A stretch of DNA of 64,000 nucleotides. Origin: an uncultured Pseudomonas sp. Its GTDB lineage: Bacteria; Pseudomonadota; Gammaproteobacteria; Pseudomonadales; Pseudomonadaceae. The notes beneath the pieces are model-generated. The model searched no databases. It had not been told where the DNA came from and worked only from the letters and a program-made list of their open reading frames with translations. Below, one piece after another: positions 1 through 64,000 of the stretch. Made by a program: the position numbers and the translations under genes. How positions within the stretch are numbered: position 1 is the stretch's first letter; every line of letters starts with the position of its first letter. The stretch is from positions 14,503-78,502 of the forward strand of contig CBIFVM010000020.1 of the NCBI GenBank assembly GCA_966186235.1. Reading direction: 5' to 3'.

Positions 1-2
1 GC

Positions 3-110
3 TACGAATGCCTGTCGAAGGGTGCCGGCGTGCTGGTGTGTTCCGGGCTGATGGCGTCGGCCATGGAGGAGGCCGAAAGCGAGGCCAGGCAGCGAGTCAG
101 AAAGCCCTAA
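3..110 (+). CDS. 3' end of an unidentified CDS running in from the left edge
   Basis: Open frame 3 (YECLSKGAGVLVCSGLMASAMEEAESEARQRVRKP) ending TAA at 108-110; product not recognised. Confidence 0.4.
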   Translation, partial: YECLSKGAGVLVCSGLMASAMEEAESEARQRVRKP

Positions 111-152
111 GGCACCTTCAGTCGGACGGCTGGTTATCTCGCTGCAACATAT

Positions 153-170
153 TTGTCATGCAACCTTCAT
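153..170 (+). promoter_or_regulatory. PhoB/OmpR-type tandem repeat box upstream of MCP
   Basis: TTGTCAT-GCAA-CCTTCAT, 11-bp period, resembles CTGTCAT-N4-CTGTCAT. Confidence 0.35.
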
Positions 171-205
171 AAGCTCGTTGCACCTCCCTCCCATTCGAGA
201 TTTCC

Positions 206-1828
206 ATGAGCTTTGGTCGTTCGCTGCGTGCCCAATTGGTATTGCTGATTGGCGGTGGCCTGGTGTTGATGTTGCTGATCGCGTTGGCTGGCTTCGCGCT
301 GTTGTCGCGCCAGCTGGATGGCTACGGGGCGCTGCTCAGCGGCCCATTGGAAGAGGCGCGGCAAGTGGACGGCGCCAACCTGGCGTTCAAGATTCAGGTT
401 CAGGAATGGAAGAACGTGCTCCTGCGTGGCGGCGATGAAGCGCAGCGCAACCGCTACTGGCAGCAGTTCCAGGATGAAGAGAAGCGCGTGCAGACGCGGA
501 TCGGCCAACTGATCGACACGGCAGGGAGTGCCGAGCTGCGCCAGCGGTTGAGCGAACTGCGCGCTGCTCACGCCGAGATGGGCCAGGCCTATCGCCGTGG
601 TTACCAGGCTTTTGCCGCGGCAGGTTTTTCTGCCCAGGCCGGCGATGCGGCAGTGAAGGGCATCGATCGAGCCACCACCGAACAGCTGTCGTTGCTGGTC
701 GACGAACTGCACGCGCGCAGTCAGGCAAGCGCCAGCCAGTTGAGCGAGATCGCCCAGCGCAGCGTGCTGTTCGGCAGCCTGGCGATGCTCGCGATCGGCG
801 TGCTGCTGGCGCTGTTCAGCGCCTGGCTGGTCAACCGGCGCATTACCACGCCGTTGTTGCAGGCCACCGGGCAGCTCGAGCTGCTCAGCCGTGGGCAATT
901 CGGTGAGCGCCTGAGTGAGGGCCGTGAAGATGAAGTCGGCCTGCTGGCCCAGGCTGCCAATCGCCTGCGCGAATTCATGCAGGCGCTGTCGCAGCAGTTG
1001 CGTCGCGGCACCGGTGAGCTGGATGCCGCCACCCAGGAGCTGAGCAGCGTGGCTGGGCATATCGGCCAGGGTATTCGTGACCAGTTCTCCCGCACCGATC
1101 AGGTCGCCACGGCGATGCACGAGATGAGCGCCACCGCCGAAGAAGTGGCGCGCCATTCGGCCAGCGCGGCGCGGGCCACCGACGAGGCCGATCAGGCTGC
1201 CCAGGATGGTGAAACCACCATGGCCAGCACCATCGCTACCATCGAGAAGCTGCATGGGGAAATCACCCGCACCGCCGAGGTGATCGCTCGGCTCGACAAC
1301 GATAGCGAGCGCATCGGTGGCGTACTGGAAGTGATTCGTGGCATCGCCGACCAGACCAACCTGCTGGCCCTCAACGCGGCCATCGAGGCCGCGCGCGCTG
1401 GCGAGGCGGGCCGCGGCTTCGCGGTGGTGGCCGATGAAGTGCGCAACCTGTCGTCACGCACCGCCAGTTCGATCAGCGAGATTCACCAGTTAATCGCCAA
1501 CGTGCAGGGCGCCTCCAAGGAAGCCAGCGCTGCAATCGCTGCCGGGGCCCAGCAGAGTGCGGCCGGAAGAGCGAAGGTCGGGGTGGCCGGCGAGCGCCTG
1601 CATAGCATCACCCAGGCCGTGGAAGCCATCCGCGACATGAACCGGCAGATCGCCACAGCGGCGGAAGAACAGACCTCGGTGGCCGAAGACATCGCCCGCA
1701 ACCTGGCCGAAATCGTCTCCATCGCCCAGAGCAACGAAGCCGACTTGCAGCGCAGCGAGTCGGCGGGCCGAGCCATGCAGGGGCTGTCCGGCGAATTGTC
1801 GACGCTGGCGGCGCGGTTGAGAGCGTGA
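206..1828 (+). CDS. Methyl-accepting chemotaxis protein
   Basis: Two TM segments, HAMP region, signalling hairpin [36 protein letters not shown]. Confidence 0.95.
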
Positions 1829-1840
1829 TACCCGGCGGCC

Positions 1841-2473
1841 TCATGCCCTGAGCAGCATCACCAGCATGCCCACGGCCAGGGCGATCAGTACCAGGCCGGA
1901 AAGCCGTTCGAGCAGCGGCAGGGCGCGCTGGAAGTTGCGCAGCAGCCGGCCATTGCCGATGGCTAGGGCCACCAGCAGATCCCAGCCGAGCACCACGGCG
2001 AACATCCACACGCCATAGAACGCCTTCCAGCCGGCACTGATCTGGGCGCCCAGCATGCTCGCCAGGCTGACGTAGAACAGCGCGTTCTTGGGGTTGATAA
2101 TGCCGGACAGAAAACCCATGCCGGCCGCCTGCAGCCAGGAGGCCCGGCCGGCAGGCGCCGCCTCGCCCGGTGCCTGCAGCACGCTGCTGCCGGCATGGCG
2201 ATTGAACAGTACGCCCAGGTACAGCAGGTACAGGCAGCCGACCAGTTGCAGTGTGATGAACGGCGCGCTGCCAGGCTGCAGTACCGACACGCCGGTAAAG
2301 GCGGCGACGATGAACGCTCCGTTGGCCACGGCGATGCCCAGGCAGGCGCCACTGGCGACCCGCCAGCCCGCTGCCAGGGACGTGCGGGCGACCAGAAAGA
2401 AGTCCGGGCCGGGGGAAATCAGCGCCAGGAAGTGGGCGGCGGCAATGATCAGGAACTGCTGCATGGCGGGCAT
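1841..2473 (-). CDS. LysE/RhtB family amino-acid exporter
   Basis: HFLALISPGPDF N-terminal motif, GF..GIINPKNALF; 210 aa, hydrophobic. Start could be 2464. Confidence 0.9.
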   Translation of the reverse strand: MPAMQQFLIIAAAHFLALISPGPDFFLVARTSLAAGWRVASGACLGIAVANGAFIVAAFTGVSVLQPGSAPFITLQLVGCLYLLYLGVLFNRHAGSSVLQAPGEAAPAGRASWLQAAGMGFLSGIINPKNALFYVSLASMLGAQISAGWKAFYGVWMFAVVLGWDLLVALAIGNGRLLRNFQRALPLLERLSGLVLIALAVGMLVMLLRA

Positions 2474-2568
2474 CGCTCGTCTGGGAAGAAAGGCTCGCCA
2501 GTCTGTCGCCCCAAACCCATGCCGTATTGAAGGAAATCGTCAGGCAGCGGCTTCAGTGAAGGCGTCTT

Positions 2569-3736
2569 TCAGGTCGTGTCTCGTTGACTTAGCGTGCGGC
2601 GTGACGCGCGCAACGCCGAAAGCGCGGCCAACACGAACAGGCTGGCTGCAAGGCACAGCGCGAGCGGCAGGCCGTGGGCGCTACCGCTCATCAGGGCACC
2701 GCTGAGCAATGGCCCGAGCAGGCTGCCGACGCCCCCACAGCATGCCAACGCTGGCGTTGGCGGTGATCAGGTCAGCGCCGTGAAAATCCTCGCCGATCAG
2801 GATCAGCGCCAGGGTGTAGACGCCGCCTGCCGCCGTGCCAAGCAGCACCAGGGTTGGCCACAGCAGGGGCGGGTAGGCGAGTAGCCAGGGCAGGGTGATG
2901 CCACATGCCAGGCTGAGTAATCCGCAAGCCAGGTGCAGGGCGCGACGGTCGAGCCGATCCGCGAGCCAGCCAAGCGGCACCTGAAACAGCATGTCGCCGG
3001 CCAGGATCACGCTGGCCATCAGCGCGGCGGTGGTGAGGGCAAAACCCTGGCTGCTGGCGTAAAGGGGAAACAGCGAGAGAATCACTGCATCGAAGAACGA
3101 AAAGAACAGCACCCCGATGCACAGCGCTGGCGCCACGCGGAAAAAGCCCAGCAGCGAAAAGCGCCGCTCGTGTCGTTCTTCGCCGCTCAACTCGCGGGGC
3201 AGTCGCTGCCAGATCAGCGCCACCGTCAGCAGGTTGGCCAGAGTCACGATCAGTACGATCCAGGCACCCTGGGTGCCCAGCAGGCCGATCAGCGCCGGCC
3301 CGCCCAGTTGGCAACCGGTAAAGCAGGCGGCATAGAGCGCGACGGTCTGGCCGCGCCGCTGCGGATCGCACAACTGGTTGACCCAGGACTCGCCGAGAAT
3401 CACCACCACGCCCATGGCCAGGCCCATCACCAGACGGCTGATGGCCAGTGCCGGCAGGTGGCTGCCCAGCCATTGCAGGCTGGCGGCGCTCACGGCGCAG
3501 AGCATGAAGCACGCCAGATAGAGCGTGCGGCCGCGGCAGTGGCGACACAGCAATGTGCTGAGCAGGGCCGCAAGGATCATCCCCACGGCCGGCATGGCGC
3601 TGATCACCCCAATGGCCAGTGAACCGGCACCCGATTCGTGCAGGCGCAGCGATACCAGAGGGAGCGTCGCTCCCATGCTCAAACCGACCACCGAGACCGC
3701 AGCGATCAGCAGCGCCAATACATGACGATTGTTCAT
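2569..3736 (-). pseudogene. MFS transporter (YcaD-like) with an apparent +1 frameshift near the 3' end (probable sequencing error)
   Basis: Start MNNRHVLALL with SD GGAGGT; 12-TM-like pattern. Removing one C from the C5 run at 2732-2736 restores ...LWGVGSLLGPLLSGALMS...ASLFVLAALSALR... to a stop at 2569. Confidence 0.85.
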
Positions 3737-3833
3737 TCTCGACCTCCGCCTGCCCCGGTGGCCAGGCGCGTATAAATACGAAGACGTGGCCACGCCCAGG
3801 GCGTGACGCCTGCAACAGAGGCAGCAACTGCCG

Positions 3834-3974
3834 TCAGGCAGCGGCGTGAGGCGAGAAGGTGAAGGCGAATAGCACCGCACGACGGCGGCGCAGAAGGGCA
3901 TCGCGCGGCCAGCCCAGCGCCGCCGGCGAAACACCGGTGCAGAGCGAGGCAGACGAATGGGCGATGGTTGGCAT
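3834..3974 (-). CDS. Candidate 46-aa leader peptide (uORF) of the MFS gene
   Basis: ATG at 3974 just downstream of a sigma70-like promoter; MPTIAHSSASLCTGVSPAALGWPRDALLRRRRAVLFAFTFSPHAAA; stop codon sits in a hairpin loop. Confidence 0.5.
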   Translation of the reverse strand: MPTIAHSSASLCTGVSPAALGWPRDALLRRRRAVLFAFTFSPHAAA

Positions 3975-4002
3975 GGTGGGCTCGGGAAGGTCGAGACGCT
4001 GG

Positions 4003-4031
4003 AGTGTGGCCAGATGCAACGAGGCCGTCAA
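4003..4031 (-). promoter_or_regulatory. sigma70-like promoter for the leader/MFS transcript
   Basis: On the minus strand TTGACG-17 bp-CACACT. Confidence 0.55.
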
Positions 4032-4096
4032 TCGGCAGCGCCTGCACTGCCGGTTACCAGGCCAGCCGCCTATTGGGCGGCCGACCTGGGCGTTCG

Positions 4097-6553
4097 CTAC
4101 CAGCGGAAGTTCACCGCGGTCACCAGTTGGCGCTCGTCGCCATAGGTGCAGGTGGCGAACTCGCAGTAGGTGTATCGCTTGTTGGTGAGGTTGTTGGCGT
4201 TGAGGCTGATGTCCCAGTTCGCGTCGAGCTGGTAGCTGACCATGGCATCGAACAGGGTGTAGGCAGGCATCGCCGAGTCCATTTCGGAGGCCTGGGTGGT
4301 GCCCTTGTAGCGGGCGCCGGCGCCGACGGTGAGCTGCGGCAGGTTGAGGCGCATGAAGTTGTAGTCCAGCCACAGCGCCGCCTGGTGATAGGGCGTGTCC
4401 TCGCTGCGTTGGCCGACTTCGCCGGCGATGTCGCTCTCGGTGATGCGCGCATCGATATAGGCGTAGGAGGCGATCAGGCTGAGGTCCTCTGTCACGTCCG
4501 CCTTGGCTTCCGCCTCGAAGCCGCGCGAGCGCACTTCGCCCGTCTGCGTGGCGATGTTGGTGGCAGGGTCCTGCTTGAGCACGTTCTGCTGGGTCAGCTC
4601 GAAAACCGCGGCACTGAGCAGCAGGTTGCGGCCATCGGGCTGGTAGCGAATCCCCGCTTCGTATTGCTTGCCTTCGGTAGGCACGAAGCTCTGCCCGCCG
4701 GCAACGGCCACCGACACCGGGAAGAACGATTCGCTGTAGCTCAGGTACGGCGCCAGGCCGTTATCGAGCTTGTACACCAGGCCGGCGCGGTAGGTGGTGG
4801 CCTCGTTGTCCTGGCTGGTGCGCACGCCGTTGCGATGCTGTTTCTGGTTCTGGTCGGCCCAGTCGTGGCGCACGCCGAGTACGGCGACCCAGCGATCGTC
4901 GATGTTGATCTGATCCTGCAGATAAACGCCTTTTTGCAGGGTGTCGATCTGTGAGCCGCGCTCCAGGCTGCGGTCCTTGTTCACCACCACCGGCTGCCCG
5001 TAGTTGTAGCGGCTCAGATCCAGCGCCGGCGCGACGCCGCGAAAGTTGTGCGAGTCGTAGCTCATGTCGTAGGCATCGAAGCCCAGCAGCACGCTGTGCT
5101 CCGCACCACCAAGCTGCCATTTCGACTCGATGTTGGTGTCGCTGGCCAGGCCGCGGGCGCGTTCGTGGCGGTCGCTGTACTGACGCTGCAGGATGCCCGT
5201 GGTGGCCGCCTGATTGATCACGGCGGCAGTCAGACCGTTACCGCCGGTACGCACCTGCAGGTACTTCCAGTCCACTTCGGTCTGGTAGTAACGCAGCTTG
5301 TGGTTGATGCGCAGCTGCTCGTTGAAGTGGTGCTCGAACTCGTAACCGAGCGTCGACATCTCGCCGTTCATCTCGTTGTAGTCGGGCTCGCCGATGAAGT
5401 CGTGGCGACCGATCTGGTACGCCGCGTCGCCCACGCCCTTGACCAGTTGGTAGGGCAGCGGCGCGGAGAAGCCCGTTTCGGTCTTCTGGTAGAACGACAA
5501 CAGGGTCAGGGAGGTGTCTTCGTTCGGGCGCCAGGTCAGTGCCGGGGCGATGTAGAGCCTGTCGTCGTCGATGTGATCCTGGGGTGTGCCGCTATCGCGC
5601 GTGAGCAGGGTCAGGCGGTAGCTCAGGGTATCGCTGTCACCGAGCGGGCCGCTGAAGTCGCCGGACAGCTGTTTGCGGTCGTTCTGGCCGACCTGCAGGT
5701 TGAGTTCGTGCAGCGGTTCGCGAGTCGGCCGCTTGCTCACCCCGTTGATCATGCCGCCTGGCGACAGCTGCCCGTAGAGCACCGAGGCCGCGCCGCGAAT
5801 CACCTCGACACGCTCCAGGCCATAGGGCTCCTGAATGCCGTCATAGGAATTGTTCTGCAGGCGCAGGCCATCGCGCAGCGAGCCGCCGGTGGCGGACTCG
5901 ACATCGAGACCACGGATCCGAAAACGGTCCGCCGTGCGGTTGAAACTGGTCGGCTGGCTGGTGACGCCCGGTGTGTAGCTGAGTGCCTGGGAGAGAGTCT
6001 CCGACTGGCGATTGCGCAGCTCGTCGCGGGTGACCACCGAGATCGATTGCGGCGTATCGACCAGGGCGGTATCGGTCTTGGTAGCGCTGCTGTTGCGCAG
6101 GGCCACGTATCCGGCCAGCGGCTCACCCGGCAGCTCGGCATTGCCGTCGGCGATGCCGGATACGGTGGTGCTGTCCAGCTCCAGCGCGCCGCTGGCCGGC
6201 AGCGGGCGCAGTACATAACCGCCGCCGCCTTGATCGACTGCCTCCAGCCCGGAGTTCTGCAGCACCAGGGCAAGCCCGGCGGTGACCGAGTAGTTGCCGT
6301 TCAGGCCGGGGCTGGTCTTGCCGCTGGCCAGGTCGTTGTGGCCGGCGAGGTAGATACCGGCCTGGGCGGAAAACTGGTTGAGCACGCTGTTCAGCGGCCC
6401 TGGCGCGATGCTGTAGGTGCGCACCGCCTGGCTTTCCTGCGCGGTGGCCGGCAGGGCGATCAGCAGAGGCGGGGCGAGGGACAGCGCCATGGGCAACGCC
6501 AGGGCGAGTGGTCGCAGGGAGAAGTGGAAAGCGTGCGCGGCTGGCAAGTGCAT
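4097..6553 (-). CDS. TonB-dependent siderophore receptor/transducer with N-terminal signalling (STN) domain
   Basis: Signal peptide, STN-like segment (YSIAPGPLNSVLNQFSAQAG), plug motif ERVEVIRGAASVLYG, C-terminal aromatic W; 818 aa; FhuA/FoxA-like. Confidence 0.93.
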   Translation of the reverse strand: MHLPAAHAFHFSLRPLALALPMALSLAPPLLIALPATAQESQAVRTYSIAPGPLNSVLNQFSAQAGIYLAGHNDLASGKTSPGLNGNYSVTAGLALVLQNSGLEAVDQGGGGYVLRPLPASGALELDSTTVSGIADGNAELPGEPLAGYVALRNSSATKTDTALVDTPQSISVVTRDELRNRQSETLSQALSYTPGVTSQPTSFNRTADRFRIRGLDVESATGGSLRDGLRLQNNSYDGIQEPYGLERVEVIRGAASVLYGQLSPGGMINGVSKRPTREPLHELNLQVGQNDRKQLSGDFSGPLGDSDTLSYRLTLLTRDSGTPQDHIDDDRLYIAPALTWRPNEDTSLTLLSFYQKTETGFSAPLPYQLVKGVGDAAYQIGRHDFIGEPDYNEMNGEMSTLGYEFEHHFNEQLRINHKLRYYQTEVDWKYLQVRTGGNGLTAAVINQAATTGILQRQYSDRHERARGLASDTNIESKWQLGGAEHSVLLGFDAYDMSYDSHNFRGVAPALDLSRYNYGQPVVVNKDRSLERGSQIDTLQKGVYLQDQINIDDRWVAVLGVRHDWADQNQKQHRNGVRTSQDNEATTYRAGLVYKLDNGLAPYLSYSESFFPVSVAVAGGQSFVPTEGKQYEAGIRYQPDGRNLLLSAAVFELTQQNVLKQDPATNIATQTGEVRSRGFEAEAKADVTEDLSLIASYAYIDARITESDIAGEVGQRSEDTPYHQAALWLDYNFMRLNLPQLTVGAGARYKGTTQASEMDSAMPAYTLFDAMVSYQLDANWDISLNANNLTNKRYTYCEFATCTYGDERQLVTAVNFRW

Positions 6554-6644
6554 GGTGGTCCCAGGAGTGGTCTGATCGGTTGGCTTCTCAGGGATTACCG
6601 AGCCAGATCTGCAAAAGGGAACCGCGCCGATGAATTAATTTCGT

Positions 6645-7634
6645 TCAGGCCTCGCTCGGCTCGACGGTTACCCACCAGTCGGTCAGCCGCTGCACGCGAA
6701 TGGGCAGGGCGGCCTGCAGCAGGCGCAGGCTTTGCTCGCTGTCGTCCAGCGGGAAATAGCCCATCACCGGCAGGTTGGCGACCGCCGGGTTGCAGCCCAG
6801 GTGGCCGCGGCGAAATTGACCCAACTCGTCGAGCAACTGGCCCAGCGGCATGCCTTCGGCAGCCAGCACATGACGCGTCCATGATTCGCGGGCGCCGGCT
6901 GCGGCTTGCACGGCGCCAATCTGCGCAGTGTCGAAGGTGACTTGCTGGCCAGCGGGGATGCGCAGGGTTTGCTGGTTGCCTGCGGTACGGATTTCCACCG
7001 TGCCGTCGAATACCGTCAGCCAGGTTTGCGTATCGCTCTGGCGCACGCTGAAGCGCGTGCCCAACGCCTGCATGCGCCCGTGCCGGCTGGTGATGAAGAA
7101 GGGCCGGGTATCGCGGGCGGTGTCGATCAGCACTTCGCCAACGCGCAGGTGCAGCAGGCGCACGGCGTCGTCGAAGTCGGCGTCCACCGCGCTGCCGGCG
7201 TTGAGCCACAGGCGAGTGCCGTCGGCCAGGCGGGTTTCGCGCACCTCGCCGATGCCGGTGGCGAAGTCGGCGCTCCAGCCGGCGACCAGGCGCGGCAGTG
7301 CCGTGTGGCGCCAGGCGCTCCACGCCACCAGGCTACCAGCGCCGACGATCAACAGGCTCTTCAAACCCTCGCGCCGGGTCAGGCCGGAGCGGCCAGGCTG
7401 GGCCAGGGCGCGGCGCAGCGTCTGTCCGTCGTCCTGCTGCTGCAACTGGCCGAAACGCTGGCTGACGCGCTCGACATAGTGCCAGGCGTCGCGGTGTTCG
7501 CCGTGTTGCTCCAGCCACCGCTGCCATTGCTGGCGCACCTGGCCATCGGCCTGCTCGTCGTGCAGGCGCACGTACCAGTCGGCGGCCTGCTGCAGGCTGG
7601 CGTGGCTTAGGGTGTGGGGGCGCGGGTTGATCAT
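6645..7634 (-). CDS. FecR-family anti-sigma/transmembrane sensor
   Basis: QQAADWYVRL N-terminus, TGIGEVRETRLADGTRLWLNAGSA, ALGTRFSV; ATG overlaps the sigma-factor stop (ATGA). Confidence 0.92.
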   Translation of the reverse strand: MINPRPHTLSHASLQQAADWYVRLHDEQADGQVRQQWQRWLEQHGEHRDAWHYVERVSQRFGQLQQQDDGQTLRRALAQPGRSGLTRREGLKSLLIVGAGSLVAWSAWRHTALPRLVAGWSADFATGIGEVRETRLADGTRLWLNAGSAVDADFDDAVRLLHLRVGEVLIDTARDTRPFFITSRHGRMQALGTRFSVRQSDTQTWLTVFDGTVEIRTAGNQQTLRIPAGQQVTFDTAQIGAVQAAAGARESWTRHVLAAEGMPLGQLLDELGQFRRGHLGCNPAVANLPVMGYFPLDDSEQSLRLLQAALPIRVQRLTDWWVTVEPSEA

Positions 7635-8155
7635 TCGACCAGCAGACCGTCGAGTTCGGCTTCGAGCAGGGCGCAGTGCAGCAGCGCCTGGGCCAGGTAT
7701 TTCTTGACCATGCGCTCGGACACGCCGAGCTGCGTGGCGATCTCGCGATAGGGCAGGCCGTCGAGCTGGGCGAGCAGAAACGCCTGGCGCACCCGCGCGG
7801 GCAGGCGCAGCAGCATGGCGTCCACTTCGTGCAGGGTTTCGATGATCAGCGCGGCCTGCTCCGGCGACGGCTGCAGCGCTTCCGGGCGGCTGGCCTGGGC
7901 ACTCAACCAGGCGTGTTCCAGCTGTTTGCGGCGCCAATGATCGATGCTCAGGCCGCGGGCGATGGTCGCCAGGTACGAGCGTTCGCCACTGTGGCTGTCG
8001 AAGCGCCGCGGGCGCAGCAGCAGGCGCACAAAGGTGTCCTGCACCAGGTCGGCGGCATCGGCACTGTTGCCCAGGCGACGGCGCAGGAACTGCTGCAGCC
8101 AGCCGCGATGGCTGGCGTACAGCTGGTGCAGGGCGGAGGTATCGGAAGGCGTCAT
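7631..8155 (-). CDS. FecI-type ECF sigma-70 factor
   Basis: LY..H.GWL..FLRRRLG...DAADLVQDTFVRL; region 4 GLPYREIATQLGVSERMVKKY. Confidence 0.93.
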   Translation of the reverse strand: MTPSDTSALHQLYASHRGWLQQFLRRRLGNSADAADLVQDTFVRLLLRPRRFDSHSGERSYLATIARGLSIDHWRRKQLEHAWLSAQASRPEALQPSPEQAALIIETLHEVDAMLLRLPARVRQAFLLAQLDGLPYREIATQLGVSERMVKKYLAQALLHCALLEAELDGLLVE

Positions 8156-8197
8156 CGAGAGCACGTACCCGAAGGCGTTTGCGCGCCTCAATGCAGA

Positions 8198-8212
8198 TAA
8201 GAATTAGTCGCA
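8198..8212. promoter_or_regulatory. Fur box upstream of the ECF sigma gene
   Basis: TAAGAATTAGTCGCA matches the 7-1-7 repeat TGAGAAT-N-ATTCTCA at 11/14; expected position for iron-starvation sigma factors. Confidence 0.6.
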
Positions 8213-8400
8213 AATTAGATCAAGATGCGTCGATTGCTGCAATGGGGTGGCAGTCGATTCTGAGCAGGAACCGCGCGGCTCGTTACGGTCCAGTTATTGG
8301 GCTGGTCGTTGGGGCTGGCGGTCTGATGGAGCGATTAGCTGCTTGAAGCGGATCAGCGTAATGAGCCATAGAGCATCAACTGAGTGATCCAAGTGAGGCG

Positions 8401-9905
8401 ATGATGGCGAGCGGAAAAGTAGGCCCCCTGGTGGTTTCGTTGCCGCTCGGTGTACCGCAGCCGGTGAGAGCCTGCAGCGCTGGCTGTATGGCACGTTGCG
8501 CGAGGCGATCCTCAGCAGTCGCCTGCCATCGGGTAGCCAACTGCCCAGTACCCGCGCACTGGCCGAGCACTACGGTATGGCCAGGGGGACCGTGCAGGCG
8601 GCCTATCAGCAACTGCAATCCGAAGGTTATCTAGATACCGGGAGCGGCTATGGCACGCGGGTTTGCACGGTGCTGCCGGATGCCACGCTCAACGCCGGCA
8701 ATGGCCGGCGGGCGGTCCGGGCGCCCGTCGAGCAGCCGCGGGCCGCGCCGGACACCGAATGGTCGCAGCGCTTGCAGGCGGAAAAACCGGTGTTCATGAG
8801 TGGCGCTGCCCAGCGCGGCTTGCGGCCGTTCTTCCCGCATCGGGGTGATGTGCTGGCGTTTCCCATCGACCTGTGGCGCAAGCTGCACACCGCCCATCTG
8901 CGTTCTTCGCGCCTGCTGGACATGCTCGATGCCGACCCCTCCGGCCTGCCCGCGCTGCGCAGTGCCATCGCCCAGTACCTGGCGATTGCCCGGGGCGTGC
9001 AGGTCGGTGCCGAGCGGATCGTGATCCTCGGCAGCGTGCAGCAGGCGCTGGATCTCACCTTGCGCCTGCTGGTGGCGCCGGGTGAACGGGTGTGGATGGA
9101 AGACCCCGGCTACCCCGGCGCCCGGCAACTGATGAAGGCGAGCGGCGTGGCAGTGGTCGATGTGCCGGTCGACCGCGAAGGCCTGCAGGTCGACACGGCC
9201 CTGGGCCTGGCGCCGGATGCTCGGCTGGCCTACGTCACGCCCTCGCACCAGGCGCCGCTGGGCGGCGAACTGTCGCCAGCGCGGCGTCTGGCGTTGCTGC
9301 GCTGGGCCGACGAGCAGGGCAGCTACATCTTCGAGGACGATTACGACAGCGAGTACCGTTTCGTCGCCAAGCCCATTCCGGCGCTGCGCAGCATGGCCGG
9401 GGCCGATGCGTCGGTGATTCTCGCCAGCACCTTCAGCAAGCTGCTGTTTCCGTCCCTGCGCATGGCCTATGTGGTGCTGCCGCCGCAGTTGGTCGACGGC
9501 TTCACGCGCCTGGTGTCGTTGACCGCGCGACATGCCAACAGCCTGGCTCAGGCGGTACTGGCGGATTTCATCGACCAGGGCCACTTCGATCGCCACCTGC
9601 GGCGCATGCGCAAGCTCTACGCCGCGCGGGCCGAGGCATTTTCAGAGGCCGCCGAGCGGCATTGGCAAGGGTTGATCGAGGTCCCGCCGATTCGCGCCGG
9701 CCTGGATGTGGTGTGCCGGCTTCACGGCATGGAGGAGGGTGATGCCCAGGCGCGCCTGGCCGAGGCGGGCATCGACGTGATGCCCCTGCAGCGCTATTGC
9801 GTGCAGCCCCAGGCGCCAGGGCTGGTGATGGGTTTCGCGGCGTACGACGAAGCGGCCATCGATGTGGCCGCCAGGGACGTGGCGCGGCTGCTTCGGCGCC
9901 CCTGA
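8401..9905 (+). pseudogene. MocR/GabR-family regulator (wHTH + PLP aminotransferase-like domain) with an apparent -1 frameshift near the 5' end
   Basis: ATG at 8401 with SD GAGG; adding one G at 8462-8464 joins MMASGKVGPLVVSLPLGVPQ to (P)GESLQRWLYGTLREAIL..LPSTRALA; later motifs YVTPSHQAPLG, FEDDYDSEY, TFSKLLFPSLR. Confidence 0.85.
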
Positions 9906-9912
9906 GCGCTGC

Positions 9913-10146
9913 TCAACTGGCGACGATGATCACGGTGATGCAGATCATCGCCACCACGCCAAACACCATGCGGGCGATCCAGGGGGCGGTGAGCCAGGCG
10001 GTGGTCGCGCCGGCCACCTGGCCGACGTTCTTCTCGGTGAGCCAGCGATTGCCGGGCTGCGCTTGCATCGGATTGCCGCACTGTGGGCAGGCATGAGCCT
10101 TGTCGGAGATGCGGTGTTGGCATTCGGGGCAGTCGATAAGGCTCAT
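9913..10146 (-). CDS. Small zinc-ribbon membrane protein
   Basis: CPEC-x10-CPQC plus C-terminal hydrophobic helix; SD GAGG; 77 aa. Confidence 0.75.
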   Translation of the reverse strand: MSLIDCPECQHRISDKAHACPQCGNPMQAQPGNRWLTEKNVGQVAGATTAWLTAPWIARMVFGVVAMICITVIIVAS

Positions 10147-10296
10147 CTCGGTCGTCCTCTGATCGGTGGCGATAGCTGGAGGTGAGACTGGGCGCCGCTA
10201 ACCGAGTTCCGTGCCAGGCCAGAGCTGACGCGGGCTGCGGGAATTTTTACTGGAATTGAGAAAGCGCTCGCACCGTGCGGCGAGCGCTCTGCGGCG

Positions 10297-10641
10297 TCAC
10301 TTGCGGCGCCACTGCCCTTGCTGCTGGATGTATTGGCCGGCCGGGGTCTTGTCGATGGCCTTCTGGCCAGCGATGGTTTCCACGTCGCTGAGCTGGATGC
10401 CGTTCTGCTGGGCAAGCTTCTGGTATTCGGCCCGGCGCGCAGCGTTGATCAGCTTGGCGATCTCGTCGGCCTGGCCGGCGGATTTGACCACGCCGAGGTA
10501 GCCGTTGGGCATTTCGCCGAGCTGGCCGCTGGCCTTGGCGTCACCCAGGGCGGACATCGCCTCGTTGAGGCTGATGGCGTGGGCAGGCAGGCTCAGGCTG
10601 AACAGCAGCAACAGGCCGGCGAAAGGTTTGATCAGGTTCAT
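10297..10641 (-). CDS. ydbL: YdbL/DUF1318 family periplasmic protein
   Basis: Signal peptide, AKASGQLGE..NGYLG, INAARRAEYQKLA; third gene of the ydbH-ynbE-ydbL arrangement. Confidence 0.85.
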   Translation of the reverse strand: MNLIKPFAGLLLLFSLSLPAHAISLNEAMSALGDAKASGQLGEMPNGYLGVVKSAGQADEIAKLINAARRAEYQKLAQQNGIQLSDVETIAGQKAIDKTPAGQYIQQQGQWRRK

Positions 10642-10651
10642 GCGTGGCTCC

Positions 10652-10843
10652 TTAGAACAGTCCGCTGGATTCACTGAACATGCTGTCCAGCGCCTTATCC
10701 ACCTTGATATAGATCTCGTGCTCGATCTTCACATTCAGGTTGATGTTGATCGGCTCGTTGGGCATCGCCAGTTGTACCGTCGGGGTACAGGCTGTGGTCA
10801 GCAGCCCCAGCAGCAGGGCGGTGATGCAACTACGCAAGCGCAT
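10652..10843 (-). CDS. ynbE: YnbE-family lipoprotein
   Basis: Lipobox LTTAC followed by TPTVQLAMPNEPININLNVKIEHEIYIKVD. Confidence 0.88.
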   Translation of the reverse strand: MRLRSCITALLLGLLTTACTPTVQLAMPNEPININLNVKIEHEIYIKVDKALDSMFSESSGLF

Positions 10844-10857
10844 GGCGCTTCTCCTCG

Positions 10858-13458
10858 TCAAGGCTCCTTGGGGGCGGTATTGCGCTGCAGCATTCGCTGC
10901 TGCACGCGCCGTGTGATGATGTCGTTGACCCGGCCGGTCAGCTGCAGGCTGGCGAGCAGGGTAGGGATGTCTTCCTCCAGGTTGATGTTGAAGTGAATCG
11001 GGCGGCCGTTCTCGATGGCCGGGTTCTGGCCTTCCAGACGCATGCCCAGGGTCAGTATGCCGTGCTGATCATAGTCGACCGAGCTGTTCAGGGTGGTGAA
11101 CCTGAAGTCCTCCAGGGACTGCGTCACCAACTGCATCGCCGGGTTGCTGCGGCCCAGGGCCTTGATCTTTTCGGAGCTGAACTTCAGGTAGCCGCCGGGC
11201 TGGCGGGCGGCGACGTGGCCGTCGTCTATCTCGATACCGTTCGGGCCCAGGCGCACTGGCAGGTCACCGTCCAGGGTGCCGCTGCCGCCCAGGCCTTCGG
11301 CGGGGTAGAGGGCGAACAGCTGCTGGAGTTCCAAGCCGCGAATCCGGATGGGAAACGATTGATTGGTTGCGCCCAGGTTCCATTGCCCCGGTGTCAGGGT
11401 GACCTCACCACCCATCAGCGCGGTGCGGGCCAGGTTCACCTCCAGCTGGCCCTGGTCGGCAGTGGCCAGCGGCGCGCTGTAACGCACGCGTGCTTCGGCA
11501 GGGCCGATGGGCAGGCCGGGGTTGGCCTGCTGCAGCTTCAGTTCGGGGATGTACAGCTCGAAACGCTGGTGCGCCAGCTTGAACTGCGCGCGTGCGTCCA
11601 GGCCGCTGAGTTCGGAGCGGTCGTAGATGCCGCCGAGGCCCTTGCCGGTCAGGTTCAGGTCGAGGGTCGGCGCGCTGCTGCCGGCGGCCAGCGTCAGGTT
11701 GGCATCGGCATTCAGGCGGCCGCTGTCGAGGTCGAGCAATTCGGGCCACTGCACCAGGGTCTTGGCCAGCGGGTTGCCGGAGCGCAGGAACAACTCGCCC
11801 AGGGTGGCCTCGAGCTGCAGGTCGTGTTTCGCGTCGAGGCTGGCAGTGAGGTCGAGTTGCAGTTCGCTGTCGTTGCTTAGTTTGCCCTGCAGGGTGCCGG
11901 CCCCGTCGGCGACGGCCAGCTGGCCTTGCAATCGCCAGCCCTGGGGTTTGAGGTTGGCCTGCTGCAGGCGCGTGGTGCTCAGGTTCAACGGGCCGTTGAA
12001 TTGCCAGCCTTGCAGGGCGCCGTCCTGCAGCGCCAGCTTCAACGTGCTGCCGCCCACCCCGGCCTGCAGTTTCTGCGCGCTCAGCACGGCGCCTTTCAGG
12101 CTGGCAGCCTGCAGTTGCGAACCCTGGCCAAGGTTCAGTTCGATTGCGCCGTCGTCGGCGTAGCCCGCCAGGTTCAGCGCGCTGCTCAGCTCGGTGGCTT
12201 GCCAGCCGGCCTGGTTCGCCCTGGCAGTGCGGGTGGTCAGGCGCGTATCGGCGAATTGCACCGCCCAGGGCGCCGAGCTGGCGACGGCCAGGCGGCCCTG
12301 CAAATCCAGGCGAGTGGTTCCGCTTAGCGCAGCGGTCAATTTCAAGGGCAGGCTGCGCTCGGCCAGTTCCGGGCGTAAGTCGGCCAGTGGCGTATCCGCC
12401 TGTACCTGCAGGTGCAGGGAGTCGCTGCGCAGCTCCGGCGGCAGCTTCGCCAGCCAGTCGGGATTGGGTTCGCTGAACTGCAGATCGGCCTCGATGCGCC
12501 TGGCGATCCACTGCGAGCCTTCATTATGAGCCGCCAGGGCCAGTTGCCCCTGTAGCAGGCCGATGCCGGGCACCGGCCACGGCTGCGGCAGGTTGCCGTG
12601 CACATCGAACTGGCCGGTCGCGGCCAGCAGGTTGTTCAAATCCGGCTGGCGGCGCGGCAGGTCGAGTTGCCAGGTGCCGGCGAGGCTTGCCTCGCCCGGT
12701 GCCGCCGGCCACTGCTTGCCGGCGGGCAGTGCCCAGGCGCCCAGCAGGTTCTGCAGGGTGACGGCTTGGGTAAGCTCGGTGGCGTCGAGCTGGCCGGTCC
12801 AGATCAGGCCGTCGCCGCGCTCCTGCAGGTGGCTGGTCAGGGTCGCCTGGGGCTGTCGATCCACCGCCAGGGTTACCTGCAGGTCGAGGGCGTCAATGCC
12901 TGGTTCGAGGTCGAGCGCGACGCTCACCACCTGCTCCTGCTGAGCGAGGTTCACGCTCAGGGCGATACGTTCATCGTCACTGCGCTGCAGGTCCAGGCTG
13001 CCACTGGCGCTGCACTGCCCGCGAGCGCAGGGCAGGGCGGCCTCGAGGTGAGCGATCGACAGACTGCGTGGCAGCAGGGCCAGCGGTGCGGCCAGGCGCT
13101 GCAGGTCGAGGTCGGGCGGTGGCGCGGCGTCCGGGGCATCTTCTTCGACCGGTCGCCAATCCAGCAACAGGCGGTCAATCGCGACGTGCCGCCACACCGG
13201 TAGGCTGAAGCCGAAGTCACGCCAGGCCAGGTGCAGATCATTACCGTGCAGTTCGAGCGTGCCGGCGCTGCTGCGCTGGCGCAGCGCCAGGCTGTCGATG
13301 CGCAGGCCGCCGTCCGAAAGCGAGGTGCCGTGCCAGTCGAGGATTTCGATGCCACTGCGTTGCAGCAGGTAGCGACCGCCCAGATAAGCGGCGGCCACCA
13401 GCACCAGCAGCAGGGCGAGTGTGACGGACAGTCGCAGCCAGATGCGGCGGCTGAGCAT
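10858..13458 (-). CDS. ydbH: YdbH (AsmA-like) intermembrane protein
   Basis: N-terminal TM anchor, long beta-rich body, C-terminal ...GRPIHFNINLEEDIPTLLASL; 866 aa upstream of ynbE. Confidence 0.85.
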   Translation of the reverse strand: MLSRRIWLRLSVTLALLLVLVAAAYLGGRYLLQRSGIEILDWHGTSLSDGGLRIDSLALRQRSSAGTLELHGNDLHLAWRDFGFSLPVWRHVAIDRLLLDWRPVEEDAPDAAPPPDLDLQRLAAPLALLPRSLSIAHLEAALPCARGQCSASGSLDLQRSDDERIALSVNLAQQEQVVSVALDLEPGIDALDLQVTLAVDRQPQATLTSHLQERGDGLIWTGQLDATELTQAVTLQNLLGAWALPAGKQWPAAPGEASLAGTWQLDLPRRQPDLNNLLAATGQFDVHGNLPQPWPVPGIGLLQGQLALAAHNEGSQWIARRIEADLQFSEPNPDWLAKLPPELRSDSLHLQVQADTPLADLRPELAERSLPLKLTAALSGTTRLDLQGRLAVASSAPWAVQFADTRLTTRTARANQAGWQATELSSALNLAGYADDGAIELNLGQGSQLQAASLKGAVLSAQKLQAGVGGSTLKLALQDGALQGWQFNGPLNLSTTRLQQANLKPQGWRLQGQLAVADGAGTLQGKLSNDSELQLDLTASLDAKHDLQLEATLGELFLRSGNPLAKTLVQWPELLDLDSGRLNADANLTLAAGSSAPTLDLNLTGKGLGGIYDRSELSGLDARAQFKLAHQRFELYIPELKLQQANPGLPIGPAEARVRYSAPLATADQGQLEVNLARTALMGGEVTLTPGQWNLGATNQSFPIRIRGLELQQLFALYPAEGLGGSGTLDGDLPVRLGPNGIEIDDGHVAARQPGGYLKFSSEKIKALGRSNPAMQLVTQSLEDFRFTTLNSSVDYDQHGILTLGMRLEGQNPAIENGRPIHFNINLEEDIPTLLASLQLTGRVNDIITRRVQQRMLQRNTAPKEP

Positions 13459-13677
13459 GGGCGTGGATCCAAGAACGGAGGAATCGGCGACGGTAACCCG
13501 AACCGGTATGGCCTGCCAAACCGGACGCGCCTGAATGGTGCTTTATACTTTTATGGCGTGCGCGTGACAGGAGCATCATTGGTGCATGGGCTGCATGCCC
13601 CGCCCGTCGTGGCGTGCCGAGATGTCAAGGCTGATTTCGCCCCGCAAAAGGGCATTTCAGAGGTCTCGCCGGCGGAC

Positions 13678-13937
13678 TTGTGCACAATAGCGAGGCAGCT
13701 TGTCAAGCCGCATATTGCCACTTGTCAAAAACCGAGCGATAGCGTAGGCGTAAATATAAGTTTATGAAAAATATAGGCTTTTTTGATGTGGTGAAAAAAT
13801 GAACAGTTTGAGCGGGAGGCCCATTCCATCAGTGTTAGGGGGTATTTCGCCCACCATACCCACAAAGTTATCCACAGCTTCTGTGGATTGTCATCTGCAG
13901 CCGCTCTGGGGCGGGCCGGGGCTTTACCTGTGAATAA
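13678..13937. promoter_or_regulatory. Cluster of DnaA boxes with an IHF-like site
   Basis: TTATCCACA 13868-13876 (9/9), TGTGAATAA 13929-13937 (9/9 reverse), TGTGGATTG 13882-13890 (7/9 reverse), ATACCCACA 13856-13864 (7/9), TTGTGCACA 13678-13686 (8/9); IHF-like TAAGTTTATGAAA 13757-13769 in an AT-rich tract. Confidence 0.65.
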
Positions 13938-13983
13938 AAAAGAGTAGAGTGGCGCGCCTGTTCCAGAGCCCCGCTTTAGCCTT

Positions 13984-14390
13984 ATGCCCCGCGTTTTACC
14001 CCGCAGTGAACTCCATACGCTTCCCGTCCATACCCAGGTTCCCGTCCGCGTCGCCGCCTGGCTGCTGGACAGCCCGCGCCTTGGCCATGCACCCAGCGTG
14101 AAACGCATCGCCGGCCGTCTGCTCAAGCAGCCTGCGCGCCGCGGTGTGGTGCAGGCGCAAAGTCGGCTGGGCCAGATGCTCTGCCGCGAATGCGGCAATA
14201 CCCGTGACCGGCGCATCGGCCTGGAGCTGCTACGCCAGGCCGCGCGAGCTGGCGATAGCCATGCGCAGCTGGAGCTGGGGCGTCTGTATTGCCAGCCGCG
14301 CACCCTCGAGCCAGAGCAGGCCGGCATTGGCTGGAGCTGGCGGCGCTGCAAGGGCACGACGAGGCCCGGGATCTGTTGCGGCTTCTCTAG
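13984..14390 (+). pseudogene. Sel1-like repeat protein with an apparent -1 frameshift near the 3' end
   Basis: AQSRLGQML, AARAGDSHAQLELGRLY; adding one C at 14321-14322 restores ARHWLELAALQGHDEARDLLRLL and TAG at 14388-14390. Confidence 0.8.
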
Positions 14391-14462
14391 AGGTGCCCTG
14401 TTGTAGCCGCTGCCGCGCGGCCCGCGCGGTTATACTGCCGGCAGTCTTGCCTGGATGCCTTT

Positions 14463-15950
14463 ATGCCTTTCGATCTCCTGACCCTGTTGCCGGCCTTTCT
14501 GGTCGGCGCACTGCTGGCTGCCGTTCCTTTATGGCTGCGCATGGCTGCCGCCCTGCGACAGGCCGAGGACATGCGTCTGCAATCAGGGCTGGCCCAGGAG
14601 CGCATGAATGCGGCGCAGCTGGCCCAGGCCGGCCTCAGTGCGCAGCTGGACAACTGCCGCGACGAGCTTGCCGAGATCCTCGAAATCAAGGCTGATCAGC
14701 AGGCCGAACTGGCCGCCCTGCGCCGCGAAACCCACTTGCTGCAGAACGACCTGCAGCTGGCCCGCGAGCAGCTCGAGGGCGCGCAGGCCCTGCGCGAGCG
14801 CCAGGAGGCCGAGCTGCGTCGCCTGGACAGCGAGCGGGCCGGGCTGGCCGCCGAACTGCACGAACAGCAGGAGAGCCACCAGCAGCGTCTGGAGGATCTG
14901 CAAGGCGCCCGTGATGCCTTGCGTGCGCAGTTCGCCGAACTGGCCGGCAAGATCTTCGATGAGCGCGAACAGCGTTTCTCGGAAACCAGCCAGCAGCGCC
15001 TGGGGCAGCTACTCGATCCGCTCAAGGAGCGCATCCAGGCCTTCGAGAAGCGCGTCGAGGAAAGCTACCAGCAGGAGGCGCGCGAGCGCTTTTCTCTGGG
15101 CAAGGAGCTGGAGCGTCTGCAGGGGCTCAATCAGCGCCTGAGCGAGGAGGCGATGAACCTCACCCAGGCGCTCAAGGGCCAGAAGACCCAGGGCAACTGG
15201 GGTGAGCTGGTGCTCGAACGCATACTCGAACATGCCGGCCTGCAGAAGGGCCGCGAGTACCACACCCAGGTCAGCCTGAAGAGTGCCGAGGGCGAGCGTT
15301 TCCAGCCGGACGTGTTGATCCAGCTGCCGGGCGACAAGCAGGTGGTGGTCGATGCCAAGGTCAGCCTCACCGCCTATCAGCAGTACGTGTCGGCCAGCGA
15401 GGAAGCGGTGCGGCAGGTGGCATTGAAACAGCACGTGCTATCGCTGCGCAGCCACCTCAAGGGCCTGTCGCTCAAGGATTACCAGCACCTCGACGGGCTG
15501 CACAGCCTGGATTTCGTGCTGCTTTTCGTGCCGATCGAGGCCGCATTCGCAGCGGCTTTGCAGGCTGATCCGGGGCTGTTCCAGGAAGCCTTCGACCAGC
15601 ACATCGTGATCGTCAGCCCGACCACGCTGCTGGCGACCCTGCGGGTGATCGACAGCCTGTGGCGCCAGGAACGGCAGAGCCAGAACGCTCGGGAAATCGC
15701 CGAGCGGGCAGGGGCGCTGTACGACAAGTTCGTGGCCTTCATTCAGGATCTGGACGAAGTCGGCATGCGCCTGCAGCAGCTCGACAAGGCCTATTCCGGC
15801 GCGCGCAACAAGCTGGTCGACGGCCGTGGCAACCTCATCAGCCGCGCTGAAAACCTCAAGCTGCTCGGCGCCCGGGCCAGCAAGAGCCTGCCCCCCGAGC
15901 TACTCGAACGTGCAGCCGGGCTGCCGCTGGATGAGCCGCTGGACGACTGA
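14463..15950 (+). CDS. rmuC: DNA recombination protein RmuC
   Basis: N-terminal TM, coiled coil, KTQGNWGELVLERILE, QPDVLIQLPGDKQVVVDAKVSL, FVLLFVPIE. Confidence 0.95.
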   Translation: MPFDLLTLLPAFLVGALLAAVPLWLRMAAALRQAEDMRLQSGLAQERMNAAQLAQAGLSAQLDNCRDELAEILEIKADQQAELAALRRETHLLQNDLQLAREQLEGAQALRERQEAELRRLDSERAGLAAELHEQQESHQQRLEDLQGARDALRAQFAELAGKIFDEREQRFSETSQQRLGQLLDPLKERIQAFEKRVEESYQQEARERFSLGKELERLQGLNQRLSEEAMNLTQALKGQKTQGNWGELVLERILEHAGLQKGREYHTQVSLKSAEGERFQPDVLIQLPGDKQVVVDAKVSLTAYQQYVSASEEAVRQVALKQHVLSLRSHLKGLSLKDYQHLDGLHSLDFVLLFVPIEAAFAAALQADPGLFQEAFDQHIVIVSPTTLLATLRVIDSLWRQERQSQNAREIAERAGALYDKFVAFIQDLDEVGMRLQQLDKAYSGARNKLVDGRGNLISRAENLKLLGARASKSLPPELLERAAGLPLDEPLDD

Positions 15951-16130
15951 TCCCTCCCTTCCGCATTCGCGCGGTGCCGTGACGCCAGGGCTGGACGCAG
16001 CCCAAATCTCGTCTATCTTGTCGGTTGTCATACTTCTTGTGGGTATGGTGATTGCGCTGTTCGCCGTATGGCGTATTGCCTCGGTATCTTCAGATTATTC
16101 AATGGATTGGCCATAACAAGGATAACAATC

Positions 16131-17957
16131 ATGCCGCTCATCAAGCGCCTTTTTACGCCTGTTTCTCTAATTAAATCCCATCGATCAAAGTGCGTTGTCA
16201 TACCACTGGTTTTGCTGGCCAGCGGTGCCGCCCTGGCGCTGGAGGCGCCGCCGAACATCCAGGTGCCGACCCTGGCCTATGACGACCGCCAGATCATTCT
16301 GGTCTGGGAGAAACCGCAAGATGCCGCTGGCATCGTCGACTATCACGTGTACATGGATGGTAAAAAGCTGGGCAGCGCCAACGCCAACAACGACCAGCAT
16401 TCACCGGCCAAGCCGTATATCGACCAGTTCTACGAGGCTGACGAGGCAAATTTCCATCACCGCATCGCCATCCACAATTTCACCGTCGATGGCCTCAAAC
16501 CGGAGACGGAATACCGCTTCACCGTGCGCTCGGTGGATGCCGAGGGGCGCGAGTCGGCCGACAGCCCGGTGCTGGTGCAGCGCACCACGGCGGTCCCCGA
16601 GGTATTCAACGTCGAGGCCCGGGGCGCCAAGGGCGACGGCAAGACGCTCAATACCGCGGCCATCCAGAAGACCATCGATGCCTGCTCGCTGAACTGCAAG
16701 GTGCTGATTCCGGCCGGGGTGTTCAAGACCGGTGCGCTGTACCTGAAAAGCAACATGACCCTGGAGATCGCCGAGGGCGCCACGTTGCTGGGCTCTGAGC
16801 GCAGCGAGGATTACCCGCTGCAGGGCTACATCCAGTACCCGTATTCGACCATGGTGCGTCCGGCCTCGCTGATCAACGCGCTGCCGCGCGATCCGCGCCA
16901 GCACCAGTCGTTCGAGAACATCCGCATCGTCGGCAAGGGCACCATCGACGGCAACGGCTGGAAGCGCAACGACGACAGCCAGGACGAGCTCGGCAAGCCG
17001 CTGCCGTTCTACCGGGCCAGTGACAATACCCGCTACAGGGAGGACGGCATCCTGTCCAGGGATCAGGTCGAGAAGGCCGTGGCGCGTGGCATCATCGTCA
17101 AGGACGCCTACGGCCAGATGCGCTCTTCACTGATGACCCTGCGCAACGTCAGGAACGTGTTCTACGGCGGCTTCACCGTGCTCAACCCGGCCTACCACGG
17201 GATCATGAACCTGGAAACCGAGAACGTGGTGATGGCGGGTACCGTGCACAAGACCTACGACGCCAACAACGGCGACGGCATCGAGTTCGCCAACAGCAAG
17301 GGCGCGATGGTCTTCAACAACTTTTTCGACACGGGCGACGATTGCGTCAACTTCGCGTCTGGCACCGGCGCTGGCGCCGCGAAACAGCCGCCCCAGGAGG
17401 ATGCCTGGATCTTCAACAACTTCTTCCGCCGCGGCCACGGCATGGTGGTCGCCGGCAGCCATACCGGTGGCTGGATCCAGAACATCCTCGCCGAAGACAA
17501 CGTGTCCGACGGCACCGACACCGGCCTGCGCATGAAGAGCACCAATTTCATGGGCGGCGGCGCGCGCAACGTCACCTTCCGCGACTCGGCGATCCGCAAC
17601 CCGGTCAAGCAGGGGGTGATCATGACCCTGGATTACCACGACCCCAACGCCATTCTCGACTACGAGCGCTCGACCGTGCCGGGGCAGTTCCGCGATATCC
17701 GCGTGAGCAACGTGACGGTGGAGGGTGCCGCCGGCGCGGCGATCCAGGTCAAGGGCGACAGCGCCCACGAGGCCTTCCACGAGAACGTCGCCTTCGAGCA
17801 GGTGCGCTTCAAGGGCGGGGCGGGTGCGCAGATCGACGGCCTGCGCGACTCGAGTTTCACCGACGTCAGCTTCGTCGACACCCAGGGCGAAGCCTGGAAC
17901 ATCAAGGGCAGCGAGGGCTTGCGCTTCGACCGGGTCGAGCCGCAACCCAAGCAATAA
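16131..17957 (+). CDS. pehX: GH28 exo-poly-alpha-galacturonosidase with N-terminal fibronectin-III domain (PehX-like)
   Basis: Signal peptide ending ALA, FN3 segment (WEKP...YHVY...GLKPETEYRFTVRSV), GH28 motifs NGDG, GDD, GHG, RMK; 608 aa. Confidence 0.85.
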   Translation: MPLIKRLFTPVSLIKSHRSKCVVIPLVLLASGAALALEAPPNIQVPTLAYDDRQIILVWEKPQDAAGIVDYHVYMDGKKLGSANANNDQHSPAKPYIDQFYEADEANFHHRIAIHNFTVDGLKPETEYRFTVRSVDAEGRESADSPVLVQRTTAVPEVFNVEARGAKGDGKTLNTAAIQKTIDACSLNCKVLIPAGVFKTGALYLKSNMTLEIAEGATLLGSERSEDYPLQGYIQYPYSTMVRPASLINALPRDPRQHQSFENIRIVGKGTIDGNGWKRNDDSQDELGKPLPFYRASDNTRYREDGILSRDQVEKAVARGIIVKDAYGQMRSSLMTLRNVRNVFYGGFTVLNPAYHGIMNLETENVVMAGTVHKTYDANNGDGIEFANSKGAMVFNNFFDTGDDCVNFASGTGAGAAKQPPQEDAWIFNNFFRRGHGMVVAGSHTGGWIQNILAEDNVSDGTDTGLRMKSTNFMGGGARNVTFRDSAIRNPVKQGVIMTLDYHDPNAILDYERSTVPGQFRDIRVSNVTVEGAAGAAIQVKGDSAHEAFHENVAFEQVRFKGGAGAQIDGLRDSSFTDVSFVDTQGEAWNIKGSEGLRFDRVEPQPKQ

Positions 17958-17977
17958 AACGCAAGGCGCGGGGCGCT

Positions 17978-18316
17978 TCAGTCGTCCCGCGTCAGCACTT
18001 CCAGCAGCTCGATTTCGAAACTCAGGTTGGAATTCGGCGTGATCGCGCCCATCGAGCGTTCGCCATAGGCCAGGTGCGCTGGCACGAGCAGCCGACGCTT
18101 GCCGCCGACCTGCATGCCCATCAGGCCCTGGTCCCAACCCTTGATGACTCGCCCGGTGCCGATCACGCACTGGAACGGCTTGCCGCGCGAATAGGACGAG
18201 TCGAACTCGGTACCGTCTTCCAGCCAGCCGCGGTACTGGGTGGTGATCAGCGCGCCTTTGACCACCGCCTTGCCATCGCCCGGGTGGATATCTTCGATAC
18301 GTAGTTCGTCGCTCAT
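17978..18316 (-). CDS. FKBP-type peptidyl-prolyl isomerase
   Basis: YRGWLEDGTEFDSS, VIKGWDQGL, HLAYGER, IPNSNL-type FEIELL. Confidence 0.92.
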   Translation of the reverse strand: MSDELRIEDIHPGDGKAVVKGALITTQYRGWLEDGTEFDSSYSRGKPFQCVIGTGRVIKGWDQGLMGMQVGGKRRLLVPAHLAYGERSMGAITPNSNLSFEIELLEVLTRDD

Positions 18317-18449
18317 TGCTGGGGTTCCGAGAGTGCAGAAGGCCGCGTTTTTCGCAGGAAATGAGCGGCTTTGCAAGATCCGGCTACGAGCTCGGTGGAC
18401 GCGGGCGCCCCGTCTGTTCCCACCGTTAGTGCATCACTGTCCGACCGCT

Positions 18450-21400
18450 CTACTGCAACGGCAAATGCCGGCTGATCAACGCCCGCAGCGCCGCTGGCTT
18501 CACCGGCTTGGGCAGAAAATCCAGGCCGGCGGCGTGCACCTGGGCGATCAGTTCGGGGCGGCCGTCGGCGCTGATCACCACGCCGGGCACCGGTTCGCCC
18601 AGGCGGGTGCGCAGCCAGGCCATCAGCTCGGTGCCGGTGTCGCCTTCGTCCAGGTGATAGTCGACCAGGGCCAAGTGCGGGCGTACGTCCTCGTCGAGCA
18701 GCTGCTCGCATTCGGCGCGGGTGCGCGCCGACCAGACCTGGCAGCCCCAGCGCGAGAGCAGGCTGTGCATGCCGGTAAGAATGCTTTCCTCGTTGTCGAT
18801 GCACAGTACCTGGGTGCCGGTGAGCAGTTGGCCGCTGCTTTCCGGTCGCGCCCGCTGGGCCGCTGGCGCCTGGTGGCGAGCGACCGGCACGGTGACGCTG
18901 AACACGCTGCCCTTGCCGGGCCAGGAACGCACTTCCAGGCTGTGGCCGAGCACGCGGCACAGCCCGTCGGCGATCGCCAGGCCCAGGCCCAGGCCTTTTT
19001 CGGCGCGGGTCTGGTGGCTGTCCAGGCGTTTGAATTCTTCGAAGATGGTCTGTCGTTTGTCTTCGGGAATGCCCGGGCCGCGATCCCAGACCTCCAGGCG
19101 CAGATTCGCGCCCTGGCGGCGCACGCCGAGCAGCACACGGCCCTTGGCGTAGCGGAAGGCGTTGGTGAGGAAGTTCTGCAGCACGCGGCGCAGCAGCTTG
19201 CTGTCGCTGTCCACCCGCAGTTTGCTGCCCTGCATGTGGAAATCCACGCCATGCTCGGCGGCCAGCACGCGGAATTCGGCGCCCAGGGTGTCGAACAGGC
19301 TGTTGAGGGCGAAGGCATTGCGGTCCGGGGTGATGCGGCCGTTCTCCAGGCGCGAGATGTCCAGCAGGTCGCTGATCAGGTCCTCGGCCGAGCGCAGCGA
19401 GCTGTCCAGGTGGCGCACCAGCTCCTGGGCCTCGTGGGGCAGCGCTTCTTCCTGGTGGGAGAGGGCGGCGGAGAACAGCCGGGCGGCGTTCAGCGGTTGC
19501 ATCAGGTCATGGCTGACCGCGGCGAGAAAGCGGGTCTTCGAGGCGTTGGCCGCTTCGGCCACGCCGGTGGCGGCGGTCAGCGCCTTGTTCAGTTGCGACA
19601 GTTCATGGGTGCGCTCGGCGACGCGCTGTTCGAGGCCTTCGTTGGCGGCCTTGAGGGCGCGCTCGGCTTCGCGGAATTCGGTGATGTCGGTGAAGCTCAT
19701 GACGAAACCGCCGCCGGGCATGGGGTTGCCGATCAGCTCGATGACGCGCCCATTGGGAAACACCCGCTCGTAGCTGTGGGCGGTGCCCTGGCGCATCCAG
19801 TACAGGCGCTTGGCGACGCTCTCCTCGACGTCGGCGCTGCCGAGCATGCCGCGCTCGGCGTTGAAACGGATGATCTCGGCGATCGGCCGGCCGACGCAGA
19901 TCAGCCCGTCCGGGTACTCGAAGATTTCCAGGTAGCGCTGGTTCCAGGCCACCAGACGCAGGGACTGGTCGACCACGCTGATGCCCTGGCTGATGTTCTC
20001 GATGGCGCCCTGCAGCAGGGCGCGGTTGAACTGCAGCACCTCGCTGGCTTCGTCGACGATGCGCACCACGTCCTCGACCTGCATGTCGCGGCCTTCGATG
20101 GCCGCCTTGACCACCGCGCGGGTCGAGGAGGCGCCGAGCACGCCGGCGAGCAGGCGCTCGGTGTGGGCGATCCATTCGCTGTTGGCCGGCTGCGCCGAGT
20201 TGAAGGCCTTGCCCTGGCGACGGGCGAAGTGGCTGAAGCTTTCCTGCGCGCGTTCTTCGCCGACGAAACGGCCGGCGAGCAGCAGCAGGTCGTTGACCTG
20301 CACCGCCAGGGCGCCGCGGCCGCCCTGTTTGTTGCCGAAGTCGTGGTTGACGAAGCGCCCGGCCTGCCAGTGCTCGGACACACGGGTGCGCGAGAAGAAC
20401 GATACCCAGGCGAACAGCGTCAGGTTGCCGGCCAGCGACAGCACCACGCCACGGGTCAGGGCGTCGACCTCGAAACCGATCGGCGCGTAGAGCAGGGTGC
20501 GCAGGCCGGGGAAGATGTCCAGCGGCCAACCCAGGCCGCGGGCCAGCACCGGCAGCACCAGGGTGTAGATCCACAGCGCCGCGCCGGTGATCAACCCGGC
20601 GAACACGCCGCGGCGGTTGGCCTGCTTCCACACCAGGGCGCCGAACATCGCCGGCGCCAGTTGGCCGATGGCTGCGAAGGAGATCTGCCCGATGGTCGCC
20701 AGGCTGGCGTTGGTGCCGAGCAGGCGATAGCACACGTAGGCCAGCAGCAGGATCAGCACGATGCTGACCCTTCGTGCCGTGAGCATCCAGTGGCGGAAGG
20801 CCTCGAACGGCCGCTCGGTGCTTTTGCGGTGCAGCAGCCAGGGCAGCAGCATGTCGTTGGAGATCATCGTCGACAGCGCCACCGACGCGACGATCACCAT
20901 GCCGGTGGCCGCCGACGCGCCACCGATGAAGGCCAGCAGGGCCAGCGCCGGGTGGGCTTCGGCGAGCGGCAGGCTGATCACGAAAGAGTCCGGGCTCACT
21001 CCGCCGGGCAGCAGCATCTGCCCGGCCAGGGCGATGGGAATCACGAACAGCGCGGCCAGCAGCAGGTACAGCGGGAACACCCAGCGCGCCAGGCGCAGGT
21101 CACGCGGGTCGGTGTTTTCCACCACGGTGACGTGGAACTGCCGCGGCAGGCAGACGATGGCGATCATCGCCATGCCGGTCTGCACCAGCATCGCCGGCCA
21201 GTTCACCGCCTCGGCCCAGTACGCCTCCAGCTCGCGGCTGCGCTGCGCCTGGCTGAACAGGTCGGCGAAACCATTGAACAGCCCGTAGGTGACGAAGGCG
21301 CCGACGGCGATGAAGGCCAACAGTTTGACCAGCGACTCGAAGGCGATGGCCAGTACCATGCCGCGGTGGTGCTCGGTGACGTCCAGGTTGCGAGTGCCGA

Positions 21401-21926
21401 ACAGGATGGTGAACAGCGCCAGGATCACCGAGACGATCAGCGCGGTGTCCTGGGCGCGGGTGCCGTCGGTGTCGGTTTCCGAGCCGATCAGCAGGTTCAC
21501 GCCGAGCACGATGCCCTTGAGCTGCAGGGCGATGTAGGGCAGCACGCCGACCAGGCAGATCAGCGCGACGACGATGGCCAGGGACTGCGACTTGCCGTAG
21601 CGCGCGGCGATGAAGTCGGCGATCGAGGTGATGTTCTCCTGCTTGCTGATCAGCACCATCTTCTCGATCACCCAGGGGGCGAACAGCAGAAGCAGCATCG
21701 GCCCCAGGTAGATGGGCAGAAACGACCACAGTTGCTCGGCCGCCTGGCCGACGGCGCCGAAGAACGTCCAACTGGTGCAGTACACCGCCAGCGACAGCGA
21801 GTAGACCCAGGCACGGACTTTCGGCGGCAGTGGCTTGCGGCGGCGGTCACCGTAGAAGGCGATGGCGAACAGCACGGCCATGTAGAGCAGGGCGACTGCA
21901 GCGATAAGCCAACTGGACAGCGACAT
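18450..21926 (-). CDS. crbS: SLC5(SSS)-PAS-histidine kinase-receiver hybrid sensor, CrbS/MxtR type
   Basis: Multi-TM solute-symporter-like N-terminus (SLAVYCTSWTFFG), PAS, H-box SHDLMQPL, HATPase, REC (DYHLD); 1158 aa. Confidence 0.88.
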   Translation of the reverse strand: MSLSSWLIAAVALLYMAVLFAIAFYGDRRRKPLPPKVRAWVYSLSLAVYCTSWTFFGAVGQAAEQLWSFLPIYLGPMLLLLFAPWVIEKMVLISKQENITSIADFIAARYGKSQSLAIVVALICLVGVLPYIALQLKGIVLGVNLLIGSETDTDGTRAQDTALIVSVILALFTILFGTRNLDVTEHHRGMVLAIAFESLVKLLAFIAVGAFVTYGLFNGFADLFSQAQRSRELEAYWAEAVNWPAMLVQTGMAMIAIVCLPRQFHVTVVENTDPRDLRLARWVFPLYLLLAALFVIPIALAGQMLLPGGVSPDSFVISLPLAEAHPALALLAFIGGASAATGMVIVASVALSTMISNDMLLPWLLHRKSTERPFEAFRHWMLTARRVSIVLILLLAYVCYRLLGTNASLATIGQISFAAIGQLAPAMFGALVWKQANRRGVFAGLITGAALWIYTLVLPVLARGLGWPLDIFPGLRTLLYAPIGFEVDALTRGVVLSLAGNLTLFAWVSFFSRTRVSEHWQAGRFVNHDFGNKQGGRGALAVQVNDLLLLAGRFVGEERAQESFSHFARRQGKAFNSAQPANSEWIAHTERLLAGVLGASSTRAVVKAAIEGRDMQVEDVVRIVDEASEVLQFNRALLQGAIENISQGISVVDQSLRLVAWNQRYLEIFEYPDGLICVGRPIAEIIRFNAERGMLGSADVEESVAKRLYWMRQGTAHSYERVFPNGRVIELIGNPMPGGGFVMSFTDITEFREAERALKAANEGLEQRVAERTHELSQLNKALTAATGVAEAANASKTRFLAAVSHDLMQPLNAARLFSAALSHQEEALPHEAQELVRHLDSSLRSAEDLISDLLDISRLENGRITPDRNAFALNSLFDTLGAEFRVLAAEHGVDFHMQGSKLRVDSDSKLLRRVLQNFLTNAFRYAKGRVLLGVRRQGANLRLEVWDRGPGIPEDKRQTIFEEFKRLDSHQTRAEKGLGLGLAIADGLCRVLGHSLEVRSWPGKGSVFSVTVPVARHQAPAAQRARPESSGQLLTGTQVLCIDNEESILTGMHSLLSRWGCQVWSARTRAECEQLLDEDVRPHLALVDYHLDEGDTGTELMAWLRTRLGEPVPGVVISADGRPELIAQVHAAGLDFLPKPVKPAALRALISRHLPLQ

Positions 21927-22013
21927 GCAGACTCCACGAAACAGAAGGGCAATGGTGCGAGCGTACCCTGGCACGCCTGCGTAGTGTCGCAGCAAAGGGG
22001 CGCAGCGTCAGGC

Positions 22014-22027
22014 GCGACCAAGGTCGC
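22014..22027. promoter_or_regulatory. Palindrome GCGACCAAGGTCGC, CrbR/ErdR-like GAC-N4-GTC site
   Basis: Inverted repeat GCGACC-AA-GGTCGC (6-bp arms) about 90 bp upstream of crbS. Confidence 0.5.
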
Positions 22028-22141
22028 AGGGGCACCGCCGTGCGCTTGGGGCACTCTGGGCGCTGCCGTTTTTTGGCAGACAGGCCGTTTATTCGGTGAG
22101 AAACTGACACGCCTGGCAAGCGTTGTACCTGGAGAAAACCG

Positions 22142-22711
22142 ATGTTCAAGCCGCAATTGATCACCCTGCAGCGCGGTGCCCTGCGCATCGAACCGTTGCT
22201 CGATGGCGATATTCCGGCGCTGGTCAGCCTGGCCGAAGCCAATCGCGATGAACTGCTCTACATGAGCGGCACCCAGCGCCTGGACTGGTACCGCCAGGCC
22301 CTGCACGATCAGCGCGAGGAGCGCGCCTTGCCCTTCGTGATCCGCCTGGGTGATCAGGTGGTCGGCACCACCCGTTTCGCCGACTTCATGCCGACCCTGC
22401 CAGCCGTGGAAATCGGCTGGACCTGGCTGGACGCCGCCCAGCACGGTACGGGCCTCAACAGCATGATCAAGTACCTGATGTTGCGGCACGCCTTCGAGAG
22501 CTGGCAGATGGTTCGCGTGCAACTGAAAACCGCCGCCAGCAACCAGCGCTCCCAGCGCGCCATCGAAAAGCTCGGCGCGGTTCGCGAGGGCCTGCTGCGC
22601 AATCATCGCCGCCTGGCCGACGGGCGCCTCGACGACACCGTGCTGTACAGCATCACCGACCAGGAATGGCCGGTGGTCAAGGCCGGGCTGGAGGCACGCT
22701 TCGGCGTGTGA
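22142..22711 (+). CDS. GNAT (RimJ/RimL-like) N-acetyltransferase
   Basis: VEIGWTWL, RVQLKTAASNQRSQRAIEKLGAVREGLLR. Confidence 0.9.
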   Translation: MFKPQLITLQRGALRIEPLLDGDIPALVSLAEANRDELLYMSGTQRLDWYRQALHDQREERALPFVIRLGDQVVGTTRFADFMPTLPAVEIGWTWLDAAQHGTGLNSMIKYLMLRHAFESWQMVRVQLKTAASNQRSQRAIEKLGAVREGLLRNHRRLADGRLDDTVLYSITDQEWPVVKAGLEARFGV

Positions 22712-22714
22712 GCC

Positions 22715-23545
22715 ATGCCCACCGGCGAGCGCATCCGCTTCTGGGAAAGCCCCGCGCTGGCCGGCGTGGAGCTGCTGCAGGCGCGCTACATCAAGCAGCG
22801 CTTCACCCCGCACGTGCATGAAGGTTTCGTATTCACCGTGATCGAGCACGGCGCCCAGCGCTTTCGCCACCGCGGTGCCGATCACCTGGCGCCGGTCGGC
22901 AGCATGGTGCTGATCAACCCGGATGAAGTGCACACCGGCTCGTCGGCCCATGAGCAGGGTTGGTTGTACCGCGCCTTCTACCCGGCGCCGGCCCAGGTCA
23001 ATGGCGTGCTCGACGAACTGGACCTGGCGCACCGGGGCCTGCCGTCGTTCGCCGCCAGCGTGCTGCAGGACGTCGAACTGCATCGGGCCTTCGGCCAGTT
23101 GCACCGCCTGCTCGACAGCGACGCCAGCGTGCTGCAGCAGCAGACGGCATGGCGCGAGACGCTGCTGATGCTGTTCCAGCGCCATGCCGGGGTCAGGCAG
23201 GCGGCCGCCGCCGGTCTGGAGCCGCGGGCGGTGAGCTTGGCCAAGGAGCTCCTGGCCGCGCGCCTGGGCGAGCCGCCATCGCTGGAAGAACTGGCCGCCG
23301 CGGTGAACCTCTCGCCGTTTCATTTCGCCCGGGTGTTTCGCCGCGCCACCGGCCTGCCGCCCCATGCCTGGTTGCAGCAGCGCCGGCTGGAGCAGGCGCG
23401 GGCGCTGCTGCGTGACGGCTGTGCGCCACTGAGCGTGGCGCTGCAACTGGGCTTCGCCGACCAAAGCCACCTGACGCGACAGTTCAAGCAGGTGTATGGC
23501 GTGGGGCCGGGCGAGTATCGCAATGCCTGCCATCGCCGCCCGTAG
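22715..23545 (+). CDS. AraC-family transcriptional regulator
   Basis: Cupin PHVHE, HTH SLEELAAAVNLSPFHFARVF, GFADQSHLTRQFK. Confidence 0.93.
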   Translation: MPTGERIRFWESPALAGVELLQARYIKQRFTPHVHEGFVFTVIEHGAQRFRHRGADHLAPVGSMVLINPDEVHTGSSAHEQGWLYRAFYPAPAQVNGVLDELDLAHRGLPSFAASVLQDVELHRAFGQLHRLLDSDASVLQQQTAWRETLLMLFQRHAGVRQAAAAGLEPRAVSLAKELLAARLGEPPSLEELAAAVNLSPFHFARVFRRATGLPPHAWLQQRRLEQARALLRDGCAPLSVALQLGFADQSHLTRQFKQVYGVGPGEYRNACHRRP

Positions 23546-23613
23546 CCTGCGGTTGAGCGCAGCGATACCCAGGTTTGTTTTCTCGGGTATCGCTGCGCTC
23601 AACCGCAGGCTAC
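23542..23613. repeat. GTAG-family REP doublet (perfect 29-bp inverted repeat)
   Basis: GTAGCCTGCGGTTGAGCGCAGCGATACCC at 23542-23570 and its reverse complement at 23585-23613; 14-bp spacer. Confidence 0.85.
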
Positions 23614-23721
23614 CTAATGTGCGAACTGCGCAAGATCGTTCAAGACAGCGCAAACCTGCTGAGCTAGCCTGATCCGCTTCTGGTCGCCCGCAGGCGATCT
23701 TTTCAGCCAAGCGACGAGCCG

Positions 23722-24432
23722 ATGTCCCGATACCAAGAATTCTTCCAGGGCCTGCGCGACATGCTGCCGATGCTGCTCGGCGCCATGCCGTTCGGCATCA
23801 TCTACGGCAGCCTGGCCGGTGCCGCCGGGCTCGATGCCTGGCAGACCATCGGCATGTCGGTGCTGGTGTTCGCCGGCTCAGCGCAGTTCATCGCCGTCAG
23901 CCTGCTCACCGGCGGCGCCACCCTGGCGGTACTGTGGCTGACCACCCTGGTGGTCAACCTGCGCCATGCGCTGTACAGCGCCACCCTGCAGCCCTTCGTG
24001 CGCTACCTGCCCAAGCGCTGGCGCATGCCGCTGGCGTTCTGGCTGACCGACGAGGCCTTTGCCGTGGTTCAGCAGCGCTACGCCCAGCGCGACGATTCGC
24101 CAAACAAGCATTGGTACTTTCTTGGTGCGGGCCTGGCCATGTACGGCAACTGGATCGGCTGCACGCTGATTGGCCTGCTGTTCGGCCAGGCGGTGCCGAA
24201 CCTCGCTGCCTGGGGGCTGGATTTCGCGATGATCGCCACTTTCGTCGGCATCGTCGTACCGATGCTGCGCAATCGCCCGCAGTTGGCTGCCGCTCTGGTG
24301 GCGGCGGTGGTCGCGCTGATCTTTCACGACCTGCCCTACAAACTCTGGCTGATGGCCGCCGCCTTCGCCGGCATCGTGATCGGCGTGTTGCTCGAACGCG
24401 TCCAGGCGCCCCTGCAGGAGGAGCTTTGCTGA
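23722..24432 (+). CDS. azlC: AzlC-family branched-chain amino-acid exporter, large subunit
   Basis: VFAGSAQF, VNLRHALYS, LTDEAFAV. Confidence 0.9.
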   Translation: MSRYQEFFQGLRDMLPMLLGAMPFGIIYGSLAGAAGLDAWQTIGMSVLVFAGSAQFIAVSLLTGGATLAVLWLTTLVVNLRHALYSATLQPFVRYLPKRWRMPLAFWLTDEAFAVVQQRYAQRDDSPNKHWYFLGAGLAMYGNWIGCTLIGLLFGQAVPNLAAWGLDFAMIATFVGIVVPMLRNRPQLAAALVAAVVALIFHDLPYKLWLMAAAFAGIVIGVLLERVQAPLQEELC

Positions 24433-24761
24433 TGGAAAACTGGATTCTGATCCTCGGCATGCTGGCGATCACCTTCGCCACGCGTTACAGCCTGTTCGCC
24501 TTTCCCGATCTGCGCTTTCCCCAGGCGGTGCGCCAAGCCCTGCATTACGTGCCGACCGCGGTGCTCACTGCCATCGTGGTGCCGGCCATGCTCCTGCCGG
24601 ACGGGCGCAACTGGGCGCTGAGCTGGGACAACGCCTATCTGCTGGCGGGCCTGGCGACCATCGTCATCGCCGTGGTGACGCGCCATCTGCTGGCGACCAT
24701 CGGCGGCGGATTGCTGATCTTCTTCGGGTTGCGCTGGGCGCTGGGGCAATTGCCGATCTGA
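24432..24761 (+). CDS. azlD: AzlD-family exporter, small subunit
   Basis: Overlaps the azlC stop; ITFATRY, ALHYVPTAVLTAIVVP. Confidence 0.88.
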   Translation: MENWILILGMLAITFATRYSLFAFPDLRFPQAVRQALHYVPTAVLTAIVVPAMLLPDGRNWALSWDNAYLLAGLATIVIAVVTRHLLATIGGGLLIFFGLRWALGQLPI

Positions 24762-24776
24762 CGCGGAATCGGATTG

Positions 24777-24791
24777 TTCCACTTATCGCAA
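24777..24791. promoter_or_regulatory. LysR-type T-N11-A box upstream of gst
   Basis: TTCCACTTATCGCAA in an AT-rich patch about 105 bp before the GST start. Confidence 0.4.
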
Positions 24792-24895
24792 TAAAGTAAT
24801 GCCGACAACGCGTATTCCTCAAAACGCGCTGCGGTCGCAAGCTGGTTGCACGGCTCGGGACTTCTCCCGGCCCACCGTCAACCAGGAGCCGACCC

Positions 24896-25513
24896 ATGAA
24901 AATCCATCACGTCCCCCTGTCCGGCCATGCCCACCGCGCCGTTTTGTTCGCCTCGCTGCTTGGTCTGAAACCCGAGCTGGTCGAGGTCGACCTGGCCGGC
25001 GGTGCCAACAAGCAGCCTGAATTTCTCGCGCTCAACCCCTTCGGCCAGGTGCCGGTGCTGGAAGACGACGGCGTGGTGGTCGCCGACTCCAACGCCATTC
25101 TCGTTTACTTGGCCAAGAAGACCGGGCGCACCGACTGGTTGCCGGAAGACCCCGCCGGTGCGGCGGCGGTGCAGCGTTGGCTGTCCGTGGCCGCCGGCGA
25201 ACTGGCTTACGGCCCGTGCGCGGCGCGCCTGATCACGGTATTCGGTGCCGACTTCAATGCCGAGGAAGTGATCGCCCGTGCCCACGTGCTGCTCGCCCGC
25301 CTGGAGCGCCACCTGAGCGGTCGCCAGTGGCTGGCCGCCGACCACCCGACCATCGCCGACGTGGCGCTGTACAGCTACCTGGCGCGGGCGCCGGAGGGCA
25401 ATGTCGACCTGTCGGCCTACGAGCAGGTCCGGGCCTTCCTGGCGCGCATCGAGGCGCTGCCCGGCTTCGTGGCCATTCCCCAGACGCCTGCCGGGCTGAC
25501 CGCCAACGCCTGA
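24896..25513 (+). CDS. Glutathione S-transferase
   Basis: LSGHAHR N-terminus, [28 protein letters not shown]. Confidence 0.92.
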
Positions 25514-25545
25514 GCCTGTGCGCCACCGCCTCCAGGAGAACCGCC

Positions 25546-27615
25546 ATGACCGATCTCGCCAAAACGCCCGCACCCTGGCATGCGGGCGAAACCTTCATCC
25601 AGGAAAAGCTCGGCGTCGCCGAACGGATGGATGCGGTCGGCAAACGCGTGGTACGCGACTTCATGCCCGACCAGCACCGGGATTTCTACGCCCAGCTGCC
25701 GTTCATCGTGCTGGGCAGCGTGGATGGGCAGGGCGATGCCTGGGCCGGCGTGCTCGAGGGCCAGGCCGGTTTCATCGCCTCGCCGACGCCCACCACGCTG
25801 GACATTGCCGCCCGGCCCCAGGCCGACGACCCTATCGGCCAGGGCATGGGCGAGGGCGCTGCGCTGGGCCTCCTGGGCATCGAACTGCACAGCCGGCGGC
25901 GTAACCGCATGAACGGCGTGGTGGCGGCGGGCGGCAAGGGCCTGCGGGTGGCGGTCGAGCAGAGTTTCGGCAACTGCCCACGGTATATCCAGCAGCGCGA
26001 CTTTACCTTCGCCCGTGATCCGGCGGTGCCGTTCGCCGCTACCGTCGAGCAGTTGCCGGCACTGGATGCCGCGGCGCGGGCAGTGATCGAAGGCGCCGAC
26101 ACCTTTTTCGTGGCGACCTATGCCGATGTCGACGGGCAGCGCCAGGTGGACGTCTCGCACCGTGGCGGCAACACCGGCTTCGTGCGCATCGATGCCGACG
26201 GCACCCTGACCATTCCGGACTTCAACGGCAACCTGTTCTTTTCCACCCTCGGCAACATCGTGCTCAACGGCAAGGCCGGTCTGCTGTTCGTGGATTTCGC
26301 CACGGGCGACGTGCTGCAACTGAGCGGCGACGCCGAGGTCATCTTCGAATCCCCGGAAATCGGCGCCTTTCAGGGCGCCGAGCGGCTGTGGACCTTCCGG
26401 CCCCGGCGTATCGTGCGGCGCCCGGCTGCCATGGCCCTGCGCTGGGCCCTGCGCGAGGACGGCTGGGCGGACACCTCGCTGCTCACCGGCAACTGGCAAC
26501 AGGCCGCCGATCAGCTACGCGCGGCCCAGTACGCCACGCAGTGGCGGCCAATGAGGATTGCGCGCATCGTTGAGGAAAGCCGGTCGATCCGTTCCCTGCA
26601 TCTGGAGCCGATCGACGGTGCCGGGGTGTTGCCGCACCTGGCCGGCCAGCATCTGCCGATTCGGCTGCAAGTGGCCGCGGGCGAGAAGCCGCTGATTCGT
26701 ACCTACACCCTGTCGGTGGCGCCGTCCGATGGCATCTACCGGATCAGCGTCAAGCGCGAGGGGCGGGTGTCGCAATTCATCCATGACGGGTTGCGCGAGG
26801 GCGATCTGATCGACGCCCGCGCGCCGGCCGGGGCATTCACCCTCGATGCGCAGGAGGAGCGCCCGCTGGTGCTGCTGGCCGGTGGCATCGGCATCACGCC
26901 GATGCTGGCGATGCTGCGCCATGTGCTCTACGAAGGCTGGCGCCGGCAGCGGATCAGGCCTGTCACATTGTTCTACGCCGCGCGCTCGAAAGTCGAGCGC
27001 GCCTTCGACCGCGAACTCGGCGACCTGGTGGCCGCTGCCCAGGGCGCGGTCAGGCTGGTACGGGTGCTGAGCGACACCAGCGGCGCCGAGCCGGGTGTCG
27101 ATTACGACACTGCCGGGCGCATCGACATGGCGCTGCTGACCCGTTATCTGGCCTTCGATGATTACGCCTTCTACCTGTGCGGGCCGCCGGCCTTCACCCA
27201 GGGGCTGTACGACGGCCTGCGCGGCTACAACATCGCCGATGGGCGCATCCATGCCGAAGGCTTCGGGCCGGCGTCCCTGGTGCGTCGCCCCGATCAGCCG
27301 GCGGCGGCCGCCGCCGTGACGGCTCCGCCGGCCACCGAGGCGGTGCCGGTGCTGTTTACCGAGTCGCTGAAGGAGGGGCGCTGGACACCGGGCTCCGGTA
27401 CTTTGCTGGAACTGGCCGAGGCTAGAGGCTTGGAACCGGAGTTCAGTTGCCGCGAAGGCTCTTGTGGCACCTGCAAGACGCGCCTGGTGAAAGGCGCAGT
27501 GAGCTACCTGAAAGAACCCAGTGCGCCCCACGGCGACGATGAAGTGCTGATCTGCTGTGCAGTGCCGGCGCAGCCGCAAGGCGCCGATGACGAGCGCCTC
27601 GAACTGGCGCTCTGA
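25546..27615 (+). CDS. Fusion: tandem pyridoxamine-5'-phosphate-oxidase-like domains + FNR-type FAD/NAD(P) reductase + 2Fe-2S ferredoxin
   Basis: PWHAGE start, DVSHRGG..GFV, RTYTLS, GGIGITP, YLCGP, CREGSCGTC...C; SD AGGAG; 689 aa. Confidence 0.88.
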   Translation: MTDLAKTPAPWHAGETFIQEKLGVAERMDAVGKRVVRDFMPDQHRDFYAQLPFIVLGSVDGQGDAWAGVLEGQAGFIASPTPTTLDIAARPQADDPIGQGMGEGAALGLLGIELHSRRRNRMNGVVAAGGKGLRVAVEQSFGNCPRYIQQRDFTFARDPAVPFAATVEQLPALDAAARAVIEGADTFFVATYADVDGQRQVDVSHRGGNTGFVRIDADGTLTIPDFNGNLFFSTLGNIVLNGKAGLLFVDFATGDVLQLSGDAEVIFESPEIGAFQGAERLWTFRPRRIVRRPAAMALRWALREDGWADTSLLTGNWQQAADQLRAAQYATQWRPMRIARIVEESRSIRSLHLEPIDGAGVLPHLAGQHLPIRLQVAAGEKPLIRTYTLSVAPSDGIYRISVKREGRVSQFIHDGLREGDLIDARAPAGAFTLDAQEERPLVLLAGGIGITPMLAMLRHVLYEGWRRQRIRPVTLFYAARSKVERAFDRELGDLVAAAQGAVRLVRVLSDTSGAEPGVDYDTAGRIDMALLTRYLAFDDYAFYLCGPPAFTQGLYDGLRGYNIADGRIHAEGFGPASLVRRPDQPAAAAAVTAPPATEAVPVLFTESLKEGRWTPGSGTLLELAEARGLEPEFSCREGSCGTCKTRLVKGAVSYLKEPSAPHGDDEVLICCAVPAQPQGADDERLELAL

Positions 27616-27708
27616 GCGGCGCAGCGAGCGAACCTTGGGCAGCCCCGCGCACAGTTTTTGTCGGGGCTGCCTTCAAGCTCGATTTGGGCCGGCAGGGCGC
27701 ACAAGAGC

Positions 27709-27730
27709 TCGAGGCTGAAGCCTCTCCTAC
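27709..27730 (-). repeat. Single GTAG-family REP of a second type
   Basis: Reverse strand GTAGGAGAGGCTTCAGCCTCGA with internal palindrome GAGGCT-TC-AGCCTC. Confidence 0.65.
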
Positions 27731-27889
27731 GCGATTGCGGATGGCAGCTAGGGTAATGGAGCCCGCGTTCCTGCGTGGCCGCTCGACCATGCAGCCTCAA
27801 TCGCATAGCCGCTCAGGGCGCGCAGATACGGCATACTCGCTGGGCTGCGCCACCAGCGCAGCCAACGCCTAAAGCAGAGGAGCGGGTGG

Positions 27890-28780
27890 ATGGATCGTTG
27901 GCAGGCGATGCGGGTATTCGTGAAGGTCGCGGAGACGGGCAGCTTCGCCAGTACCGCGCGGCAGATGCACATGAGCGCGCCGGCAGTGACACGCATCGTC
28001 GCCGGCCTCGAGGACCTGATCGGCGCGCGGCTGCTGGTGCGCACCACCCGTTCGGTGAAGACCACCGATGCCGGCAGCCGCTACCTGCAGGATTGTCGGC
28101 GCATTCTCGCCGATATCGCCGAGGCGGAACTGGCCGCAGCCGGGCATTACGCCGAGCCGTCCGGCACCCTGGCGGTGACCGCGGCGTCGATGTTCGGCCA
28201 CCTGCACGTGCTGCCCCTGGTGCTCGATTACCTGGATGCCTACCCGGGCATGCACGCGCGCACCTTTTTCGTCGACCGGCCGGTGAATATCCTCGACGAG
28301 GGCATCGACGTGGCGGTTCGTATCGGTCACCTGGCGGATTCGGGCTTTACCGCCATCCAGGTCGGCGCGGTACGCCGGGTGATCTGCGCGGCGCCGTGTT
28401 ACCTGGAGAAATACGGCGTACCGACCACGCCCGCCGACTTGAAACACCATCGCATCGCCGTGTCGCAAAGCGCCTGGGCTTCGCCGGAATGGCGCTTCGC
28501 CGAGGGCCAGCGAGTGCTGGTCGACCCGGTGCTGCAATGCAACACCAACGAGTCGGCGATCGCCACGGCCAGGGCCGGCTGGGGACTGACCCGGGTGCTG
28601 CACTATCAGGTCGGCCAGGCGCTGCAGGAGGGCGCGCTGCAGGTCGTGCTCGAAGGCTTCGAGGAGCCACCGCTGCCGATCCACGTGCTGTACCCCGAGG
28701 GCCGTCAGGCGCCGGCCAAGGTGCGCGCCTTCGTCGACCTGGCCGTGGCGCGCCTGCGTGGCAACCCGCTGTTCAACTGA
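27890..28780 (+). CDS. LysR-family transcriptional regulator
   Basis: MDRWQAMRVFVKVAETGSF..AR, LEDLIGARLLVRTTR, DEGIDVAVRIG. Confidence 0.95.
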   Translation: MDRWQAMRVFVKVAETGSFASTARQMHMSAPAVTRIVAGLEDLIGARLLVRTTRSVKTTDAGSRYLQDCRRILADIAEAELAAAGHYAEPSGTLAVTAASMFGHLHVLPLVLDYLDAYPGMHARTFFVDRPVNILDEGIDVAVRIGHLADSGFTAIQVGAVRRVICAAPCYLEKYGVPTTPADLKHHRIAVSQSAWASPEWRFAEGQRVLVDPVLQCNTNESAIATARAGWGLTRVLHYQVGQALQEGALQVVLEGFEEPPLPIHVLYPEGRQAPAKVRAFVDLAVARLRGNPLFN

Positions 28781-28876
28781 AAAGGCGCGACGCGTCGACA
28801 AAAATGCCCGCGGCTGTGGCTTTGCCCGAGCCGTTGCAGTCCAATGCTCATCGAATCCGCAAAGGGAAAGGTATCG

Positions 28877-30751
28877 ATGAGTCAGCACTCGCAATTCGCT
28901 CTGCTGAAGAGCCGGCGCTTCCTGCCGTTCTTCGTCACGCAGCTGCTCGGCGCGTTCAACGACAACATCTTCAAGCAGTCGTTGATCCTGGCGATTCTCT
29001 TCAAGCTCAGCCTGGAGGCGGATCGCGACCTGCTGGTCAACGTCGCGGCCATGCTGTTCATCCTGCCGTTCTTCCTGTTTTCCGCCCTCGGCGGCCAGTT
29101 CGGCGAGAAGTTCGCCAAGGACCTGCTGATCCGCCGGCTGAAGTTCTTCGAGATCTTCATCATGCTGGTCGGCGCCCTCGGCGTGCTGCTCGGCAACCTG
29201 ACGCTGATGCTCGCGGTGCTGTTCACCATGGGCATTCAATCGGCGCTGTTCGGCCCGGTGAAGTACTCGATCCTGCCCCAGGCGCTCAAACCCGAGGAGT
29301 TGGTAGGCGGCAACGCGCTGGTGGAAATGGGCACCTTCCTGGCGATCCTGGCGGGCACCATCGGCGCCGGCATCATGCTCACCAGTGCCCACTACAGCGT
29401 GATCGTCGCCGTCTCGGTGGTGCTGGTGGCGATGCTCGGCTATCTGTCGGCCCGCGGCATTCCGCGGGCCGGTGCCGCGCTGCCGAACCTGGCGCTGGAC
29501 TGGAACATCTTCCGGCAAACCTGGCTGACCCTGCGCATGGGCCTGACGCAGCCCAAGGCGGTGTCGCGCTCGCTGGTCGGCAACTCGTGGTTCTGGTTTC
29601 TCGGCGCGGTGTACCTGACCCAGATCCCGGCATACTCCAAGGAGTGGCTACACGGTGACGAGAGCGTGGTCACCCTGATTCTCACCGTTTTTTCGGTGGG
29701 CATCGCGCTGGGCTCGATGCTTTGCGAGCGCATGAGCGGGCGCAAGGTGGAAATAGGCCTGGTGCTGTTCGGCTCCATCGGCCTGACGGTGTTCGGCATC
29801 CTGCTCTGGGCGGCCTCGGGTGGCATTCCCGAGGCGGCGCAGCCCTACAACTGGCTGGCGCTGCTGGGCTTCGGCCACGCCTGGTGGGTAATGGCCTCGA
29901 TCCTCGGCATTGGCGTGTTCGGCGGCTTCTACATCGTGCCGCTGTATGCGTTGATCCAGTCACGCACCGCCGAGAACGAGCGGGCCCGGGTGATCGCCGC
30001 CAACAACATTCTCAATGCGGCGTTCATGGTCGTCTCGGCAGTGGTGTCGATCCTGTTCCTGAGCGTCGCCGGGCTGTCGATCCCCCAGCTGTTCCTGGTC
30101 ATTTCGCTGATGAACGTGGCGGTCAACAGTTACATCTTCAAGATCGTCCCCGAATTCACCATGCGCTTCCTGATCTGGATGCTCGGCCACTCCATGTACC
30201 GGGTGTCGCACAAGGGCCTCGACTCGATTCCGGAAGAGGGGCCGGCGGTGCTGGTGTGCAACCACGTATCGTTCGTCGATGCGCTGCTGATCGGTGGTGC
30301 GGTGCGTCGCCCGGTGCGCTTCGTGATGTACTACAAGATCTACAACCTGCCGGTGCTCAACTTCATCTTCCGCACCGCCGGTACCGTGCCGATTGCCGGG
30401 CGCAACGAGGACCTGCTGGTGTTCGATGCAGCGTTCAAGCGCATCGGCGAATACCTGCGCGACGGCGAGCTGGTGTGCATTTTCCCCGAGGGCAAGCTGA
30501 CCGCCGACGGCGAGATCGACGAGTTCAAGGCGGGCGTGGAGCGCATCCTGCAGGACAACCCGGTACCGGTGATTCCCATGGCGCTGGGCGGGCTGTGGGG
30601 CAGCTTCTTCAGCCGTGACCCGCGCAAGGGCCTGTTCCGCCGCTTCTGGTCGCGGATCGACCTGGTAGCGGGCGCGCCCATCGAGGCAACGGCGGCGACG
30701 CGGCTGGTGCTGCAGGCCGAGGTGAAGGCGTTGCGTGGGGATAATCGCTAG
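28877..30751 (+). CDS. MFS transporter fused to PlsC-type acyltransferase (LplT/Aas-like)
   Basis: RFLPFFVTQLLGAFNDN, GPVKYSILPQ; acyltransferase NHVSFVD and IFPEG; 624 aa. Confidence 0.92.
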   Translation: MSQHSQFALLKSRRFLPFFVTQLLGAFNDNIFKQSLILAILFKLSLEADRDLLVNVAAMLFILPFFLFSALGGQFGEKFAKDLLIRRLKFFEIFIMLVGALGVLLGNLTLMLAVLFTMGIQSALFGPVKYSILPQALKPEELVGGNALVEMGTFLAILAGTIGAGIMLTSAHYSVIVAVSVVLVAMLGYLSARGIPRAGAALPNLALDWNIFRQTWLTLRMGLTQPKAVSRSLVGNSWFWFLGAVYLTQIPAYSKEWLHGDESVVTLILTVFSVGIALGSMLCERMSGRKVEIGLVLFGSIGLTVFGILLWAASGGIPEAAQPYNWLALLGFGHAWWVMASILGIGVFGGFYIVPLYALIQSRTAENERARVIAANNILNAAFMVVSAVVSILFLSVAGLSIPQLFLVISLMNVAVNSYIFKIVPEFTMRFLIWMLGHSMYRVSHKGLDSIPEEGPAVLVCNHVSFVDALLIGGAVRRPVRFVMYYKIYNLPVLNFIFRTAGTVPIAGRNEDLLVFDAAFKRIGEYLRDGELVCIFPEGKLTADGEIDEFKAGVERILQDNPVPVIPMALGGLWGSFFSRDPRKGLFRRFWSRIDLVAGAPIEATAATRLVLQAEVKALRGDNR

Positions 30752-30768
30752 AACTCGAGATAGACCCC

Positions 30769-30834
30769 GGGTGTCGCTGCGCTCGACCCAGGCTACGCCA
30801 CAGACCGTAGCCTGGGTTGAGCACAGCGATACCC
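30769..30834. repeat. GTAG-family REP doublet (same family as 23542), GTAG ends facing inward
   Basis: 28-bp copies at 30769-30796 (minus) and 30807-30834 (plus). Confidence 0.85.
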
Positions 30835-30858
30835 AGGAAAACCGACGTTGTGCAATAA

Positions 30859-30884
30859 AGAAGCCCGCCAATCGGCGGGCTTCT
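30859..30884. terminator. Hairpin between convergent genes (probable bidirectional terminator)
   Basis: AGAAGCCCGCC-AATC-GGCGGGCTTCT. Confidence 0.65.
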
Positions 30885-30889
30885 GCGTA

Positions 30890-31207
30890 TCAGCCGTGGC
30901 TCATCTTCAGCCCGATCAGGCCGCAGATGATCAGCGCCACGCTGGCCAGGCGGATCAGCGCCATGGACTCGCCGAACAGGATGATCCCGGCGATTACCGT
31001 GCCGACTGCTCCGACGCCCGTCCAGATGGCGTAGGCGGTTCCCAACGGCAATTCCTTCATGGCCAGGCCCAGCAGGCCAAGGCTGACCAGCATGGCGGCG
31101 ATGGTCAGCACGGTAGGAAGCGGGCGGGTGAAACCGTCGGTGTACTTCAGGCCGACGGCCCAGCCGACCTCGAACAGGCCGGCGAAGAACAGAATGATCC
31201 AGGACAT
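30890..31207 (-). CDS. sugE: SMR guanidinium exporter Gdx/SugE
   Basis: [40 protein letters not shown]; riboswitch upstream. Confidence 0.95.
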
Positions 31208-31226
31208 AAGGCGACTCCAGTCGAAT

Positions 31227-31272
31227 GGGGTCGTCCCCGGTAATCATGCACCTGAGCCGGGGTCGTCCCCGG
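31227..31272 (-). ncRNA. Guanidine-II (mini-ykkC) riboswitch
   Basis: Two GC hairpins with ACGA tetraloops (CCGGGG-ACGA-CCCCGG and GGGG-ACGA-CCCC) just before the sugE SD. Confidence 0.92.
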
Positions 31273-31316
31273 CGTGCTCCAATATTGTGCATGATTGATC
31301 GGTTGGGGCAAACCGC

Positions 31317-32258
31317 TCAATCGGCCTGTTTGTCATCCTTCATGCGGCGCAGGAACGTCGCCAGCAGCGGCCCCGAAAGGTTGTGCCAGACGCTGAACAG
31401 GGCGCTGGGCACCGCCGCCAGCGGCGAGAAGTGGGCATTTGCCAGGGCCGCACCGAGGCCGGAGTTCTGCATGCCGACCTCGATGGACAGCGTCTTGCGC
31501 TGCGCCAGGGGCATGCCGAAGAAGCGCCCGGCGGCGTAACCCATGGCCAGGCCGAGGCCGTTGTGCAGCATCACCACGGCCATGATCAGCAGGCCCGACT
31601 CGGCGATCTTCGCCTGGCTGGCCGCCACCACTGCGGCGACGATGGCGACGATGGACACCACCGAGATCAGCGGCAGCACGTCCACCGCCAGCTTGACCCG
31701 CTCACCCAGCAGGCGTTGTGCGACCAGACCGAGGATGATCGGTAGCAGCACCATCTGCAGGATCGAGGTGAACATTGCCCAGAACGACACCGGCAGCCAT
31801 TCGGAGGCCAGTAGCCAGATCAGCGCTGGGGTAACCAGCGGCGCCATCAGTGTCGTCACTGCGGTGATACCGACCGACAGGGCCACATCGCCCTTGGCGA
31901 ACCAGGTGATGACGTTCGAGGCGGTGCCCCCTGGGCAGCAGCCGACCAGGATCACGCCAACGGCGATTTCCGGTGGCAGGGCGAACAGCTGGCAGAGCAA
32001 CCAGGCCATGCCCGGCATGATGATGAACTGGGCCAGCACGCCGATCAGCACGCGCAGCGGATGGCGCACCACTTCGCGGAAATCCTCGGCTTTCAGGGTC
32101 AGCCCCATGCCGAACATGATCAGCCCGAGCAGCGGCACGATAAACGCCGTCAGCGGCAGGAAGGCGCCGGGCAGCAGAAACGCCAGGATGGCGAACAGCA
32201 GAACCCAGATGGCGAAGGTATTGCCGACGAAGCGGCTGAGGGCGACCAAGGCGGACAT
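31317..32258 (-). CDS. Bile acid:sodium symporter (BASS) family transporter, PanS-like
   Basis: IMFGMGLTL, GCCPGGTASN, SIEVGMQNSGLG. Confidence 0.9.
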   Translation of the reverse strand: MSALVALSRFVGNTFAIWVLLFAILAFLLPGAFLPLTAFIVPLLGLIMFGMGLTLKAEDFREVVRHPLRVLIGVLAQFIIMPGMAWLLCQLFALPPEIAVGVILVGCCPGGTASNVITWFAKGDVALSVGITAVTTLMAPLVTPALIWLLASEWLPVSFWAMFTSILQMVLLPIILGLVAQRLLGERVKLAVDVLPLISVVSIVAIVAAVVAASQAKIAESGLLIMAVVMLHNGLGLAMGYAAGRFFGMPLAQRKTLSIEVGMQNSGLGAALANAHFSPLAAVPSALFSVWHNLSGPLLATFLRRMKDDKQAD

Positions 32259-32507
32259 GGCAGAAATTCCCTATGAAGCCGTAGCAGGCTCCAAAGGCAG
32301 AGCGCTGTGCAGCCAGTTATTGTTGGATAGACAGCGGTGGCTGTCGGATGGGGCGGGTATTGGGCTGTTGTAAGAGAGCAGCTGCAATTGAAAGGCTCGC
32401 GAGCTAGAGCCCTGCAAGGCAAAAATAGGCGAGAAAGCGGAGTGTACTTTTGTACATGAGCATTTCGAGCCTATTTTTAACACCGCAGGGCCGACGCGCA
32501 GCAGCCT

Positions 32508-33428
32508 TTAGAGGCCTTGCGGGGTGTCTTCGCCACCCAGGGCTTCGAACAGTGCCGGCAGGAACTCGATCAGGGTCAGCATCATCAGCGTGAAGCTGGC
32601 GTCCTGCTGGCTCAGGTCATCGTCGCCACCATCCTGCTCGGCCTGCTCCTGCAGCAGGTCTTCGAACTTCAGGCGCTTGACCACCAGCTTGTCATCGAGC
32701 ACGAAGGACAGCTTGTCCTGCCAGGCCAGGGACAGTTGGGTGACCTGCTTGCCGGAGCTCATGTGCAGCTGCACTTCTTCGCCGGTCAGATCCTGGCGCT
32801 TGCAGCGCACGATGCCGCCGTCTTCGTGGGTGTCGCGCAGCTCGCACTCGTCCAGCACATGGAAGTCGGCAGCGGCCTGCTGGGCCTTGACCCAGTCGGT
32901 CATGGTCGCGCTCGGGGCGATCTTCACGGTCAGCGGGCGCACTGGCAGCGAGCCGATGGCTTCGCGCAGGGTCGACAGCAGGTCTTCGGCACGCTTGGGG
33001 CTCGAAGCGTTGACGATGATCAGGCCCTGGGCCGGGGCGATGGCGGCGAAGGTCGCGGACTTGCGAATGAAGGCGCGGGGCAGGAAGGCCTGGACGATCT
33101 CGTCCTTGATCTGCTCGCGCTCCTTCTTGTAGACCTTGCGCATCTGCTCGCTTTCGATCTCGTCGACCTTCTCCTTCACGGCATCCTTGACCACGCTACC
33201 GGGCAGAATGCGCTCTTCCTTGCGGGCGGAGATCAGCAGGAAGCCCTGGCTTTCATGCACCAGCGGTGCGTCCTCGCCCTTGCCGAACGGGGCGACGAAC
33301 CCATAGGTAGCCAGTTCCTGGCTGGCGCAGGGGCGCGCCGGCTTGGCGGCCAGTGCGGCCTCCAGTTTTTCGGTATCGAAGTCGACGTCCTGGGTGAGGC
33401 GGTAGACCAGCAGGTTGCGAAACCACAT
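32508..33428 (-). CDS. rdgC: Recombination-associated protein RdgC
   Basis: [30 protein letters not shown]-type motif; 306 aa next to tRNA genes. Confidence 0.95.
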
Positions 33429-33699
33429 GAGCGGGTTGTCTCCAGTTAACGGGTGCGCGCCGCAGCGCGCAGGAAATCTTCAATTCGGGCGCATGGCAGC
33501 TGCCTCAGGCAGCGCATGGGCAGTCTGGCGGCGGACAGGGAATCACGCCGCGCGACGATCAGACCCGCGCGAGGGCGCATTATTCCTTCCGCTGGTGGAT
33601 TAGGCCAACCCCGTATCGAGTCGTCATGTGATTTGCCCCGCCAAATGGCGGCGATTGCTAAGCCTTTGGATCGCCAATAAATTTTTTTCGCAAAGGGGG

Positions 33700-33728
33700 T
33701 TGCCAAGGGGCAGGGTGCTCTCTAGAAT
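33700..33728 (+). promoter_or_regulatory. sigma70 promoter of the tRNA operon
   Basis: TTGCCA-17 bp-TAGAAT followed by a GC-rich discriminator. Confidence 0.8.
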
Positions 33729-33749
33729 GCGCCCCACTTCGAGAGTGAA

Positions 33750-33825
33750 GGGTGATTAGCTCAGCCGGGAGAGCATCTGCCTTACAAGCAGAGGGTCGGC
33801 GGTTCGATCCCGTCATCACCCACCA
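33750..33825 (+). tRNA. tRNA-Val(TAC)
   Basis: GGGTGATTAGCTCAG...CTTACAA...GGTTCGATCC...CACCCACCA; 76 nt. Confidence 0.97.
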
Positions 33826-33837
33826 ATCGAGGTATGC

Positions 33838-33914
33838 GCAGCGGTAGTTCAGTCGGTTAGAATACCGGCCTGTCACGCCGGGGGTCGCGGGTTCGAGTCC
33901 CGTCCGCTGCGCCA
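33838..33914 (+). tRNA. tRNA-Asp(GTC)
   Basis: GCAGCGGTAGTTCAG...CTGTCAC...GGTTCGAGTCC...GCTGCGCCA; 77 nt. Confidence 0.97.
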
Positions 33915-33958
33915 TATATCGCTTCCAGGGCCCACTGAACACCCGGAAGCAACGCAAG

Positions 33959-33981
33959 AAAGCGCCCTAGGGCGCTTTTTT
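33959..33981 (+). terminator. Rho-independent terminator of the tRNA operon
   Basis: AAAGCGCCCTAGGGCGCTTT followed by further T residues. Confidence 0.85.
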
Positions 33982-34010
33982 CGTTTCTGCGTTTCGCCTT
34001 TTACCCGGTG

Positions 34011-34679
34011 TCAGATCGCACCGGGGCGAAAAGGCGGCTCGTCATCCGGCACATCGGCCAGTTCATCGAAGCCGGCTTCGATATCCGGTACTACGTAGCT
34101 TTTCCGCGGCAGCGCTTCTTCTAGCGAGTGCCGGCGACCCGTGCCCAGCAGCCCCACCAGTGCACCTGCCGCCAAACCGACAGCCGCGAAGGCCCACGGG
34201 TGGCGATGCACGGCCTGGCCCACAGCGTTAGCGCTCTGCTTGACCTGCTCGGTCGCGGCGCTGGCGCCATCGGCCAGATCATGCAGTTTGCGGCGCGCGG
34301 CCTGGGTGCTCTGTTCCAGCGACTGTTTGGCACTGTGCAGGGCATCGGCCAGGGATTCGTGATCTTCCGGCAAGTCCGGCTCGGGCGCCTTCGGCGTGTG
34401 TCGGCGCGTCTGCTCGACGGCCAGCCAGGCCAGGCCGATGGCGGTCATGGCAACGGGTACCGGATTGGCCTTGAGGGTCTGCCCCAGGCGTTCGGCCATT
34501 TCCAGGCCGCCACTGTCACGGCCGTAGGCCAGGGCTTGGTCGATCAGCCGTTGCGGGGTCAGGCGTGCCTCCACATCATCGATAAGTGCATCGATACGGC
34601 TGCGCTGCTGGTCAATTTCCTGCTCGAGCACTTCCGGGGACTTGAGCGATTCGGCGGCGATGCTGCTGTGGGTACTCAT
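34011..34679 (-). CDS. DUF3618-like membrane-associated protein
   Basis: SPEVLEQEIDQQRSRIDALIDDVEARLTP N-terminus, NPVPVA and HPWAFAAVGLAAG segments; ATG overlaps the upstream stop. Confidence 0.75.
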   Translation of the reverse strand: MSTHSSIAAESLKSPEVLEQEIDQQRSRIDALIDDVEARLTPQRLIDQALAYGRDSGGLEMAERLGQTLKANPVPVAMTAIGLAWLAVEQTRRHTPKAPEPDLPEDHESLADALHSAKQSLEQSTQAARRKLHDLADGASAATEQVKQSANAVGQAVHRHPWAFAAVGLAAGALVGLLGTGRRHSLEEALPRKSYVVPDIEAGFDELADVPDDEPPFRPGAI

Positions 34680-35080
34680 GACATTTGCCTCTGCACCGCT
34701 TCCTTGTCTTTCTGCAAGGAGTCCAGGGTGCGTTCGGGAGTGAGTTGGGAAGGAGCGAATTTCTGCTGACCGACCTTGAGCATGATCAGGCCGATCACGA
34801 TCACCACGACGCCGACGATCAGCGCGGCTGCCCAGGGCGGCATCACTTCGCTGAGGCCATAGACGGCGGCTAGCAGCAGCATCAGTACGCCGCACAGCAG
34901 CACGATGGCACCGCCCGCGACGGCGGCGATGCCGGTCTTGGTGGCTTGCAGCGAAGCATTCAGCTCGACCTTGGCGAGCGCCAGTTCCTTGGTGAACAGC
35001 GTCTGCACCTCTCGCGTCAGCTGGCGCAGCAGGCCGAGCAGCGAGGGCTCCAGTGGCGGTTGCCGAAGATCGTCGTTCAT
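34676..35080 (-). CDS. Phage-holin-like (YqjE-type) two-TM membrane protein
   Basis: LLRQLTREVQTLFTKELALAKVE, two TMs, PERTLDSLQKD. Confidence 0.8.
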   Translation of the reverse strand: MNDDLRQPPLEPSLLGLLRQLTREVQTLFTKELALAKVELNASLQATKTGIAAVAGGAIVLLCGVLMLLLAAVYGLSEVMPPWAAALIVGVVVIVIGLIMLKVGQQKFAPSQLTPERTLDSLQKDKEAVQRQMS

Positions 35081-35490
35081 CGCAGCGTCCCTCCATGGTA
35101 ATAGTCATCAGCGCGGCTGCGGCGCTTGCGCAACAGGCGACTGACCAGAATGCCCACCGCCAGGCCGCCCGCCGCCAACCATAGTGGATGCTTGCGGGCG
35201 AAGCGGTCGACACTGTGCACGGCGTGGCCGCTGTAGTTGTTCAAGGCATCGCGCAGAGTGGCGAGCTGGCGCGCGGCTTTGCGCAAGCGATCCGGCGAGG
35301 CCGCGGCATCGGCGTTTTCCAGGTCGGCGATGGTGGAGCGGGCGATATTGGCCAGGGCTTCCAGCTCATCGGTATGGGACTGCTCGGCCTGAATGCGTGC
35401 GCGCAGCTGTTCCTGGGCATCTTGCTGCCAGTGCCCCGAGATGACCTTGGCAGGGCGCTTGTGCGGGCGTTCTTTGCTGTCGTTATCCAT
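35077..35490 (-). CDS. ElaB/YqjD-like tail-anchored protein
   Basis: Helical body and C-terminal HPLWLAAGGLAVGILVSRLLRKRR anchor. Confidence 0.65.
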   Translation of the reverse strand: MDNDSKERPHKRPAKVISGHWQQDAQEQLRARIQAEQSHTDELEALANIARSTIADLENADAAASPDRLRKAARQLATLRDALNNYSGHAVHSVDRFARKHPLWLAAGGLAVGILVSRLLRKRRSRADDYYHGGTLR

Positions 35491-35536
35491 ATGACTACAC
35501 CTGTTGATGCGTAAAAATGCGGTAAGGCAACGTGCG

Positions 35537-35944
35537 TTAACGGCTCTGCTCGCGGCTGGCGAATTCATCGGCAATCGGCGTGCCCAGGTCTGCCGGCGCC
35601 GGCGTGACCGGTACCGGCGGCACAGGCGTGGCACGGGTGCGATCGGCGACTTCCTCGGCCATCAGCACCAGCTCCTGAAGGCGCTGTACACGGGCGCGCA
35701 GGTAGCGGATTTCAGCCAGCGGGTCGTCCACCGCGCTTTTCACGCTGCAGTGCCCGCTCAGCCCGCGCAACAGCAACAGGCCACCCACGCTCAACTGGCG
35801 CCGGCCACGCTCGCCGTGTTTGCTCGCACCAAGCGTGGCCAGCAGCAATCCTCCGCCGATGGACAACAGGCGCTCCCAGCCTCTGACGTTGTGAGGTGCC
35901 GGGCCCTGTCGTTCGGGTTGCGATTGCGGTTCGAAGGCGACCAT
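35537..35944 (-). CDS. DUF2892 (YgaP-like) membrane protein
   Basis: NVRGWERLLSIGGG...LLLRGLSGHC; SD AGGAG. Confidence 0.75.
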   Translation of the reverse strand: MVAFEPQSQPERQGPAPHNVRGWERLLSIGGGLLLATLGASKHGERGRRQLSVGGLLLLRGLSGHCSVKSAVDDPLAEIRYLRARVQRLQELVLMAEEVADRTRATPVPPVPVTPAPADLGTPIADEFASREQSR

Positions 35945-35989
35945 GTGTTCACTCCTGCCTGATGTGACGGGCCATCGGTTCAAGCCAGC

Positions 35990-36115
35990 TCAAACGGGGT
36001 CGGGCTGTGGCTTGTCCGGTAGCGCATCGTTGTCGGGTTCGTGGGGCTGGCCGAGTGGAGGGGGCTCGCCCGGCAAGTCGGGTGCCTGGGTCGGATCGGG
36101 TACTCGCTGGGTCAT
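35990..36115 (-). CDS. Small Pro/Asp-rich hypothetical protein (41 aa)
   Basis: MTQRVPDPTQAPDLPGEPPPLGQPHEPDNDALPDKPQPDPV; GAGG upstream; co-oriented with the stress genes. Confidence 0.45.
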   Translation of the reverse strand: MTQRVPDPTQAPDLPGEPPPLGQPHEPDNDALPDKPQPDPV

Positions 36116-36371
36116 GCCTCGTCCCTCGGTGCGTTGCTCTAGAGGGTTTGAGGGTGACGGGCGCTGCATGTTCGATCTTTTTGCCTCGCGGTGGCCTGCC
36201 TGCAAGCCAGGCGCAGCGGTCTGGCAGAAACCTTAAACCTCTGCGAGCGGGTCCCGGTCAAGATTTCCTGTCCGGCAGCGAACTGCCTGGCCGAGCCGTC
36301 GCGCACACAGACCTCGCGTGGCAACTCCATCCATGTCGGCCCAGCGGGCCTGAACTTCGAGCGAGTTTTCC

Positions 36372-38165
36372 ATGAGCATGACCGTCGCAGATTTCATCGT
36401 CGAACGCCTTTACCAATGGGGCGTACGGCGCATCTATGGCTATCCGGGGGATGGCATCAACGGGGTATTCGGCGCCCTGGCCAAGGCCGAGGGCAAGATC
36501 CGCTTCATCCAGGCGCGTCATGAGGAAATGGCTGCGTTCATGGCGGCGGCCGATGCCAAGTTCTCTGGCGACCTGGGCGTATGCATCGCCACCTCCGGCC
36601 CCGGTGCGGCCCACCTGCTTACCGGTCTGTACGACGCGCGCATGGACCATATGCCGGTGCTGGCGATCGTCGGCCAGCAGGCGCGCAACGCCCTCGGCGG
36701 GCATTACCAGCAGGAGGTGGATCTGCTGTCGATGTTCAAGGATGTCGCCGGCGCTTTCGTCCAGCAGGCCAGCGCGCCGTCCCAGGTGCGTCACCTGGTC
36801 GACCGCAGCATTCGCACGGCCCTGGGCGACCGCCGAGTGACCGCGATCATCCTGCCCAACGACCTGCAGACGCTGCCCTACGAGGAGCCGCCCCGCGAGC
36901 ACGGCACCCTGCATTCGGGCGTGGGTTACAGCCGACCGCGGGTTGTGCCTTATGAAGAAGATCTGCAGCGCGCCGCCGACGTGCTCAATGCCGGCAAGAA
37001 GGTAGCGATTCTGATCGGTGCCGGCGCGTTGGGCGCTGCGAAAGAAGTCACCGAAGTGGCGGATGTGCTCGGCGCCGGCGTGGCCAAGGCGCTGCTCGGC
37101 AAGGCGGCACTGCCGGACGATCTGCCCTGGGTGACCGGCTCCATCGGCCTGCTGGGCACCAAGCCCAGCTACCAGATGATGAACGAATGCGACACCCTGC
37201 TGATGATCGGCTCAGGCTTTCCCTATGCCGAATTTCTGCCCAAGGAAGGCCAGGCGCGCGCCGTGCAGATCGACATCCAGGCCGACATGCTCGGCTTGCG
37301 CTACCCCATGGAGGTCAATCTGCAGGGCGATGCGGCCGCGACCCTGCAGGCGCTGCTGCCACTGCTCGAACGCAAGGCGCTGCGCACCTGGCGCAAGCGC
37401 ATCGAACGCTGGACGGCACAGTGGCAGACCACCCTGAAGCGCCGCGCCATGGCTGCGGCCTCGCCGATCAATCCGCAGCGGGTCGCGTTTGAACTATCGC
37501 CGCGCCTGCCGGATCGCGCCGTGGTGACCAGTGATTCCGGCTCCTGTGCCAACTGGTTCGCCCGTGACGTAAAGATGCGCGAGGACATGCTCTGCTCGCT
37601 GTCCGGCGGCCTGGCGTCCATGGGCGCAGCGGTGCCTTATGCGATTGCCGCCAAGTTCGCCCACCCGGATCGCCCGGTGGTGGCGCTGGTCGGCGACGGC
37701 GCCATGCAGATGAACAACATGGCCGAGCTGATCACCGTGGCCAAGTACTGGCGCGAATGGCAGGACAAGCGCTGGATCTGCGCGGTGTTCAACAACGAGG
37801 ATCTCAACCAGGTGACCTGGGAGCAGCGGGTGATGGAAGGCGACCCGAAGTTCTCGGCCTCCCAGGACATTCCCAGCGTCGCCTATCACCAGTTCGCCGA
37901 GTCCATCGGGCTGATGGGCATCTACGTAGACCGCGAGGAGGATGTCGCTGCGGCTTGGGAGCAGGCGCTGGCCGCCGACCGCCCGGTGGTCATCGAATTC
38001 AAGACCGACCCTGACGTGCCGCCGCTGCCGCCGCATATCACCCTGGCCCAGGCCAAGGCCTTTGCATCCACCTTGTGGCAGGGCGACCCGAACCAGGGCG
38101 GTATCCTGCGTCAGGCCACCAAGCAGGTGCTGGGTTCGATTCTGCCGGGCAAGGCTCGGCGTTAG
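36372..38165 (+). CDS. Thiamine-diphosphate enzyme, pyruvate oxidase/PoxB-like
   Basis: GYPGDGING, QARHEEMAAF, GDGAMQMN TPP motif. Confidence 0.9.
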   Translation: MSMTVADFIVERLYQWGVRRIYGYPGDGINGVFGALAKAEGKIRFIQARHEEMAAFMAAADAKFSGDLGVCIATSGPGAAHLLTGLYDARMDHMPVLAIVGQQARNALGGHYQQEVDLLSMFKDVAGAFVQQASAPSQVRHLVDRSIRTALGDRRVTAIILPNDLQTLPYEEPPREHGTLHSGVGYSRPRVVPYEEDLQRAADVLNAGKKVAILIGAGALGAAKEVTEVADVLGAGVAKALLGKAALPDDLPWVTGSIGLLGTKPSYQMMNECDTLLMIGSGFPYAEFLPKEGQARAVQIDIQADMLGLRYPMEVNLQGDAAATLQALLPLLERKALRTWRKRIERWTAQWQTTLKRRAMAAASPINPQRVAFELSPRLPDRAVVTSDSGSCANWFARDVKMREDMLCSLSGGLASMGAAVPYAIAAKFAHPDRPVVALVGDGAMQMNNMAELITVAKYWREWQDKRWICAVFNNEDLNQVTWEQRVMEGDPKFSASQDIPSVAYHQFAESIGLMGIYVDREEDVAAAWEQALAADRPVVIEFKTDPDVPPLPPHITLAQAKAFASTLWQGDPNQGGILRQATKQVLGSILPGKARR

Positions 38166-38659
38166 TTTTCGCCAAGTAGCTGCGCGTGCCGCTCAGGCAG
38201 GCGCAGCAGGGCGAAGCGGGCCGCTTCATCGAGGATGTGTGAGCGGTCACCGGCGAAATGTTCGGTGCTCGAATACAACCGGATGCTGCCGTCAGCCAGG
38301 CGAAAGGCCCAGGCGAAGCACAGCGTGCCGGCCGGGATCTCGCCCTGTGGATCGGGCCCGGCGACGCCCGTGGTGGCGACGGCGACATTGGCCGGGCTGC
38401 CGTCGAGCGCGCCCTTGGCCATGGCCCGCGCCACTTCCTCGCTGGTCAGATTGAAGTTGTCGAGGGTGTGCTGACTCACGCCCAGCAAGCGTTTCTTGGC
38501 CGCTGGCGAATACACCACGTGACCGCTGTCCAGGCATTCGCCGCTGCCAGGATGCTTGGCGAGCAGCGCCACGACCATTCCGGCCGTGCAGGATTCGGCA
38601 GTGGTCAGATACAGCTTGTGACGCTTGAGGTAATCGAGCAGCGCTTCGATGTCTTGCAC
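38162..38659 (-). CDS. CinA C-terminal/PncC-like protein
   Basis: LTTAESCTAG, SEEVARAMAKGAL, TTGVAGP. Confidence 0.88.
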   Translation of the reverse strand: MQDIEALLDYLKRHKLYLTTAESCTAGMVVALLAKHPGSGECLDSGHVVYSPAAKKRLLGVSQHTLDNFNLTSEEVARAMAKGALDGSPANVAVATTGVAGPDPQGEIPAGTLCFAWAFRLADGSIRLYSSTEHFAGDRSHILDEAARFALLRLPERHAQLLGEN

Positions 38660-38750
38660 GGTAATTCTCCTCCCATGACTGCTGTTACTTGGATTGGCGC
38701 ACCGAACCGCAGGTGCTGCTCGGCTGATCGACGGCAGCGGGCTTTTCCCT

Positions 38751-38778
38751 GAACTCTGCCGCTTGGCTTTCAGTCAGG
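38751..38778 (+). promoter_or_regulatory. AlgU/sigmaE-like promoter upstream of the SDR-GH15 pair
   Basis: GAACTC-17 bp-TCAGG, similar to GAACTT-N16/17-TCNNA. Confidence 0.4.
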
Positions 38779-38807
38779 TGTAGCAAGTCGAGGAAAGGGA
38801 AACGGCC

Positions 38808-39608
38808 ATGCTCATCTCTCTCAAGTCACAGGTCGCGCTGGTCACTGGTGCGAGTTCGGGTATCGGCGCGGCTTCGGCCAAGGCGCTGGCAGAGGCGGGC
38901 GCCGCAGTGGTGCTCAACTATCGATCCGGGCGTGAGGCTGCCGAGAAGCTCGCCACGCAAATCCGCGATGGTGGTGGCCAGGCCATCGCCGTTCAGGCGG
39001 ATGTGTCCAGCGAGCAGGAGGTCGAGGCGATGTTCGCTGAAACCCTTTCCGCCTTCGGGCGCCTGGACATTCTGCTGGCCAATTCCGGCATGCAGCGCGA
39101 CGCGCCGACCGTCGACATGAGCCTGGACGAATGGAACCAGGTGCTGCAGGTCAACCTCACCGGCCAGTTTCTCTGCGTGCGCGCGGCGCTGCGGCAGTTC
39201 GCCAAGCAGGGCATTCGCGAGGAGATTTCCCGCGCGGCCGGCAAGATCATCCAGATGAGTTCCGTGCACCAGCTGATTCCCTGGGCCGGGCGCGCCAACT
39301 ACGCGGCCTCCAAGGGCGGGCTCGACCTGCTGATGCGCAGCGTGGCGCAGGAGGTGGGCGAGCAGCGTATTCGCGTCAATGCCATCGCCCCGGGGGCCAT
39401 CCGCACCGCGATCAACCGTGAAGCCACCGAAGGCGCGGCTGCCGAAAAATTGCTCGAGCTGATTCCCTACGGCCGTATCGGCGACGCCGAGGACATCGCC
39501 AATGCAGTGGTGTGGCTGGCCTCCGATGCCGCCGATTACGTTCACGGCACCACGCTGTTCATCGACGGCGGCATGAGCCTTTACCCGGAGTTTCGTGACA
39601 ATGGCTGA
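38808..39608 (+). CDS. SDR oxidoreductase, glucose-1-dehydrogenase-like
   Basis: TGASSGIG, NYAASKGG (YxxxK), PYGRIG, LFIDGGMSLYP. Confidence 0.9.
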   Translation: MLISLKSQVALVTGASSGIGAASAKALAEAGAAVVLNYRSGREAAEKLATQIRDGGGQAIAVQADVSSEQEVEAMFAETLSAFGRLDILLANSGMQRDAPTVDMSLDEWNQVLQVNLTGQFLCVRAALRQFAKQGIREEISRAAGKIIQMSSVHQLIPWAGRANYAASKGGLDLLMRSVAQEVGEQRIRVNAIAPGAIRTAINREATEGAAAEKLLELIPYGRIGDAEDIANAVVWLASDAADYVHGTTLFIDGGMSLYPEFRDNG

Positions 39609-41412
39609 TATCCAGGATCGTCAGATGCCCATCGAGGCCCACGGCATCATCGGCGACATGCGCAGTGCCGCGTTGGTCGCCGACAGTGGTTGCGTGGACT
39701 TCTTCTGCTGGCCGGATTTCGACAGCCCGTCGATCTTCAGTGCCTTGCTCGACACGCCCGAAGCCGGGGTTTTTCAGCTGGCGCCGGATCTGCCCGAGGC
39801 GCGCCGTCAGCAGCTGTACCTGCCCGATACCAACGTGCTGCAAACGCGCTGGCTGGACGAGCAAGCGGTGGTGGAATGCACCGACCTGATGCCGATCAAC
39901 GCGGATGTCGATGCCGCGCCAAGGCTGATCCGTACCATTCGCGTGGTCTCCGGCCACGCCACCATCCGCCTGCGCTGTCGGGTGCGCCACGATTACAGCC
40001 GCGCTGACACGGTCGCCGGGCTGGAAGGCGGCGACGTGCTGTTCACTGCGCTGGGCCAGCCCAGCCTGCGGCTGTCGGCGAGCGAGGCGCTGGTGGTCGA
40101 CGATCAGTGCGCGGTCGCCGAATTCGAGTTGCGTGAAGGCCAACATGCGGAATTCGTGCTGGGTGCGACGGATGATCCGCTGGTATCCGCCGGTGCCTGC
40201 GAGCACTGCCGCGACGAGACGGTGAAGTACTGGCGGCGCTGGATGAAGCAGTCCAACTACCGTGGGCGCTGGCGCGAGATGGTGCATCGCTCGGCCCTGG
40301 CGCTCAAGCTGCTGACCTCGCGCAAGCATGGCGGCATCATCGCCGCCGCCACCTACGGCCTGCCGGAGGCACCGGGCGGTGAGCGCAACTGGGATTATCG
40401 CTACACCTGGATTCGCGACGCCTCGTTCACCGTCTACGCGTTCATGCGCCTGGGGTTTTCCGAGGAAGCCAATGCCTTCATGCGCTGGGTGCGCGATCGC
40501 GTAGACGACTGCTCGGAAACACCCGCGCACCTGCGCATTCTCTACAGCCTGCGCGGGCAGCATCATCTGCCGGAAAGCTCGCTCGATCACCTGGCCGGCC
40601 ATGGCGGTGCGAAGCCGGTGCGCATCGGCAACGAAGCCCACGAGCAGACCCAGCTGGATATCTTCGGTGAACTGCTGGATGCCGTGTACCTGGCCAACAA
40701 GTACGGCGAGGCAATTTCCCACGACGGCTGGAAGCACGTGGTGGGTATCGTCGATCAGGTCTGCGACAGCTGGCGGCAGAAGGACGTCGGCATCTGGGAA
40801 ATTCGTGGCGAAGAGCAGCATTTCCTGCATTCGCGGCTGATGTGCTGGGTCGCCCTGGATCGTGCCATCCGTTTGGCCCAGAAGCGTTCGCTGCCGGCAC
40901 CGTTCGCGCGCTGGAACGACGAGCGCCAGGCCATCCATGACGACATCTGGAACAATTTCTGGGACGAGAGCTGCGGCCATTTCGTGCAGCGCATCGGCTG
41001 TCAGCACGTCGACGGCTCCATGCTGCTGATGCCGCTGATGCGTTTCGTCGCCGCCACCGATCCGCGCTGGCTGGCCACCCTCGAGGCCATCGAACAACAG
41101 CTGGTGCGCGACGGCATGGTGTATCGCTACCGCACCGATGATGGGCTGGAAGGCGAGGAAGGATCGTTCCTTGCCTGCTCGTTCTGGTACGTCGAGTGCC
41201 TGGCGCGCGCCGGCAGGATCGAAAAGGCCCACCTGGAATTCGAGCAGTTGCTGCGCTATGCCAATCCGCTGGGGCTGTATGCCGAAGAGCTCGATCGGCG
41301 TGGCCATCATCTGGGCAACACCCCCCAGGCGCTGAGCCACCTGGCGCTGATCAGCGCGGCGAGTTTTCTCGATCACCGGCTCAGTGGCGAGCGCACGACC
41401 TGGCAACCCTGA
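39601..41412 (+). CDS. Glycoside hydrolase family 15 (trehalase/glucoamylase-like)
   Basis: HGIIGDMRSAALV, RNWDYRYTWIRD, GIWEIRG, EGSFLACSFW, GNTPQALSH. Confidence 0.92.
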   Translation: MADIQDRQMPIEAHGIIGDMRSAALVADSGCVDFFCWPDFDSPSIFSALLDTPEAGVFQLAPDLPEARRQQLYLPDTNVLQTRWLDEQAVVECTDLMPINADVDAAPRLIRTIRVVSGHATIRLRCRVRHDYSRADTVAGLEGGDVLFTALGQPSLRLSASEALVVDDQCAVAEFELREGQHAEFVLGATDDPLVSAGACEHCRDETVKYWRRWMKQSNYRGRWREMVHRSALALKLLTSRKHGGIIAAATYGLPEAPGGERNWDYRYTWIRDASFTVYAFMRLGFSEEANAFMRWVRDRVDDCSETPAHLRILYSLRGQHHLPESSLDHLAGHGGAKPVRIGNEAHEQTQLDIFGELLDAVYLANKYGEAISHDGWKHVVGIVDQVCDSWRQKDVGIWEIRGEEQHFLHSRLMCWVALDRAIRLAQKRSLPAPFARWNDERQAIHDDIWNNFWDESCGHFVQRIGCQHVDGSMLLMPLMRFVAATDPRWLATLEAIEQQLVRDGMVYRYRTDDGLEGEEGSFLACSFWYVECLARAGRIEKAHLEFEQLLRYANPLGLYAEELDRRGHHLGNTPQALSHLALISAASFLDHRLSGERTTWQP

Positions 41413-41422
41413 ACCAGGGCGG

Positions 41423-42277
41423 TCAGTGAGCGCTCTGCAGGCCGGCCCAGGCTACGGCGCCGAGAATCAGCGCGCCGCCGAGCAACATGCCGGCGGTCGG
41501 TACGGCGCCGAACAGCAACCAGGCGCCGGCGATGGCATAGATCGGCTCCATGGTGATCACCACTGCAGCCGTATGGGTGCGCACGTGGCGTAGCGAGGCG
41601 ATGAACAGGCTGTAGGCCAGGGCCGTGCACAGCACGCCCAGGGCCGCCAGTTGCCACCAGTCGTGAGTGCTGATGGTCGGCACCTCCGGCAGGCACCAGA
41701 ACAGCAGCGCGAGGCTGATCGCCAGGCATTGCCACCAGCATGACGCCAGGCCATCGGCGCTGCTGGCCGCATGCTTGTTGGCCACCGCAATCGCCGCATA
41801 TATCGCACCGGACAGCACGCCATAGAGCAGGCCGACGGTGGCGCCATCGCGCAGGTCGAACGATGGGGTGATCAGCACCAGCCCGACCGACACCAGCACC
41901 AGTATCCAGCGGTCGCTGCGCCCCAGACGCTGGCCGAACACCAGCCGCTCGATCAACGCGGTGAAGGCCGGAAACGAGGCGAAGCCCAGAGTCGCCACGG
42001 CCACGCCGCCGGTTTGCACCGCCATGAAGAACAGCAGCCAGTGCGCGCCCAGCGCTATGCCGGTGGCCAGCAGCTTGGCTGCAGTGGCCGGGGTAACGCC
42101 GCGCCAGGGCTGCCTGCCCAGGCACAGGCAGAACAGGCTCAGGGCCAGGAGCGCGAAGGCCGAGCGGCCCAGCACGATCATGCTGGCGCTGACCTTCAGG
42201 GATTCGCCGAACAGTGCCGAGACGCCGACCAGCAGGGCGGCCGCGTGGAGTTGCAGATGGGCGGTGCGAGAACTCAT
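41423..42277 (-). CDS. EamA/DMT-family transporter
   Basis: Ten-TM pattern, LCTALAYSLF, MEPIYA. Confidence 0.85.
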   Translation of the reverse strand: MSSRTAHLQLHAAALLVGVSALFGESLKVSASMIVLGRSAFALLALSLFCLCLGRQPWRGVTPATAAKLLATGIALGAHWLLFFMAVQTGGVAVATLGFASFPAFTALIERLVFGQRLGRSDRWILVLVSVGLVLITPSFDLRDGATVGLLYGVLSGAIYAAIAVANKHAASSADGLASCWWQCLAISLALLFWCLPEVPTISTHDWWQLAALGVLCTALAYSLFIASLRHVRTHTAAVVITMEPIYAIAGAWLLFGAVPTAGMLLGGALILGAVAWAGLQSAH

Positions 42278-42402
42278 CGGGTGGAATGCCTGGGAAATGT
42301 CGCGCGTGCAGGAAGTTTTGCGCCACGCGCTAAAGCGCGCGAACCGGAAGGCCTCTAAGGTGCCGGTTACCGCGCGCGTTTGAAAGCAGTTTTGGCCCGC
42401 GT

Positions 42403-43872
42403 TCAGGAAACGATCTTCACCGGTGTCTCCATCGCCTGGCGCTCTTCGGTCACCTGGGCCAGCGCCTGTTCCGGTGTGATCTGGCAGCGCGGAGTGAGCA
42501 GGGAGACGACTACACCTGCCACCACTGCTGCGATCACCGCGGGAATGCTGGGGTTGCCCCAATAGGCGCTCCAGCCGGCATGGCTGATGATGGTCAGTGA
42601 TGTCGTGGACGCCGCGATCAGCGTGGCAAGGGCACCTTGCCAGTTATAGCGGCCCCAGAACTTGCCGAGGATGGCGCAGACGAACATGCCGGCCATGACC
42701 GTGGCGATCATCTTGGTGATGTAGCTGATGATGTTGTCCGAGGTAAGGGCGAAGGCCAGCGCCATGCCGATGGTGAACAGCAGGGCGAAGCGCGAATAGC
42801 GCACCACGCGCTCGGCCGGCGGCGTGTGGCCGGTAACCAGGATGTACAGGTCGCGCATCATGATCGACACGCCAGCCAGGGCGTCGGAGCTGGCGCTGGA
42901 CATGGTCGCCGAGAGGCCGGCGATCATCACCAGCAAGCCCAGCCCGAGGGGCAGCACCTGGGTAGCCAGGAACGGGAAGGCGTAGTTGCTGTTCTCCAGA
43001 TTTGGCGCCAGGGTGTGGGCGGCCATGCCGATGATCGCCGGAATGATGGAGAAGCCCATGTACAGGATGCCGGTGAACACGAAGGAGCGGCGCACGCTGC
43101 CGACCGAGTCCGCCGAGTAGATGCGCTGGCGGAAAGACGGCGTGGCCAGCACGCCGATGGCGACCACGGCAGCGAGGGAAATCGCCGGGATAAGCCCCAG
43201 GCTACTTATCCCTAGAAAGCCAGTGGTGGCGGCGTCCATATTGTCGGCGAGATGGGCGAAGCCGCCAATCTCGACCAGGGCGAACACCGCCATGGCGATG
43301 AAACCGATGAACAGCAGGATGGCCTGGATGGTGTCGGTCCACACCACGGCCAGATAGCCGCCGATGATGCAGTACAGGCCGAAGCCGATGGCGACCACGA
43401 ATTTTGCGGTGTTCAGGTCGATGTCGGTGATCCACGCCAGGTACATGCCACCGCCGAGGATGTGCGCGCCCAGCCAGCCGATGCTGGCGATGTAGATCAA
43501 CAGCGCCACCACGTTGCGCACCACCCGACTGCCGCCCACGTAATAAGCCAGCTCCTCGCTCATGGTCATGAAGCGCAGCTTGCGCACCGAGGCGAACAGC
43601 GCGGCCAGCAGCAGAATGCCGATGGCCCCGCCGATGCCATACAGCGCGCCGGCCCAGCCGTTGTTGTAGCCGAAGCCCACCGCGCCCATGCTCGAGCCGG
43701 TGCCGACCATGGTCGCGACGGTGGTGCCGATGGTGAGAAACAGCGGAATGCTGCGCCCGCCGAGGAGAAAGTCATCACCCGTGGAGCGATGATGGCGTGA
43801 AACCCACCAGCCCAGAGCGATCATGGCCAGGAGGTAGATGAAGAAACTGCCGAGAAAGATGTTGCTGTTCAT
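42403..43872 (-). CDS. Sodium:solute symporter (SSS) family transporter
   Basis: DDFLLGGRSIP, GGYLAVVWTDTIQ, AGLSATMSSASS; 489 aa. Confidence 0.92.
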   Translation of the reverse strand: MNSNIFLGSFFIYLLAMIALGWWVSRHHRSTGDDFLLGGRSIPLFLTIGTTVATMVGTGSSMGAVGFGYNNGWAGALYGIGGAIGILLLAALFASVRKLRFMTMSEELAYYVGGSRVVRNVVALLIYIASIGWLGAHILGGGMYLAWITDIDLNTAKFVVAIGFGLYCIIGGYLAVVWTDTIQAILLFIGFIAMAVFALVEIGGFAHLADNMDAATTGFLGISSLGLIPAISLAAVVAIGVLATPSFRQRIYSADSVGSVRRSFVFTGILYMGFSIIPAIIGMAAHTLAPNLENSNYAFPFLATQVLPLGLGLLVMIAGLSATMSSASSDALAGVSIMMRDLYILVTGHTPPAERVVRYSRFALLFTIGMALAFALTSDNIISYITKMIATVMAGMFVCAILGKFWGRYNWQGALATLIAASTTSLTIISHAGWSAYWGNPSIPAVIAAVVAGVVVSLLTPRCQITPEQALAQVTEERQAMETPVKIVS

Positions 43873-43989
43873 ACCTGACCTCAGATTGGAATGATTGTTG
43901 ATCGAGGTAGCTGTCAGCGAGCCGGGCAGCGTGGCGCCGGCTCGGGGCTGCGGTGATGAAAGGGATCTCCTGCGGGGCGGGCGCTGGGG

Positions 43990-44382
43990 TCAGGCGCGCG
44001 ATGCCTTGAAGCACTTCACGTCGACCTCGACCTTGCAGTCGACCACCAGGTCCTGAACGCTGCAGATGCGCGCCGGCGGGTGGTCGCCGAAGATCTCCTT
44101 GAAGACCTTGTTGAACGAGCTGAAGTAGCGCGCGTCGGTGAGCACGGTGGTCACGTGCACCACGTCTTCGACGCCGTAGCCGGCCTCGGCCATGATGTCG
44201 AGGCAGTTCTGAAAGGCCAGGCGCGACTGTTCGATGATGCCGCCTTCGACTACTTCGCCGTCCTTCATGGGCGTCTGGCCGGATACGTAGAGCCAGCCGC
44301 CGGCTTCCACTGCACGTGAGAAGGGCAGCTTCTGGCCGCCGGTTCCGGTTCCGCCTTCGGCGCCATAACGTTTGATGCTCAT
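43990..44382 (-). CDS. RidA/Rid-family imine deaminase
   Basis: PFSRAVEAGGWLYVSGQ, FNKVFKEIFG..PPAR (conserved Arg), KVEVD. Confidence 0.9.
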   Translation of the reverse strand: MSIKRYGAEGGTGTGGQKLPFSRAVEAGGWLYVSGQTPMKDGEVVEGGIIEQSRLAFQNCLDIMAEAGYGVEDVVHVTTVLTDARYFSSFNKVFKEIFGDHPPARICSVQDLVVDCKVEVDVKCFKASRA

Positions 44383-44398
44383 GGGGTTTCTCCTTGGA

Positions 44399-45862
44399 TC
44401 ATGATCGAGAGTGGGGGAGTTCAGTGGTGCGTTTGAGCAGGCGGCCGGCACGCGCTTCGAGCTGCCCGTGGCGGTAGGCCACGGCGCCGTTGACCACAAC
44501 CAGCTCGATGCCCTGCGCCGCGGCGATGGGGTTGGCGAAGGTGGCGCGGTCGCGCACCTCGGCGAAGTCGAACAGCGTCAGGTCGGCAAAGGCGCCGACG
44601 CGCAGCTCGCCGCGATCAAACAGGCCGAAGTTGCGCGTGGACAGGCCGGTCATCTTGTGAATGGCTTCGGGCAGGGTGAACAGGCCCTGATCCCGGCAGA
44701 AATGCCCGAGCACCCGCGGGAACGCGCCCCATAGCCTGGGGTGCGGGTGCGGATCATTGGGCAGGCCGTCGGAGCCGACCATGCTCAGCGGATGGCGCAG
44801 GATGCGCCGCATGTCGTCCTCGGCCATGTTGTGGTAAACCGCGCCGGCCGGCTGTAGCCGCCGCGCGGCATCGAGCAGCGAGATGCCCCAGCTGGCCGCT
44901 ATGGCTTGCAGGGTTTGGCGCGCCATCTGCGGGTACGGATCGGACCAGGTGATGAAGATTTCGAAGTCTTCGGTGACCTGGCCAAGATCCAGAGTCGACG
45001 AGCCAGCGGTGTAGGGGTAGCAGTCGCAATGGCAGTTGTGCTGCCGCGCCGCCAATTCGAGTTTTTCCAGGGCCAGGGGCGCGGTGCCCCAGTTGCCGAC
45101 GCCGGCGCACTTGAGGTGGGAAATTACCAGCGGCGCCTGGCCGTGCCGGGCGGTGGCCACAGCTTCGTCCATGGCGCCCAGCAGCCCGGCGAACTCGTCG
45201 CGCAGGTGCGTGGTATAGAGGCCGCCGGCTGCGCCGACCTCTTCGACCAGTGCGCGCATCTCCGCTTCGGGCGCGTGGCGGGCGTTCATGTAGGCCAGCC
45301 CCGAACTCATGCCGATGGCGCCGTCCGCCAGGGCCTGACGCAGGGCGCTGCGCATCTGTTGGATTTCCTCGGCGCTGGCGGGGCGGTCGAAACGCTCCAT
45401 GAAGTTGGCGCGCAGTGCCGTGTGCCCGACCAGCGCCGCGACGTTGACGCTCGGTTGCGCCGCGCTGACCGCTTCGGCATAGGCAGCGAAGGTTGGGTAG
45501 CGAAAATCCTCGAGGCGGCCCAGCAGGTTCATGGGGTCCGGAACGTCGGGGCCGCGCAGGCGCACCGGCGCTGCGCTGATCCCGCAGTTGCCGACGATGA
45601 CCGTGGTAACGCCCTGGGTGAGCTTGGGCAGCATCTCCGGCATGCGGATGACGTTGCTGTCGTCATGGGTGTGCACGTCGATGAAGCCGGGCGCCAGGCA
45701 GCGGCCGTGGCCCTCGATGCAGGTGTCGGCTGACCAGTCGCGCAGGTCGCCAAGCGCGACGATGCGCTCGCCACGCACCGCCAGGTCACCCCGATAAGGC
45801 GCGGCGCCGGTGCCATCGATGAGCTGAACATCGCGAATCAGCAGGTTGGCGTGCTGCGACAT
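44399..45862 (-). CDS. N-acyl-D-amino-acid deacylase (D-aminoacylase family)
   Basis: PGFIDVHTHDD, GNCGIS, SHLKC, GSDG, HPRLWGAFPRVLG. Confidence 0.92.
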   Translation of the reverse strand: MSQHANLLIRDVQLIDGTGAAPYRGDLAVRGERIVALGDLRDWSADTCIEGHGRCLAPGFIDVHTHDDSNVIRMPEMLPKLTQGVTTVIVGNCGISAAPVRLRGPDVPDPMNLLGRLEDFRYPTFAAYAEAVSAAQPSVNVAALVGHTALRANFMERFDRPASAEEIQQMRSALRQALADGAIGMSSGLAYMNARHAPEAEMRALVEEVGAAGGLYTTHLRDEFAGLLGAMDEAVATARHGQAPLVISHLKCAGVGNWGTAPLALEKLELAARQHNCHCDCYPYTAGSSTLDLGQVTEDFEIFITWSDPYPQMARQTLQAIAASWGISLLDAARRLQPAGAVYHNMAEDDMRRILRHPLSMVGSDGLPNDPHPHPRLWGAFPRVLGHFCRDQGLFTLPEAIHKMTGLSTRNFGLFDRGELRVGAFADLTLFDFAEVRDRATFANPIAAAQGIELVVVNGAVAYRHGQLEARAGRLLKRTTELPHSRS

Positions 45863-45865
45863 GCT

Positions 45866-46729
45866 TCAGTCTCCCAGCGGCTGGCGGTTGTCGCCGCCAC
45901 GGTGGCTGTCGAGGGTCAGTTTCAGGCGCCGCAGTTTGTCGCGCGAGCGCTGCCGGTGGCGCAACGCCAGGCTCATGGCGAGCACGTCGATGGCCGCCAG
46001 CATGGCGTAGCGCGATGAAGAGGGGTGGTAGATGAAATCGGTCTCCCGGGCGGCAATCGGCAGGATCACGTTGGCCTGCTGCGCCAGGGGCGAATCCGAG
46101 GCGGTCAGTGCCAGCACCTGGGCGTCGTAACTGCGAGCGATACGCGCCGCGTCGACGATTTCCGGGGTGAAGCCGGTCACCGACAGCGCCACCACCACAT
46201 CGCTGGGATCCAGCGTGGCGGCGACCATGCGTGGCATCAGTGCCTGGGAATAGGCGCTGACGGCGTAACCCAGGCGAACAAGGCGAAACTGCATCTCCTG
46301 GGCGAGCACCACCGAGCCGCCGCCGGCGCCGAAGATGACGATCTGTCGGGCGCCGTCGAGCAGGTCGAGGGCGCGCTCGATATCGGCGTTGGCGATCAGC
46401 TCGCGGTTGAGGTCCAGGGTCTGCTTGGCGATCTCGTACACCGCGCCGATGCCGTCCTCTTCACTGGCTTCCTGGATGAAGCGCCGGCCCACGGCGAGCG
46501 ATTGTGCGAGGCGCAGCTTGAGTTCGCGCACGTCCTGGCAGCCGATGGATTTGGCGAAACGGGTAACGCTGGCATCGCTGACGCCGGCGCGGGCGGCGAT
46601 GGTGGAGATGTTGGCGCTGGTCACGAAATCGATATCGTCGATGATCATGGCCGCGACCTTGCGCTCGGCTTCACGCAGGGTCGGGTAGCGTTCGGTGATG
46701 CGCGACAGGATGTCGATTTCCAGATTCAC
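45866..46729 (-). CDS. RpiR/MurR-family regulator (HTH + SIS)
   Basis: AGVSDASVTRFAK, SIS domain LSVTGFTPE; GTG start inferred. Confidence 0.9.
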   Translation of the reverse strand: MNLEIDILSRITERYPTLREAERKVAAMIIDDIDFVTSANISTIAARAGVSDASVTRFAKSIGCQDVRELKLRLAQSLAVGRRFIQEASEEDGIGAVYEIAKQTLDLNRELIANADIERALDLLDGARQIVIFGAGGGSVVLAQEMQFRLVRLGYAVSAYSQALMPRMVAATLDPSDVVVALSVTGFTPEIVDAARIARSYDAQVLALTASDSPLAQQANVILPIAARETDFIYHPSSSRYAMLAAIDVLAMSLALRHRQRSRDKLRRLKLTLDSHRGGDNRQPLGD

Positions 46730-46904
46730 TTCAGGGCTCCGAGGCAGACCCAGTGCAGGGCCAGGAAAGCGTTGCAATGCTGGTGTTAATTTCTAACTTA
46801 AAAAAAATATTTGTGATAGTTATTTTCCGTGATTCAATCCAGTCGACCTGGCGAGGTGCCGTGCCACGGCCGTTCGCGCCCAGAAAACCGAGAAGGATCC
46901 AGAC

Positions 46905-48125
46905 ATGAAACCTGCTGACCTGAGCGACGCGCCGGCGAATGGCGTGGAGAAAGCTGCGATCATCGGCGCCGGTCGCGCCTTGCTGCACGATGTCAGCCTG
47001 CCAGCCGCGGTGGTTTATCAGCAGCCGCTGGCGCACAACATCGCCTGGATGCAGGCCTTTGCCGAGCGCCACGGCGCACGCCTGGCGCCCCACGGCAAAA
47101 CCACCATGACGCCGGCGCTGTTCCATCGCCAGCTCGAAGCCGGGGCCTGGGGCATCACCCTGGCCACCGCTACCCAGTGCGTGGCGGCGTTCGAACAGGG
47201 TGTGACGCGCCTGCTGATGGCCAACCAGCTGGTCGGTGCCGCGAACATGGCGCTGGTGGCCGGGCTGATTGCCAAGGGTGCGGAGTTTCACTGCGTGGTC
47301 GACAGCGTGGCAAACGTCCGTGCGCTGGATGAATTCTTCGCGGCCCGCGGTCTGCAACTGCAGGTGATGATCGAACTGGGCGTGGAAGGCGGCCGCTGCG
47401 GCGTACGCAACGACGACGAGCTCGAAGTGCTGCTGGCGGCGCTGGAACAGTCGAGCGCCCTGGTGCTGACCGGTATCGAGGGCTATGAGGGCATCATCGG
47501 CGGGCAAGCGCCGATTGCCGATGTGCGGGCCTATGGTGCGCGCCTGGTCGATACCCTGATGCGGCTGAAACGCAGCGCTGCCTTTACCGCCGACAAACCG
47601 GTGGTTACTGCGTCCGGCTCGAAATGGTTCGACCTGATCGCCGAAGCCTTCGACCGCGCCGAGCTGCGTGACCAATACATTGCGCTGCTGCGCCCCGGCT
47701 GCTACGTGGTGCACGACCACAAGCTGTATGCCGGTGCGATGGAGGAGGTCAAGGCACGGCATGCCGACCTCGAGGGCGAGCTGCTGCCGGCCCTGGAGGT
47801 ATTCGCCCATGTGCAATCACTGCCCGAACAGGGCCTGGCTATCGTCGCGCTCGGTAAACGGGATATCGGCTGCGACCCCGACTTGCCGATGCCCCAGCGT
47901 TTGTACCGCGAAGGCCAGGCGCCTCGGGACGTGCGCGGCTGGGGTGTACGGATGATCATGGATCAGCACCTGTTTCTGACCGTGCCCGCCGGCGAGGCCC
48001 TGGCGGTCGGCGACGTTATCTCCTTCGGCACCTCGCACCCCTGTCTTACTTTCGACAAGTGGAGACAGGTGCTGCTGGTCGATGAGGCGCTGAATGTGGT
48101 CGAAGTGATGCCGACGCGCTTCTGA
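46905..48125 (+). CDS. PLP fold-type III amino-acid deaminase (D-serine dehydratase/D-threonine aldolase-like; candidate D-glucosaminate dehydratase)
   Basis: LAPHGKTTM PLP-lysine motif, GIEGYEG, MDQH, SHPCLTFDKW. Confidence 0.85.
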   Translation: MKPADLSDAPANGVEKAAIIGAGRALLHDVSLPAAVVYQQPLAHNIAWMQAFAERHGARLAPHGKTTMTPALFHRQLEAGAWGITLATATQCVAAFEQGVTRLLMANQLVGAANMALVAGLIAKGAEFHCVVDSVANVRALDEFFAARGLQLQVMIELGVEGGRCGVRNDDELEVLLAALEQSSALVLTGIEGYEGIIGGQAPIADVRAYGARLVDTLMRLKRSAAFTADKPVVTASGSKWFDLIAEAFDRAELRDQYIALLRPGCYVVHDHKLYAGAMEEVKARHADLEGELLPALEVFAHVQSLPEQGLAIVALGKRDIGCDPDLPMPQRLYREGQAPRDVRGWGVRMIMDQHLFLTVPAGEALAVGDVISFGTSHPCLTFDKWRQVLLVDEALNVVEVMPTRF

Positions 48126-48166
48126 GCGCCCGGTCAACGCCGATGCATACAGACAAAGGAGCCGCC

Positions 48167-49129
48167 ATGACGATTTCCTCCAACCAGACGGCTCCGATAA
48201 AGGTCGGCCTGATCGGCGAGTGCATGATCGAGCTGCAGCGGCAAGCTGACGGCCGCATGCGCCAGAGCTTTGGTGGCGATACGCTGAATACTGCGGTCTA
48301 CCTTAGCCGCCTGTGCCGCGGTGAGGGTGTGGCGGTCGACTACCTCACCGCGCTCGGTGATGACCCCATGAGCCAGGCGATGCGGGCGCGCTGGAATGAG
48401 GAGCGTGTGGGCGATGGCCGTGTACGCGTACTGGCGGATCGGCTTCCGGGCCTGTATATGATCCAGACCGACGCCCAGGGCGAGCGGAGTTTTCTGTATT
48501 GGCGGGGTGAAGCGGCGGCCCGTTACTGCTTCGACGGGCCGGGCGCCGATCAGCTGCTGGCCGCTCTTGGCGACTATCACACGCTGTATCTCAGCGGTAT
48601 CAGCCTGGCCATCCTCACCGCCGAAGGGCGTCAGCGCCTGCTGGAAGCCCTGCGCCAGGCGCGCAGCCGCGGTACGCGCATCGTCTTCGACAACAATTAC
48701 CGGGCACGACTGTGGCCGAGCGCGGCCGAGGCGCGAAAACAGTACAAGGCCCTGCTGGGCTTGGTGGATATCGCGCTGGTCACCTGGGAGGACGACGTCG
48801 CCGTATTCGGTTTCACGACGCCGCAGCAGCTCTTCAGCCACTACGCAAGCCTTGGCGTCAGCGAGGTGGTGATCAAGCGCGGTGCGAGCAGTTGCCTGCT
48901 GCAAAGCGCTGATGGTCGCGCTGAGGTGGCGCCTGAGCCGGTGGAGCAGGTGGTGGACACTACCGCTGCTGGCGATTCGTTCAGCGCGGCCTATCTGGCC
49001 GCTCGCCTGTGTGGTGGCCAGCCGGAGGAGGCGGCACGTTGGGCTCACCGTCTGGCCGGCGCCGTGATCCAGCACCCGGGCGCGCTGATTCCCTTGCCGG
49101 CAATGCCGAACATGCCCTCGCTCGGCTGA
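48167..49129 (+). CDS. kdgK: 2-keto-3-deoxygluconate kinase (PfkB family)
   Basis: IGECMIEL, FGGDTLNTAVYL, FDNNYR..LW, DTTAAGDSFSAAY. Confidence 0.88.
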   Translation: MTISSNQTAPIKVGLIGECMIELQRQADGRMRQSFGGDTLNTAVYLSRLCRGEGVAVDYLTALGDDPMSQAMRARWNEERVGDGRVRVLADRLPGLYMIQTDAQGERSFLYWRGEAAARYCFDGPGADQLLAALGDYHTLYLSGISLAILTAEGRQRLLEALRQARSRGTRIVFDNNYRARLWPSAAEARKQYKALLGLVDIALVTWEDDVAVFGFTTPQQLFSHYASLGVSEVVIKRGASSCLLQSADGRAEVAPEPVEQVVDTTAAGDSFSAAYLAARLCGGQPEEAARWAHRLAGAVIQHPGALIPLPAMPNMPSLG

Positions 49130-49232
49130 CGGGCTGCATCGCGCAGTGTCAGGCTATTCGCCTCATGGCCCAGGTGAAGCCAGTTGCGCTATCTTCCGGA
49201 CTCCCTGATCACCTTTCGTTGAGGATCGCCGT

Positions 49233-50285
49233 ATGAGCTGCGCCGTTTTGGGTATCGACCTTCCGATCATTCAGGCACCCATGGCGGGCACCGCCACACC
49301 GGTTCTGGCGGCGGCAGTCAGCAACGCGGGCGGGCTGGGCTCGATTTCCATTGCTGCGGTGCAGGCCGAGGCCGGCCGGCAGATGATCAGGGAAACCCGC
49401 GCCGCCACGAGCAAACCGTTCAACATCAACGTGTTCTGCCACCGCCTGAGCGTCGCCGATGCGGTCAGGGAACAGGCGTGGTTGGCGCACTTGCAGCCCT
49501 ACTTCGCCGAGTTCGGTACGGCTGCGCCAGAGGCCATCCGGGATATCTACTGCAGTTTCCAAGAGGACGAAGGGCAACTGCAGGTTCTGCTGGAGGAGCG
49601 CCCGCCCATCGTCAGCTTTCATCTGGGGCTGCCGCCTCAGGCGCGCATCGATGCCCTGAAGAGCGCCGGCATCACCCTGCTGGCGTCGGCCACCACGCTG
49701 GAGGAAGGGTTGCTGGCCCAGGATGCGGGCATCGACATCATCGTTGCTCAGGGCATCGAGGCCGGCGGCCACCGCGGGGTGTTCGATCCGGCCCACGATC
49801 AGGGCATCGGCACGCTGGCTTTGGTGCGGGTGTTGGTCAAGCACCTGTCACGCCCGGTGATCGCCGCTGGCGGCATCATGGATGGCGCCGGGATCGCCGC
49901 CGCCATGAACCTGGGTGCCTGCGCTGCGCAATTGGGCACCGCGTTCATCCTTTGCCCCGAGTCGGCCGCCAACGAGGCCTATCGCCGCATGCTGGGCAGT
50001 GAGCGGGCACGGGTCACCCAGGTCACCACGGCGATTTCCGGGCGCCCGGCGCGGGGCATCGTCAATCGTTTCATGGCTGAGGTCGGGGCGCCCGGCCACC
50101 CTGCGGTGCCTGGGTTCGGGATTGCCTACGATGCCGGCAAGCAACTGATCGCCGCTGCCGCCAAGGCCGGCAACGCCGAATTCGCCGCCCATTGGGCGGG
50201 GCAGGGCGCGGCACTGGCGCGGACGATGCCTGCGGCGGAACTGGTGGCTGTATTGCAGCGCGAATATCTGGCGGCGCGTGCCTGA
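49233..50285 (+). CDS. Nitronate monooxygenase family flavoprotein
   Basis: [32 protein letters not shown]. Confidence 0.9.
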
Positions 50286-50348
50286 GATTGGCGGGAAAGG
50301 AGTTGTGCGGGCCAACCGTGGCGTCGGCCCGGACAGGAAGGGAGAGGC

Positions 50349-50618
50349 TTAGGCAGAATGCAGCTGCACCTCCTCGATGGTATCAACGCGCGCAGGCGCT
50401 TCTACGCCAGTCAGTTCGCTGATCAGCACCCATTGCTGATCCAGCTCGCGGCTCACCGCGCCGAGGCGGGTGATCATCTTCGAAGCGGCCGAACGAACGC
50501 CGCTGTCATCGCTGCGCAGCAGGTCGAAAGACAGGGCCGTCATGGCGGCGGTCATATGGGTGATGCTGCGAGAGGTGAGGGTGAGCAGTTCGGTCAGTTG
50601 TTGTTCTTTGGGGGTCAT
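50349..50618 (-). CDS. Hypothetical helical protein (89 aa)
   Basis: SD AGGA, ATG at 50618, GC3-rich codons; MTPKEQQLTELLTLTSRSITHM... Confidence 0.65.
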   Translation of the reverse strand: MTPKEQQLTELLTLTSRSITHMTAAMTALSFDLLRSDDSGVRSAASKMITRLGAVSRELDQQWVLISELTGVEAPARVDTIEEVQLHSA

Positions 50619-50965
50619 CACGTGCTTCCTTGACTGGACGAGTCGATGCACAGCGTTGGAGGGAACCTGCGTCAGGCCATCAGATCCTTGATGGCCGCCA
50701 GTGCGATGCCACTCACAAAGGGGGCGGCACATGGCGGTCAAAATGATATCACCGTTGCTCCAGGGGCTGGCAATATGCTGCATTGCGCGAATGAAAATAT
50801 TTTTCAGCAGCCTGTTTTGCTCGTGCGCTTAGAAAACGCGATGCTGGCCCCATCGCCCTTCGACGGGGTTACGGATAAATGTTAGTCGACCCGTGCGCCG
50901 GAGCAGCCGCAACGTTTAAACTGCGCCTCGCGAGCCGACGGACGGGGTTTTTCCCTGCTGTGGCC

Positions 50966-52301
<1,336 letters not shown>

Positions 52302-52424
52302 CCCTTACGGGCGGCTGGGCGCCGCCCGCTCAATTCGCTGTGTCGGCCCGTGCCGGCCAGCCTCACGGACGATGATTCTCGCTGCCAGGGCTGCAACGCC
52401 CCAGCCTTGCTGAAGGAGTGAACC

Positions 52425-53441
52425 ATGCTGGTTATGCGCCCCGCGCGAATGACCGACCTCGCCGAAGTGCAGCGCCTGGCCGCGGACAGCCCGGTGGGCG
52501 TCACCTCGCTGCCCGACAACGCCGAGCGCCTGCGCGACAAGATCGCCGCGTCGGAAGCGTCGTTCGCCGCCGAAGTCAGCTTCAACGGCGAGGAGCGCTA
52601 TTTCTTCGTGCTCGAAGACAGCGAAACCGGTCGCCTCTCTGGCTGCTCGGGCATCGTCGCCTCGGCGGGCTACTCCGAGCCGTTCTACAGCTTTCGCAAC
52701 GAGACCTTCGTTCACAACTCCCGCGAGCTGAAGATCCACAACAAGATCCACGTGCTGTCGCTGTGTCACGACCTGACCGGCAACAGCCTGCTCACCAGCT
52801 TCTACGTGGAGCGCGGGCTGGTCGACAGCGTCTGGGCCGAGCTCAATTCACGTGCGCGCCTGCTGTTCGCCGCCTGCCATCCGGAGCGCTTCGCCGACGC
52901 CATGGTGGTGGAGATCGTCGGCGAGAGCGACGACGCCGGTGAATCGCCGTTCTGGGACGCGGTCGGGCGGCATTTCTTCGGCATGAGCTACGGCGAGGCC
53001 GAGCGCCTGTGCGGGCTGCGCAGCCGCGCCTACCTGGCCGAGCTGATGCCCCATTACCCGATCTACGTGCCGCTGCTGCCCGATGCCGCTCAGGAGTCCA
53101 TGGGCCTGGTGCACCCGCGTGCCCAGGTGTCGTTCGACATCCTGATGCGCGACGGCTTTGAAACCGACCACTACATCGACATATTCGACGGCGGCCCGAC
53201 CCTGCATGCGCGCACCTCCGGCATTCGCTCCATCGCCCAGAGCGCGATGGTGCCGGTGGTGTTCGGCGAGACGGGTGAGGGCGGCCAGGCTTACTTGGTC
53301 AGCAACGAGCAATTGCAGGGGTTTCGTGCGGTCGTCGCGCAGCTGGAGTGGGCGCCTGGCCAGCCCGCGGTGCTCGATCCGCAGACCGCGCAGATCCTCG
53401 GCGTCGCCGAAGGCGGCCAGGTAAGGCTGGTGGCGGTATGA
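52425..53441 (+). CDS. aruF: Arginine/ornithine N-succinyltransferase alpha subunit
   Basis: MLVMRPA, YSEPFYSFRNETFVH, first of two paralogues in the operon. Confidence 0.93.
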   Translation: MLVMRPARMTDLAEVQRLAADSPVGVTSLPDNAERLRDKIAASEASFAAEVSFNGEERYFFVLEDSETGRLSGCSGIVASAGYSEPFYSFRNETFVHNSRELKIHNKIHVLSLCHDLTGNSLLTSFYVERGLVDSVWAELNSRARLLFAACHPERFADAMVVEIVGESDDAGESPFWDAVGRHFFGMSYGEAERLCGLRSRAYLAELMPHYPIYVPLLPDAAQESMGLVHPRAQVSFDILMRDGFETDHYIDIFDGGPTLHARTSGIRSIAQSAMVPVVFGETGEGGQAYLVSNEQLQGFRAVVAQLEWAPGQPAVLDPQTAQILGVAEGGQVRLVAV

Positions 53442-53493
53442 GTTTTCCAACCATGAGCGCCACCCGTCTGGCTCGCGATTTTCCGGAGGCAGC

Positions 53494-54510
53494 ATGATCG
53501 TTCGCTCCGTACGGGCCGGTGACCTGCCGGCACTGATCGACCTGGCGCGCAGCACCGGCACGGGCCTGACCACCCTGCCGGCCAACGAAGCGCGCCTGGC
53601 CTACCGGGTCGGGCGTGCCGAGAAGACCTTCAGCGGCGAAGCCGAGCGCGGCGATTGCGACTACATGTTCGTGCTCGAGGACGATGACGGCCGCGTGCTG
53701 GGCATTTCCGCCATTGCCGGCGGCGTCGGCTTGCGCGAGTCCTGGTACAACTACCGGGTCGGCCTGACCGTCTGTGCGTCCCAGGAACTGGGCATCCACC
53801 GTCAGGTGCCGACGCTGTTCCTGGCCAACGACCTGACCGGCCATTCCGAGTTGTGCTCGCTGTTCCTGCATGCCGACCACCGCACCGGCCTGAACGGGCG
53901 CTTGCTGTCCAAAGCGCGGTTGCTGTTCATCGCCGAGTTTCGCGAACGCTTCGGCGAGAAGATCATCGCCGAGATGCGCGGCGTGTCCGACGAGCAGGGC
54001 CGTTCGCCGTTCTGGGAGTGCCTTGGCCGGCACTTCTTCCGCATGGAGTTCTCCCAGGCGGACTACCTCACCGGCGTCGGTAACAAGGCGTTCATCGCCG
54101 AGCTGATGCCGCGCTTTCCGCTTTATACCTGCTTCCTGTCCGAAGCCGCCCGCGAGGTGATCGGGCGGGTGCACCCGGATACCGAACCGGCGCTGGCGAT
54201 GCTCAAGTCCGAGGGCTTCAGCTACCAGGGCTATGTCGATATCTTCGACGCCGGCCCGGCCATCGAGGCAGAGACCACGAAGATCCGTGCGATTCGCGAC
54301 AGCCAGCTGCTGGTGCTGGCCATCGGCACGCCGGGTGACGATGCCCCGGTTTACCTGGTGCACAACCGCAAGCACGCCGATTGCCGCATTACCGCAGCCC
54401 GGGCGCGGATGGCCGCCGGGACGCTGGTCGTCGACCCGCTGACCGCCCGGCGCCTGCGCCTGAATGTCGGCGATCAGGTGCGCGCAGTGCCCCTGGCGGT
54501 AAAGGCCTGA
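53494..54510 (+). CDS. aruG: Arginine N-succinyltransferase beta subunit
   Basis: GTGLTTLPAN, NDLTGHSELCSLFL, DIFDAGP. Confidence 0.93.
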   Translation: MIVRSVRAGDLPALIDLARSTGTGLTTLPANEARLAYRVGRAEKTFSGEAERGDCDYMFVLEDDDGRVLGISAIAGGVGLRESWYNYRVGLTVCASQELGIHRQVPTLFLANDLTGHSELCSLFLHADHRTGLNGRLLSKARLLFIAEFRERFGEKIIAEMRGVSDEQGRSPFWECLGRHFFRMEFSQADYLTGVGNKAFIAELMPRFPLYTCFLSEAAREVIGRVHPDTEPALAMLKSEGFSYQGYVDIFDAGPAIEAETTKIRAIRDSQLLVLAIGTPGDDAPVYLVHNRKHADCRITAARARMAAGTLVVDPLTARRLRLNVGDQVRAVPLAVKA

Positions 54511-54531
54511 ACCACCGTTTCTGATGTGACC

Positions 54532-54577
54532 CGGGGCGGCGCGCCGCCCCGACCGGCAATGTCGCCATAGAGCGACA
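54532..54577. other. Two palindromes in the aruG-astD spacer
   Basis: Perfect 20-bp CGGGGCGGCGCGCCGCCCCG (54532-54551) and TGTCGC-CATAGA-GCGACA (54560-54577). Confidence 0.6.
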
Positions 54578-54635
54578 GCCGTGACAGGTAGCAGGTCAGC
54601 GCTGGCCTGTGCAACCGTGAAGCCTGGAGTGATAG

Positions 54636-57445
<2,810 letters not shown>

Positions 57446-57483
57446 AGCGGCTCACTGCGAGCCGCCAACTTACTGGAGTAACC

Positions 57484-57768
57484 ATGAGCGACGCCCTGCA
57501 ACTGATCCTCGAAGACGCCGACGGCACCCAGCTGGAAACCTCGTGCACCCGTTTTGCCGTAATGTGGCAGGGCAAGGAAGTGTGGATTCAGCAGGTCGGC
57601 AACGGCCAGCTGATGATCGGCGTGGATGTGGCCGAAGGTGACACCGAGTACGCCAACCTGCTGCTGCGCCCGTTGGCCACCAACCTGGTCAGCCTGGAAC
57701 TGGAAATGGAGCCGGCCGATGATGGCGTCGATGACGACCACGTCCACGGCCCGGACTGCAATCACTGA
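57484..57768 (+). CDS. Small acidic protein in the ast operon with a His/Cys-rich tail
   Basis: SD GGAG; 94 aa ending DDDHVHGPDCNH. Confidence 0.85.
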   Translation: MSDALQLILEDADGTQLETSCTRFAVMWQGKEVWIQQVGNGQLMIGVDVAEGDTEYANLLLRPLATNLVSLELEMEPADDGVDDDHVHGPDCNH

Positions 57769-57777
57769 GGTACGCCC

Positions 57778-58788
57778 ATGCTCGCCCTCGGCAAACTGCT
57801 CGAACTGACCCTGACCGGCCATGAGCCGGCTTCGAAGATCCAGTTGACGCCGCAGGGCACGCGCTTGCGCTGGCTGGCCGAGGGCGCCCTCGAAATCACC
57901 CCGGCTTGCGGGCGCGACAACGGCATGGACCTGTTGCTGTCCGCAGGCATCCACGGCAACGAGACCGCGCCGATCGAGTTGCTCGACCGCTTGCTGCGGC
58001 GCATCGCGCGCAGCGAGTTGCAGCCGCGCGCCCGCGTGCTGCTGCTGTTCGGCAACCCGGCAGCGATGCGCCGTGGCGAGCGTTTCGTCGAGCAGGACAT
58101 CAACCGCCTGTTCAGCGGTCGTCATGAGCTGAGCAGTGGCGGCGAGGCGATGCGCGCCTGTGAACTGGAACACCTGGCGTCGTCATTCTTCATCGACTCC
58201 GGCCGCGAACGCCTGCATTACGACTTGCACACGGCGATCCGCGCCTCGCGTATCGAGCAGTTCGCCCTTTACCCCTGGGCCGAGGGGCGTCGCCAGTCGC
58301 GCCGCGAGTGCGCGCGGCTGCAGGCTGCCGGTATCGATGCGGTGCTGCTGCAAAGCAAGCCCTCGACCACCTTCAGTGCCTACACTTACGCCGAGCTGGG
58401 CGCCCAAGCCTTCACCCTCGAGCTGGGCAAGGCCAGGCCGTTCGGCCACAACGAGCTGGTCAATCTGGATCGCCTCGAGTTGCGTCTGCAGGCGCTGATC
58501 GAAGGCAACGAGCCGCCGATCGAAGAGCGCGCCGTCGAGCACCTCAAGCTGTTCGCCTTCTCCCGCGAGCTGATCAAGCACAGCGATGCCTTCGTTCTGC
58601 ACTTGCCTGCCGACGTGGAAAATTTCACCGAGCTGGAGCCCGGCTATCTACTCGCTGAAGACCTGGCCAACAGCCGCTGGGTGGTGGAAGAGCAGGGCGC
58701 ACGGATCATTTTCCCCAATCCTAAAGTCCATAATGGTCAGCGTGCCGGCATCCTGCTGGTGCCCGCTGCCGACTCTTCACTGGAGTGA
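57778..58788 (+). CDS. astE: Succinylglutamate desuccinylase
   Basis: [27 protein letters not shown]. Confidence 0.95.
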
Positions 58789-58869
58789 CCGTTTAGAATC
58801 TGTTCATGATTTTGCAGCCCAGGCTCGTCGATTTTGGCAGCTAAGTGGCGGTAGCGGCTGGCAGCTACT

Positions 58870-58919
58870 TGTGGGAACGGGCCATGCCCGTGATTTTGCG
58901 GGTATGGCCCGCTCCCACA
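58870..58919. repeat. REP doublet of a third family (TGTGGGAGCGGGC...)
   Basis: TGTGGGAACGGGCCATGCCCG...CGGGTATGGCCCGCTCCCACA inverted pair. Confidence 0.75.
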
Positions 58920-59035
58920 GGTAAAGCAACGATGCCCGCTCCTGCTTTATGACTGCCGGTTCATGCACATCGAGATCGTGATCAGGTTCTTGGCGGCGCT
59001 GCCAGCCCACGTTGTTTACTTGCACAGGAGTGCCC

Positions 59036-60037
59036 ATGCGAATCATCGATCTGCGTAGCGACACCGTGACCCAACCCACCGCCGGCATGCGCGAAGCGAT
59101 GCTGGCCGCCGAACTGGGCGATGACGTGTACGGCGAAGACCCCACCGTCAACCGGCTGGAACAGAGCCTGGCGCGGGATCTCGGCTTCGCCGCGGCGCTG
59201 TTCGTGCCCACCGGCACCATGAGCAACCTGCTTGGCCTGATGGCCCACTGCGAGCGGGGCGACGAATACATCGTCGGCCAGCAGGCGCACACCTACAAAT
59301 ACGAAGGTGGCGGTGCGGCGGTGCTCGGCTCGATCCAGCCCCAGCCGCTGGACATGGAGCTCGATGGCTCCCTGGATCTTGACCGGGTCGAAGCGGCGAT
59401 CAAGCAGGACGACTTCCACTTCGCCCGCACCCGCCTGCTGGCCCTGGAAAACACCATGCAGGGCAAGGTACTGCCGCTGGAGTACCTGGCGGCCGCCCGT
59501 GCCTTCACGCATGACAAGGGCCTGGCGCTGCACCTCGATGGCGCGCGGCTGTTCAATGCGGCAGTCAGGCAGGGTGTCGACGCGCGGGAAATCACCCGTC
59601 ATTTCGATTCGGTGTCCGTATGCCTGTCCAAGGGCCTGGGTGCGCCAGTCGGCTCGGTGCTGTGCGGTAGCGAGGCGTTGATCGCCAAGGCTCGTCGCCT
59701 GCGCAAGATGGTCGGCGGCGGCATGCGCCAGGCTGGCGTGCTGGCGGCGGCCGGGCTGTACGCGCTGGATCATCAGGTCGCGCGCCTGGTCGAGGATCAC
59801 GCCAATGCCGATTCCCTGGCGGCCGGCCTGCGCGAGCTGGGCTATTCGGTCGAGCCGGTGCAGACCAACATGGTCTACGTGCAGATCGGCGAGCGTGCCG
59901 CGGCCCTGAAGGCCTTCTGCGCCGAGCGCGGCATTCGCCTGAGCGCCGCCCCGCGGCTGCGCATGGTCACCCACCTGGATGTCGATGCCGGCGCCATGGC
60001 TCAGGTGATCGAAGCCTTCGCCGCCTTCCGCGCCTGA
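59036..60037 (+). CDS. ltaE: Low-specificity L-threonine aldolase
   Basis: [42 protein letters not shown]. Confidence 0.95.
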
Positions 60038-60210
60038 GATGGCCAGCGTGCAGTACCACGCAGTGGCCTGGCCGCTGCGGCCCAGTGTTTTCCGGCCATC
60101 GCGCCGCCTGCAAATAATTCAGCCCATGCCCTAGCCGCCGCGGACAAGCCCGATATAATGCGGGCTTTTGCCGGCTCTGCCGTGGCCGCCTGTTTTCCTG
60201 GAAATTGCCA

Positions 60211-62835
<2,625 letters not shown>

Positions 62836-62949
62836 GGCCCGTAACTCAAGCGTGACCGCGTCGCCCGCCATGCCCGGCGAACGGCGCGGTGGTGTGCGGT
62901 GGTGTTGTCTGTTTAATGGGCGCCCTTCACGGGCTGAGGCAGCTTTGAA

Positions 62950-64000
62950 ATGGCTTTGATCGTACAGAAATTCGGCGGTACCTCCGTCGGCACCGTCGAG
63001 CGAATCGCACAGGTCGCCGAAAAGGTGAAGAAATTCCGCGAGAAGGGCGACGATATCGTCGTCGTGGTATCGGCGATGAGCGGCGAGACCAATCGCCTCA
63101 TCGACCTGGCCAAGCAGATCAGCGATGACCAGCCGATCGCGCGTGAACTCGACGTCATGGTCTCCACCGGTGAGCAGGTGACCATCGCGCTGCTGGCCAT
63201 GGCGCTGATCAAACGTGGCGTGCCGGCGGTGTCCTACACCGGCAGCCAGGTGCGCATCCTGACCGACAGCGCACACACCAAGGCACGTATTCTGAGCATC
63301 GACGACACCAATATTCGCGCCGACCTCAAGGCCGGTCGCGTGGTGGTCGTCGCCGGCTTTCAGGGCGTGGACGAGCAGGGCAACATCACCACCCTCGGCC
63401 GCGGCGGTTCCGACACCACCGGCGTTGCCCTGGCAGCGGCATTGAAGGCCGACGAATGCCAGATCTACACCGACGTCGATGGCGTTTACACCACCGATCC
63501 GCGTGTGGTGCCCAAGGCTCAGCGCCTGGAGAAGATCACCTTCGAAGAGATGCTGGAAATGGCCAGCCTCGGTTCGAAAGTGTTGCAAATCCGCTCGGTG
63601 GAGTTCGCCGGCAAGTACAACGTCCCGCTGCGCGTTCTGCACAGCTTCCAGGAGGGTCCGGGCACCCTCATTACCCTTGATGAAGAGGAATCCATGGAAC
63701 AGCCGATCATCTCCGGCATCGCCTTCAATCGCGACGAAGCCAAGCTGACCATCCGTGGCGTGCCTGACCTGCCGGGCGTTGCGTTCAAGATTCTCGGCCC
63801 GATCAGCTCTGCCAACATCGAAGTGGACATGATCGTGCAGAATGTCGCGCACGATAACACCACCGATTTCACCTTCACCGTACACCGCAACGATTACCAG
63901 AACGCGCAGCAGGTGCTCGAAGCCACGGCTCGCGAACTCGGTGCTCGCGAAGTGGTCGGAGACGTTAACATCGCCAAGGTGTCCATCGTTGGCGTGGGGA
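62950..64000 (+). CDS. lysC: Aspartate kinase (runs off the right edge)
   Basis: MALIVQKFGGTSV, TTLGRGGSDTT, YTDVDGVYTTDPR; open to the window end. Confidence 0.97.
   Translation, partial: MALIVQKFGGTSVGTVERIAQVAEKVKKFREKGDDIVVVVSAMSGETNRLIDLAKQISDDQPIARELDVMVSTGEQVTIALLAMALIKRGVPAVSYTGSQVRILTDSAHTKARILSIDDTNIRADLKAGRVVVVAGFQGVDEQGNITTLGRGGSDTTGVALAAALKADECQIYTDVDGVYTTDPRVVPKAQRLEKITFEEMLEMASLGSKVLQIRSVEFAGKYNVPLRVLHSFQEGPGTLITLDEEESMEQPIISGIAFNRDEAKLTIRGVPDLPGVAFKILGPISSANIEVDMIVQNVAHDNTTDFTFTVHRNDYQNAQQVLEATARELGAREVVGDVNIAKVSIVGVG

Follow-up and report, generated by a model that had tools for sequence, protein, structure and literature searches.

The window, by which we mean the whole stretch of 64,000 nucleotides of Pseudomonas DNA that was analysed, contains a gene for a YcaD-like MFS transporter (positions 2681..3736 when read to its first stop codon; this and all features described below lie on the minus strand). 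The gene was delimited from its open reading frame and an orthologue alignment, in which 19 aligned orthologues confirmed the start codon (ATG, 3736-3734); orthologues have 383-388 amino acids, and the copy in the window is frameshifted near codon 335. Upstream of this gene is a short open reading frame of 46 codons followed by TGA (3834..3974; MPTIAHSSASLCTGVSPAALGWPRDALLRRRRAVLFAFTFSPHAAA*), with its ATG at 3974 and its stop at 3836-3834, which was read directly from the DNA and is conserved in relatives. We refer to it as the leader ORF, or uORF. The leader ATG has no recognisable Shine-Dalgarno (SD) sequence before it. A few databases give the leader as a 'hypothetical protein', and current annotation otherwise overlooks it or leaves it without a name.

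A promoter can be read 5' of the leader, with a -35 hexamer TTGACG (4026..4031) and a -10 hexamer CACACT (4003..4008) separated by a 17-nt spacer, and the leader transcript is predicted to start near 3996. The -10 hexamer is a weak one, and because it matches TATAAT at only 3/6 positions, a simple promoter consensus scan of the window did not flag this promoter. Relatives have TAGACT or TAGAGT in its place and TTGAC[GC] at the position equivalent to the -35 hexamer; a sigma-70-like promoter of the form TTGAC[GC]-N17/18-TAGA[GC]T, about 30 nt 5' of the leader ATG, is thus kept in other loci. This agrees with the promoter predicted in a preliminary description of this DNA, whose account of the promoter, the 46-codon ORF, the hairpins and the stems proved correct in every position on the minus strand.

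Evidence at the RNA level came from low-depth assembled contigs of a putida-type locus (L031) in a related species, which cannot quantify termination. These contigs start within about 10-30 nt of the equivalent -10 element, their 5' ends clustering near the promoter (3719-3760 in L031) and two of them beginning 8-14 nt upstream of the predicted start, and their 3' ends are scattered. Contigs from at least five runs span the 3' part of the uORF, the spacer and the 5' end of the MFS gene; two large raw-read RNA runs yielded zero reads on the locus, and a search for RNA runs from the window's own organism turned up none. The leader and the MFS gene are therefore co-transcribed in a related species, with the uORF as the probable first cistron.

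The gap between the uORF and the MFS gene, which ranges from 67 to 135 nt among the loci compared, is structured. In the window the uORF stop codon lies in the loop of a hairpin, GCUGCC-UGAC-GGCAGU (3827..3842), that forms in the minimum-energy fold, and an alternative hairpin, GGCAG-UUG-CUGCC (3820..3832), can be read from the sequence, with a CUGCCUC arm that can pair with GAGGUCG at the SD site. The preliminary description had presented these two hairpins as a switch, with the UGA in the loop as a key feature. Neither idea held across lineages: the pair (3842-3827 / 3832-3820) is restricted to the lineage of the window, where it is also present in locus L001, and is not conserved as such in other clades, in which stop-proximal hairpins of other sequence recur, and the tail that follows the conserved part of the leader varies in length (about 1-5 codons). 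A further stem, CGCCUG (3768-3763) with CAGGCG (3752-3747), spans 3747..3768 and abuts the GGAGG of the MFS gene, and analogous stems (GCCCGG/CCGGGC and others) lie just 5' of the SD in other clades. A terminator scan found a weak terminator-like site at 3772..3797, consisting of a stem (3797-3782) followed by the U-rich tail UCGUAUUUAU. Many clades have a GC-rich hairpin and then a U-rich tract 35-60 nt before the MFS start, the tract often standing apart from the stem; since only 29/81 loci, the window included, passed a strict intrinsic-terminator scan, we did not take an intrinsic terminator to be the general mechanism. An Rfam scan of positions 3000-5000 with E values up to 10 gave no relevant covariance-model match to a riboswitch or other known family.

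The preliminary description had suggested examining whether the leader is conserved at the codon level upstream of orthologous MFS genes, with RRRRAV.F.FTF as the string to be compared. The comparison came out clearly in its favour. In a set of 81 loci (80 Pseudomonas-type genomes fetched) that were retrieved through the MFS protein alone and not through the leader, the ORF, its frame, its ATG, its stop and its C-terminal motif were kept in 81/81. The leader is absent at two MFS orthologue loci, those of P. coronafaciens (syringae group, L192) and Pseudomonas sp. F-14 TE3623 (L193). An independent DNA-pattern scan of metagenomes gave 106 matches to the leader, on about 100 contigs, and wherever at least a few hundred bases of downstream DNA were available, all except one contig (L135) had the same MFS family following the leader, at 47-97% identity. 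The leader is spread across Pseudomonas, in the straminea, alcaligenes, nitroreducens, putida and chlororaphis groups as well as in P. otitidis and P. mendocina. The genes that flank the uORF and the MFS gene differ between clades, which indicates that these two form a self-contained module, and we saw no conserved regulator gene beside it in the loci compared. Because the neighbours differ, gene neighbourhood was uninformative as a clue to the substrate of the transporter. A PDB sequence search with a full-length MFS orthologue (E up to 0.001) gave no match, and homology of the MFS protein to CmlA or FloR was not found at the curated cut-off.

The two halves of the leader appear to have been shaped by very different selection. 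Codons 1-21 (3912..3974) are variable in sequence and invariant in length (neither indels nor stop codons occur among 80 unique sequences), and seem to evolve almost neutrally (pN/pS 0.93 in codons 2-21), in contrast to codons 30-42, where pN/pS is 0.047 with a pS of 0.39. The substitution pattern points to strong purifying selection on the leader at the protein level, and it is indirect evidence that the ORF is translated. The distance from the ATG to the Pro42 codon is an invariant 42 codons in the 81 genome loci. We looked for a conserved RNA fold that might account for this fixed length, across the 5' UTR and the N-terminal part of the coding region, and found none beyond a weak 7-pair helix around codons ~20-33 that lacked consistent compensation.

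The alignment places the conserved motif, WPxDxxL[KR]RRR[SA]VLFAFTFSP[HP], in codons 22-43 (3846..3911), with its core in codons 30-42. This core, RRR[S/A]VLFAFTFSP, is invariant as protein, and third codon positions within it vary freely, the synonymous changes including an exchange of one Ser codon family for the other (AGC to TCC). Every residue of the 13-residue core RRRSVLFAFTFSP is fixed, residues other than Arg and Phe included, which is the signature of a nascent-chain arrest motif and not of starvation codons. Conservation stops abruptly at codon 43, where only His or Pro occurs (40:40), and is followed by 1-5 unconstrained codons. Such an abrupt end with a free tail is the pattern of elongation-arrest peptides, and because conservation ends there, we infer that the ribosome would arrest when Pro42 occupies its P site and the next codon, 43, its A site (3846..3851 for the Pro42 and His43 codons). 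As is typical of a nascent-chain arrest sequence, it is the amino acid and not the nucleotide sequence that is conserved before this putative arrest point, with no such constraint further upstream. No homology linked the leader to an arrest peptide family already described: Pfam and NCBIfam profiles gave no matches to the leader peptide, and in libraries of 5.8 billion and 1.8 billion proteins its relatives were unnamed 'hypothetical' small proteins from the same Pseudomonas family only. The motif string did not occur in 8.3 million papers, and literature searches on leader peptides, MFS transporters and Pseudomonas and on conserved uORFs returned no description of it. If the leader is an arrest peptide, it would therefore represent a new family.

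The end of the leader is also complementary to the region from which the MFS gene would be translated. An anti-SD segment running from codon 39 to the stop (CUUCUCGCCUCACGCCGCUGCCUG, 3835..3862) forms a predicted duplex with the MFS ribosome-binding region (GGGGCAGGCGGAGGUCGAGAAUG, 3732..3756, with GGAGG at 3747-3743 and the orthologue-supported start codon), and this duplex is the closing helix of the minimum-energy fold of the window, covering both the SD and the AUG. Its energy in the window, -30 to -32.4 kcal/mol, is the best among windows sampled from the locus (~5 kb). Complementarity was present in the loci tested and strong in about half of them; native duplexes had a mean energy of -20.9 kcal/mol vs -17.9 for permuted partners, and 0/5000 permutations were as low. 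The wobble base of Ser41, G or U, is matched by a C or A that precedes GAGAA in the MFS ribosome-binding site (19/28 unique combinations), and within the putida group CCAAGC/GCUUGG alternates with CCUUGC/GCAAGG. The covariation score was 0.117 against 0.078 (0/500 shuffles as high). It was computed on cross-lineage mini-alignments, since covariation on the natural alignment within the putida clade failed for too little variation; the covariation is moderate and phylogenetically clustered, many peripheral cells of the helix are unpaired, and the helix core, being invariant, is uninformative. The CU-rich codons for TFSP would, moreover, find a partner in any ribosome-binding site rich in purines. 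The leader's 3' end and the MFS ribosome-binding site are thus complementary, show compensatory changes specific to particular lineages and covary in part.

Folding calculations were consistent with a closed ribosome-binding site. Between codon 39 and the MFS start, the 135 nt of the window have a folding energy of -66.1 kcal/mol (z = -4.2; 0/200 shuffles as good), and the ribosome-binding site is predicted to be mostly paired, with a probability of being unpaired of 0.11 in the window and a mean of 0.21 over 79 loci. When a ribosome footprint was placed at different points, the SD opened most with the footprint at Pro42 (0.36, p ~7e-7), as compared to codon 30 or the stop. When the leader end of the window was masked, the thermodynamic model gave only a slight opening of the SD (0.11 to 0.17); another CU-rich segment there, CUGCCUC (3824-3818), can also pair with the SD. 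On these computations, the MFS SD is predicted to be sequestered by a segment that a ribosome stalled on the leader would cover.

We propose, with a probability of about 0.6, that the leader is a previously undescribed ribosome-stalling peptide that switches the MFS gene on through release of its SD. The module would comprise a sigma-70 promoter, the translated 46-codon leader, a structured spacer of ~100 nt and the MFS gene, and the leader would encode a nascent-peptide arrest motif (...D..L[KR]RRR[S/A]VLFAFTFSP[H/P]). With Pro42 in the P site, the exit tunnel of the ribosome would be filled by the 22 conserved residues of this motif. As long as no signal is present, ribosomes would complete the leader and depart, the leader end (~codon 39 to the stop) would pair with the SD and start region, and the MFS gene would stay untranslated. 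On a signal, perhaps a small molecule within the exit tunnel or the peptidyl-transferase centre (PTC), an antibiotic or a translation defect, a ribosome would stall at Pro42/codon 43 and cover the anti-SD segment, freeing the MFS ribosome-binding site so that the transporter is made. Stalled and queued ribosomes on the C-rich leader may also prevent premature transcription termination, and a Rho or terminator component is possible. Within this scheme we infer the stall itself, its position, its dependence on a signal and the direction of regulation. More tentatively, and at somewhat less than even odds, the leader may be the founder of a Pseudomonas-wide family of ligand-sensing arrest peptides, in which RRRSVLFAFTFSP together with the tunnel and PTC would recognise a small molecule, stall at Pro42 and turn the pump on. 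The molecule could be a substrate of the MFS pump, such as a phenicol-like, PTC-binding natural antibiotic, or a metabolite, and the sensor would need neither protein nor riboswitch, which makes it comparable to TnaC and SpeFL.

The same leader peptide could instead act mainly on transcription, with stalled or stacked ribosomes blocking Rho loading or disrupting a terminator in the spacer, as for tnaC and speFL, and SD pairing being secondary. The hairpins with U-rich tracts in many loci and the C-rich, G-poor composition of the uORF and first half of the spacer (C/G 1.4-1.8 vs 0.98 in the MFS coding start) mean that the output could be transcriptional instead or as well, and one putida-type RNA contig runs from the promoter to the U tract and ends there. 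However, most loci lack a terminator-like site under strict criteria, such sites lie at varying distances from the predicted stall site, several RNA contigs continue past the spacer into the MFS gene, and the central hairpin would be out of reach of a ribosome stalled at Pro42; we consider a mainly transcriptional output possible and rather unlikely. Far less probable is a classical attenuator of the pheL, trpL or hisL kind, in which ribosomes short of charged tRNA would pause at the Arg codons (RRRR) or the Phe codons (F.F.F) and thereby select between hairpins. The preliminary description had raised this idea among others, and the three to four consecutive Arg codons, the three Phe codons in five, the resemblance of the motif to E. 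coli PheL (…FFFAFFFTFP) and the mutually exclusive hairpins of the window do invite it. Yet invariance extends to all 13 core residues, S, V, L, A, T, S and P as much as Arg and Phe, many lineages have Lys, Asn or Leu in place of the first Arg of the run, and the codons are common and synonymously variable; moreover, the regulated gene is an MFS transporter with no assigned substrate in varying genomic contexts, the hairpin pair is not conserved, and the terminator is not general. A simple Arg/Phe codon-run attenuator is thus disfavoured by the sequence comparison. The central idea of the earlier proposal, that ribosomes on a translated uORF would control MFS expression, stands up in the sequence comparison, with support from the conserved, apparently translated leader, its conserved promoter and the predicted pairing and covariation of its 3' end with the ribosome-binding site; the sensing of Arg or Phe supply did not gain support.

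Two further readings would separate the ORF from regulation in cis. Its product, of 44-47 amino acids, might act in trans as a partner or regulator of the MFS protein or as a peTrpL-like peptide, so that its upstream position reflects a mere operon. Strong selection at the protein level, strict co-occurrence with the MFS gene, a fixed total length and the 'hypothetical protein' label given by gene callers are all compatible with this. But half of the protein is neutral, the conserved part is a linear 22-residue motif that ends in Pro-[His/Pro] before a tail free in length and sequence, and no stretch is hydrophobic enough for a membrane span. The coding 3' end, furthermore, doubles as the anti-SD segment, with covariation, and a structured gap of this length is not a normal operon junction, so that we regard a trans-acting peptide as improbable. 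Finally, long spurious ORFs are numerous in GC-rich genomes, and this leader ATG has no SD before it, so one might consider that the ORF and hairpins are accidents of GC-rich intergenic sequence, or that the element is a non-coding RNA in which the frame is fortuitous. The chance of this is negligible, because codon-level conservation refutes it: frame, ATG and stop persist throughout the genome loci and the metagenome contigs, variation falls at third positions, and there was no Rfam match. The leader is far more than a product of chance.

To our knowledge, few bacterial regulatory arrest peptides have been described, and each of the well-studied ones has revealed how a nascent chain, together with the ribosome that makes it, can detect a molecule or a force. 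The present candidate stands out by its unusually long invariant core, 13 residues within a 22-residue motif, and by being tied to a single transporter family across the genus Pseudomonas. Finding its trigger would shed light on the function of the transporter, which may be an inducible efflux pump, and might provide both a new tunnel-ligand pair relevant to antibiotic research and a compact inducible switch for Pseudomonas engineering.

Several known systems share parts of this arrangement. In P. aeruginosa, stalling on PA5471.1, the leader peptide of armZ that functions in MexXY induction, couples translation stress to expression of an efflux pump; PA5471.1 has ~13 codons and acts by transcription attenuation on an anti-repressor gene, and although both are Pseudomonas leader peptides, they have no sequence similarity. 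The PheL attenuator of pheA works through Phe codon density, and its F-A-F-x-T-F-P-like string is only superficially similar: the present leader keeps its other residues as strictly as Phe, and the gene that follows it does not belong to the Phe pathway. The arrest peptides SecM, VemP and MifM have a C-terminal arrest motif of 15-20 residues that ends at or next to a Pro, followed by a few free codons and the stop, and their stall unfolds a helix hiding a downstream SD. The present leader shares with them the conserved C-terminal motif at or near a Pro and the short unconstrained tail, and a stall and SD release are predicted for it. These three peptides monitor secretion or membrane insertion by means of an N-terminal signal or transmembrane segment, and regulate secA, secDF2 and yidC2, whereas the present leader has no hydrophobic N-terminus and precedes an MFS gene.

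The leaders of ermC (ErmCL), cat86 and cmlA are closer in their proposed output, in that a stalled ribosome rearranges alternative helices and so frees the hidden SD of a resistance gene, which in the case of cmlA encodes an MFS pump. The four mutually complementary segments of the window (GCUGCC, GGCAG, CUGCC and GGGGCAGG-GGAGG) are arranged as in the 1-2-3-4 scheme of ermC. Those leaders, however, have 8-19 codons and few critical residues, as opposed to 46 codons and at least 13 invariant residues here. Chloramphenicol stalling is favoured by Ala, Thr or Ser in the penultimate position (10.1101/2021.06.17.448903), and the A-F-T-F-S-P string of the present leader would place Ala, Thr and Ser there three times running, a chloramphenicol-favouring context.

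SpeFL, the leader of speF-potE in Enterobacteria, has an Arg cluster upstream of F.F.FF and a C-rich leader, stalls at its stop codon and acts through Rho (10.1101/604074). Both SpeFL and the present leader are short first ORFs with a conserved Arg cluster 5' of a Phe-rich C-terminal part (F.F.FF in SpeFL, F.F.F here), and in both a hairpin takes in the 3' end of the ORF, C is abundant in the leader, and a transporter is among the products of the operon that follows. The two have no detectable sequence homology, however, and differ in the spacing from Arg to Phe; whereas SpeFL stalls at the stop and works via Rho, conservation in the present leader ends 2-6 codons before the stop, and its end pairs with the SD of the MFS gene.

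The 46-codon open reading frame previously described on the minus strand 5' of the MFS gene (3974-3834) agreed with our reading of the sequence and encodes MPTIAHSSASLCTGVSPAALGWPRDALLRRRRAVLFAFTFSPHAAA. Using the MFS protein as the sole query, we collected 80 loci from one-genome-per-species contigs, the closest being Phytopseudomonas straminea (97% identity) and the remainder Pseudomonas-type species with MFS identities of 55-80%. The tBLASTn comparison suggested in the preliminary description, with the 46-residue peptide as query, gave a match just 5' of the MFS gene in 80 of 80 loci. All of these share a layout in which an ATG opens a frame of 44-47 codons, the Trp/Arg22 codon always comes exactly 21 codons after the ATG (with zero indels), and codon 21 is followed by the motif [W/R][P/K]xDxxL[K/R]RRR[S/A/G]VLFAFTFSP[H/P], a tail of 1-5 variable residues and a stop codon, which is UGA in nearly all loci. 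Codon 43 is only ever His or Pro, and conservation stops abruptly there, the tail beyond being free.

Nucleotide variation within RRRSVLFAFTFSP was almost all at third codon positions and included a swap of the two Ser codon families. Nei-Gojobori estimates from 80 unique sequences gave a pN/pS of 0.047 for the core, codons 30-42 (pS 0.39, pN 0.018), bearing out the proposed codon-level conservation of the Arg/Phe motif; the ratio was 0.55 for codons 22-29 and 0.93 for codons 2-21. The low core value indicates strong purifying selection on the amino-acid sequence of the C-terminal half and, judged from these substitution patterns, shows that the leader ORF is translated and that its peptide matters, which rules out a chance ORF as well as an element acting purely at the RNA level. 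The Rfam search gave no matching family. The N-terminal 21 codons are substitution-saturated, yet no codon was gained or lost in 81 genome loci, although lengths vary freely in the tail, from 1 to 5 codons, and in the spacer, from 67 to 135 nt; we found no conserved RNA structure to explain this fixed length.

Linkage to the transporter extended to metagenome contigs, where a degenerate DNA pattern for RR.VLFAFTFSP gave 106 matches. Wherever at least a few hundred bases of downstream DNA were present, every match but one (L135) was followed by the same MFS family (47-97% identity). Some of these matches, from the P. chlororaphis / P. piscis group, have shorter N-terminal parts, such as MSPS...DCAINRRRRSVLFAFTFSPH; the leaders of this group are 11 codons shorter. 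One metagenome contig (L091) carries two divergent leader-MFS copies in opposite orientation, at 2995-3029 (minus strand) and 7061-7095 (plus strand), with leaders ending ...FSPPAFSC and ...FSPPVHAR. A few databases include the peptide as a hypothetical protein without a name, and HMMER, run exhaustively against 1.8 billion representative proteins, returned nothing beyond further members of the same Pseudomonas family. MFS orthologues lacking the leader were found in two loci, P. coronafaciens of the syringae group and Pseudomonas sp. F-14 TE3623, where the MFS gene lies directly behind a gene of 920-975 aa fusing class-I LysRS-like (PF01921) and aldehyde-dehydrogenase domains; this neighbor hints that the transporter may handle an amino-acid-derived compound.

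The genes flanking the module change from clade to clade, and none of them is a regulator gene that accompanies it across the clades compared. In the window, the leader lies on the minus strand in a 360-nt gap between a TonB-dependent siderophore receptor (6553-4097), an FhuA/FoxA-like transducer with an N-terminal STN signaling domain, and the YcaD-like MFS gene, whose start ATG at 3736 was confirmed by 19 orthologues, each starting at the equivalent Met. With an ECF sigma factor (8191-7631) and a FecR-type (FecR/DUF4880) anti-sigma factor (about 7610-6645), both also on the minus strand, the receptor forms a complete cell-surface signaling set (4097-8191). Because the receptor is the upstream neighbor of the module only in the two closest loci, this set probably has no connection with the leader. 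Directly after the receptor stop codon is a strong inverted repeat, GC-rich and lacking a U tract, CCAGGTCGGCCGCC-CAATA-GGCGGCTGGCCTGG (4050-4090, minus strand), which may be a terminator or REP-like element insulating the leader promoter. Downstream of the MFS gene are a LysE/RhtB-family exporter (2473-1841, minus strand) and a CtpM-like methyl-accepting chemotaxis protein (206-1828, plus strand); a LysE gene is also near the module, on its opposite side, in one putida-group genome (L081). A GGGG run in the MFS gene of the window (2732-2736, minus strand) carries an additional G relative to P. straminea, shifting the frame after about codon 334 and giving 351 aa instead of the 383-388 aa of orthologues, with the C-terminal 59 aa running on in another frame (2748-2569). 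The additional base is absent from two related DNA runs (X1, X5), which leaves a strain-specific pseudogene or an error in the assembly as the two explanations.

The predicted promoter (-35 TTGACG at 4031-4026, a 17-nt spacer, and -10 CACACT at 4008-4003, minus strand) corresponds to an element conserved in other loci, TTGAC[G/C]-N17/18-TAGA[G/C]T, with the end of its -10 hexamer about 28-33 nt 5' of the leader ATG. CACACT is a weak version of the conserved -10, explaining why a consensus promoter scan missed it. The leader ATG has no Shine-Dalgarno sequence in front of it. For a putida-type locus (L031), RNA contigs of low depth, drawn from a dozen public runs, joined the 3' part of the uORF, the spacer and the 5' end of the MFS gene on shared RNA molecules in at least five of those runs. 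Eleven of the 12 runs had no transcript covering the region from the promoter to about 30 nt upstream of it, and short RNA matches farther upstream (3631-3692 of L031) bore unrelated flanking sequence. The 5' ends of the RNA contigs fell around the promoter element (3719-3760 of L031); at this depth the contigs map neither the start nor any attenuated 3' end.

The hairpin holding the UGA in its loop (3842-3827), its competitor (3832-3820) and the stem (3768-3763 / 3752-3747) adjoining GGAGG (3747-3743) were all found in the window. When 23 representative loci from across the clades were folded to minimum energy, the last leader codons paired with the MFS ribosome-binding region. In the window, CUUCUCGCCUC...GCUGCCUG (3858-3835) pairs with GGGGCAGGCGGAGGUCGAGAAU (3756-3735); this duplex, of about -30 to -32 kcal/mol, surpasses those with all other segments sampled from the locus (about 5 kb) and is the closing helix of the fold (z = -4.2). 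Three cross-locus results support the pairing. Native duplexes averaged -20.9 kcal/mol, compared to -17.9 kcal/mol for permuted partners, with none of 5000 permutations as low. The Ser41 wobble base is G with CGAGAA in the ribosome-binding region and U with AGAGAA (19 of 28 unique combinations). Within the putida group, CCAAGC/GCUUGG and CCUUGC/GCAAGG replace one another, with 82% of cells paired compared to 29-52% in slid registers (covariation score 0.117 vs. 0.078; 0 of 500 shuffles). This covariation is moderate and clustered by lineage, and the invariant core of the helix is uninformative. The Shine-Dalgarno core is predicted to be mostly paired (mean unpaired probability 0.21), and this probability varied with the modeled ribosome footprint: 0.36 with Pro42 in the P site, 0.27 at the stop codon and 0.21 at codon 30. 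In the window itself the modeled release of the Shine-Dalgarno sequence was slight (0.11 to 0.17), since another CU-rich segment (3824-3818) is a second possible partner for it.

The abrupt end of conservation at codon 43, together with the modeled opening of the Shine-Dalgarno core for a ribosome at Pro42, points to an elongation arrest at Pro42/codon 43, inferred along with its trigger and the direction of regulation, in which the ribosome would cover the anti-Shine-Dalgarno segment and thereby expose the MFS start. The preliminary description was right in outline to propose a leader peptide controlling the transporter, but a pheL/trpL-type attenuator reading Arg and Phe codon runs is disfavored, since all 13 core residues are fixed, not Arg and Phe alone. 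A small protein acting in trans is possible but fits poorly with an N-terminal half that evolves neutrally, a free tail, and a 3' end of the ORF that both codes and pairs. A serious alternative, or an additional layer, is Rho-dependent or terminator-based output, as in SpeFL or TnaC. In many loci, a GC-rich hairpin with a U-rich tract after it lies 35-60 nt 5' of the MFS start, although only 29 of 81 pass a strict terminator scan. Further, C is abundant and G scarce in the uORF and the first half of the spacer (C 0.40-0.44, G 0.25-0.29; C/G 1.4-1.8), in contrast to the beginning of the MFS coding sequence (C 0.32, G 0.33), and this marked excess is compatible with a rut site.

As to the signal, the KRRR/RRRR segment contains the macrolide-sensitive +x+ pattern. 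In having an Arg cluster and then an F.F.F segment, the leader resembles SpeFL with its sensor and effector parts (10.1101/604074). In A-F-T-F-S-P, Ala, Thr and Ser are penultimate at three successive even steps, a nascent-chain context favoring chloramphenicol-induced stalling (10.1101/2021.06.17.448903). These are leads, none of which explains the invariance of the whole 13-residue string.

We conclude that the leader peptide is genuine and genus-wide, and we found no description of it in the literature and databases searched. It most likely represents a new family of ribosome-arrest peptides controlling a YcaD-like MFS transporter, and the logic proposed for it is that of the ermC/cat/cmlA leaders and of SecM/VemP.

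Follow-up and report, generated by a model that had tools for sequence, protein, structure and literature searches.

A candidate DARS-type DnaA-reactivating element upstream of rmuC in Pseudomonas

What is the role of a compact cluster of DnaA boxes that lies far from any dnaA gene? This question is raised by a 525-bp intergenic region (13459–13983) in the window, which is the whole stretch of Pseudomonas DNA that was analysed (64 kb). The region is bounded on one side by ydbH and on the other by a Sel1-like ORF, which is followed by rmuC (Table 1), and the predicted layout of a ydbH/sel1–rmuC junction agrees with the ORF coordinates and with Pfam. The tail of the Sel1 ORF is frameshifted relative to its 135-aa relatives, and the RmuC protein of the window is 99% identical to RmuC of Pseudomonas sp. 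PA15 and PDM11 (Phytopseudomonas group). The G+C content of the tract 13700–13850 is 36–37%, versus about 67% in the flanks and the window. The original prediction that no dnaA gene lies nearby holds for dnaA: tblastn found neither DnaA nor DnaN nor RecF encoded in the 64-kb window or in any of the related loci that were fetched.

To our knowledge, the regeneration of ATP-DnaA is understood mainly in E. coli and its close relatives. Literature searches (with the founding study, Fujimitsu 2009, outside their scope) returned no DARS in Pseudomonas, no DnaA boxes near rmuC and no DnaA ChIP or occupancy data for Pseudomonas; in the literature searched, DARS are described only in E. coli, in E. coli-proximal species and, as DARS-like sequences at the same loci, in V. 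cholerae. The best explanation of the present element, drawn by analogy with E. coli, is that it reactivates DnaA as a DARS does and resembles DARS2 in its architecture; the chances of this appear about even. That DnaA binds the element is itself highly probable. The element is a strong, testable candidate for the DnaA-reactivating site of Pseudomonas; what would be new is a candidate DARS of Pseudomonas at a new locus, whereas DARS is a known kind of element.

The core of the element (13856–13890) reads ATACCCACA-AAG-TTATCCACA-GCTTC-TGTGGATTG, in the order box III, 3 bp, box II, 5 bp and an inverted box I. Box II has the sequence of the high-affinity DnaA box of P. putida, TTATCCACA (PMC4285127), and box I (CAATCCACA) shows two differences from the DnaA-box consensus. 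The three boxes, TGTGAATAA (13929–37) and TTGTGCACAA (13678–87) all lie exactly where they had been predicted. TGTGAATAA, which had been taken for a fourth box, is at the right position but is unconserved, and sits in the spacer of a promoter-like block.

Table 1. Positions, strands and properties of the features in and around the rmuC-linked element (coordinates of the window).
Feature	Position	Strand	Remarks
ydbH	10858–13458	(-)	Borders the intergenic region
Stem-loop-like block GCCCCGCAAAAGGGC	13639–13653		Short, conserved; at the far edge, possibly part of the module
Palindrome GACTTGTGCACAAT (holds TTGTGCACAA)	13675–13689		Near-invariant; distal arm of the module
CTTGTCAAG	13699–13707		Moderately conserved
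AT-rich block D, TAAGTTTATGAAAAATAT then T-run	13757–13786		Genus consensus TTAAGTCAATGAAAAATAT..TTTTTT; candidate site for a bending protein
Block E, TGGTGAAAAAA..CAGTTTGAG (also given as TGGTGAAAAAA..CAGTTTGAC)	13789–13812		Conserved; part of the AT-rich centre
DnaA box III, ATACCCACA	13856–13864	(+)	Weak box, 7/9 to consensus; orientation as box II, 3 bp away
DnaA box II, TTATCCACA	13868–13876	(+)	Perfect high-affinity consensus
DnaA box I, TGTGGATTG	13882–13890	(-)	Reads CAATCCACA in its own orientation, which is opposite to that of box II; 5-bp gap GCTTC
Promoter-like block for sel1-rmuC	13923–13958	(+)	Conserved; -35 TTTACC (13923–28), 16-bp spacer, -10 TAGAGT (13945–50), then GGCGCGCC
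Sel1-repeat ORF	13984–14406	(+)	First gene downstream of the element; context only
rmuC (DNA recombination protein)	14463–15950	(+)	Pfam RmuC, E = 1.2e-107

For a measure of this geometry, every position was tested as box–3 bp–box–5 bp–inverted box (III-3-II-5-I), with a maximum score of 27. The core of the window scores 23, and the next independent site in the 64 kb scores 16. Other Pseudomonas cores reach 25/27, and throughout 792 kb of sequence from Pseudomonas (the window and 80 related loci) scores of 21 or more are given by this element alone. Single DnaA boxes with at most one mismatch are not enriched in the window (5 seen, 3.7 expected). Because of these figures, counts of single boxes are unconvincing but the three-box arrangement is convincing.

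A cryptic or secondary replication origin is scarcely credible as an explanation of the cluster. A chromosomal origin of the oriC type combines a DnaA-box array and an unwinding element, as a rule near dnaA, dnaN, rpmH or gidA. The DnaA boxes do adjoin an AT-rich tract, as might be expected of an origin, but they are few, with just three strong or medium ones at the element in the window; neither an array nor unwinding-element repeats were seen, and the window contains no origin-linked genes (dnaA, dnaN, recF). The oriC2 of P. aeruginosa was considered as a counterpart and rejected: this second origin lies about 5 kb from oriC1 and is therefore a different locus from the element. A DARS, for its part, is a non-coding site that is removed from oriC by a conserved relative distance. 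The present element is intergenic, and in six large contigs it is located at 15–92% of the record length, with coordinates that are inconsistent and not anchored to dnaA or oriC.

The DARS core consists of three 9-bp DnaA boxes, of which box I points the opposite way from boxes II and III (PMC6868365, PMC5742627). In E. coli, 5 bp separate the head-to-head boxes I and II, a spacing that is equal in DARS1 and DARS2 (PMC6868365, PMC5742627), and box II of DARS1 is a full consensus (PMC6868365). The DARS1 and DARS2 regions of E. coli K-12 were fetched, read and scored alongside the window, the boundaries of the DARS2 core being confirmed by published deletion primers (PMC4585315); DARS1 scored 24, DARS2 22 and datA 19 of 27. 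In comparison with the two DARS sequences, the predicted DARS-like geometry is right to the base pair: the Pseudomonas core has the box number, the box orientation, the 5- and 3-bp spacings and the consensus box II that define a DARS core at the level of sequence.

DARS1, in the bioD–uvrB interval, reads TAATACACA-TGG-TTATCCACA-GGAAT-AGTGGATAA on the other strand, and shares with the Pseudomonas core the box order, the orientation, the 9-3-9-5-9 spacing and a box II of perfect consensus. Like the Pseudomonas element, it is non-coding and is located upstream of a DNA-repair gene. Unlike it, DARS1 belongs to the uvrB locus, not to rmuC, and the order of boxes toward the downstream gene is I-II-III in DARS1 versus III-II-I in Pseudomonas. 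DARS1 is also short (about 101 bp) and needs no accessory protein (PMC5742627), whereas in Pseudomonas the module continues into a long extension of rigid spacing.

It is in this extension that DARS2, located between rppH and mutH, is the closer counterpart. Its core, TTCTTCACA-ACT-CTATCCACA-GAAAA-GGTGAATAA, has the same geometry as that of Pseudomonas, and its box III, TTCTTCACA, is identical to box III of some Pseudomonas species. As in Pseudomonas, an extended arm on the box III side carries added elements at conserved distances. In DARS2, the IHF site is roughly equidistant between the core and the Fis site; in Pseudomonas, about 95 bp separate the AT-rich centre from the box I/II dyad and about 100 bp separate it from the TTGTGCACAA palindrome. 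The likeness has limits, as the core boxes of DARS2 are weaker than those of Pseudomonas, the Pseudomonas element is without the mutH context, and at its distal end, where DARS2 has a Fis site, it carries a DnaA-like palindrome in which no such site can be recognised. In addition, experiments have defined the IHF and Fis sites of DARS2, whose set distances from the core are needed for function, whereas the AT-rich blocks of Pseudomonas fit the IHF consensus poorly: read by eye against WATCAANNNNTTR, they match at best 7–8 of 9 positions, with key positions unconserved. The motif in block D that had been described as IHF-like is thus a poor fit.

DARS-like sequences of V. cholerae are likewise gamma-proteobacterial and outside E. 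coli, but they are located at uvrB and mutH, in contrast to the new locus in Pseudomonas. According to a passage in PMC6090056, which cites Fujimitsu 2009, the V. cholerae DARS-like cores occupy the same places as those of E. coli, uvrB and mutH. Neither DARS1 (uvrB) nor DARS2 (mutH) is a positional ortholog of the Pseudomonas element, which is flanked by sel1-rmuC and, at its opposite end, by ydbH or other genes; its likeness to DARS is one of design.

The original prediction had left the choice between a DARS-like and a datA-like element, and the geometry separates the two. E. coli datA resembles the Pseudomonas element: it is non-coding, and its clustered DnaA boxes flank an AT-rich site for bending. 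It also acts on the nucleotide state of DnaA, but in the direction opposite to that of DARS, by promoting ATP hydrolysis. Its inverted pair is TTATTCACA-AGC-TGTGGATGA, with a 3-bp gap, and nowhere does it have two head-to-head boxes 5 bp apart that are joined by a third after 3 bp. With this gap and a best score of 19/27 for datA, the geometry favours DARS, and the box arrangement of datA is not that of the element. A negative DnaA site, whether a datA-like site for DnaA-ATP hydrolysis or a plain high-affinity titration sink, is unlikely for the same reason: the signature of DARS is a head-to-head pair spaced by 5 bp and accompanied by a third box 3 bp away, and the three to five boxes present are few for a sink. 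Such a site would account for a consensus box accompanied by auxiliary boxes, and an AT-rich centre between two DnaA-like arms does recall the order of boxes, IHF site and further box in datA.

Conservation was assessed in 80 related loci that were fetched via RmuC and represent the groups of P. straminea/flavescens, anguilliseptica, mendocina, resinovorans/otitidis, fluorescens and syringae; P. aeruginosa and P. putida lie outside this sample, two protein searches having given closer relatives only. The gene that is linked to the element throughout the sampled Pseudomonas is rmuC. The core is exact in 75 of the 80 loci. Truncated contigs account for three of the five loci without it, which leaves 75 carriers among 77 informative species, and two species (L014 and L058) are truly without a core at the rmuC locus. 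Three additional complete genomes also carry it. The boxes of the core and their spacing at the rmuC junction, proposed as a check on the prediction, are therefore kept.

Carriers share the pattern TTATCCACA-N5-TGTGGATT[G/A], with the third box 3 bp upstream. Box II is identical in all 75 carrier species, an invariance that is partly circular where loci were picked by regular expression and that appears equally in the BLAST-based alignment. Box I is TGTGGATT followed by G or A in all carriers, and the gap between boxes I and II is 5 bp without exception; for comparison, the rmuC DNA of the window is about 80% identical to that of the carrier species. Box III varies (TTGTCCACT, TTATCCACG, ATACCCACA, TTTTTCACA, TTCTTCACA and others) in a constant register, with T2, C6, A7 and C8 retained and positions 3, 5 and 9 drifting. 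Drift of the sequence in a fixed register argues for selection for a weak DnaA box rather than for sequence inertia.

The same alignment bears on whether the box I/II pair, read as the palindrome ATCCACAG-CTT-CTGTGGAT, could be the operator of another dimeric regulator and resemble DnaA boxes by coincidence. In favour of such a regulator, the two arms form a perfect and invariant 8-bp inverted repeat. The invariant flanks, in contrast, are asymmetric (TT before box II, TTG or TTA after box I), the eighth arm position varies without compensation, and a third half-site lies in register with DnaA-like constraints. Moreover, the same three-box design, with full DnaA consensus, is found in E. coli DARS and in many taxa. 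Recognition by a different regulator is distinctly improbable on these grounds.

The core is one end of a larger non-coding module of about 215 bp (13675–13890), which comprises the palindrome, the AT-rich centre and the core (Table 1). Its conserved blocks were taken from an alignment of 69 dereplicated species. Within the palindrome, TTGTGCACA reads on both strands and has one mismatch to TTWTNCACA, and within block E, GGTGAAAAA corresponds on the other strand to TTTTTCACC, a DnaA-box-like 9-mer. The TTGTGCACAA palindrome and the AT-rich tract had both been singled out in the original prediction, and both are indeed conserved at set distances from the core. From the start of block E (TGGTGAAAAAA) to box III, the distance is exactly 67 bp in 71 of 71 motif-matched species, and the 43 bp between block E and box III are just 55% alike across species. 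From the start of TGTGCACA to box III, 59 of 71 species have 175 bp, all 71 fall within 174–178 bp, and the window has 177 bp. A length that is fixed across a spacer of free sequence points to a stereospecific protein–DNA complex, and genus-wide conservation combined with fixed internal spacing shows what, as judged from the DNA, is a functional protein–DNA architecture. By eye, blocks B to F contain no convincing match to the consensus of sigma-32, sigma-54, LexA, Fis or IHF. On the minus strand, there is a weak sigma-70-like promoter that overlaps with blocks D and E.

Could the conserved sequence instead encode a small RNA or a small protein? Transcription of the region in a P. brassicacearum relative would be compatible with either, and two short frames are candidates for a small protein: a recurrent 20-aa ORF on the minus strand (MGLxVKLxIFSP...) and a 44-aa ORF on the plus strand (13799–13933) that is present in the window. 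The first is truncated, shifted or absent in about one quarter of the species, and its codon positions 1 and 2 vary while position 3 is fixed; the ATG of the second is not conserved. As for RNA, cmscan returned no Rfam family at E values up to 1 for the region and up to 0.1 for one related locus. RNAalifold on 25 diverse species gave no more than a hairpin of boxes I and II, which is invariant, and a weak stem; no pair showed compensatory change, and the covariation term was -0.26. Both frames and the RNA structure were rejected, and a coding or RNA function of the module is very improbable.

A role in transcription, which the original prediction had also offered, is the main rival to the DARS reading. 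The three boxes would act as a DnaA operator that represses or activates the sel1-rmuC promoter or a divergent one; expression of a recombination gene would then follow the replication cycle, and nucleotide exchange would play no part. We consider this possible but rather doubtful. A conserved promoter-like block lies about 35 bp ahead of the Sel1 ORF, and the core is about 50–65 bp upstream of its -10 block. The core is upstream of (sel1-)rmuC in every carrier, a linkage that a purely transcriptional role could explain, and similar cores in metagenomes are frequent at the 5' ends of priA and xseA. In addition, RNA contigs from the P. brassicacearum relative indicate that the module is transcribed; these are unstranded and cannot place the start. 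For the species of the window itself, no RNA runs were found.

The distance between core and promoter, however, is not fixed. It is 49–51 bp in the group of the window and 63–66 bp in most species, a difference of about 14 bp that is not an integral number of helical turns, and it reaches 156–290 bp (156, 187–188 or 290) in five species; in about six, the promoter block is missing. Furthermore, each part is found alone: the two species without a core retain the promoter block without the module, and three loci (L051, L070 and L075) have the module but neither the promoter block nor sel1. The P. syringae group has no sel1 and an intact internal spacing of the module, and in one locus (L041) the module and sel1 are inverted jointly relative to rmuC. 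Given this variable distance and the occurrence of module and promoter on their own, the module is a unit that can be separated from the promoter. An operator would also leave unexplained the rigid 215-bp architecture, which extends away from the promoter, and the exact DARS spacing. Nevertheless, the constant position of the module upstream of (sel1-)rmuC keeps a transcriptional role alive, and the operator and DARS readings are not mutually exclusive, since E. coli DARS1 likewise lies upstream of uvrB.

If the element is a DARS, how might it act? For E. coli DARS, a model of head-to-head contact and ADP release has been proposed (PMC6868365), and we infer a similar course here by analogy. 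ADP-DnaA would bind first to the consensus box II. The protomer on box II would then recruit a second onto box I in a head-to-head manner across the 5 bp, and a third onto box III in a head-to-tail manner. Head-to-head contact between the AAA+ domains would open the nucleotide pocket, resulting in the release of ADP. Finally, apo-DnaA would depart and rebind ATP, and the initiation potential would rise. A bending protein (IHF, Fis or HU) at the AT-rich centre might loop the distal DnaA-like palindrome onto the core; such looping would resemble DARS2, in which IHF acts with Fis.

The candidate is a defined and easily mutated target for the question whether the DnaA nucleotide cycle is controlled alike in a major genus with environmental, plant-associated and clinical members. 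It bears on what replaces the IHF–Fis arm of DARS2, and on why DARS-type sites adjoin DNA-repair genes. We take Pseudomonas to be without the Dam/SeqA/mutH context of E. coli.

The occurrence of the core beyond the genus was surveyed in metagenomes with the pattern CAC-N4-TTATCCACA-N5-TGTGGAT (19 specified bases), for which a handful of chance matches is expected, as a rough estimate, the size of the collection not being known. At least 119 contigs matched, with a G+C content from 31% to 73%. Among the matches listed, the unspecified positions also fit the DnaA consensus: of 83, about 72 have AA as the last letters of box I, 76 have A as the last letter of box III and 67 have T as its fourth. 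In 66 of these 83, the first letter of the 5-bp gap is G. No dnaA was found by tblastn on the fetched metagenome contigs that carry the core.

Several of these cores have neighbours in DNA metabolism. Among the matches listed, eight are in the xseA–exbB interval, seven are upstream of priA and one is beside recG. Taken with uvrB, mutH and rmuC, these positions indicate that DARS-type cores tend to adjoin genes for DNA repair or restart time and again, and suggest that the DARS principle may be general. A broader proposal can be put forward tentatively: that the three-box core is not peculiar to enterobacteria but is a cis-element widespread in Pseudomonadota, and perhaps beyond, which is repeatedly placed by repair or restart genes (uvrB, mutH, rmuC, priA, xseA, recG, rdgB-hemW) and equipped with lineage-specific arms, with the rmuC-linked module as the main DnaA-recharging site of Pseudomonas. 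If this is true, the rmuC-linked module would tie initiator activity to the state of DNA repair. Three of the fetched metagenome contigs are of the Pseudomonas rmuC type. In 12 loci among the matches listed, the core follows a hemW-like radical-SAM gene and precedes a gene for citrate synthase or an M48 peptidase, and cores of this hemW–gltA type belong to uncultured Gammaproteobacteria.

At least 119 metagenome contigs, whose G+C contents range from 31 to 73%, carry the DARS geometry (a DnaA-like box, 3 bp, TTATCCACA, 5 bp and TGTGGATAA). The cores recur beside hemW/gltA, xseA/exbB, priA, an M48 peptidase gene and recG, and in the fetched contigs (L083–L162) dnaA never adjoins the core; this suggests that the three-box arrangement is a widespread element tied to DNA-repair and restart genes. 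In E. mendocina CP148074.1, a citrate-synthase family gene is divergent from the module, which echoes the layout in uncultured Gammaproteobacteria (contig L093 and others), where the core lies upstream of a citrate synthase gene.

Escherichia coli K-12 carries a second triplet with DARS geometry just upstream of mutH, in the intergenic region that also holds the DARS2 core; the two are about 280 bp apart. The literature describes dispensable DnaA boxes IV–VI, to which this triplet may be equivalent. The head-to-head pair of DnaA boxes in E. coli datA is separated by 3 bp, whereas the corresponding gap in DARS is 5 bp, and gap length may be what distinguishes datA from DARS elements.

Coordinates of features in the window and in the fetched comparison sequences
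Feature	Sequence	Position	Description
Stem-loop-like block	Window	13639–13653	GCCC-N-GAAAAA-GGGC; far edge of module
Part of sel1-rmuC promoter-like block	Window	13945–13958	Invariant -10 region, then G+C-rich palindrome GGCGCGCC
Sel1-like ORF	Window	13984–14406	140 aa
ORF downstream of rmuC	Window	16068–17957	Glycosyl hydrolase family 28 (polygalacturonase-like), fibronectin type III and pectate-lyase-like beta-helix domains
Second E. coli triplet	L082 (DARS2 region)	1452–1488	TCTTACACC-ATG-TTATCCACA-GAAAG-CTGGGATAA; DARS-geometry score 20/27
datA box pair	L203 (E. coli datA)	1907–1927	TTATTCACA-AGC-TGTGGATGA
Citrate-synthase family gene	L204 (E. mendocina)	1–182	Divergent from module
Conserved stretch	L063 (P. 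brassicacearum group)	2301–3056	About 750 bp, between module and next gene

The design of the sel1-rmuC promoter-like block is unusual and strongly conserved. An invariant A-run lies in its spacer, ahead of the -10 region. The stem-loop-like block is kept genus-wide, even beside differing neighbor genes.

Relatives of the Sel1-like ORF are all 135 aa long and have the C-terminal end ...ARHWLELAALQG..LL, whereas the longer product of the window copy has a tail that resembles no relative past residue 113, the divergence starting near position 14322. The aberrant length and tail imply a frameshift in this copy, either genuine or a sequencing error.

The ORF 100 bp downstream of rmuC encodes domains that fit a plant-associated organism, and the DNA runs containing its region are mostly from plant, silage and leaf metagenomes.

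The conserved stretch of the P. brassicacearum group is absent from the window; its conservation is 88–96% in the P. fluorescens group and 73–79% in the P. syringae group. It had no match in Rfam, and its sole ORF is 74 aa. This stretch may represent an RNA or small-protein locus that has escaped annotation; RNA contigs holding it have a depth about 4-fold above that of rmuC.

Follow-up and report, generated by a model that had tools for sequence, protein, structure and literature searches.

PNPOx-like split-barrel flavoenzymes typically act as reductases of quinones, nitro compounds and activated double bonds. In Sphingobium chlorophenolicum, PcpC is a glutathione transferase (GST) dehalogenase, PcpD is a ferredoxin-type benzoquinone reductase and PcpR is a LysR activator. 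In the YcbX and mARC chains, electrons pass from an NAD(P)H flavoprotein through a one-electron carrier to a catalytic domain that reduces N-hydroxylated or N-oxide compounds, and YcbX bears a C-terminal 2Fe-2S domain.

The locus considered here lies in a window of 64,000 nucleotides, the whole stretch of DNA analysed, from an uncultured Pseudomonas sp. (assembly GCA_966186235.1, contig CBIFVM010000020.1, positions 14,503 to 78,502). It comprises gst (24896..25513), encoding a 205-aa cytosolic GST of the Ser type, oxr (25546..27615), encoding a 689-aa fusion of two split barrels, a reductase and a ferredoxin, and lysR (27890..28780), encoding a 296-aa LysR-type regulator. The sequence-only reading had described a co-oriented trio between azlD and an MFS-acyltransferase gene; the ORF check of the window found all three to be real genes on the + strand, at the same coordinates, and azlCD and MFS-acyltransferase genes do flank them, although only loci of the Phytopseudomonas clade (8/80) have these neighbours. 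The oxr start codon is the ATG at 25546, preceded by AGGAGA. The reading that we favour, with a probability of roughly 55%, is that the trio forms a self-contained, inducible, NAD(P)H-driven reductive detoxification operon. The literature yielded no published experiment on, or characterisation of, any member of the cluster, which counts against this reading.

In Oxr, Pfam recognises PNPOx_N (residues 173-272; 37 bits, cut-off 28.1), FAD_binding_6 (337-431) and NAD_binding_1 (443-552), both above their cut-offs, and Fer2 (618-674; 41.9 bits). The corresponding regions, all on the + strand, are split barrel 1 (aa 35-149, nt 25648-25992), split barrel 2 (aa 163-303, nt 26032-26454), an Hmp-like FAD/NAD(P)H reductase (aa 331-577, nt 26536-27276) and a plant-type 2Fe-2S ferredoxin (aa 603-676, nt 27352-27573). 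Barrel 1 has no Pfam match, and hhalign of the two barrel halves aligned only 16 columns with a probability of 36%. The two PNPOx-like split barrels claimed earlier are nevertheless both present in the predicted structures, whereas Pfam sees barrel 2 only. Residues 1-335 were predicted with a pLDDT of 94.5; the barrel 2 model (163-303) matched PNPOx-like chains with Z 9.0 and an rmsd of 2.3 over 116 residues, and barrel 1, modelled alone with a pLDDT of 85, matched 2htd with Z 11.8 and an rmsd of 2.2 over 100 residues. That both N-terminal halves are split barrels of this type supports the detoxification operon.

Among 173 full-length homologues, the reductase motifs R385-T-Y-T, G446-G-I-G-I-T-P and C545-G-P-P are conserved, as are the 2Fe-2S cysteines C635-X4-C640-X2-C643...C670/671, which lends further support. 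Pfam domains and conserved motifs bear out the reductase and the C-terminal ferredoxin of the sequence-only reading, and motifs and fold back its complete electron chain in one polypeptide, which would run from NAD(P)H through FAD and 2Fe-2S to the split barrel. The tandem barrel, of about 310 residues, has invariant motifs of its own (RRRNR, GNCP and SHRGG); its invariant residues include the R117-R121 cluster, G142-N143-C144 and S204-H-R-G-G208. The Arg-rich and SHRGG motifs are typical of flavin-phosphate binding and therefore also support the proposed operon. A profile search retrieved no solved relative of the tandem barrel by sequence. Tandem barrels occur alone, with the reductase only, or with both reductase and ferredoxin, consistent with a catalytic barrel whose built-in electron supply is optional.

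The GST has the architecture of its superfamily, a thioredoxin-like N-domain followed by a helical C-domain, with Pfam GST_N at 58.4 bits (cut-off 20.9) and GST_C at 33.9 bits (cut-off 20.7). Across 76 distinct orthologues, the glutathione-site residues S9-G10-H11, P53 (V52-P53) and S65 are invariant and D64 is nearly so; by its position, S9 is the putative catalytic Ser. The protein falls far below the cut-off of every NCBIfam equivalog compared (MaiA, GstA, YfcG, beta-etherase and others), the best being maiA with 69 versus 171 bits. Its nearest solved structures are the uncharacterised bacterial GSTs 3m8n, 4hz2 and 3m3m, followed by the insect delta and plant phi classes. The regulator exceeds the Pfam cut-offs for HTH_1 (69.8 bits) and LysR_substrate (117.2 bits) and, over 27890..28780 (+ strand), resembles YafC/AaeR and the CrgA/AphB structural group; it reaches 182 bits against NCBIfam YafC, under the cut-off of 470, and its nearest solved structures are 3mz1, 3hhg and 3szp.

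Conservation of the cluster was assessed over 80 related loci, drawn from the Alpha-, Beta- and Gammaproteobacteria, of which 79 had flank for the GST check. The sequence-only reading had named absence of the trio elsewhere as the outcome that would speak against it. The trio does recur: a GST 70-82% identical lies directly upstream of oxr in 79/79 loci, and a LysR orthologue 70-79% identical lies downstream of oxr on the same strand in about 55/80. The trio is therefore a conserved unit, and this deep linkage across three proteobacterial classes supports the detoxification operon. The regulator had been noted to lie downstream rather than divergently, divergence being usual but not required for LysR-type regulators, and this co-oriented placement holds in the window and in the roughly 55 close loci. 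The interval between oxr and lysR often accommodates a DUF1348 gene, an AhpD-like gene and a 105-aa ORF, the fullest order being gst-oxr-[AhpD-like]-[DUF1348]-[orf105]-lysR; the window lacks all three, and its trio is a trimmed version of the longer operon. These accessory genes encode small stress-type proteins (an AhpD-like CMD protein and the NTF2-like DUF1348), which again supports detoxification. Distant tandem-barrel relatives, many of them without the reductase, are still paired with LysR and often with a GST. Both GST and LysR flank distant or stand-alone tandem-barrel genes in loci L109, L118, L120 and L123, and in L110, L111, L113, L114, L121, L125 and L127 such genes are accompanied by LysR only; the regulator is divergent in L109, L111, L113, L114, L118, L120, L121, L123, L125 and L127. 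The persistence of this linkage without the reductase is a further argument for the detoxification operon.

The sequence-only reading had also pointed to a T-N11-A box ahead of gst. The bare motif is uninformative, since it occurs five times in the 134-bp intergenic region, and the claim survives only as the core of a longer element. This element, the dyad ATTGTTCC-N7-GCAATAAA at 24773..24795, is a putative LTTR-type operator conserved in 80/80 upstream regions, 118-128 bp ahead of the gst ATG, with the 23-bp family consensus ATTATT(G/C)C-N7-G(C/T)AATAAT around the T-N11-A core. Its arms score 10-16 of 16 positions, where shuffles mostly score 7-10, and the TT (positions 5-6) and AA (positions 18-19) are invariant in 65 distinct sites. 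The consensus has one match in the window, with 0 mismatches, where shuffles give a mean of 0.09 matches at ≤2 mismatches, and the rest of the genome holds a single further site with 1 mismatch, which lies inside ORFs. The fixed distance from gst and the effective uniqueness of the dyad in the genome favour the proposed operon. Additionally, conservation of an LTTR-type dyad at this place supports both inducibility and control of gst by LysR through the predicted operator. Bradyrhizobium and Massilia keep the dyad with no orthologous LysR nearby, their best LTTR being 46-47% identical and located elsewhere, which counts against the detoxification reading.

Downstream of the dyad, an ATTC box (24812-24820), a candidate activation site or -35 element, and a weak -10-like CAAGCT (24838-24843) stand 17 nt apart and keep their register in the upstream regions of all lineages. 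Together they form a putative activator-dependent promoter (24812..24843, + strand); a scan for consensus sigma-70 promoters found nothing. The gst leader contains a stem-loop, GGCTCGGGA-loop-CCCGGCC (24852..24872, + strand), which probably lies close to, or at, the mRNA 5' end. One hairpin is shared by 42 distinct gst leaders, with a mean MFE of -11.6 versus -6.6 kcal/mol in shuffles and compensatory stem variants in L051, L067, L017, L071 and L026, and the stem-loop has no Rfam match.

Between oxr and lysR, the window has a spacer of 274 bp. It holds a GC-rich stem-loop with a 10-bp stem (27638..27671, + strand), read from the sequence 23 nt past the oxr stop and possibly a partial terminator; it has no T-tract, and the terminator scan made no call there. 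The spacer also holds a REP-like dispersed repeat (27692..27749), with five more copies (81-96% identity) on other contigs of this genome, at the spot where sister species have the DUF1348 gene. No DUF1348 remnant was detected in the spacer, whose flanks do align with locus L004. Because the stem-loop and 274 bp lie between them, co-transcription of oxr and lysR in the window is doubtful, and this arrangement counts against the detoxification reading.

In the mechanism that we propose, LysR would bind the conserved dyad, which lies some 110 bp ahead of gst, and sense a small molecule, most likely redox-active or electrophilic, met in soil or on plants. Sensing would switch on transcription of gst-oxr, and in many species the transcript would extend over the accessory genes and lysR itself. 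NAD(P)H would reduce the FAD of the Hmp-like reductase of Oxr, and electrons would then pass singly via the C-terminal 2Fe-2S centre to a cofactor, most likely FMN, held between two barrels that may mimic, in one chain, the usual homodimer of the PNPOx family. The substrate reduced there would carry an activated double bond or a quinone, nitro or N-oxide group, and this compound or its product may also be handled by the Ser-type GST, through conjugation with glutathione, isomerisation or displacement, so that flavin and glutathione chemistry would be coupled in two steps.

The cofactor assignment invites a different view, in which the tandem barrel binds heme, as in HupZ, HugZ, Pden_1323 or Anf3, and Oxr is a self-sufficient heme enzyme. 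FMN- and heme-binding chains tie in the fold matches: HupZ scores Z 8.9 with barrel 2 (9.0 for the best FMN-binders) and Z 11.0 with barrel 1 (versus 11.8), which counts against the flavin site of the detoxification reading, and the other heme split-barrel proteins reach Z 5.8 and 8.4 (ChuZ) and 5.9 and 8.2 (HutZ) with barrels 2 and 1, respectively. The reductase is nearest to that of flavohemoglobin (NCBIfam NF009805, 198 bits, cut-off 432, residues 331-577; 1cqx, E 3e-32) and stands behind an N-terminal acceptor domain as in Hmp, and a one-electron Fe-S relay with such a reductase would also suit a heme site, a further point against the favoured reading; invariant His12, nearly invariant His44 and His205 (≥90%) and invariant Cys144 are possible axial ligands. 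FAD and 2Fe-2S would then feed, in flavohemoglobin-like fashion, heme degradation, an oxidase or an oxygen or nitrogen-oxide chemistry. However, the only sequence-level matches of the barrels are PNPOx_N and TIGR04025 (MSMEG_1061/DR_2398 FMN-dependent PPOX type; 70 bits, cut-off 170, residues 165-272 only), the invariant Arg clusters and SHRGG look like flavin-phosphate sites, it is not obvious what the conserved GST partner would do in heme chemistry, and heme uptake or iron-regulated genes are absent nearby. A heme enzyme, with any of these chemistries, is judged rather unlikely, FMN being the more probable cofactor. Cys144 bears on another possibility, unlikely though a shade less so: a thiol-homeostasis device rather than a xenobiotic reductase, whose barrel acts via this residue on glutathione-linked sulfur, reducing glutathione adducts, mixed disulfides or persulfides made or resolved by the GST. 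The cysteine (GNCP) is invariant in two alignments and found in 132/150 family representatives, and a simple flavin reductase does not account for its role, which weighs against the favoured reading; the GST linkage is independent of the reductase tail, an AhpD-like CxxC-family gene is present in 18/80 operons and a DsrE-like gene adjoins one stand-alone homologue. Yet the GST is of the Ser type and not the disulfide-reducing Cys type, no second conserved Cys that could complete a redox pair occurs in the barrels of the 173 full-length homologues, and the conserved neighbours include no rhodanese, persulfide dioxygenase or sulfite exporter.

The sequence-only reading had left open an inducible detoxification or an inducible catabolic system. 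Its inducible part is supported by the conserved dyad, and detoxification is favoured over catabolism because the flanks of related loci hold no conserved catabolic pathway or transporter. Catabolic entry steps for an aromatic or heterocyclic compound from plants or fungi would suit the hosts, soil and plant-associated Proteobacteria in which rhizosphere and phyllosphere genera dominate, and have a precedent in PcpC/PcpD/PcpR in pentachlorophenol degradation; Bradyrhizobium loci even add Rieske, amidohydrolase_2, DJ-1 and Zn-ADH genes. This is nonetheless improbable: the wider flanks vary between clades, only gst, oxr, lysR and the small accessory genes are kept across lineages, and the genes conserved with the operon include no ring-cleavage enzyme, CoA-ligase, dehydrogenase series or uptake system. 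As for a syntenic accident joining three functionally unrelated genes, the non-divergent lysR and the hairpin and repeat after oxr would be compatible with it, but the linkage is maintained in three classes while the flanks change, distant relatives show it again, and the operator is conserved; the co-occurrence data already contradict this explanation, which is hardly credible.

The favoured detoxification operon may be extended towards specific toxins. DUF1348 is the family of Cercospora 71cR, a cercosporin resistance factor (PMC4608573), and a Xanthomonas "oxidoreductase plus regulator" pair is described, in the passage of PMC12662623 that relays Taylor 2006 (GenBank DQ087176), as needed for cercosporin breakdown. 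It is conceivable, as a long shot, that the tandem barrel with its GNCP cysteine represents a new enzyme family which, with the GST and in most lineages DUF1348, neutralises photosensitising or redox-cycling fungal and plant quinone toxins. If the Xanthomonas oxidoreductase belongs to the tandem-barrel family, the operon would be a widespread bacterial cercosporin-type system with a defined regulator and operator.

Compared with known systems, Oxr shares with modules of the phthalate dioxygenase reductase type (2pia, E 3.5e-16 across residues 337-654) the order of an NAD(P)H/flavin domain and then a plant-type 2Fe-2S domain at the C-terminus, and with the self-sufficient CYP116B P450s (6laa, E 7e-15) an N-terminal catalytic domain and a whole electron chain within one polypeptide. 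It departs from both in having a tandem PNPOx-like split barrel as its catalytic part, where those systems use a P450 or a separate Rieske oxygenase, and in a flavin domain that resembles the FAD-binding reductase of Hmp more than it does the FMN-binding phthalate dioxygenase reductase. Hmp, the best-scoring reductase relative, likewise places an N-terminal acceptor before the FAD/NAD domains; however, Oxr has no globin domain match, falls far under the family cut-off and carries an extra C-terminal 2Fe-2S domain. The split-barrel fold of both halves is that of PNPOx-like flavoproteins such as general stress protein 26, the Nim nitroimidazole reductases, the mycobacterial F420-dependent reductases and MSMEG_1061 (TIGR04025), from which Oxr differs in fusing two barrels into a pseudo-dimer and in having its electron supply built in, instead of relying on F420 or free NAD(P)H. 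By analogy only, the trio recalls PcpC/PcpD/PcpR in combining a GST, an NAD(P)H-FNR-2Fe-2S reductase (that of the pcp system acting on a quinone) and a LysR-type regulator, although PcpD lacks a split barrel and the pcp genes serve catabolism, in a pathway that also has a monooxygenase and a ring-cleavage enzyme. Finally, Oxr resembles YcbX and mARC in its three-cofactor chain ending in a small catalytic domain, which in those systems is a molybdenum MOSC domain and in Oxr a split barrel.

The three genes that the sequence-only reading described as a co-oriented trio were confirmed on the + strand, each with the Pfam domains assigned to it: gst (24896-25513; 205 aa; GST_N and GST_C), oxr (25546-27615; 689 aa, with an ATG start and AGGAGA ahead of the start codon) and lysR (27890-28780; 296 aa; HTH_1 and LysR_substrate). 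No named NCBIfam equivalog fits the GST, Oxr or LysR. In Oxr, the fusion of split-barrel, FAD/NAD(P)H reductase and 2Fe-2S parts, Pfam places PNPOx_N at residues 173-272, FAD_binding_6 at 337-431, NAD_binding_1 at 443-552 and Fer2 at 618-674. The previously proposed electron chain of reductase and ferredoxin within one polypeptide is supported by its cofactor motifs, all of which are present and kept in 173 full-length homologues, namely R385TYT, G446GIGITP and C545GPP in the reductase and C635-X4-C640-X2-C643...C670/671 in the ferredoxin. The organism is placed near Phytopseudomonas straminea, and the compared loci L001 and L002 encode Oxr at 97% identity. Among 76 distinct orthologues of the GST, S9-G10-H11 and S65 do not vary, and V52-P53 and D64 vary little or not at all, a residue pattern that marks it as a transferase of the Ser type, like the theta, delta and phi classes, rather than a disulfide reductase of the Cys type; the solved structures closest to it belong to bacterial GSTs that are uncharacterised.

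The linkage of these genes was surveyed in 80 loci carrying Oxr relatives of 62-97% identity, distributed over Alphaproteobacteria (Rhizobium, Bradyrhizobium, Methylobacterium, Azospirillum, Bosea, Sphingomonas), Betaproteobacteria (Bordetella, Pigmentiphaga, Massilia, Herbaspirillum) and Gammaproteobacteria (Pseudomonas, Luteibacter). A same-strand GST, 69-99% identical to that of the window, was found 35-185 bp upstream of oxr in all 79 loci with enough flank, and a same-strand LysR (70-99% identity, 55% in one case) was found 54 to 1,700 bp downstream in about 55 of the 80. The trio thus co-occurs elsewhere, and the downstream rather than divergent position noticed for the window LysR is the one observed in those loci. 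By ORF clustering and Pfam, the larger oxr-lysR gaps hold a DUF1348 gene (NTF2/SnoaL-like) in 42 loci, a conserved 105-aa ORF to which Pfam assigns no family in 25 and an AhpD-like gene of the carboxymuconolactone-decarboxylase family (cmd) in 18, the ancestral unit thus being gst-oxr-[cmd]-[duf1348]-[orf105]-lysR.

The window carries the short operon form, with an oxr-lysR spacer of 274 bp in which a 10-bp stem-loop (27638-27671) directly follows oxr. Further along the spacer, a REP-like repeat (27692-27749) stands at the point where the DUF1348 gene is found in sister species. Five more copies of this repeat, 81-96% identical, are found on contigs C3, C10, C12, C21 and C46 of the same genome. 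No DUF1348 remnant was found in the spacer, though its flanks align with those of DUF1348-bearing sister species, and Rfam returned no family for either this spacer or the gst leader. The only DUF1348 gene of the genome is located elsewhere (G000:C43:10439-10828, corresponding to L117 5983-7087), directly 3' of a same-strand TetR-family gene and adjoined by SDR dehydrogenase, LysR and EamA transporter genes.

As for the surroundings, azlCD and the MFS-acyltransferase gene were considered as parts of the module and rejected, since they accompany the trio in only 8 of the 80 loci, those of the Phytopseudomonas clade. Upstream, at 22142-24761, are genes for a GNAT acetyltransferase, an AraC-family regulator and the branched-chain amino-acid exporter azlC/azlD, a block that is not kept with the trio beyond that clade. 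The downstream gene, at 28844-30751, encodes a 635-aa protein in which an LplT-like MFS transporter is joined to a PlsC-type acyltransferase, and it likewise goes with the trio in the Phytopseudomonas clade alone; the protein scores 503 bits against the first ~600 positions of acyl-[ACP]-phospholipid O-acyltransferase and does not have the C-terminal acyl-ACP synthetase part.

In a FastTree phylogeny of 81 Oxr proteins, Alphaproteobacteria are separated with full support from Beta- and Gammaproteobacteria, except that Luteibacter is nested among the Alphaproteobacteria and a second group of Pseudomonas joins Alcaligenaceae. The tree has 6 class-label changes, the minimum being 2, its internal branches are short, and the family retains ~65-70% identity between proteobacterial classes. 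Oxr evolves slowly and is for the most part inherited within families, a few transfers apart; massive horizontal spread was rejected on account of the class separation. Two placements are probably binning errors and not gene transfers: the MAG contig of L041, labelled Bordetella parapertussis, is nested in Bradyrhizobium, and the Paucimonas MAG contig of L048 is nested in Pseudomonas.

The T-N11-A box reported before gst proved to be uninformative in its bare form, with 5 occurrences of the pattern in 134 bp, and was rejected as evidence by itself. It stands as the core of a larger element, a 23-bp dyad of the form ATTATT(G/C)C-N7-G(C/T)AATAAT, which was found in 80 of 80 gst upstream regions, starting 118-128 bp before the ATG, with arm scores of 10-16 out of 16 against mostly 7-10 in shuffles. 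T-N11-A is the classic core of sites bound by LysR-type transcriptional regulators (LTTRs), and T6-N11-A18 of the dyad conforms to it; among 65 distinct sites, T5, T6, A18 and A19 show no variation and C8 and G16 almost none. The window copy, ATTGTTCCACTTATCGCAATAAA at 24773-24795, is the sole site without mismatch in the window, where shuffles gave a mean of 0.09 matches at ≤ 2 mismatches, and the genome has one further site at ≤ 1 mismatch, inside ORFs. The operator-like sites at 40934-40956 of the window and at G000:C15:86538 both lie inside ORFs and were taken as chance occurrences.

Downstream of the dyad, an ATTC box at 24812-24820 is conserved and, with a weak -10-like hexamer at 24838-24843, forms a putative activation site and promoter. 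These elements are followed by a stem-loop in the gst leader (24852-24872) that can be formed by all 42 distinct leaders and is conserved over three proteobacterial classes, with a mean MFE of -11.6 kcal/mol versus -6.6 in shuffles and with stems rebuilt through paired changes in Herbaspirillum, Massilia, Methylobacterium and Sphingomonas. RNAalifold found no structure in the leader alignment because differences in loop length displace the 3' arm, whereas separate folding of each sequence gives the hairpin. Its position suggests a 5'-terminal mRNA hairpin, which may stabilise the mRNA, or the element may be a second protein-binding palindrome.

The dyad is also kept, as a perfect palindrome, in 24 Bradyrhizobium-type and two Massilia loci in which a close LysR is absent over a distance of 6 kb. 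Searches of whole genomes located LysR orthologues in Sphingomonas (75% identical, ~9 kb downstream) and in Methylobacterium variabile (74% identical, beside DUF1348 on a separate contig); from two genomes of Bradyrhizobium and one of Massilia, they returned LTTRs of only 46-47% identity. In Bradyrhizobium (L139, L140), these last are transcribed divergently from a gene for a single-barrel PNPOx-like protein; in Massilia (L138), the LTTR gene follows one for DUF1348. Their clade may be a general partner of split-barrel and DUF1348 genes. The Bradyrhizobium-type loci L041-L072 carry DJ-1/PfpI, amidohydrolase_2 and Rieske genes upstream of gst, and a divergent TetR gene and a Zn-dependent alcohol dehydrogenase gene downstream of oxr.

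Since Pfam detects a single PNPOx domain, the claim that Oxr contains two split barrels was examined by structure prediction. Residues 1-335 were modelled with AlphaFold2 from a 62-sequence alignment (pLDDT 94.5); searched against 48,161 PDB representatives, the model matched mostly through residues 163-303, with Z-scores of 9.0 to 2htd, 8.9 to HupZ and 8.8 to FMN-bound YviC. When residues 1-162 were modelled separately (pLDDT 85), residues 35-149 reached Z 11.8 to 2htd and 11.0 to HupZ, and all 46 chains with Z ≥ 8 were split barrels. As both halves match this fold, the predicted structures confirm the earlier claim of two split barrels at the start of Oxr. The PNPOx fold is dimeric, and by analogy the two barrels would form a pseudo-dimer within a single chain. 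Their duplication is argued from fold rather than sequence, because hhalign between them gave a probability of only 36% over 16 columns. Conserved residues include the invariant E15, R119 and R121 in an HTRRRNR run, G142-N143-C144 (SFGNCPxYIQ) and G208, the last within a nearly invariant S204-H-R-G-G208 motif. The 62-sequence profile found no relative among all PDB sequences (best match E 0.37), and the ESM Atlas returned only generically named PNPOx clusters. Among 1.84 billion representatives of 50% identity clusters, the barrel region matched 4,873 at E ≤ 0.001 and 1,170 at ≤ 1e-30; the best 150 comprise ~70 stand-alone proteins (≤ 360 residues), ~49 with reductase and ferredoxin and a few with reductase only, and GNCP is present in 132 of them. 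A homologue was found in 21 of 401 sampled Gammaproteobacteria genomes (GTDB sense). Databases name the family only 'pyridoxamine 5'-phosphate oxidase family protein' or 'FAD-binding oxidoreductase', and literature searches found no functional study of the tandem-barrel family and no paper on an Oxr-type fusion or operon.

The survey was extended to the surroundings of 20 barrel genes of greater divergence (31-53% identity), taken from sampled genomes. A LysR 27-47% identical to that of the window, mostly divergent in orientation, adjoins the barrel gene in L109, L110, L111, L113, L114, L118, L120, L121, L123, L125 and L127, and a GST of 48-59% identity lies directly upstream in L109, L118, L120 and L123. 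L109 (G185:C43:101400-114300) represents a minimal variant, in which a GST, a stand-alone tandem barrel without reductase and DUF1348 follow one another on a single strand and LysR is divergent. Both the barrel-GST and the barrel-LysR partnerships are thus independent of the reductase tail, which suggests that the barrel is the GST's catalytic partner and that the reductase supplies it with electrons from within the same chain. Further neighbours of the stand-alone forms encode an efflux outer-membrane protein, a glyoxalase, GNAT, DsrE-like, AEC transporter, TetR and nitrilase proteins, and no pathway common to them was found.

The best-supported reading, with a probability of roughly 0.55, is that the trio is an inducible reductive detoxification operon. 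LysR, bound to the dyad, would sense an electrophilic or redox-active compound and activate gst-oxr; NAD(P)H would reduce FAD, the 2Fe-2S cluster would relay single electrons to a cofactor between the barrels, probably FMN, the compound would be reduced at the barrel site, and the GST would conjugate or rearrange the compound or its product. The inducible redox and glutathione module originally suggested is partly supported: linkage and dyad support the module and its regulation, and the chemistry is not supported. That the three genes are merely adjacent is very improbable given the same linkage and dyad. Glutathione-linked sulfur chemistry through Cys144 is unlikely, with the invariance of this cysteine in its favour and the Ser type of the GST against it. 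Slightly less credit is given to heme as the cofactor of the barrels; in its favour, HupZ and FMN-bound YviC score almost equally and the fold lists do not separate heme-binding from FMN-binding members.

An entry step of catabolism is more doubtful still; Rieske and other enzyme genes accompany the Bradyrhizobium-type loci, and the neighbours of the stand-alone barrels share no pathway. In the literature found, the one appearance of DUF1348 is in Cercospora, as the protein 71cR that confers resistance to cercosporin (PMC4608573, PMC7075572), and cercosporin breakdown by Xanthomonas requires an 'oxidoreductase' and a 'transcriptional regulator' (Taylor 2006 via PMC12662623, PMC10436009; sequence DQ087176). 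A link between these two genes and the operon is a long shot, retained as a lead.

With these results, an anonymous fusion becomes a defined experimental system, comprising a regulator with a putative 23-bp operator, a leader element, two enzymes, three optional accessory genes and naturally occurring forms that have or lack the reductase. A gst promoter reporter could be used directly in screening for inducers and hence substrates and, if the substrate were a plant or fungal redox toxin, the system would bear on rhizosphere fitness and on the engineering of toxin tolerance. The family is widespread and uncharacterised, and a defined operator has now been assigned to it. Compared with known systems, the reductase part of Oxr is nearest to flavohemoglobin reductase, with an NCBIfam score of 198 bits over residues 331-577 (cut-off 432) and a match to flavohemoglobin 1cqx (E 3e-32), and its FNR and ferredoxin parts align with phthalate dioxygenase reductase 2pia (E 3.5e-16); the system is read as a self-sufficient redox enzyme, fused to FNR and 2Fe-2S parts, in a probable detoxification operon under LysR control.

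Follow-up and report, generated by a model that had tools for sequence, protein, structure and literature searches.

The six genes at positions 42403-49129 of the window (the whole 64,000-nucleotide stretch of DNA analysed) very probably comprise the cytoplasmic part of the pathway for oxidised N-acetylglucosamine (ong), with which the host would scavenge 2-acetamido-2-deoxy-D-gluconate (GlcNAc1A). In the published pathway, N-acetylglucosaminic acid, the sugar acid left by oxidative chitin cutting, is imported and then converted to an Entner-Doudoroff intermediate (PMC9537276). The preliminary description of this DNA had deduced a route, requiring neither the PTS nor NagA, in which N-acetyl-D-glucosaminate is imported, deacetylated and deaminated by a PLP enzyme to 2-keto-3-deoxygluconate (KDG) with the aid of a Rid protein, KdgK phosphorylates the product and an RpiR regulator controls the genes. 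This core inference corresponds to the ong pathway, of which the window proteins are clear orthologues, and its chemistry is already known from the experimental work of Jiang et al. (2022). The sole twist of this ong locus is its setting in a Pseudomonas-like host without chitin-attacking enzymes.

The coordinates and orientation of all six genes were confirmed, as were their families with Pfam and NCBIfam, bearing out the arrangement described earlier, in which rpiR-deacylase-ridA-SSS diverges from deaminase-kdgK. Four of them lie on the minus strand (SSS symporter, RidA protein, D-aminoacylase-like amidohydrolase, RpiR regulator) and two on the plus strand (fold-type-III PLP deaminase, KdgK):

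42331..42377, minus strand: possible ong operon terminator (weak), a GC-rich hairpin then UUU, directly past the ongIT stop codon
42403..43872, minus strand: ongIT, sodium:solute symporter (SSS), predicted GlcNAc1A inner-membrane importer (489 aa; Pfam SSF, 147.6 bits)
43990..44382, minus strand: ongD, RidA family, proposed 2-iminoacid/enamine deaminase assisting OngC (130 aa; Ribonuc_L-PSP, 84 bits; TIGR00004 Rid)
44399..45862, minus strand: ongB, predicted GlcNAc1A de-N-acetylase (487 aa; Amidohydro_3, 132 bits), a subtype V mononuclear Zn amidohydrolase of D-aminoacylase fold
45866..46729, minus strand: ongR, predicted MurR/RpiR-family repressor (287 aa; Pfam HTH_6, 59.9 bits, and SIS, 64.7 bits)
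46730..46904, no strand: divergent AT-rich control region between ongR and ongC
46785..46797, no strand: candidate OngR operator, the 13-bp palindrome GTTAGAAATTAAC, in the ongR-ongC control region
46905..48125, plus strand: ongC, predicted fold-type III PLP D-glucosaminate (GlcN1A) ammonia-lyase/dehydratase yielding KDG and NH3 (406 aa; Pfam Ala_racemase_N and D-ser_dehydrat)
48167..49129, plus strand: kdgK, 2-dehydro-3-deoxygluconokinase (NCBIfam NF052444 equivalog; PfkB, 183 bits)

The observed gene spacing, with intergenic gaps of 3 nt (ongR-ongB), 16 nt (ongB-ongD), 117 nt (ongD-ongIT) and 17-41 nt (ongC-kdgK), fits two divergent operons. The ongR open reading frame (45866-46777, minus strand) was refined to a GTG start at 46729 that alignment showed to be common to the P. 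argentinensis and Halomonas orthologues, and that of ongD (43990-44499, minus strand) to an ATG at 44382 with an AAGGAG Shine-Dalgarno sequence; the kdgK frame opens at 48143, and its probable start is the ATG at 48167 behind AAGGAG. Because a sigma-70 consensus scan of the control region returned zero matches, promoters at ongR and ongC are suggested solely by the divergent arrangement. On folding, the hairpin past ongIT forms a stem with an energy no better than that of shuffled sequence (z -0.31), and it was absent from the list produced by a consensus terminator scan.

Phytopseudomonas argentinensis LMG 22563 has the identical gene order, flanking genes included, at 87-99% protein identity. 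The core order ongC<>ongR-ongB-ongD-ongIT was found again in Halomonadaceae, Vibrionaceae, Enterobacteriaceae and Cellvibrionaceae, and the grouping of the window genes is therefore not a matter of chance. Identities to the Vibrio atlanticus cluster are 66% for OngIT, 73% for OngD, 55% for OngB and OngR, 42% for OngC and 43% for KdgK. Orthology, residue conservation, synteny and genome content were computed here; enzyme activities, transporter specificity and repression are predicted for the window proteins by analogy with orthologues in the literature.

The preliminary description had singled out the SSS importer as the distinctive part of the locus. This did not hold, as the characterised ong cluster itself uses an SSS carrier, OngIT, which experiments showed to be indispensable for GlcNAc1A uptake and specific to it (PMC9537276). 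The window protein is 60-73% identical overall to the SSS proteins that follow ongD in Vibrio, Photobacterium, Klebsiella and Halomonas clusters (70-73% for Halomonadaceae, and 94% for P. argentinensis). Since it shares 66% identity with the SSS immediately 3' of ongD in the canonical Vibrio cluster (V. atlanticus; likewise in Photobacterium), we take it to be the standard ong importer. As for other carrier types in related clusters, GntP-type carriers do exist in fluorescens-group Pseudomonas.

A search of the PDB with window OngB returned PpOngB (9kb1) at 557 bits, a Klebsiella enzyme (9g5m) at 608 bits and D-aminoacylase (1m7j) at 417 bits. When all 20 functional positions were compared with those in PMC12017989, the metal, catalytic and substrate residues were found to be kept, except for Ser290 to Gly and Gly348 to Asn. 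The retained residues include Ser292 and Gln298, which discriminate GlcNAc1A deacetylases from D-aminoacylases; in contrast, the latter have Thr292, Leu or Arg at 298, and a hydrophobic or cationic pocket. A homologue from Acerihabitans without ong neighbours has Thr292, Arg298 and Met348, the first two being those of N-acyl-D-Glu deacylases, so that the two discriminators behave as expected.

These residues bear on a different reading of the locus, as an N-acyl-D-amino-acid salvage unit (e.g. for N-acetyl-D-Ser/Thr/Met) in which the deacylase would be followed by a D-Ser/D-Thr dehydratase and RidA, the kinase nearby being incidental. OngB is indeed a member of the D-aminoacylase superfamily. 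The solved structure nearest to it (608 bits), Klebsiella KleDacyl, is that of a weak N-acetyl-D-Met/Phe deacylase (kcat/Km 2.8 per min per mM, measured with Co2+), described in a paper whose main text does not mention GlcNAc1A (PMC12149444). OngC of Pseudoalteromonas prydzensis ACAM 620, whose activity has been demonstrated, also deaminates D-Ser and D-Thr (PMC9537276). However, PpOngB, whose kcat/Km on GlcNAc1A is about 1.6 per mM per s, and two homologues turned over none of ten N-acetyl-D-amino acids, and window OngB is of the carbohydrate type at 292 and 298. The gene context also argues against salvage, with kdgK lying in the ongC operon, a regulator of the sugar-phosphate-sensing RpiR type and a transporter orthologous to the GlcNAc1A-specific OngIT. 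We regard this reading as highly improbable.

The substitutions at 290 and 348 mean that the exact substrate could differ. Ser290 of PpOngB binds the C5/C6 hydroxyls in the complex structure, and a pocket altered by its change to Gly in a non-chitinolytic clade might accept another N-acyl amino-sugar acid (e.g. N-acetylmannosaminate, another 2-acylamino aldonate or another acyl group). Gly at this position is common to the window, P. argentinensis, five Halomonas/Vreelandella genomes and many Acidobacteriaceae/Gemmatimonadales loci; all seven Gly-type genomes checked are without LPMO, GH20 and GH18, an association that is confounded by descent because it rests on one clade. Such a shift is nevertheless quite unlikely, as the remaining GlcNAc1A ligands are all present (Glu226, Ser291, Ser292, Gln298, Lys254, Tyr285 and Arg379) and the co-transcribed KdgK equivalog requires a substrate tail of gluco/manno configuration at C4-C6.

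Window OngC matched PDB 3gwq with 372 bits and D-threonine aldolases with at most 90 bits, and carries an HGKT lysine motif at 63 and an S-H-P-C motif at 377. It is 91% identical to OngC of P. argentinensis, 61-62% to those of Halomonadaceae and 42-48% to those of Vibrionaceae clusters, with ongR/ongB always adjoining; the low Vibrionaceae figure counts against the assignment. OngD, 73-87% identical to its counterparts in Vibrio and Halomonas clusters, retains the P-A-R arginine motif and has a putative helper role. The ACAM 620 protein (127 aa) is genetically essential (PMC9537276). KdgK scored 404.8 bits on the NF052444 equivalog model, whose curated cut-off is 400, and is also 43% identical to the kdgK product of the Photobacterium cluster.

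OngR is 99% identical to its P. argentinensis orthologue and 67-69% identical to those of Halomonadaceae, and the ACAM 620 protein acts as a repressor (PMC9537276). The palindrome GTTAGAAATTAAC occurs once in the 64-kb window against 0.01 expected matches. It is conserved at this place between ongR and ongC in P. argentinensis, Halomonas sp. McH1-25, Halomonas sp. SpR1 and Vreelandella neptunia; the copies in V. venusta and Halomonas DWK9 carry a single change, and Veronia also has the core. This conserved sequence is probably the OngR operator.

In the proposed mechanism, OngIT would take up free GlcNAc1A, which OngB would deacetylate to D-glucosaminate. OngC would then eliminate water and ammonia to yield KDG, with OngD probably accelerating hydrolysis of the enamine/imine intermediate. 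KdgK would phosphorylate KDG to KDPG, which the Eda aldolase, encoded away from the locus, would split into pyruvate and glyceraldehyde-3-phosphate. Both operons would be repressed by OngR, probably through the palindrome at 46785-46797, until substrate or an intermediate appears.

The host genome, a 76-contig draft that is 99.99% complete and close to P. argentinensis, encodes Eda elsewhere (244 bits). HMM searches of this draft found no LPMO_10, GH20 or GH18, and no GH19 in a search run without a positive control; there is no homologue of Vibrio OngA, and nagA, which the preliminary description had proposed looking for, is absent. LPMO, GH20 and GH18 were each found in 0/7 genomes comprising P. 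argentinensis and six Halomonadaceae with sister modules, and in 6/9, 7/9 and 8/9, respectively, of nine carriers of SSS-type modules from Vibrionaceae, Enterobacteriaceae and others. Because the host lacks LPMO, the GH20 OngA, GH18 chitinase and NagA, we infer that it most likely scavenges free GlcNAc1A monomers left by other, chitin-degrading organisms (cross-feeding).

Alternatively, as the preliminary description suggested, the cell could make the substrate itself: GlcNAc or glucosamine would be oxidised to the aldonic acid in the periplasm by the PQQ glucose dehydrogenase (Gcd), or by some other oxidase, and OngIT would import the product; this would be a complete GlcNAc route without phosphorylation or NagA, unrelated to chitin LPMOs. 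The host has one complete membrane Gcd (1062 bits) plus another copy that is divided between contig ends, alongside its lack of nagA, and Gcd scored above cut-off in P. argentinensis and five of the six Halomonadaceae genomes. Gcd is frequent in these families with or without ong, however, so the co-occurrence says little, and our literature search found no paper reporting Gcd oxidation of GlcNAc. Glucosamine as the feed would make OngB needless, yet ongB is the best-kept core gene, and the host genome has no BBE-type N-acylhexosamine oxidase. We therefore consider self-made substrate unlikely and favour scavenging.

The ong cluster of ACAM 620 (Jiang et al., Nat Commun 2022, PMC9537276) has the same six functions and families (OngIT, OngD, OngB, OngR, OngC and KdgK) as the window, which lacks its GH20 OngA and TonB-dependent receptor OngOT. 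Its operons are ongCRBD and ongIT-kdgK-ongA, whereas in the window ongR-B-D-IT diverges from ongC-kdgK; its OngB, of which structures are available (9KB1/9KB3; PMC12017989), differs from the window protein in having Ser290 and Gly348 in place of Gly and Asn. Vibrio-type clusters (V. atlanticus, Photobacterium sanctipauli) share the ongB-ongD-ongIT order, with ongC upstream on the opposite strand, but run on into kdgK-kdgA(eda)-ongA(GH20), the type described by Jiang, whereas kdgK follows ongC in the window and eda lies elsewhere. Their genomes carry LPMO, GH18 and NagA, none of which is present in the host genome.

The closest lineage beyond Phytopseudomonas is that of the predicted Halomonadaceae modules (Halomonas, Vreelandella), with identities of 66-69% for OngB, 71-73% for OngIT, 67-69% for OngR and 61-62% for OngC. 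They resemble the window in gene order, Gly at the Ser290 position, the control-region palindrome and the absence of LPMO, GH20 and GH18, but have no kdgK beside ongC, the neighbours being LacI, a PfkB kinase, a 2-hydroxyacid dehydrogenase and a HAD hydrolase. The Dga pathway of Salmonella for D-glucosaminate, which proceeds by PTS uptake, the glucosaminate-6-phosphate ammonia-lyase DgaE and the aldolase DgaF, likewise ends in KDPG and handles the amino-sugar acid as a D-amino acid. It differs from ong in that the substrate carries no acetyl group and is first phosphorylated through a PTS, and in that the enzymes are unrelated.

The six genes that the preliminary description had placed between 42403 and 49129 were borne out, in coordinates and in orientation, by the ORF listing and by profile searches, and are named here after their ong counterparts:

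42403-43872, minus strand: SSS symporter, ongIT (Pfam SSF)
43990-44499 (ORF), minus strand: RidA-family protein of 130 aa, ongD (Ribonuc_L-PSP); refined start ATG at 44382, behind AAGGAG
44399-45862, minus strand: Amidohydro_3 protein of the D-aminoacylase type, ongB (profile search)
45866-46777, minus strand: RpiR/MurR regulator, ongR (HTH_6 and SIS); refined start GTG at 46729, common to the orthologues
46905-48125, plus strand: fold-type III PLP enzyme, ongC (Ala_racemase_N and D-ser_dehydrat)
48143-49129, plus strand: PfkB kinase, kdgK (KdgK equivalog); probable start ATG at 48167, behind AAGGAG

The kinase passes the NCBI curated equivalog NF052444 by a narrow margin (404.8 bits, cut-off 400). 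The intergenic gaps (3, 16 and 117 nt on the minus-strand side; 17-41 nt on the plus-strand side) fit two divergent operons. On one side the locus has EamA, GH15 and SDR genes as neighbours; on the other it has a nitronate monooxygenase gene and then the aru operon. The EamA transporter gene (about 41423-42340, minus strand) lies just beyond ongIT together with the other two, and at 38808-41412 the SDR gene, glucose-1-dehydrogenase-like, overlaps the start of the GH15 glycoside hydrolase gene; all three probably fall outside the ong module, since they stand beside it in Phytopseudomonas argentinensis and not in Halomonadaceae. At 51081-58788 and 60205-62835, the arginine succinyltransferase operon aruC-aruF-aruG-astD-astB-astE, with two AstA paralogues of the Pseudomonas type, is preceded by the nitronate monooxygenase and a small hypothetical gene, both unrelated, rather than by aot-argR, and is followed by a threonine-aldolase-like gene and then alaS.

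Of the module's proteins, only OngB was matched directly against one characterised by experiment, by way of the PDB. Among solved structures, to which it is about 60% identical, it scored 608 bits against the Klebsiella homologue KleDacyl (9G5M) and 557 bits against OngB of Pseudoalteromonas prydzensis (PpOngB; 9KB1), versus 417 and 372 bits against the true D-aminoacylases 1M7J (AfDam) and 3GIP (BbDam). Every functional residue given in the OngB structure paper was located in the window protein and in 80 homologues, which had been retrieved along with their genomic surroundings. In the alignment to 9KB1, whose numbering is used here, the subtype V mononuclear metal site Cys97/His222/His252 is kept as C93, H219 and H249, the catalytic Asp368 as D365, and His68/His70 as H64 and H66; all residues anchoring the acetamido and carboxylate groups are conserved. 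Specificity positions Ser292 and Gln298, which by mutagenesis separate deacetylases of N-acetylglucosaminic acid (GlcNAc1A) from D-aminoacylases, with Thr at 292 and Leu or Arg at 298 in the latter (PMC12017989), are likewise kept (S289 and Q295).

The pocket differs from that of PpOngB at two positions, Ser290 to Gly and Gly348 to Asn. The sugar-hydroxyl ligands Glu226 and Ser291 are kept, and Ser290 is replaced by Gly (G287) in window OngB and its clade, a change that might affect how the distal hydroxyls are recognised. Gly at this position, where PpOngB has its C5/C6-hydroxyl ligand, was observed in the window and in the homologous loci L006-L011, L025, L061, L063, L069-L077, L081 and L083; its carriers comprise the Phytopseudomonas/Halomonas clade and many Acidobacteriaceae/Gemmatimonadales loci. 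The nearest solved relative, KleDacyl, is a weak D-acylase (kcat/Km of 2.8 per min per mM for N-acetyl-D-Met with Co2+), and the main text of the paper on it makes no mention of GlcNAc1A (PMC12149444); some promiscuity of window OngB towards N-acetyl-D-amino acids is therefore possible. An internal control for the discriminating residues is provided by Acerihabitans arboris (locus L027, match at 10001-11416), in which an OngB homologue standing apart from ong neighbours carries Thr, Arg and Met at 292, 298 and 348, Thr292 and Arg298 being the residues of N-acyl-D-Glu deacylases. In the quick tree it falls with the Halomonadaceae/Phytopseudomonas clade, on a long branch that makes its placement unsure; specificity seems to have switched between carbohydrates and D-amino acids inside a close lineage.

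The other five proteins are tied to ong by conserved synteny with Vibrio-type clusters; for OngIT, OngC, OngD and OngR the references were Vibrio and Photobacterium clusters of the kind that Jiang et al. described, the locus of P. prydzensis ACAM 620 being absent from the 80 loci. OngD, which is better conserved than any other protein of the module, has a P-A-R motif at 103-105; the arginine of Rid proteins is reportedly important for imine hydrolysis, as Niehaus is said to have found in 2015. OngC, which adjoins ongR/ongB, combines Ala_racemase_N and D-ser_dehydrat domains and has the PLP lysine, which we take to be that of the HGKT motif, with H-x-C presumably the metal site, as in DSD1-type dehydratases. 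Over its full length OngIT is 66% identical to the SSS carrier that follows ongD in Vibrio and Photobacterium clusters that also hold the GH20 gene ongA. The preliminary description had singled out the SSS importer as the distinctive part of the locus; this does not hold, because identity at that level and an equal position mark the carrier as canonical OngIT.

The proposed route would begin with uptake of GlcNAc1A by OngIT, followed by Zn-dependent deacetylation by OngB. OngC would next catalyse a PLP-dependent alpha,beta-elimination, and OngD probably quenches the resulting enamine/imine; KdgK would then phosphorylate the product and Eda cleave it. With good confidence, the enzymology may be transferred from the characterised orthologues. 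An oxidative amino-sugar-acid pathway of import, deacylation, PLP-dependent deamination and KdgK phosphorylation had been predicted for these genes; the prediction was correct and matches the ong pathway, which was already published (PMC9537276). Public annotations of such genes as "N-acyl-D-amino-acid deacylase" or "D-serine deaminase" are misleading.

The 175-bp divergent spacer holds a 13-bp palindrome, GTTAGAAATTAAC, at 46785-46797, which occurs only once in the window, against 0.01 chance occurrences expected, is equally placed in P. argentinensis and four Halomonadaceae, and is present with one change in two more. It is a reasonable and testable candidate for the OngR operator. A sigma-70 promoter scan of 42200-49300 gave zero matches, and the hairpins after ongIT, a weak one, and after kdgK folded no better than shuffled sequence. 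Two terminator-like matches inside ongIT were treated as chance, being fewer than in shuffles.

When the six window proteins were searched by tblastn against the 80 loci, P. argentinensis LMG 22563 showed an equal locus with equal flanking genes at 87-99% identity, so that the window comes from that species or from one next to it. The core, ongC diverging from ongR-ongB-ongD-ongIT, recurs in Halomonas, Vreelandella, Photobacterium, Vibrio, Klebsiella, Raoultella, Gilvimarinus, Rheinheimera and others. In a quick maximum-likelihood OngB tree (IQ-TREE), the window and P. argentinensis fall together within a clade of Halomonadaceae sequences that has good support, and the OngB-like proteins of other Pseudomonas lie elsewhere in the tree; none of 36 genomes drawn from the window's own GTDB genus had an OngB closer than 65%. 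The module is thus patchily distributed within the genus and resembles the Halomonadaceae type most closely, a pattern that fits lateral acquisition, although no compositional anomaly is visible. In the Halomonadaceae modules kdgK does not stand beside ongC (Vreelandella venusta, L008:4010-7756, and likewise L009); upstream of ong are genes for LacI, a PfkB kinase 30% identical to window KdgK, a D-2-hydroxyacid dehydrogenase and a HAD hydrolase, a set that resembles a 2-ketogluconate (kgu-like) one.

Other carriers do exist. GntP permeases, named in the preliminary description as carriers of related clusters, were found in about 20 fluorescens-group Pseudomonas species with a gntP-rpiR-ongB-like arrangement and the deaminase not nearby. 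The arrangement in Pseudomonas libanensis (L032:7700-11853) comprises a GntP permease, RpiR, an OngB-like deacetylase and a glyoxalase-family protein, and is likewise seen in loci L035, L038-L043, L045-L048, L053, L056, L058, L071 and L078. The fluorescens-group deacetylase is about 60% identical, with Ser292/Gln298 kept. No ongC, ongD or SSS gene was found within 10 kb of this arrangement; the deaminase must lie at another place in the genome, or the step must differ. Examined for ABC carriers, the Paraburkholderia fungorum module (L019) has downstream of it QueF, 5'-nucleotidase and threonine dehydratase genes, which are unrelated.

The window's own genome (4.63 Mb, 99.99% complete) contains Eda. 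It gave no PF03067 match for an AA10 LPMO, in a search that matched in a control genome, no PF00728 match and no match to the Vibrio OngA protein for a GH20 OngA, no GH18 or GH19, and no BBE-type sugar oxidase; the nagA check proposed in the preliminary description found no NagA there. We searched for LPMO_10, GH20, GH18 and NagA in 16 other genomes with the SSS-type module. P. argentinensis and six Halomonadaceae had LPMO, GH20 and GH18 in 0/7 each and NagA in 2/7; among Vibrionaceae, Enterobacteriaceae, Cellvibrionaceae and Chromatiaceae, LPMO was present in 6/9, GH20 in 7/9 and GH18 in 8/9. The sole GH20 gene of the ong-bearing Raoultella sp. BIGb0138 (G011:C7:64049-65325) is probably a pseudogene, given an in-frame TGA and a match in three pieces. 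In Raoultella scottii both GH20 and LPMO are absent. Some Enterobacteriaceae seem to be losing the pathway's periplasmic half.

With no gene to free GlcNAc1A from oxidised chitooligosaccharides, the host would be restricted to the monomer, and scavenging from LPMO-bearing neighbours is the most economical reading. An improbable alternative is that in Phytopseudomonas and Halomonadaceae, which lack LPMO, chitinase, OngA and mostly NagA, the module provides the cytoplasmic part of an oxidative route for amino sugars that is self-contained, in which periplasmic PQQ glucose dehydrogenase, named in the preliminary description as able to oxidise amino sugars, makes the aldonic acid from GlcNAc or a related N-acyl hexosamine, OngIT imports it, and Gly for Ser290 in OngB reflects a shifted or broadened substrate range. 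The PQQ membrane glucose dehydrogenase Gcd is present in the window's own genome and above cut-off in 6/7 genomes with the sister module (P. argentinensis and 5/6 Halomonadaceae), but it is common in these families. LPMO, GH20 and GH18 are absent from every Gly-type genome checked, an association confounded by descent. Literature searches returned nothing usable on PQQ glucose dehydrogenase oxidising GlcNAc or glucosamine in Pseudomonas, and nothing on growth of P. argentinensis on GlcNAc. The own genome has one complete Gcd copy (C40:21573-23930) and a second split over contig ends (C64:2-1996 and C61:5-454).

As to scavenging, P. argentinensis strains are, according to published abstracts, rhizosphere or root isolates. 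A stand-alone ong core in a complete genome unable to attack chitin is a clean example of what is the rule in the Phytopseudomonas and Halomonadaceae clade. That such modules stand alone suggests that chitin-degrading communities of the rhizosphere and of marine particles share GlcNAc1A as a public good, and that the number of primary oxidative chitin degraders is overestimated when OngB is counted in metagenomes.

Jiang et al. (2022) worked out the ong cluster of ACAM 620 from transcriptomic data, knockout mutants and assays of the enzymes (PMC9537276). It encodes a GlcNAc1A-specific SSS importer, OngIT; the deacetylase OngB; OngC, which yields 2-keto-3-deoxygluconate and NH3; the essential RidA protein OngD; KdgK; the repressor OngR; and further a TonB-dependent receptor and the periplasmic GH20 OngA, which releases GlcNAc1A from oxidised chitooligosaccharides (PMC9537276). 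Jiang et al. reported only genomes with both ong and LPMO (PMC9537276), and our literature search for ong modules in non-chitinolytic bacteria found few papers naming ong genes at all. In Vibrio atlanticus the ong unit runs on into kdgK-kdgA-GH20, which is the Vibrio-type cluster with an extra kdgA described by Jiang (PMC9537276). The window cluster matches that of ACAM 620 in gene set but is without OngA and without the TonB-dependent receptor OngOT, ongOT-1 being the least conserved ong gene (PMC9537276). Since the biochemistry is published, the locus adds no new mechanism; judged by its gene content, it is a further example of the known ong system, reduced to its cytoplasmic core in a host predicted to be non-chitinolytic.
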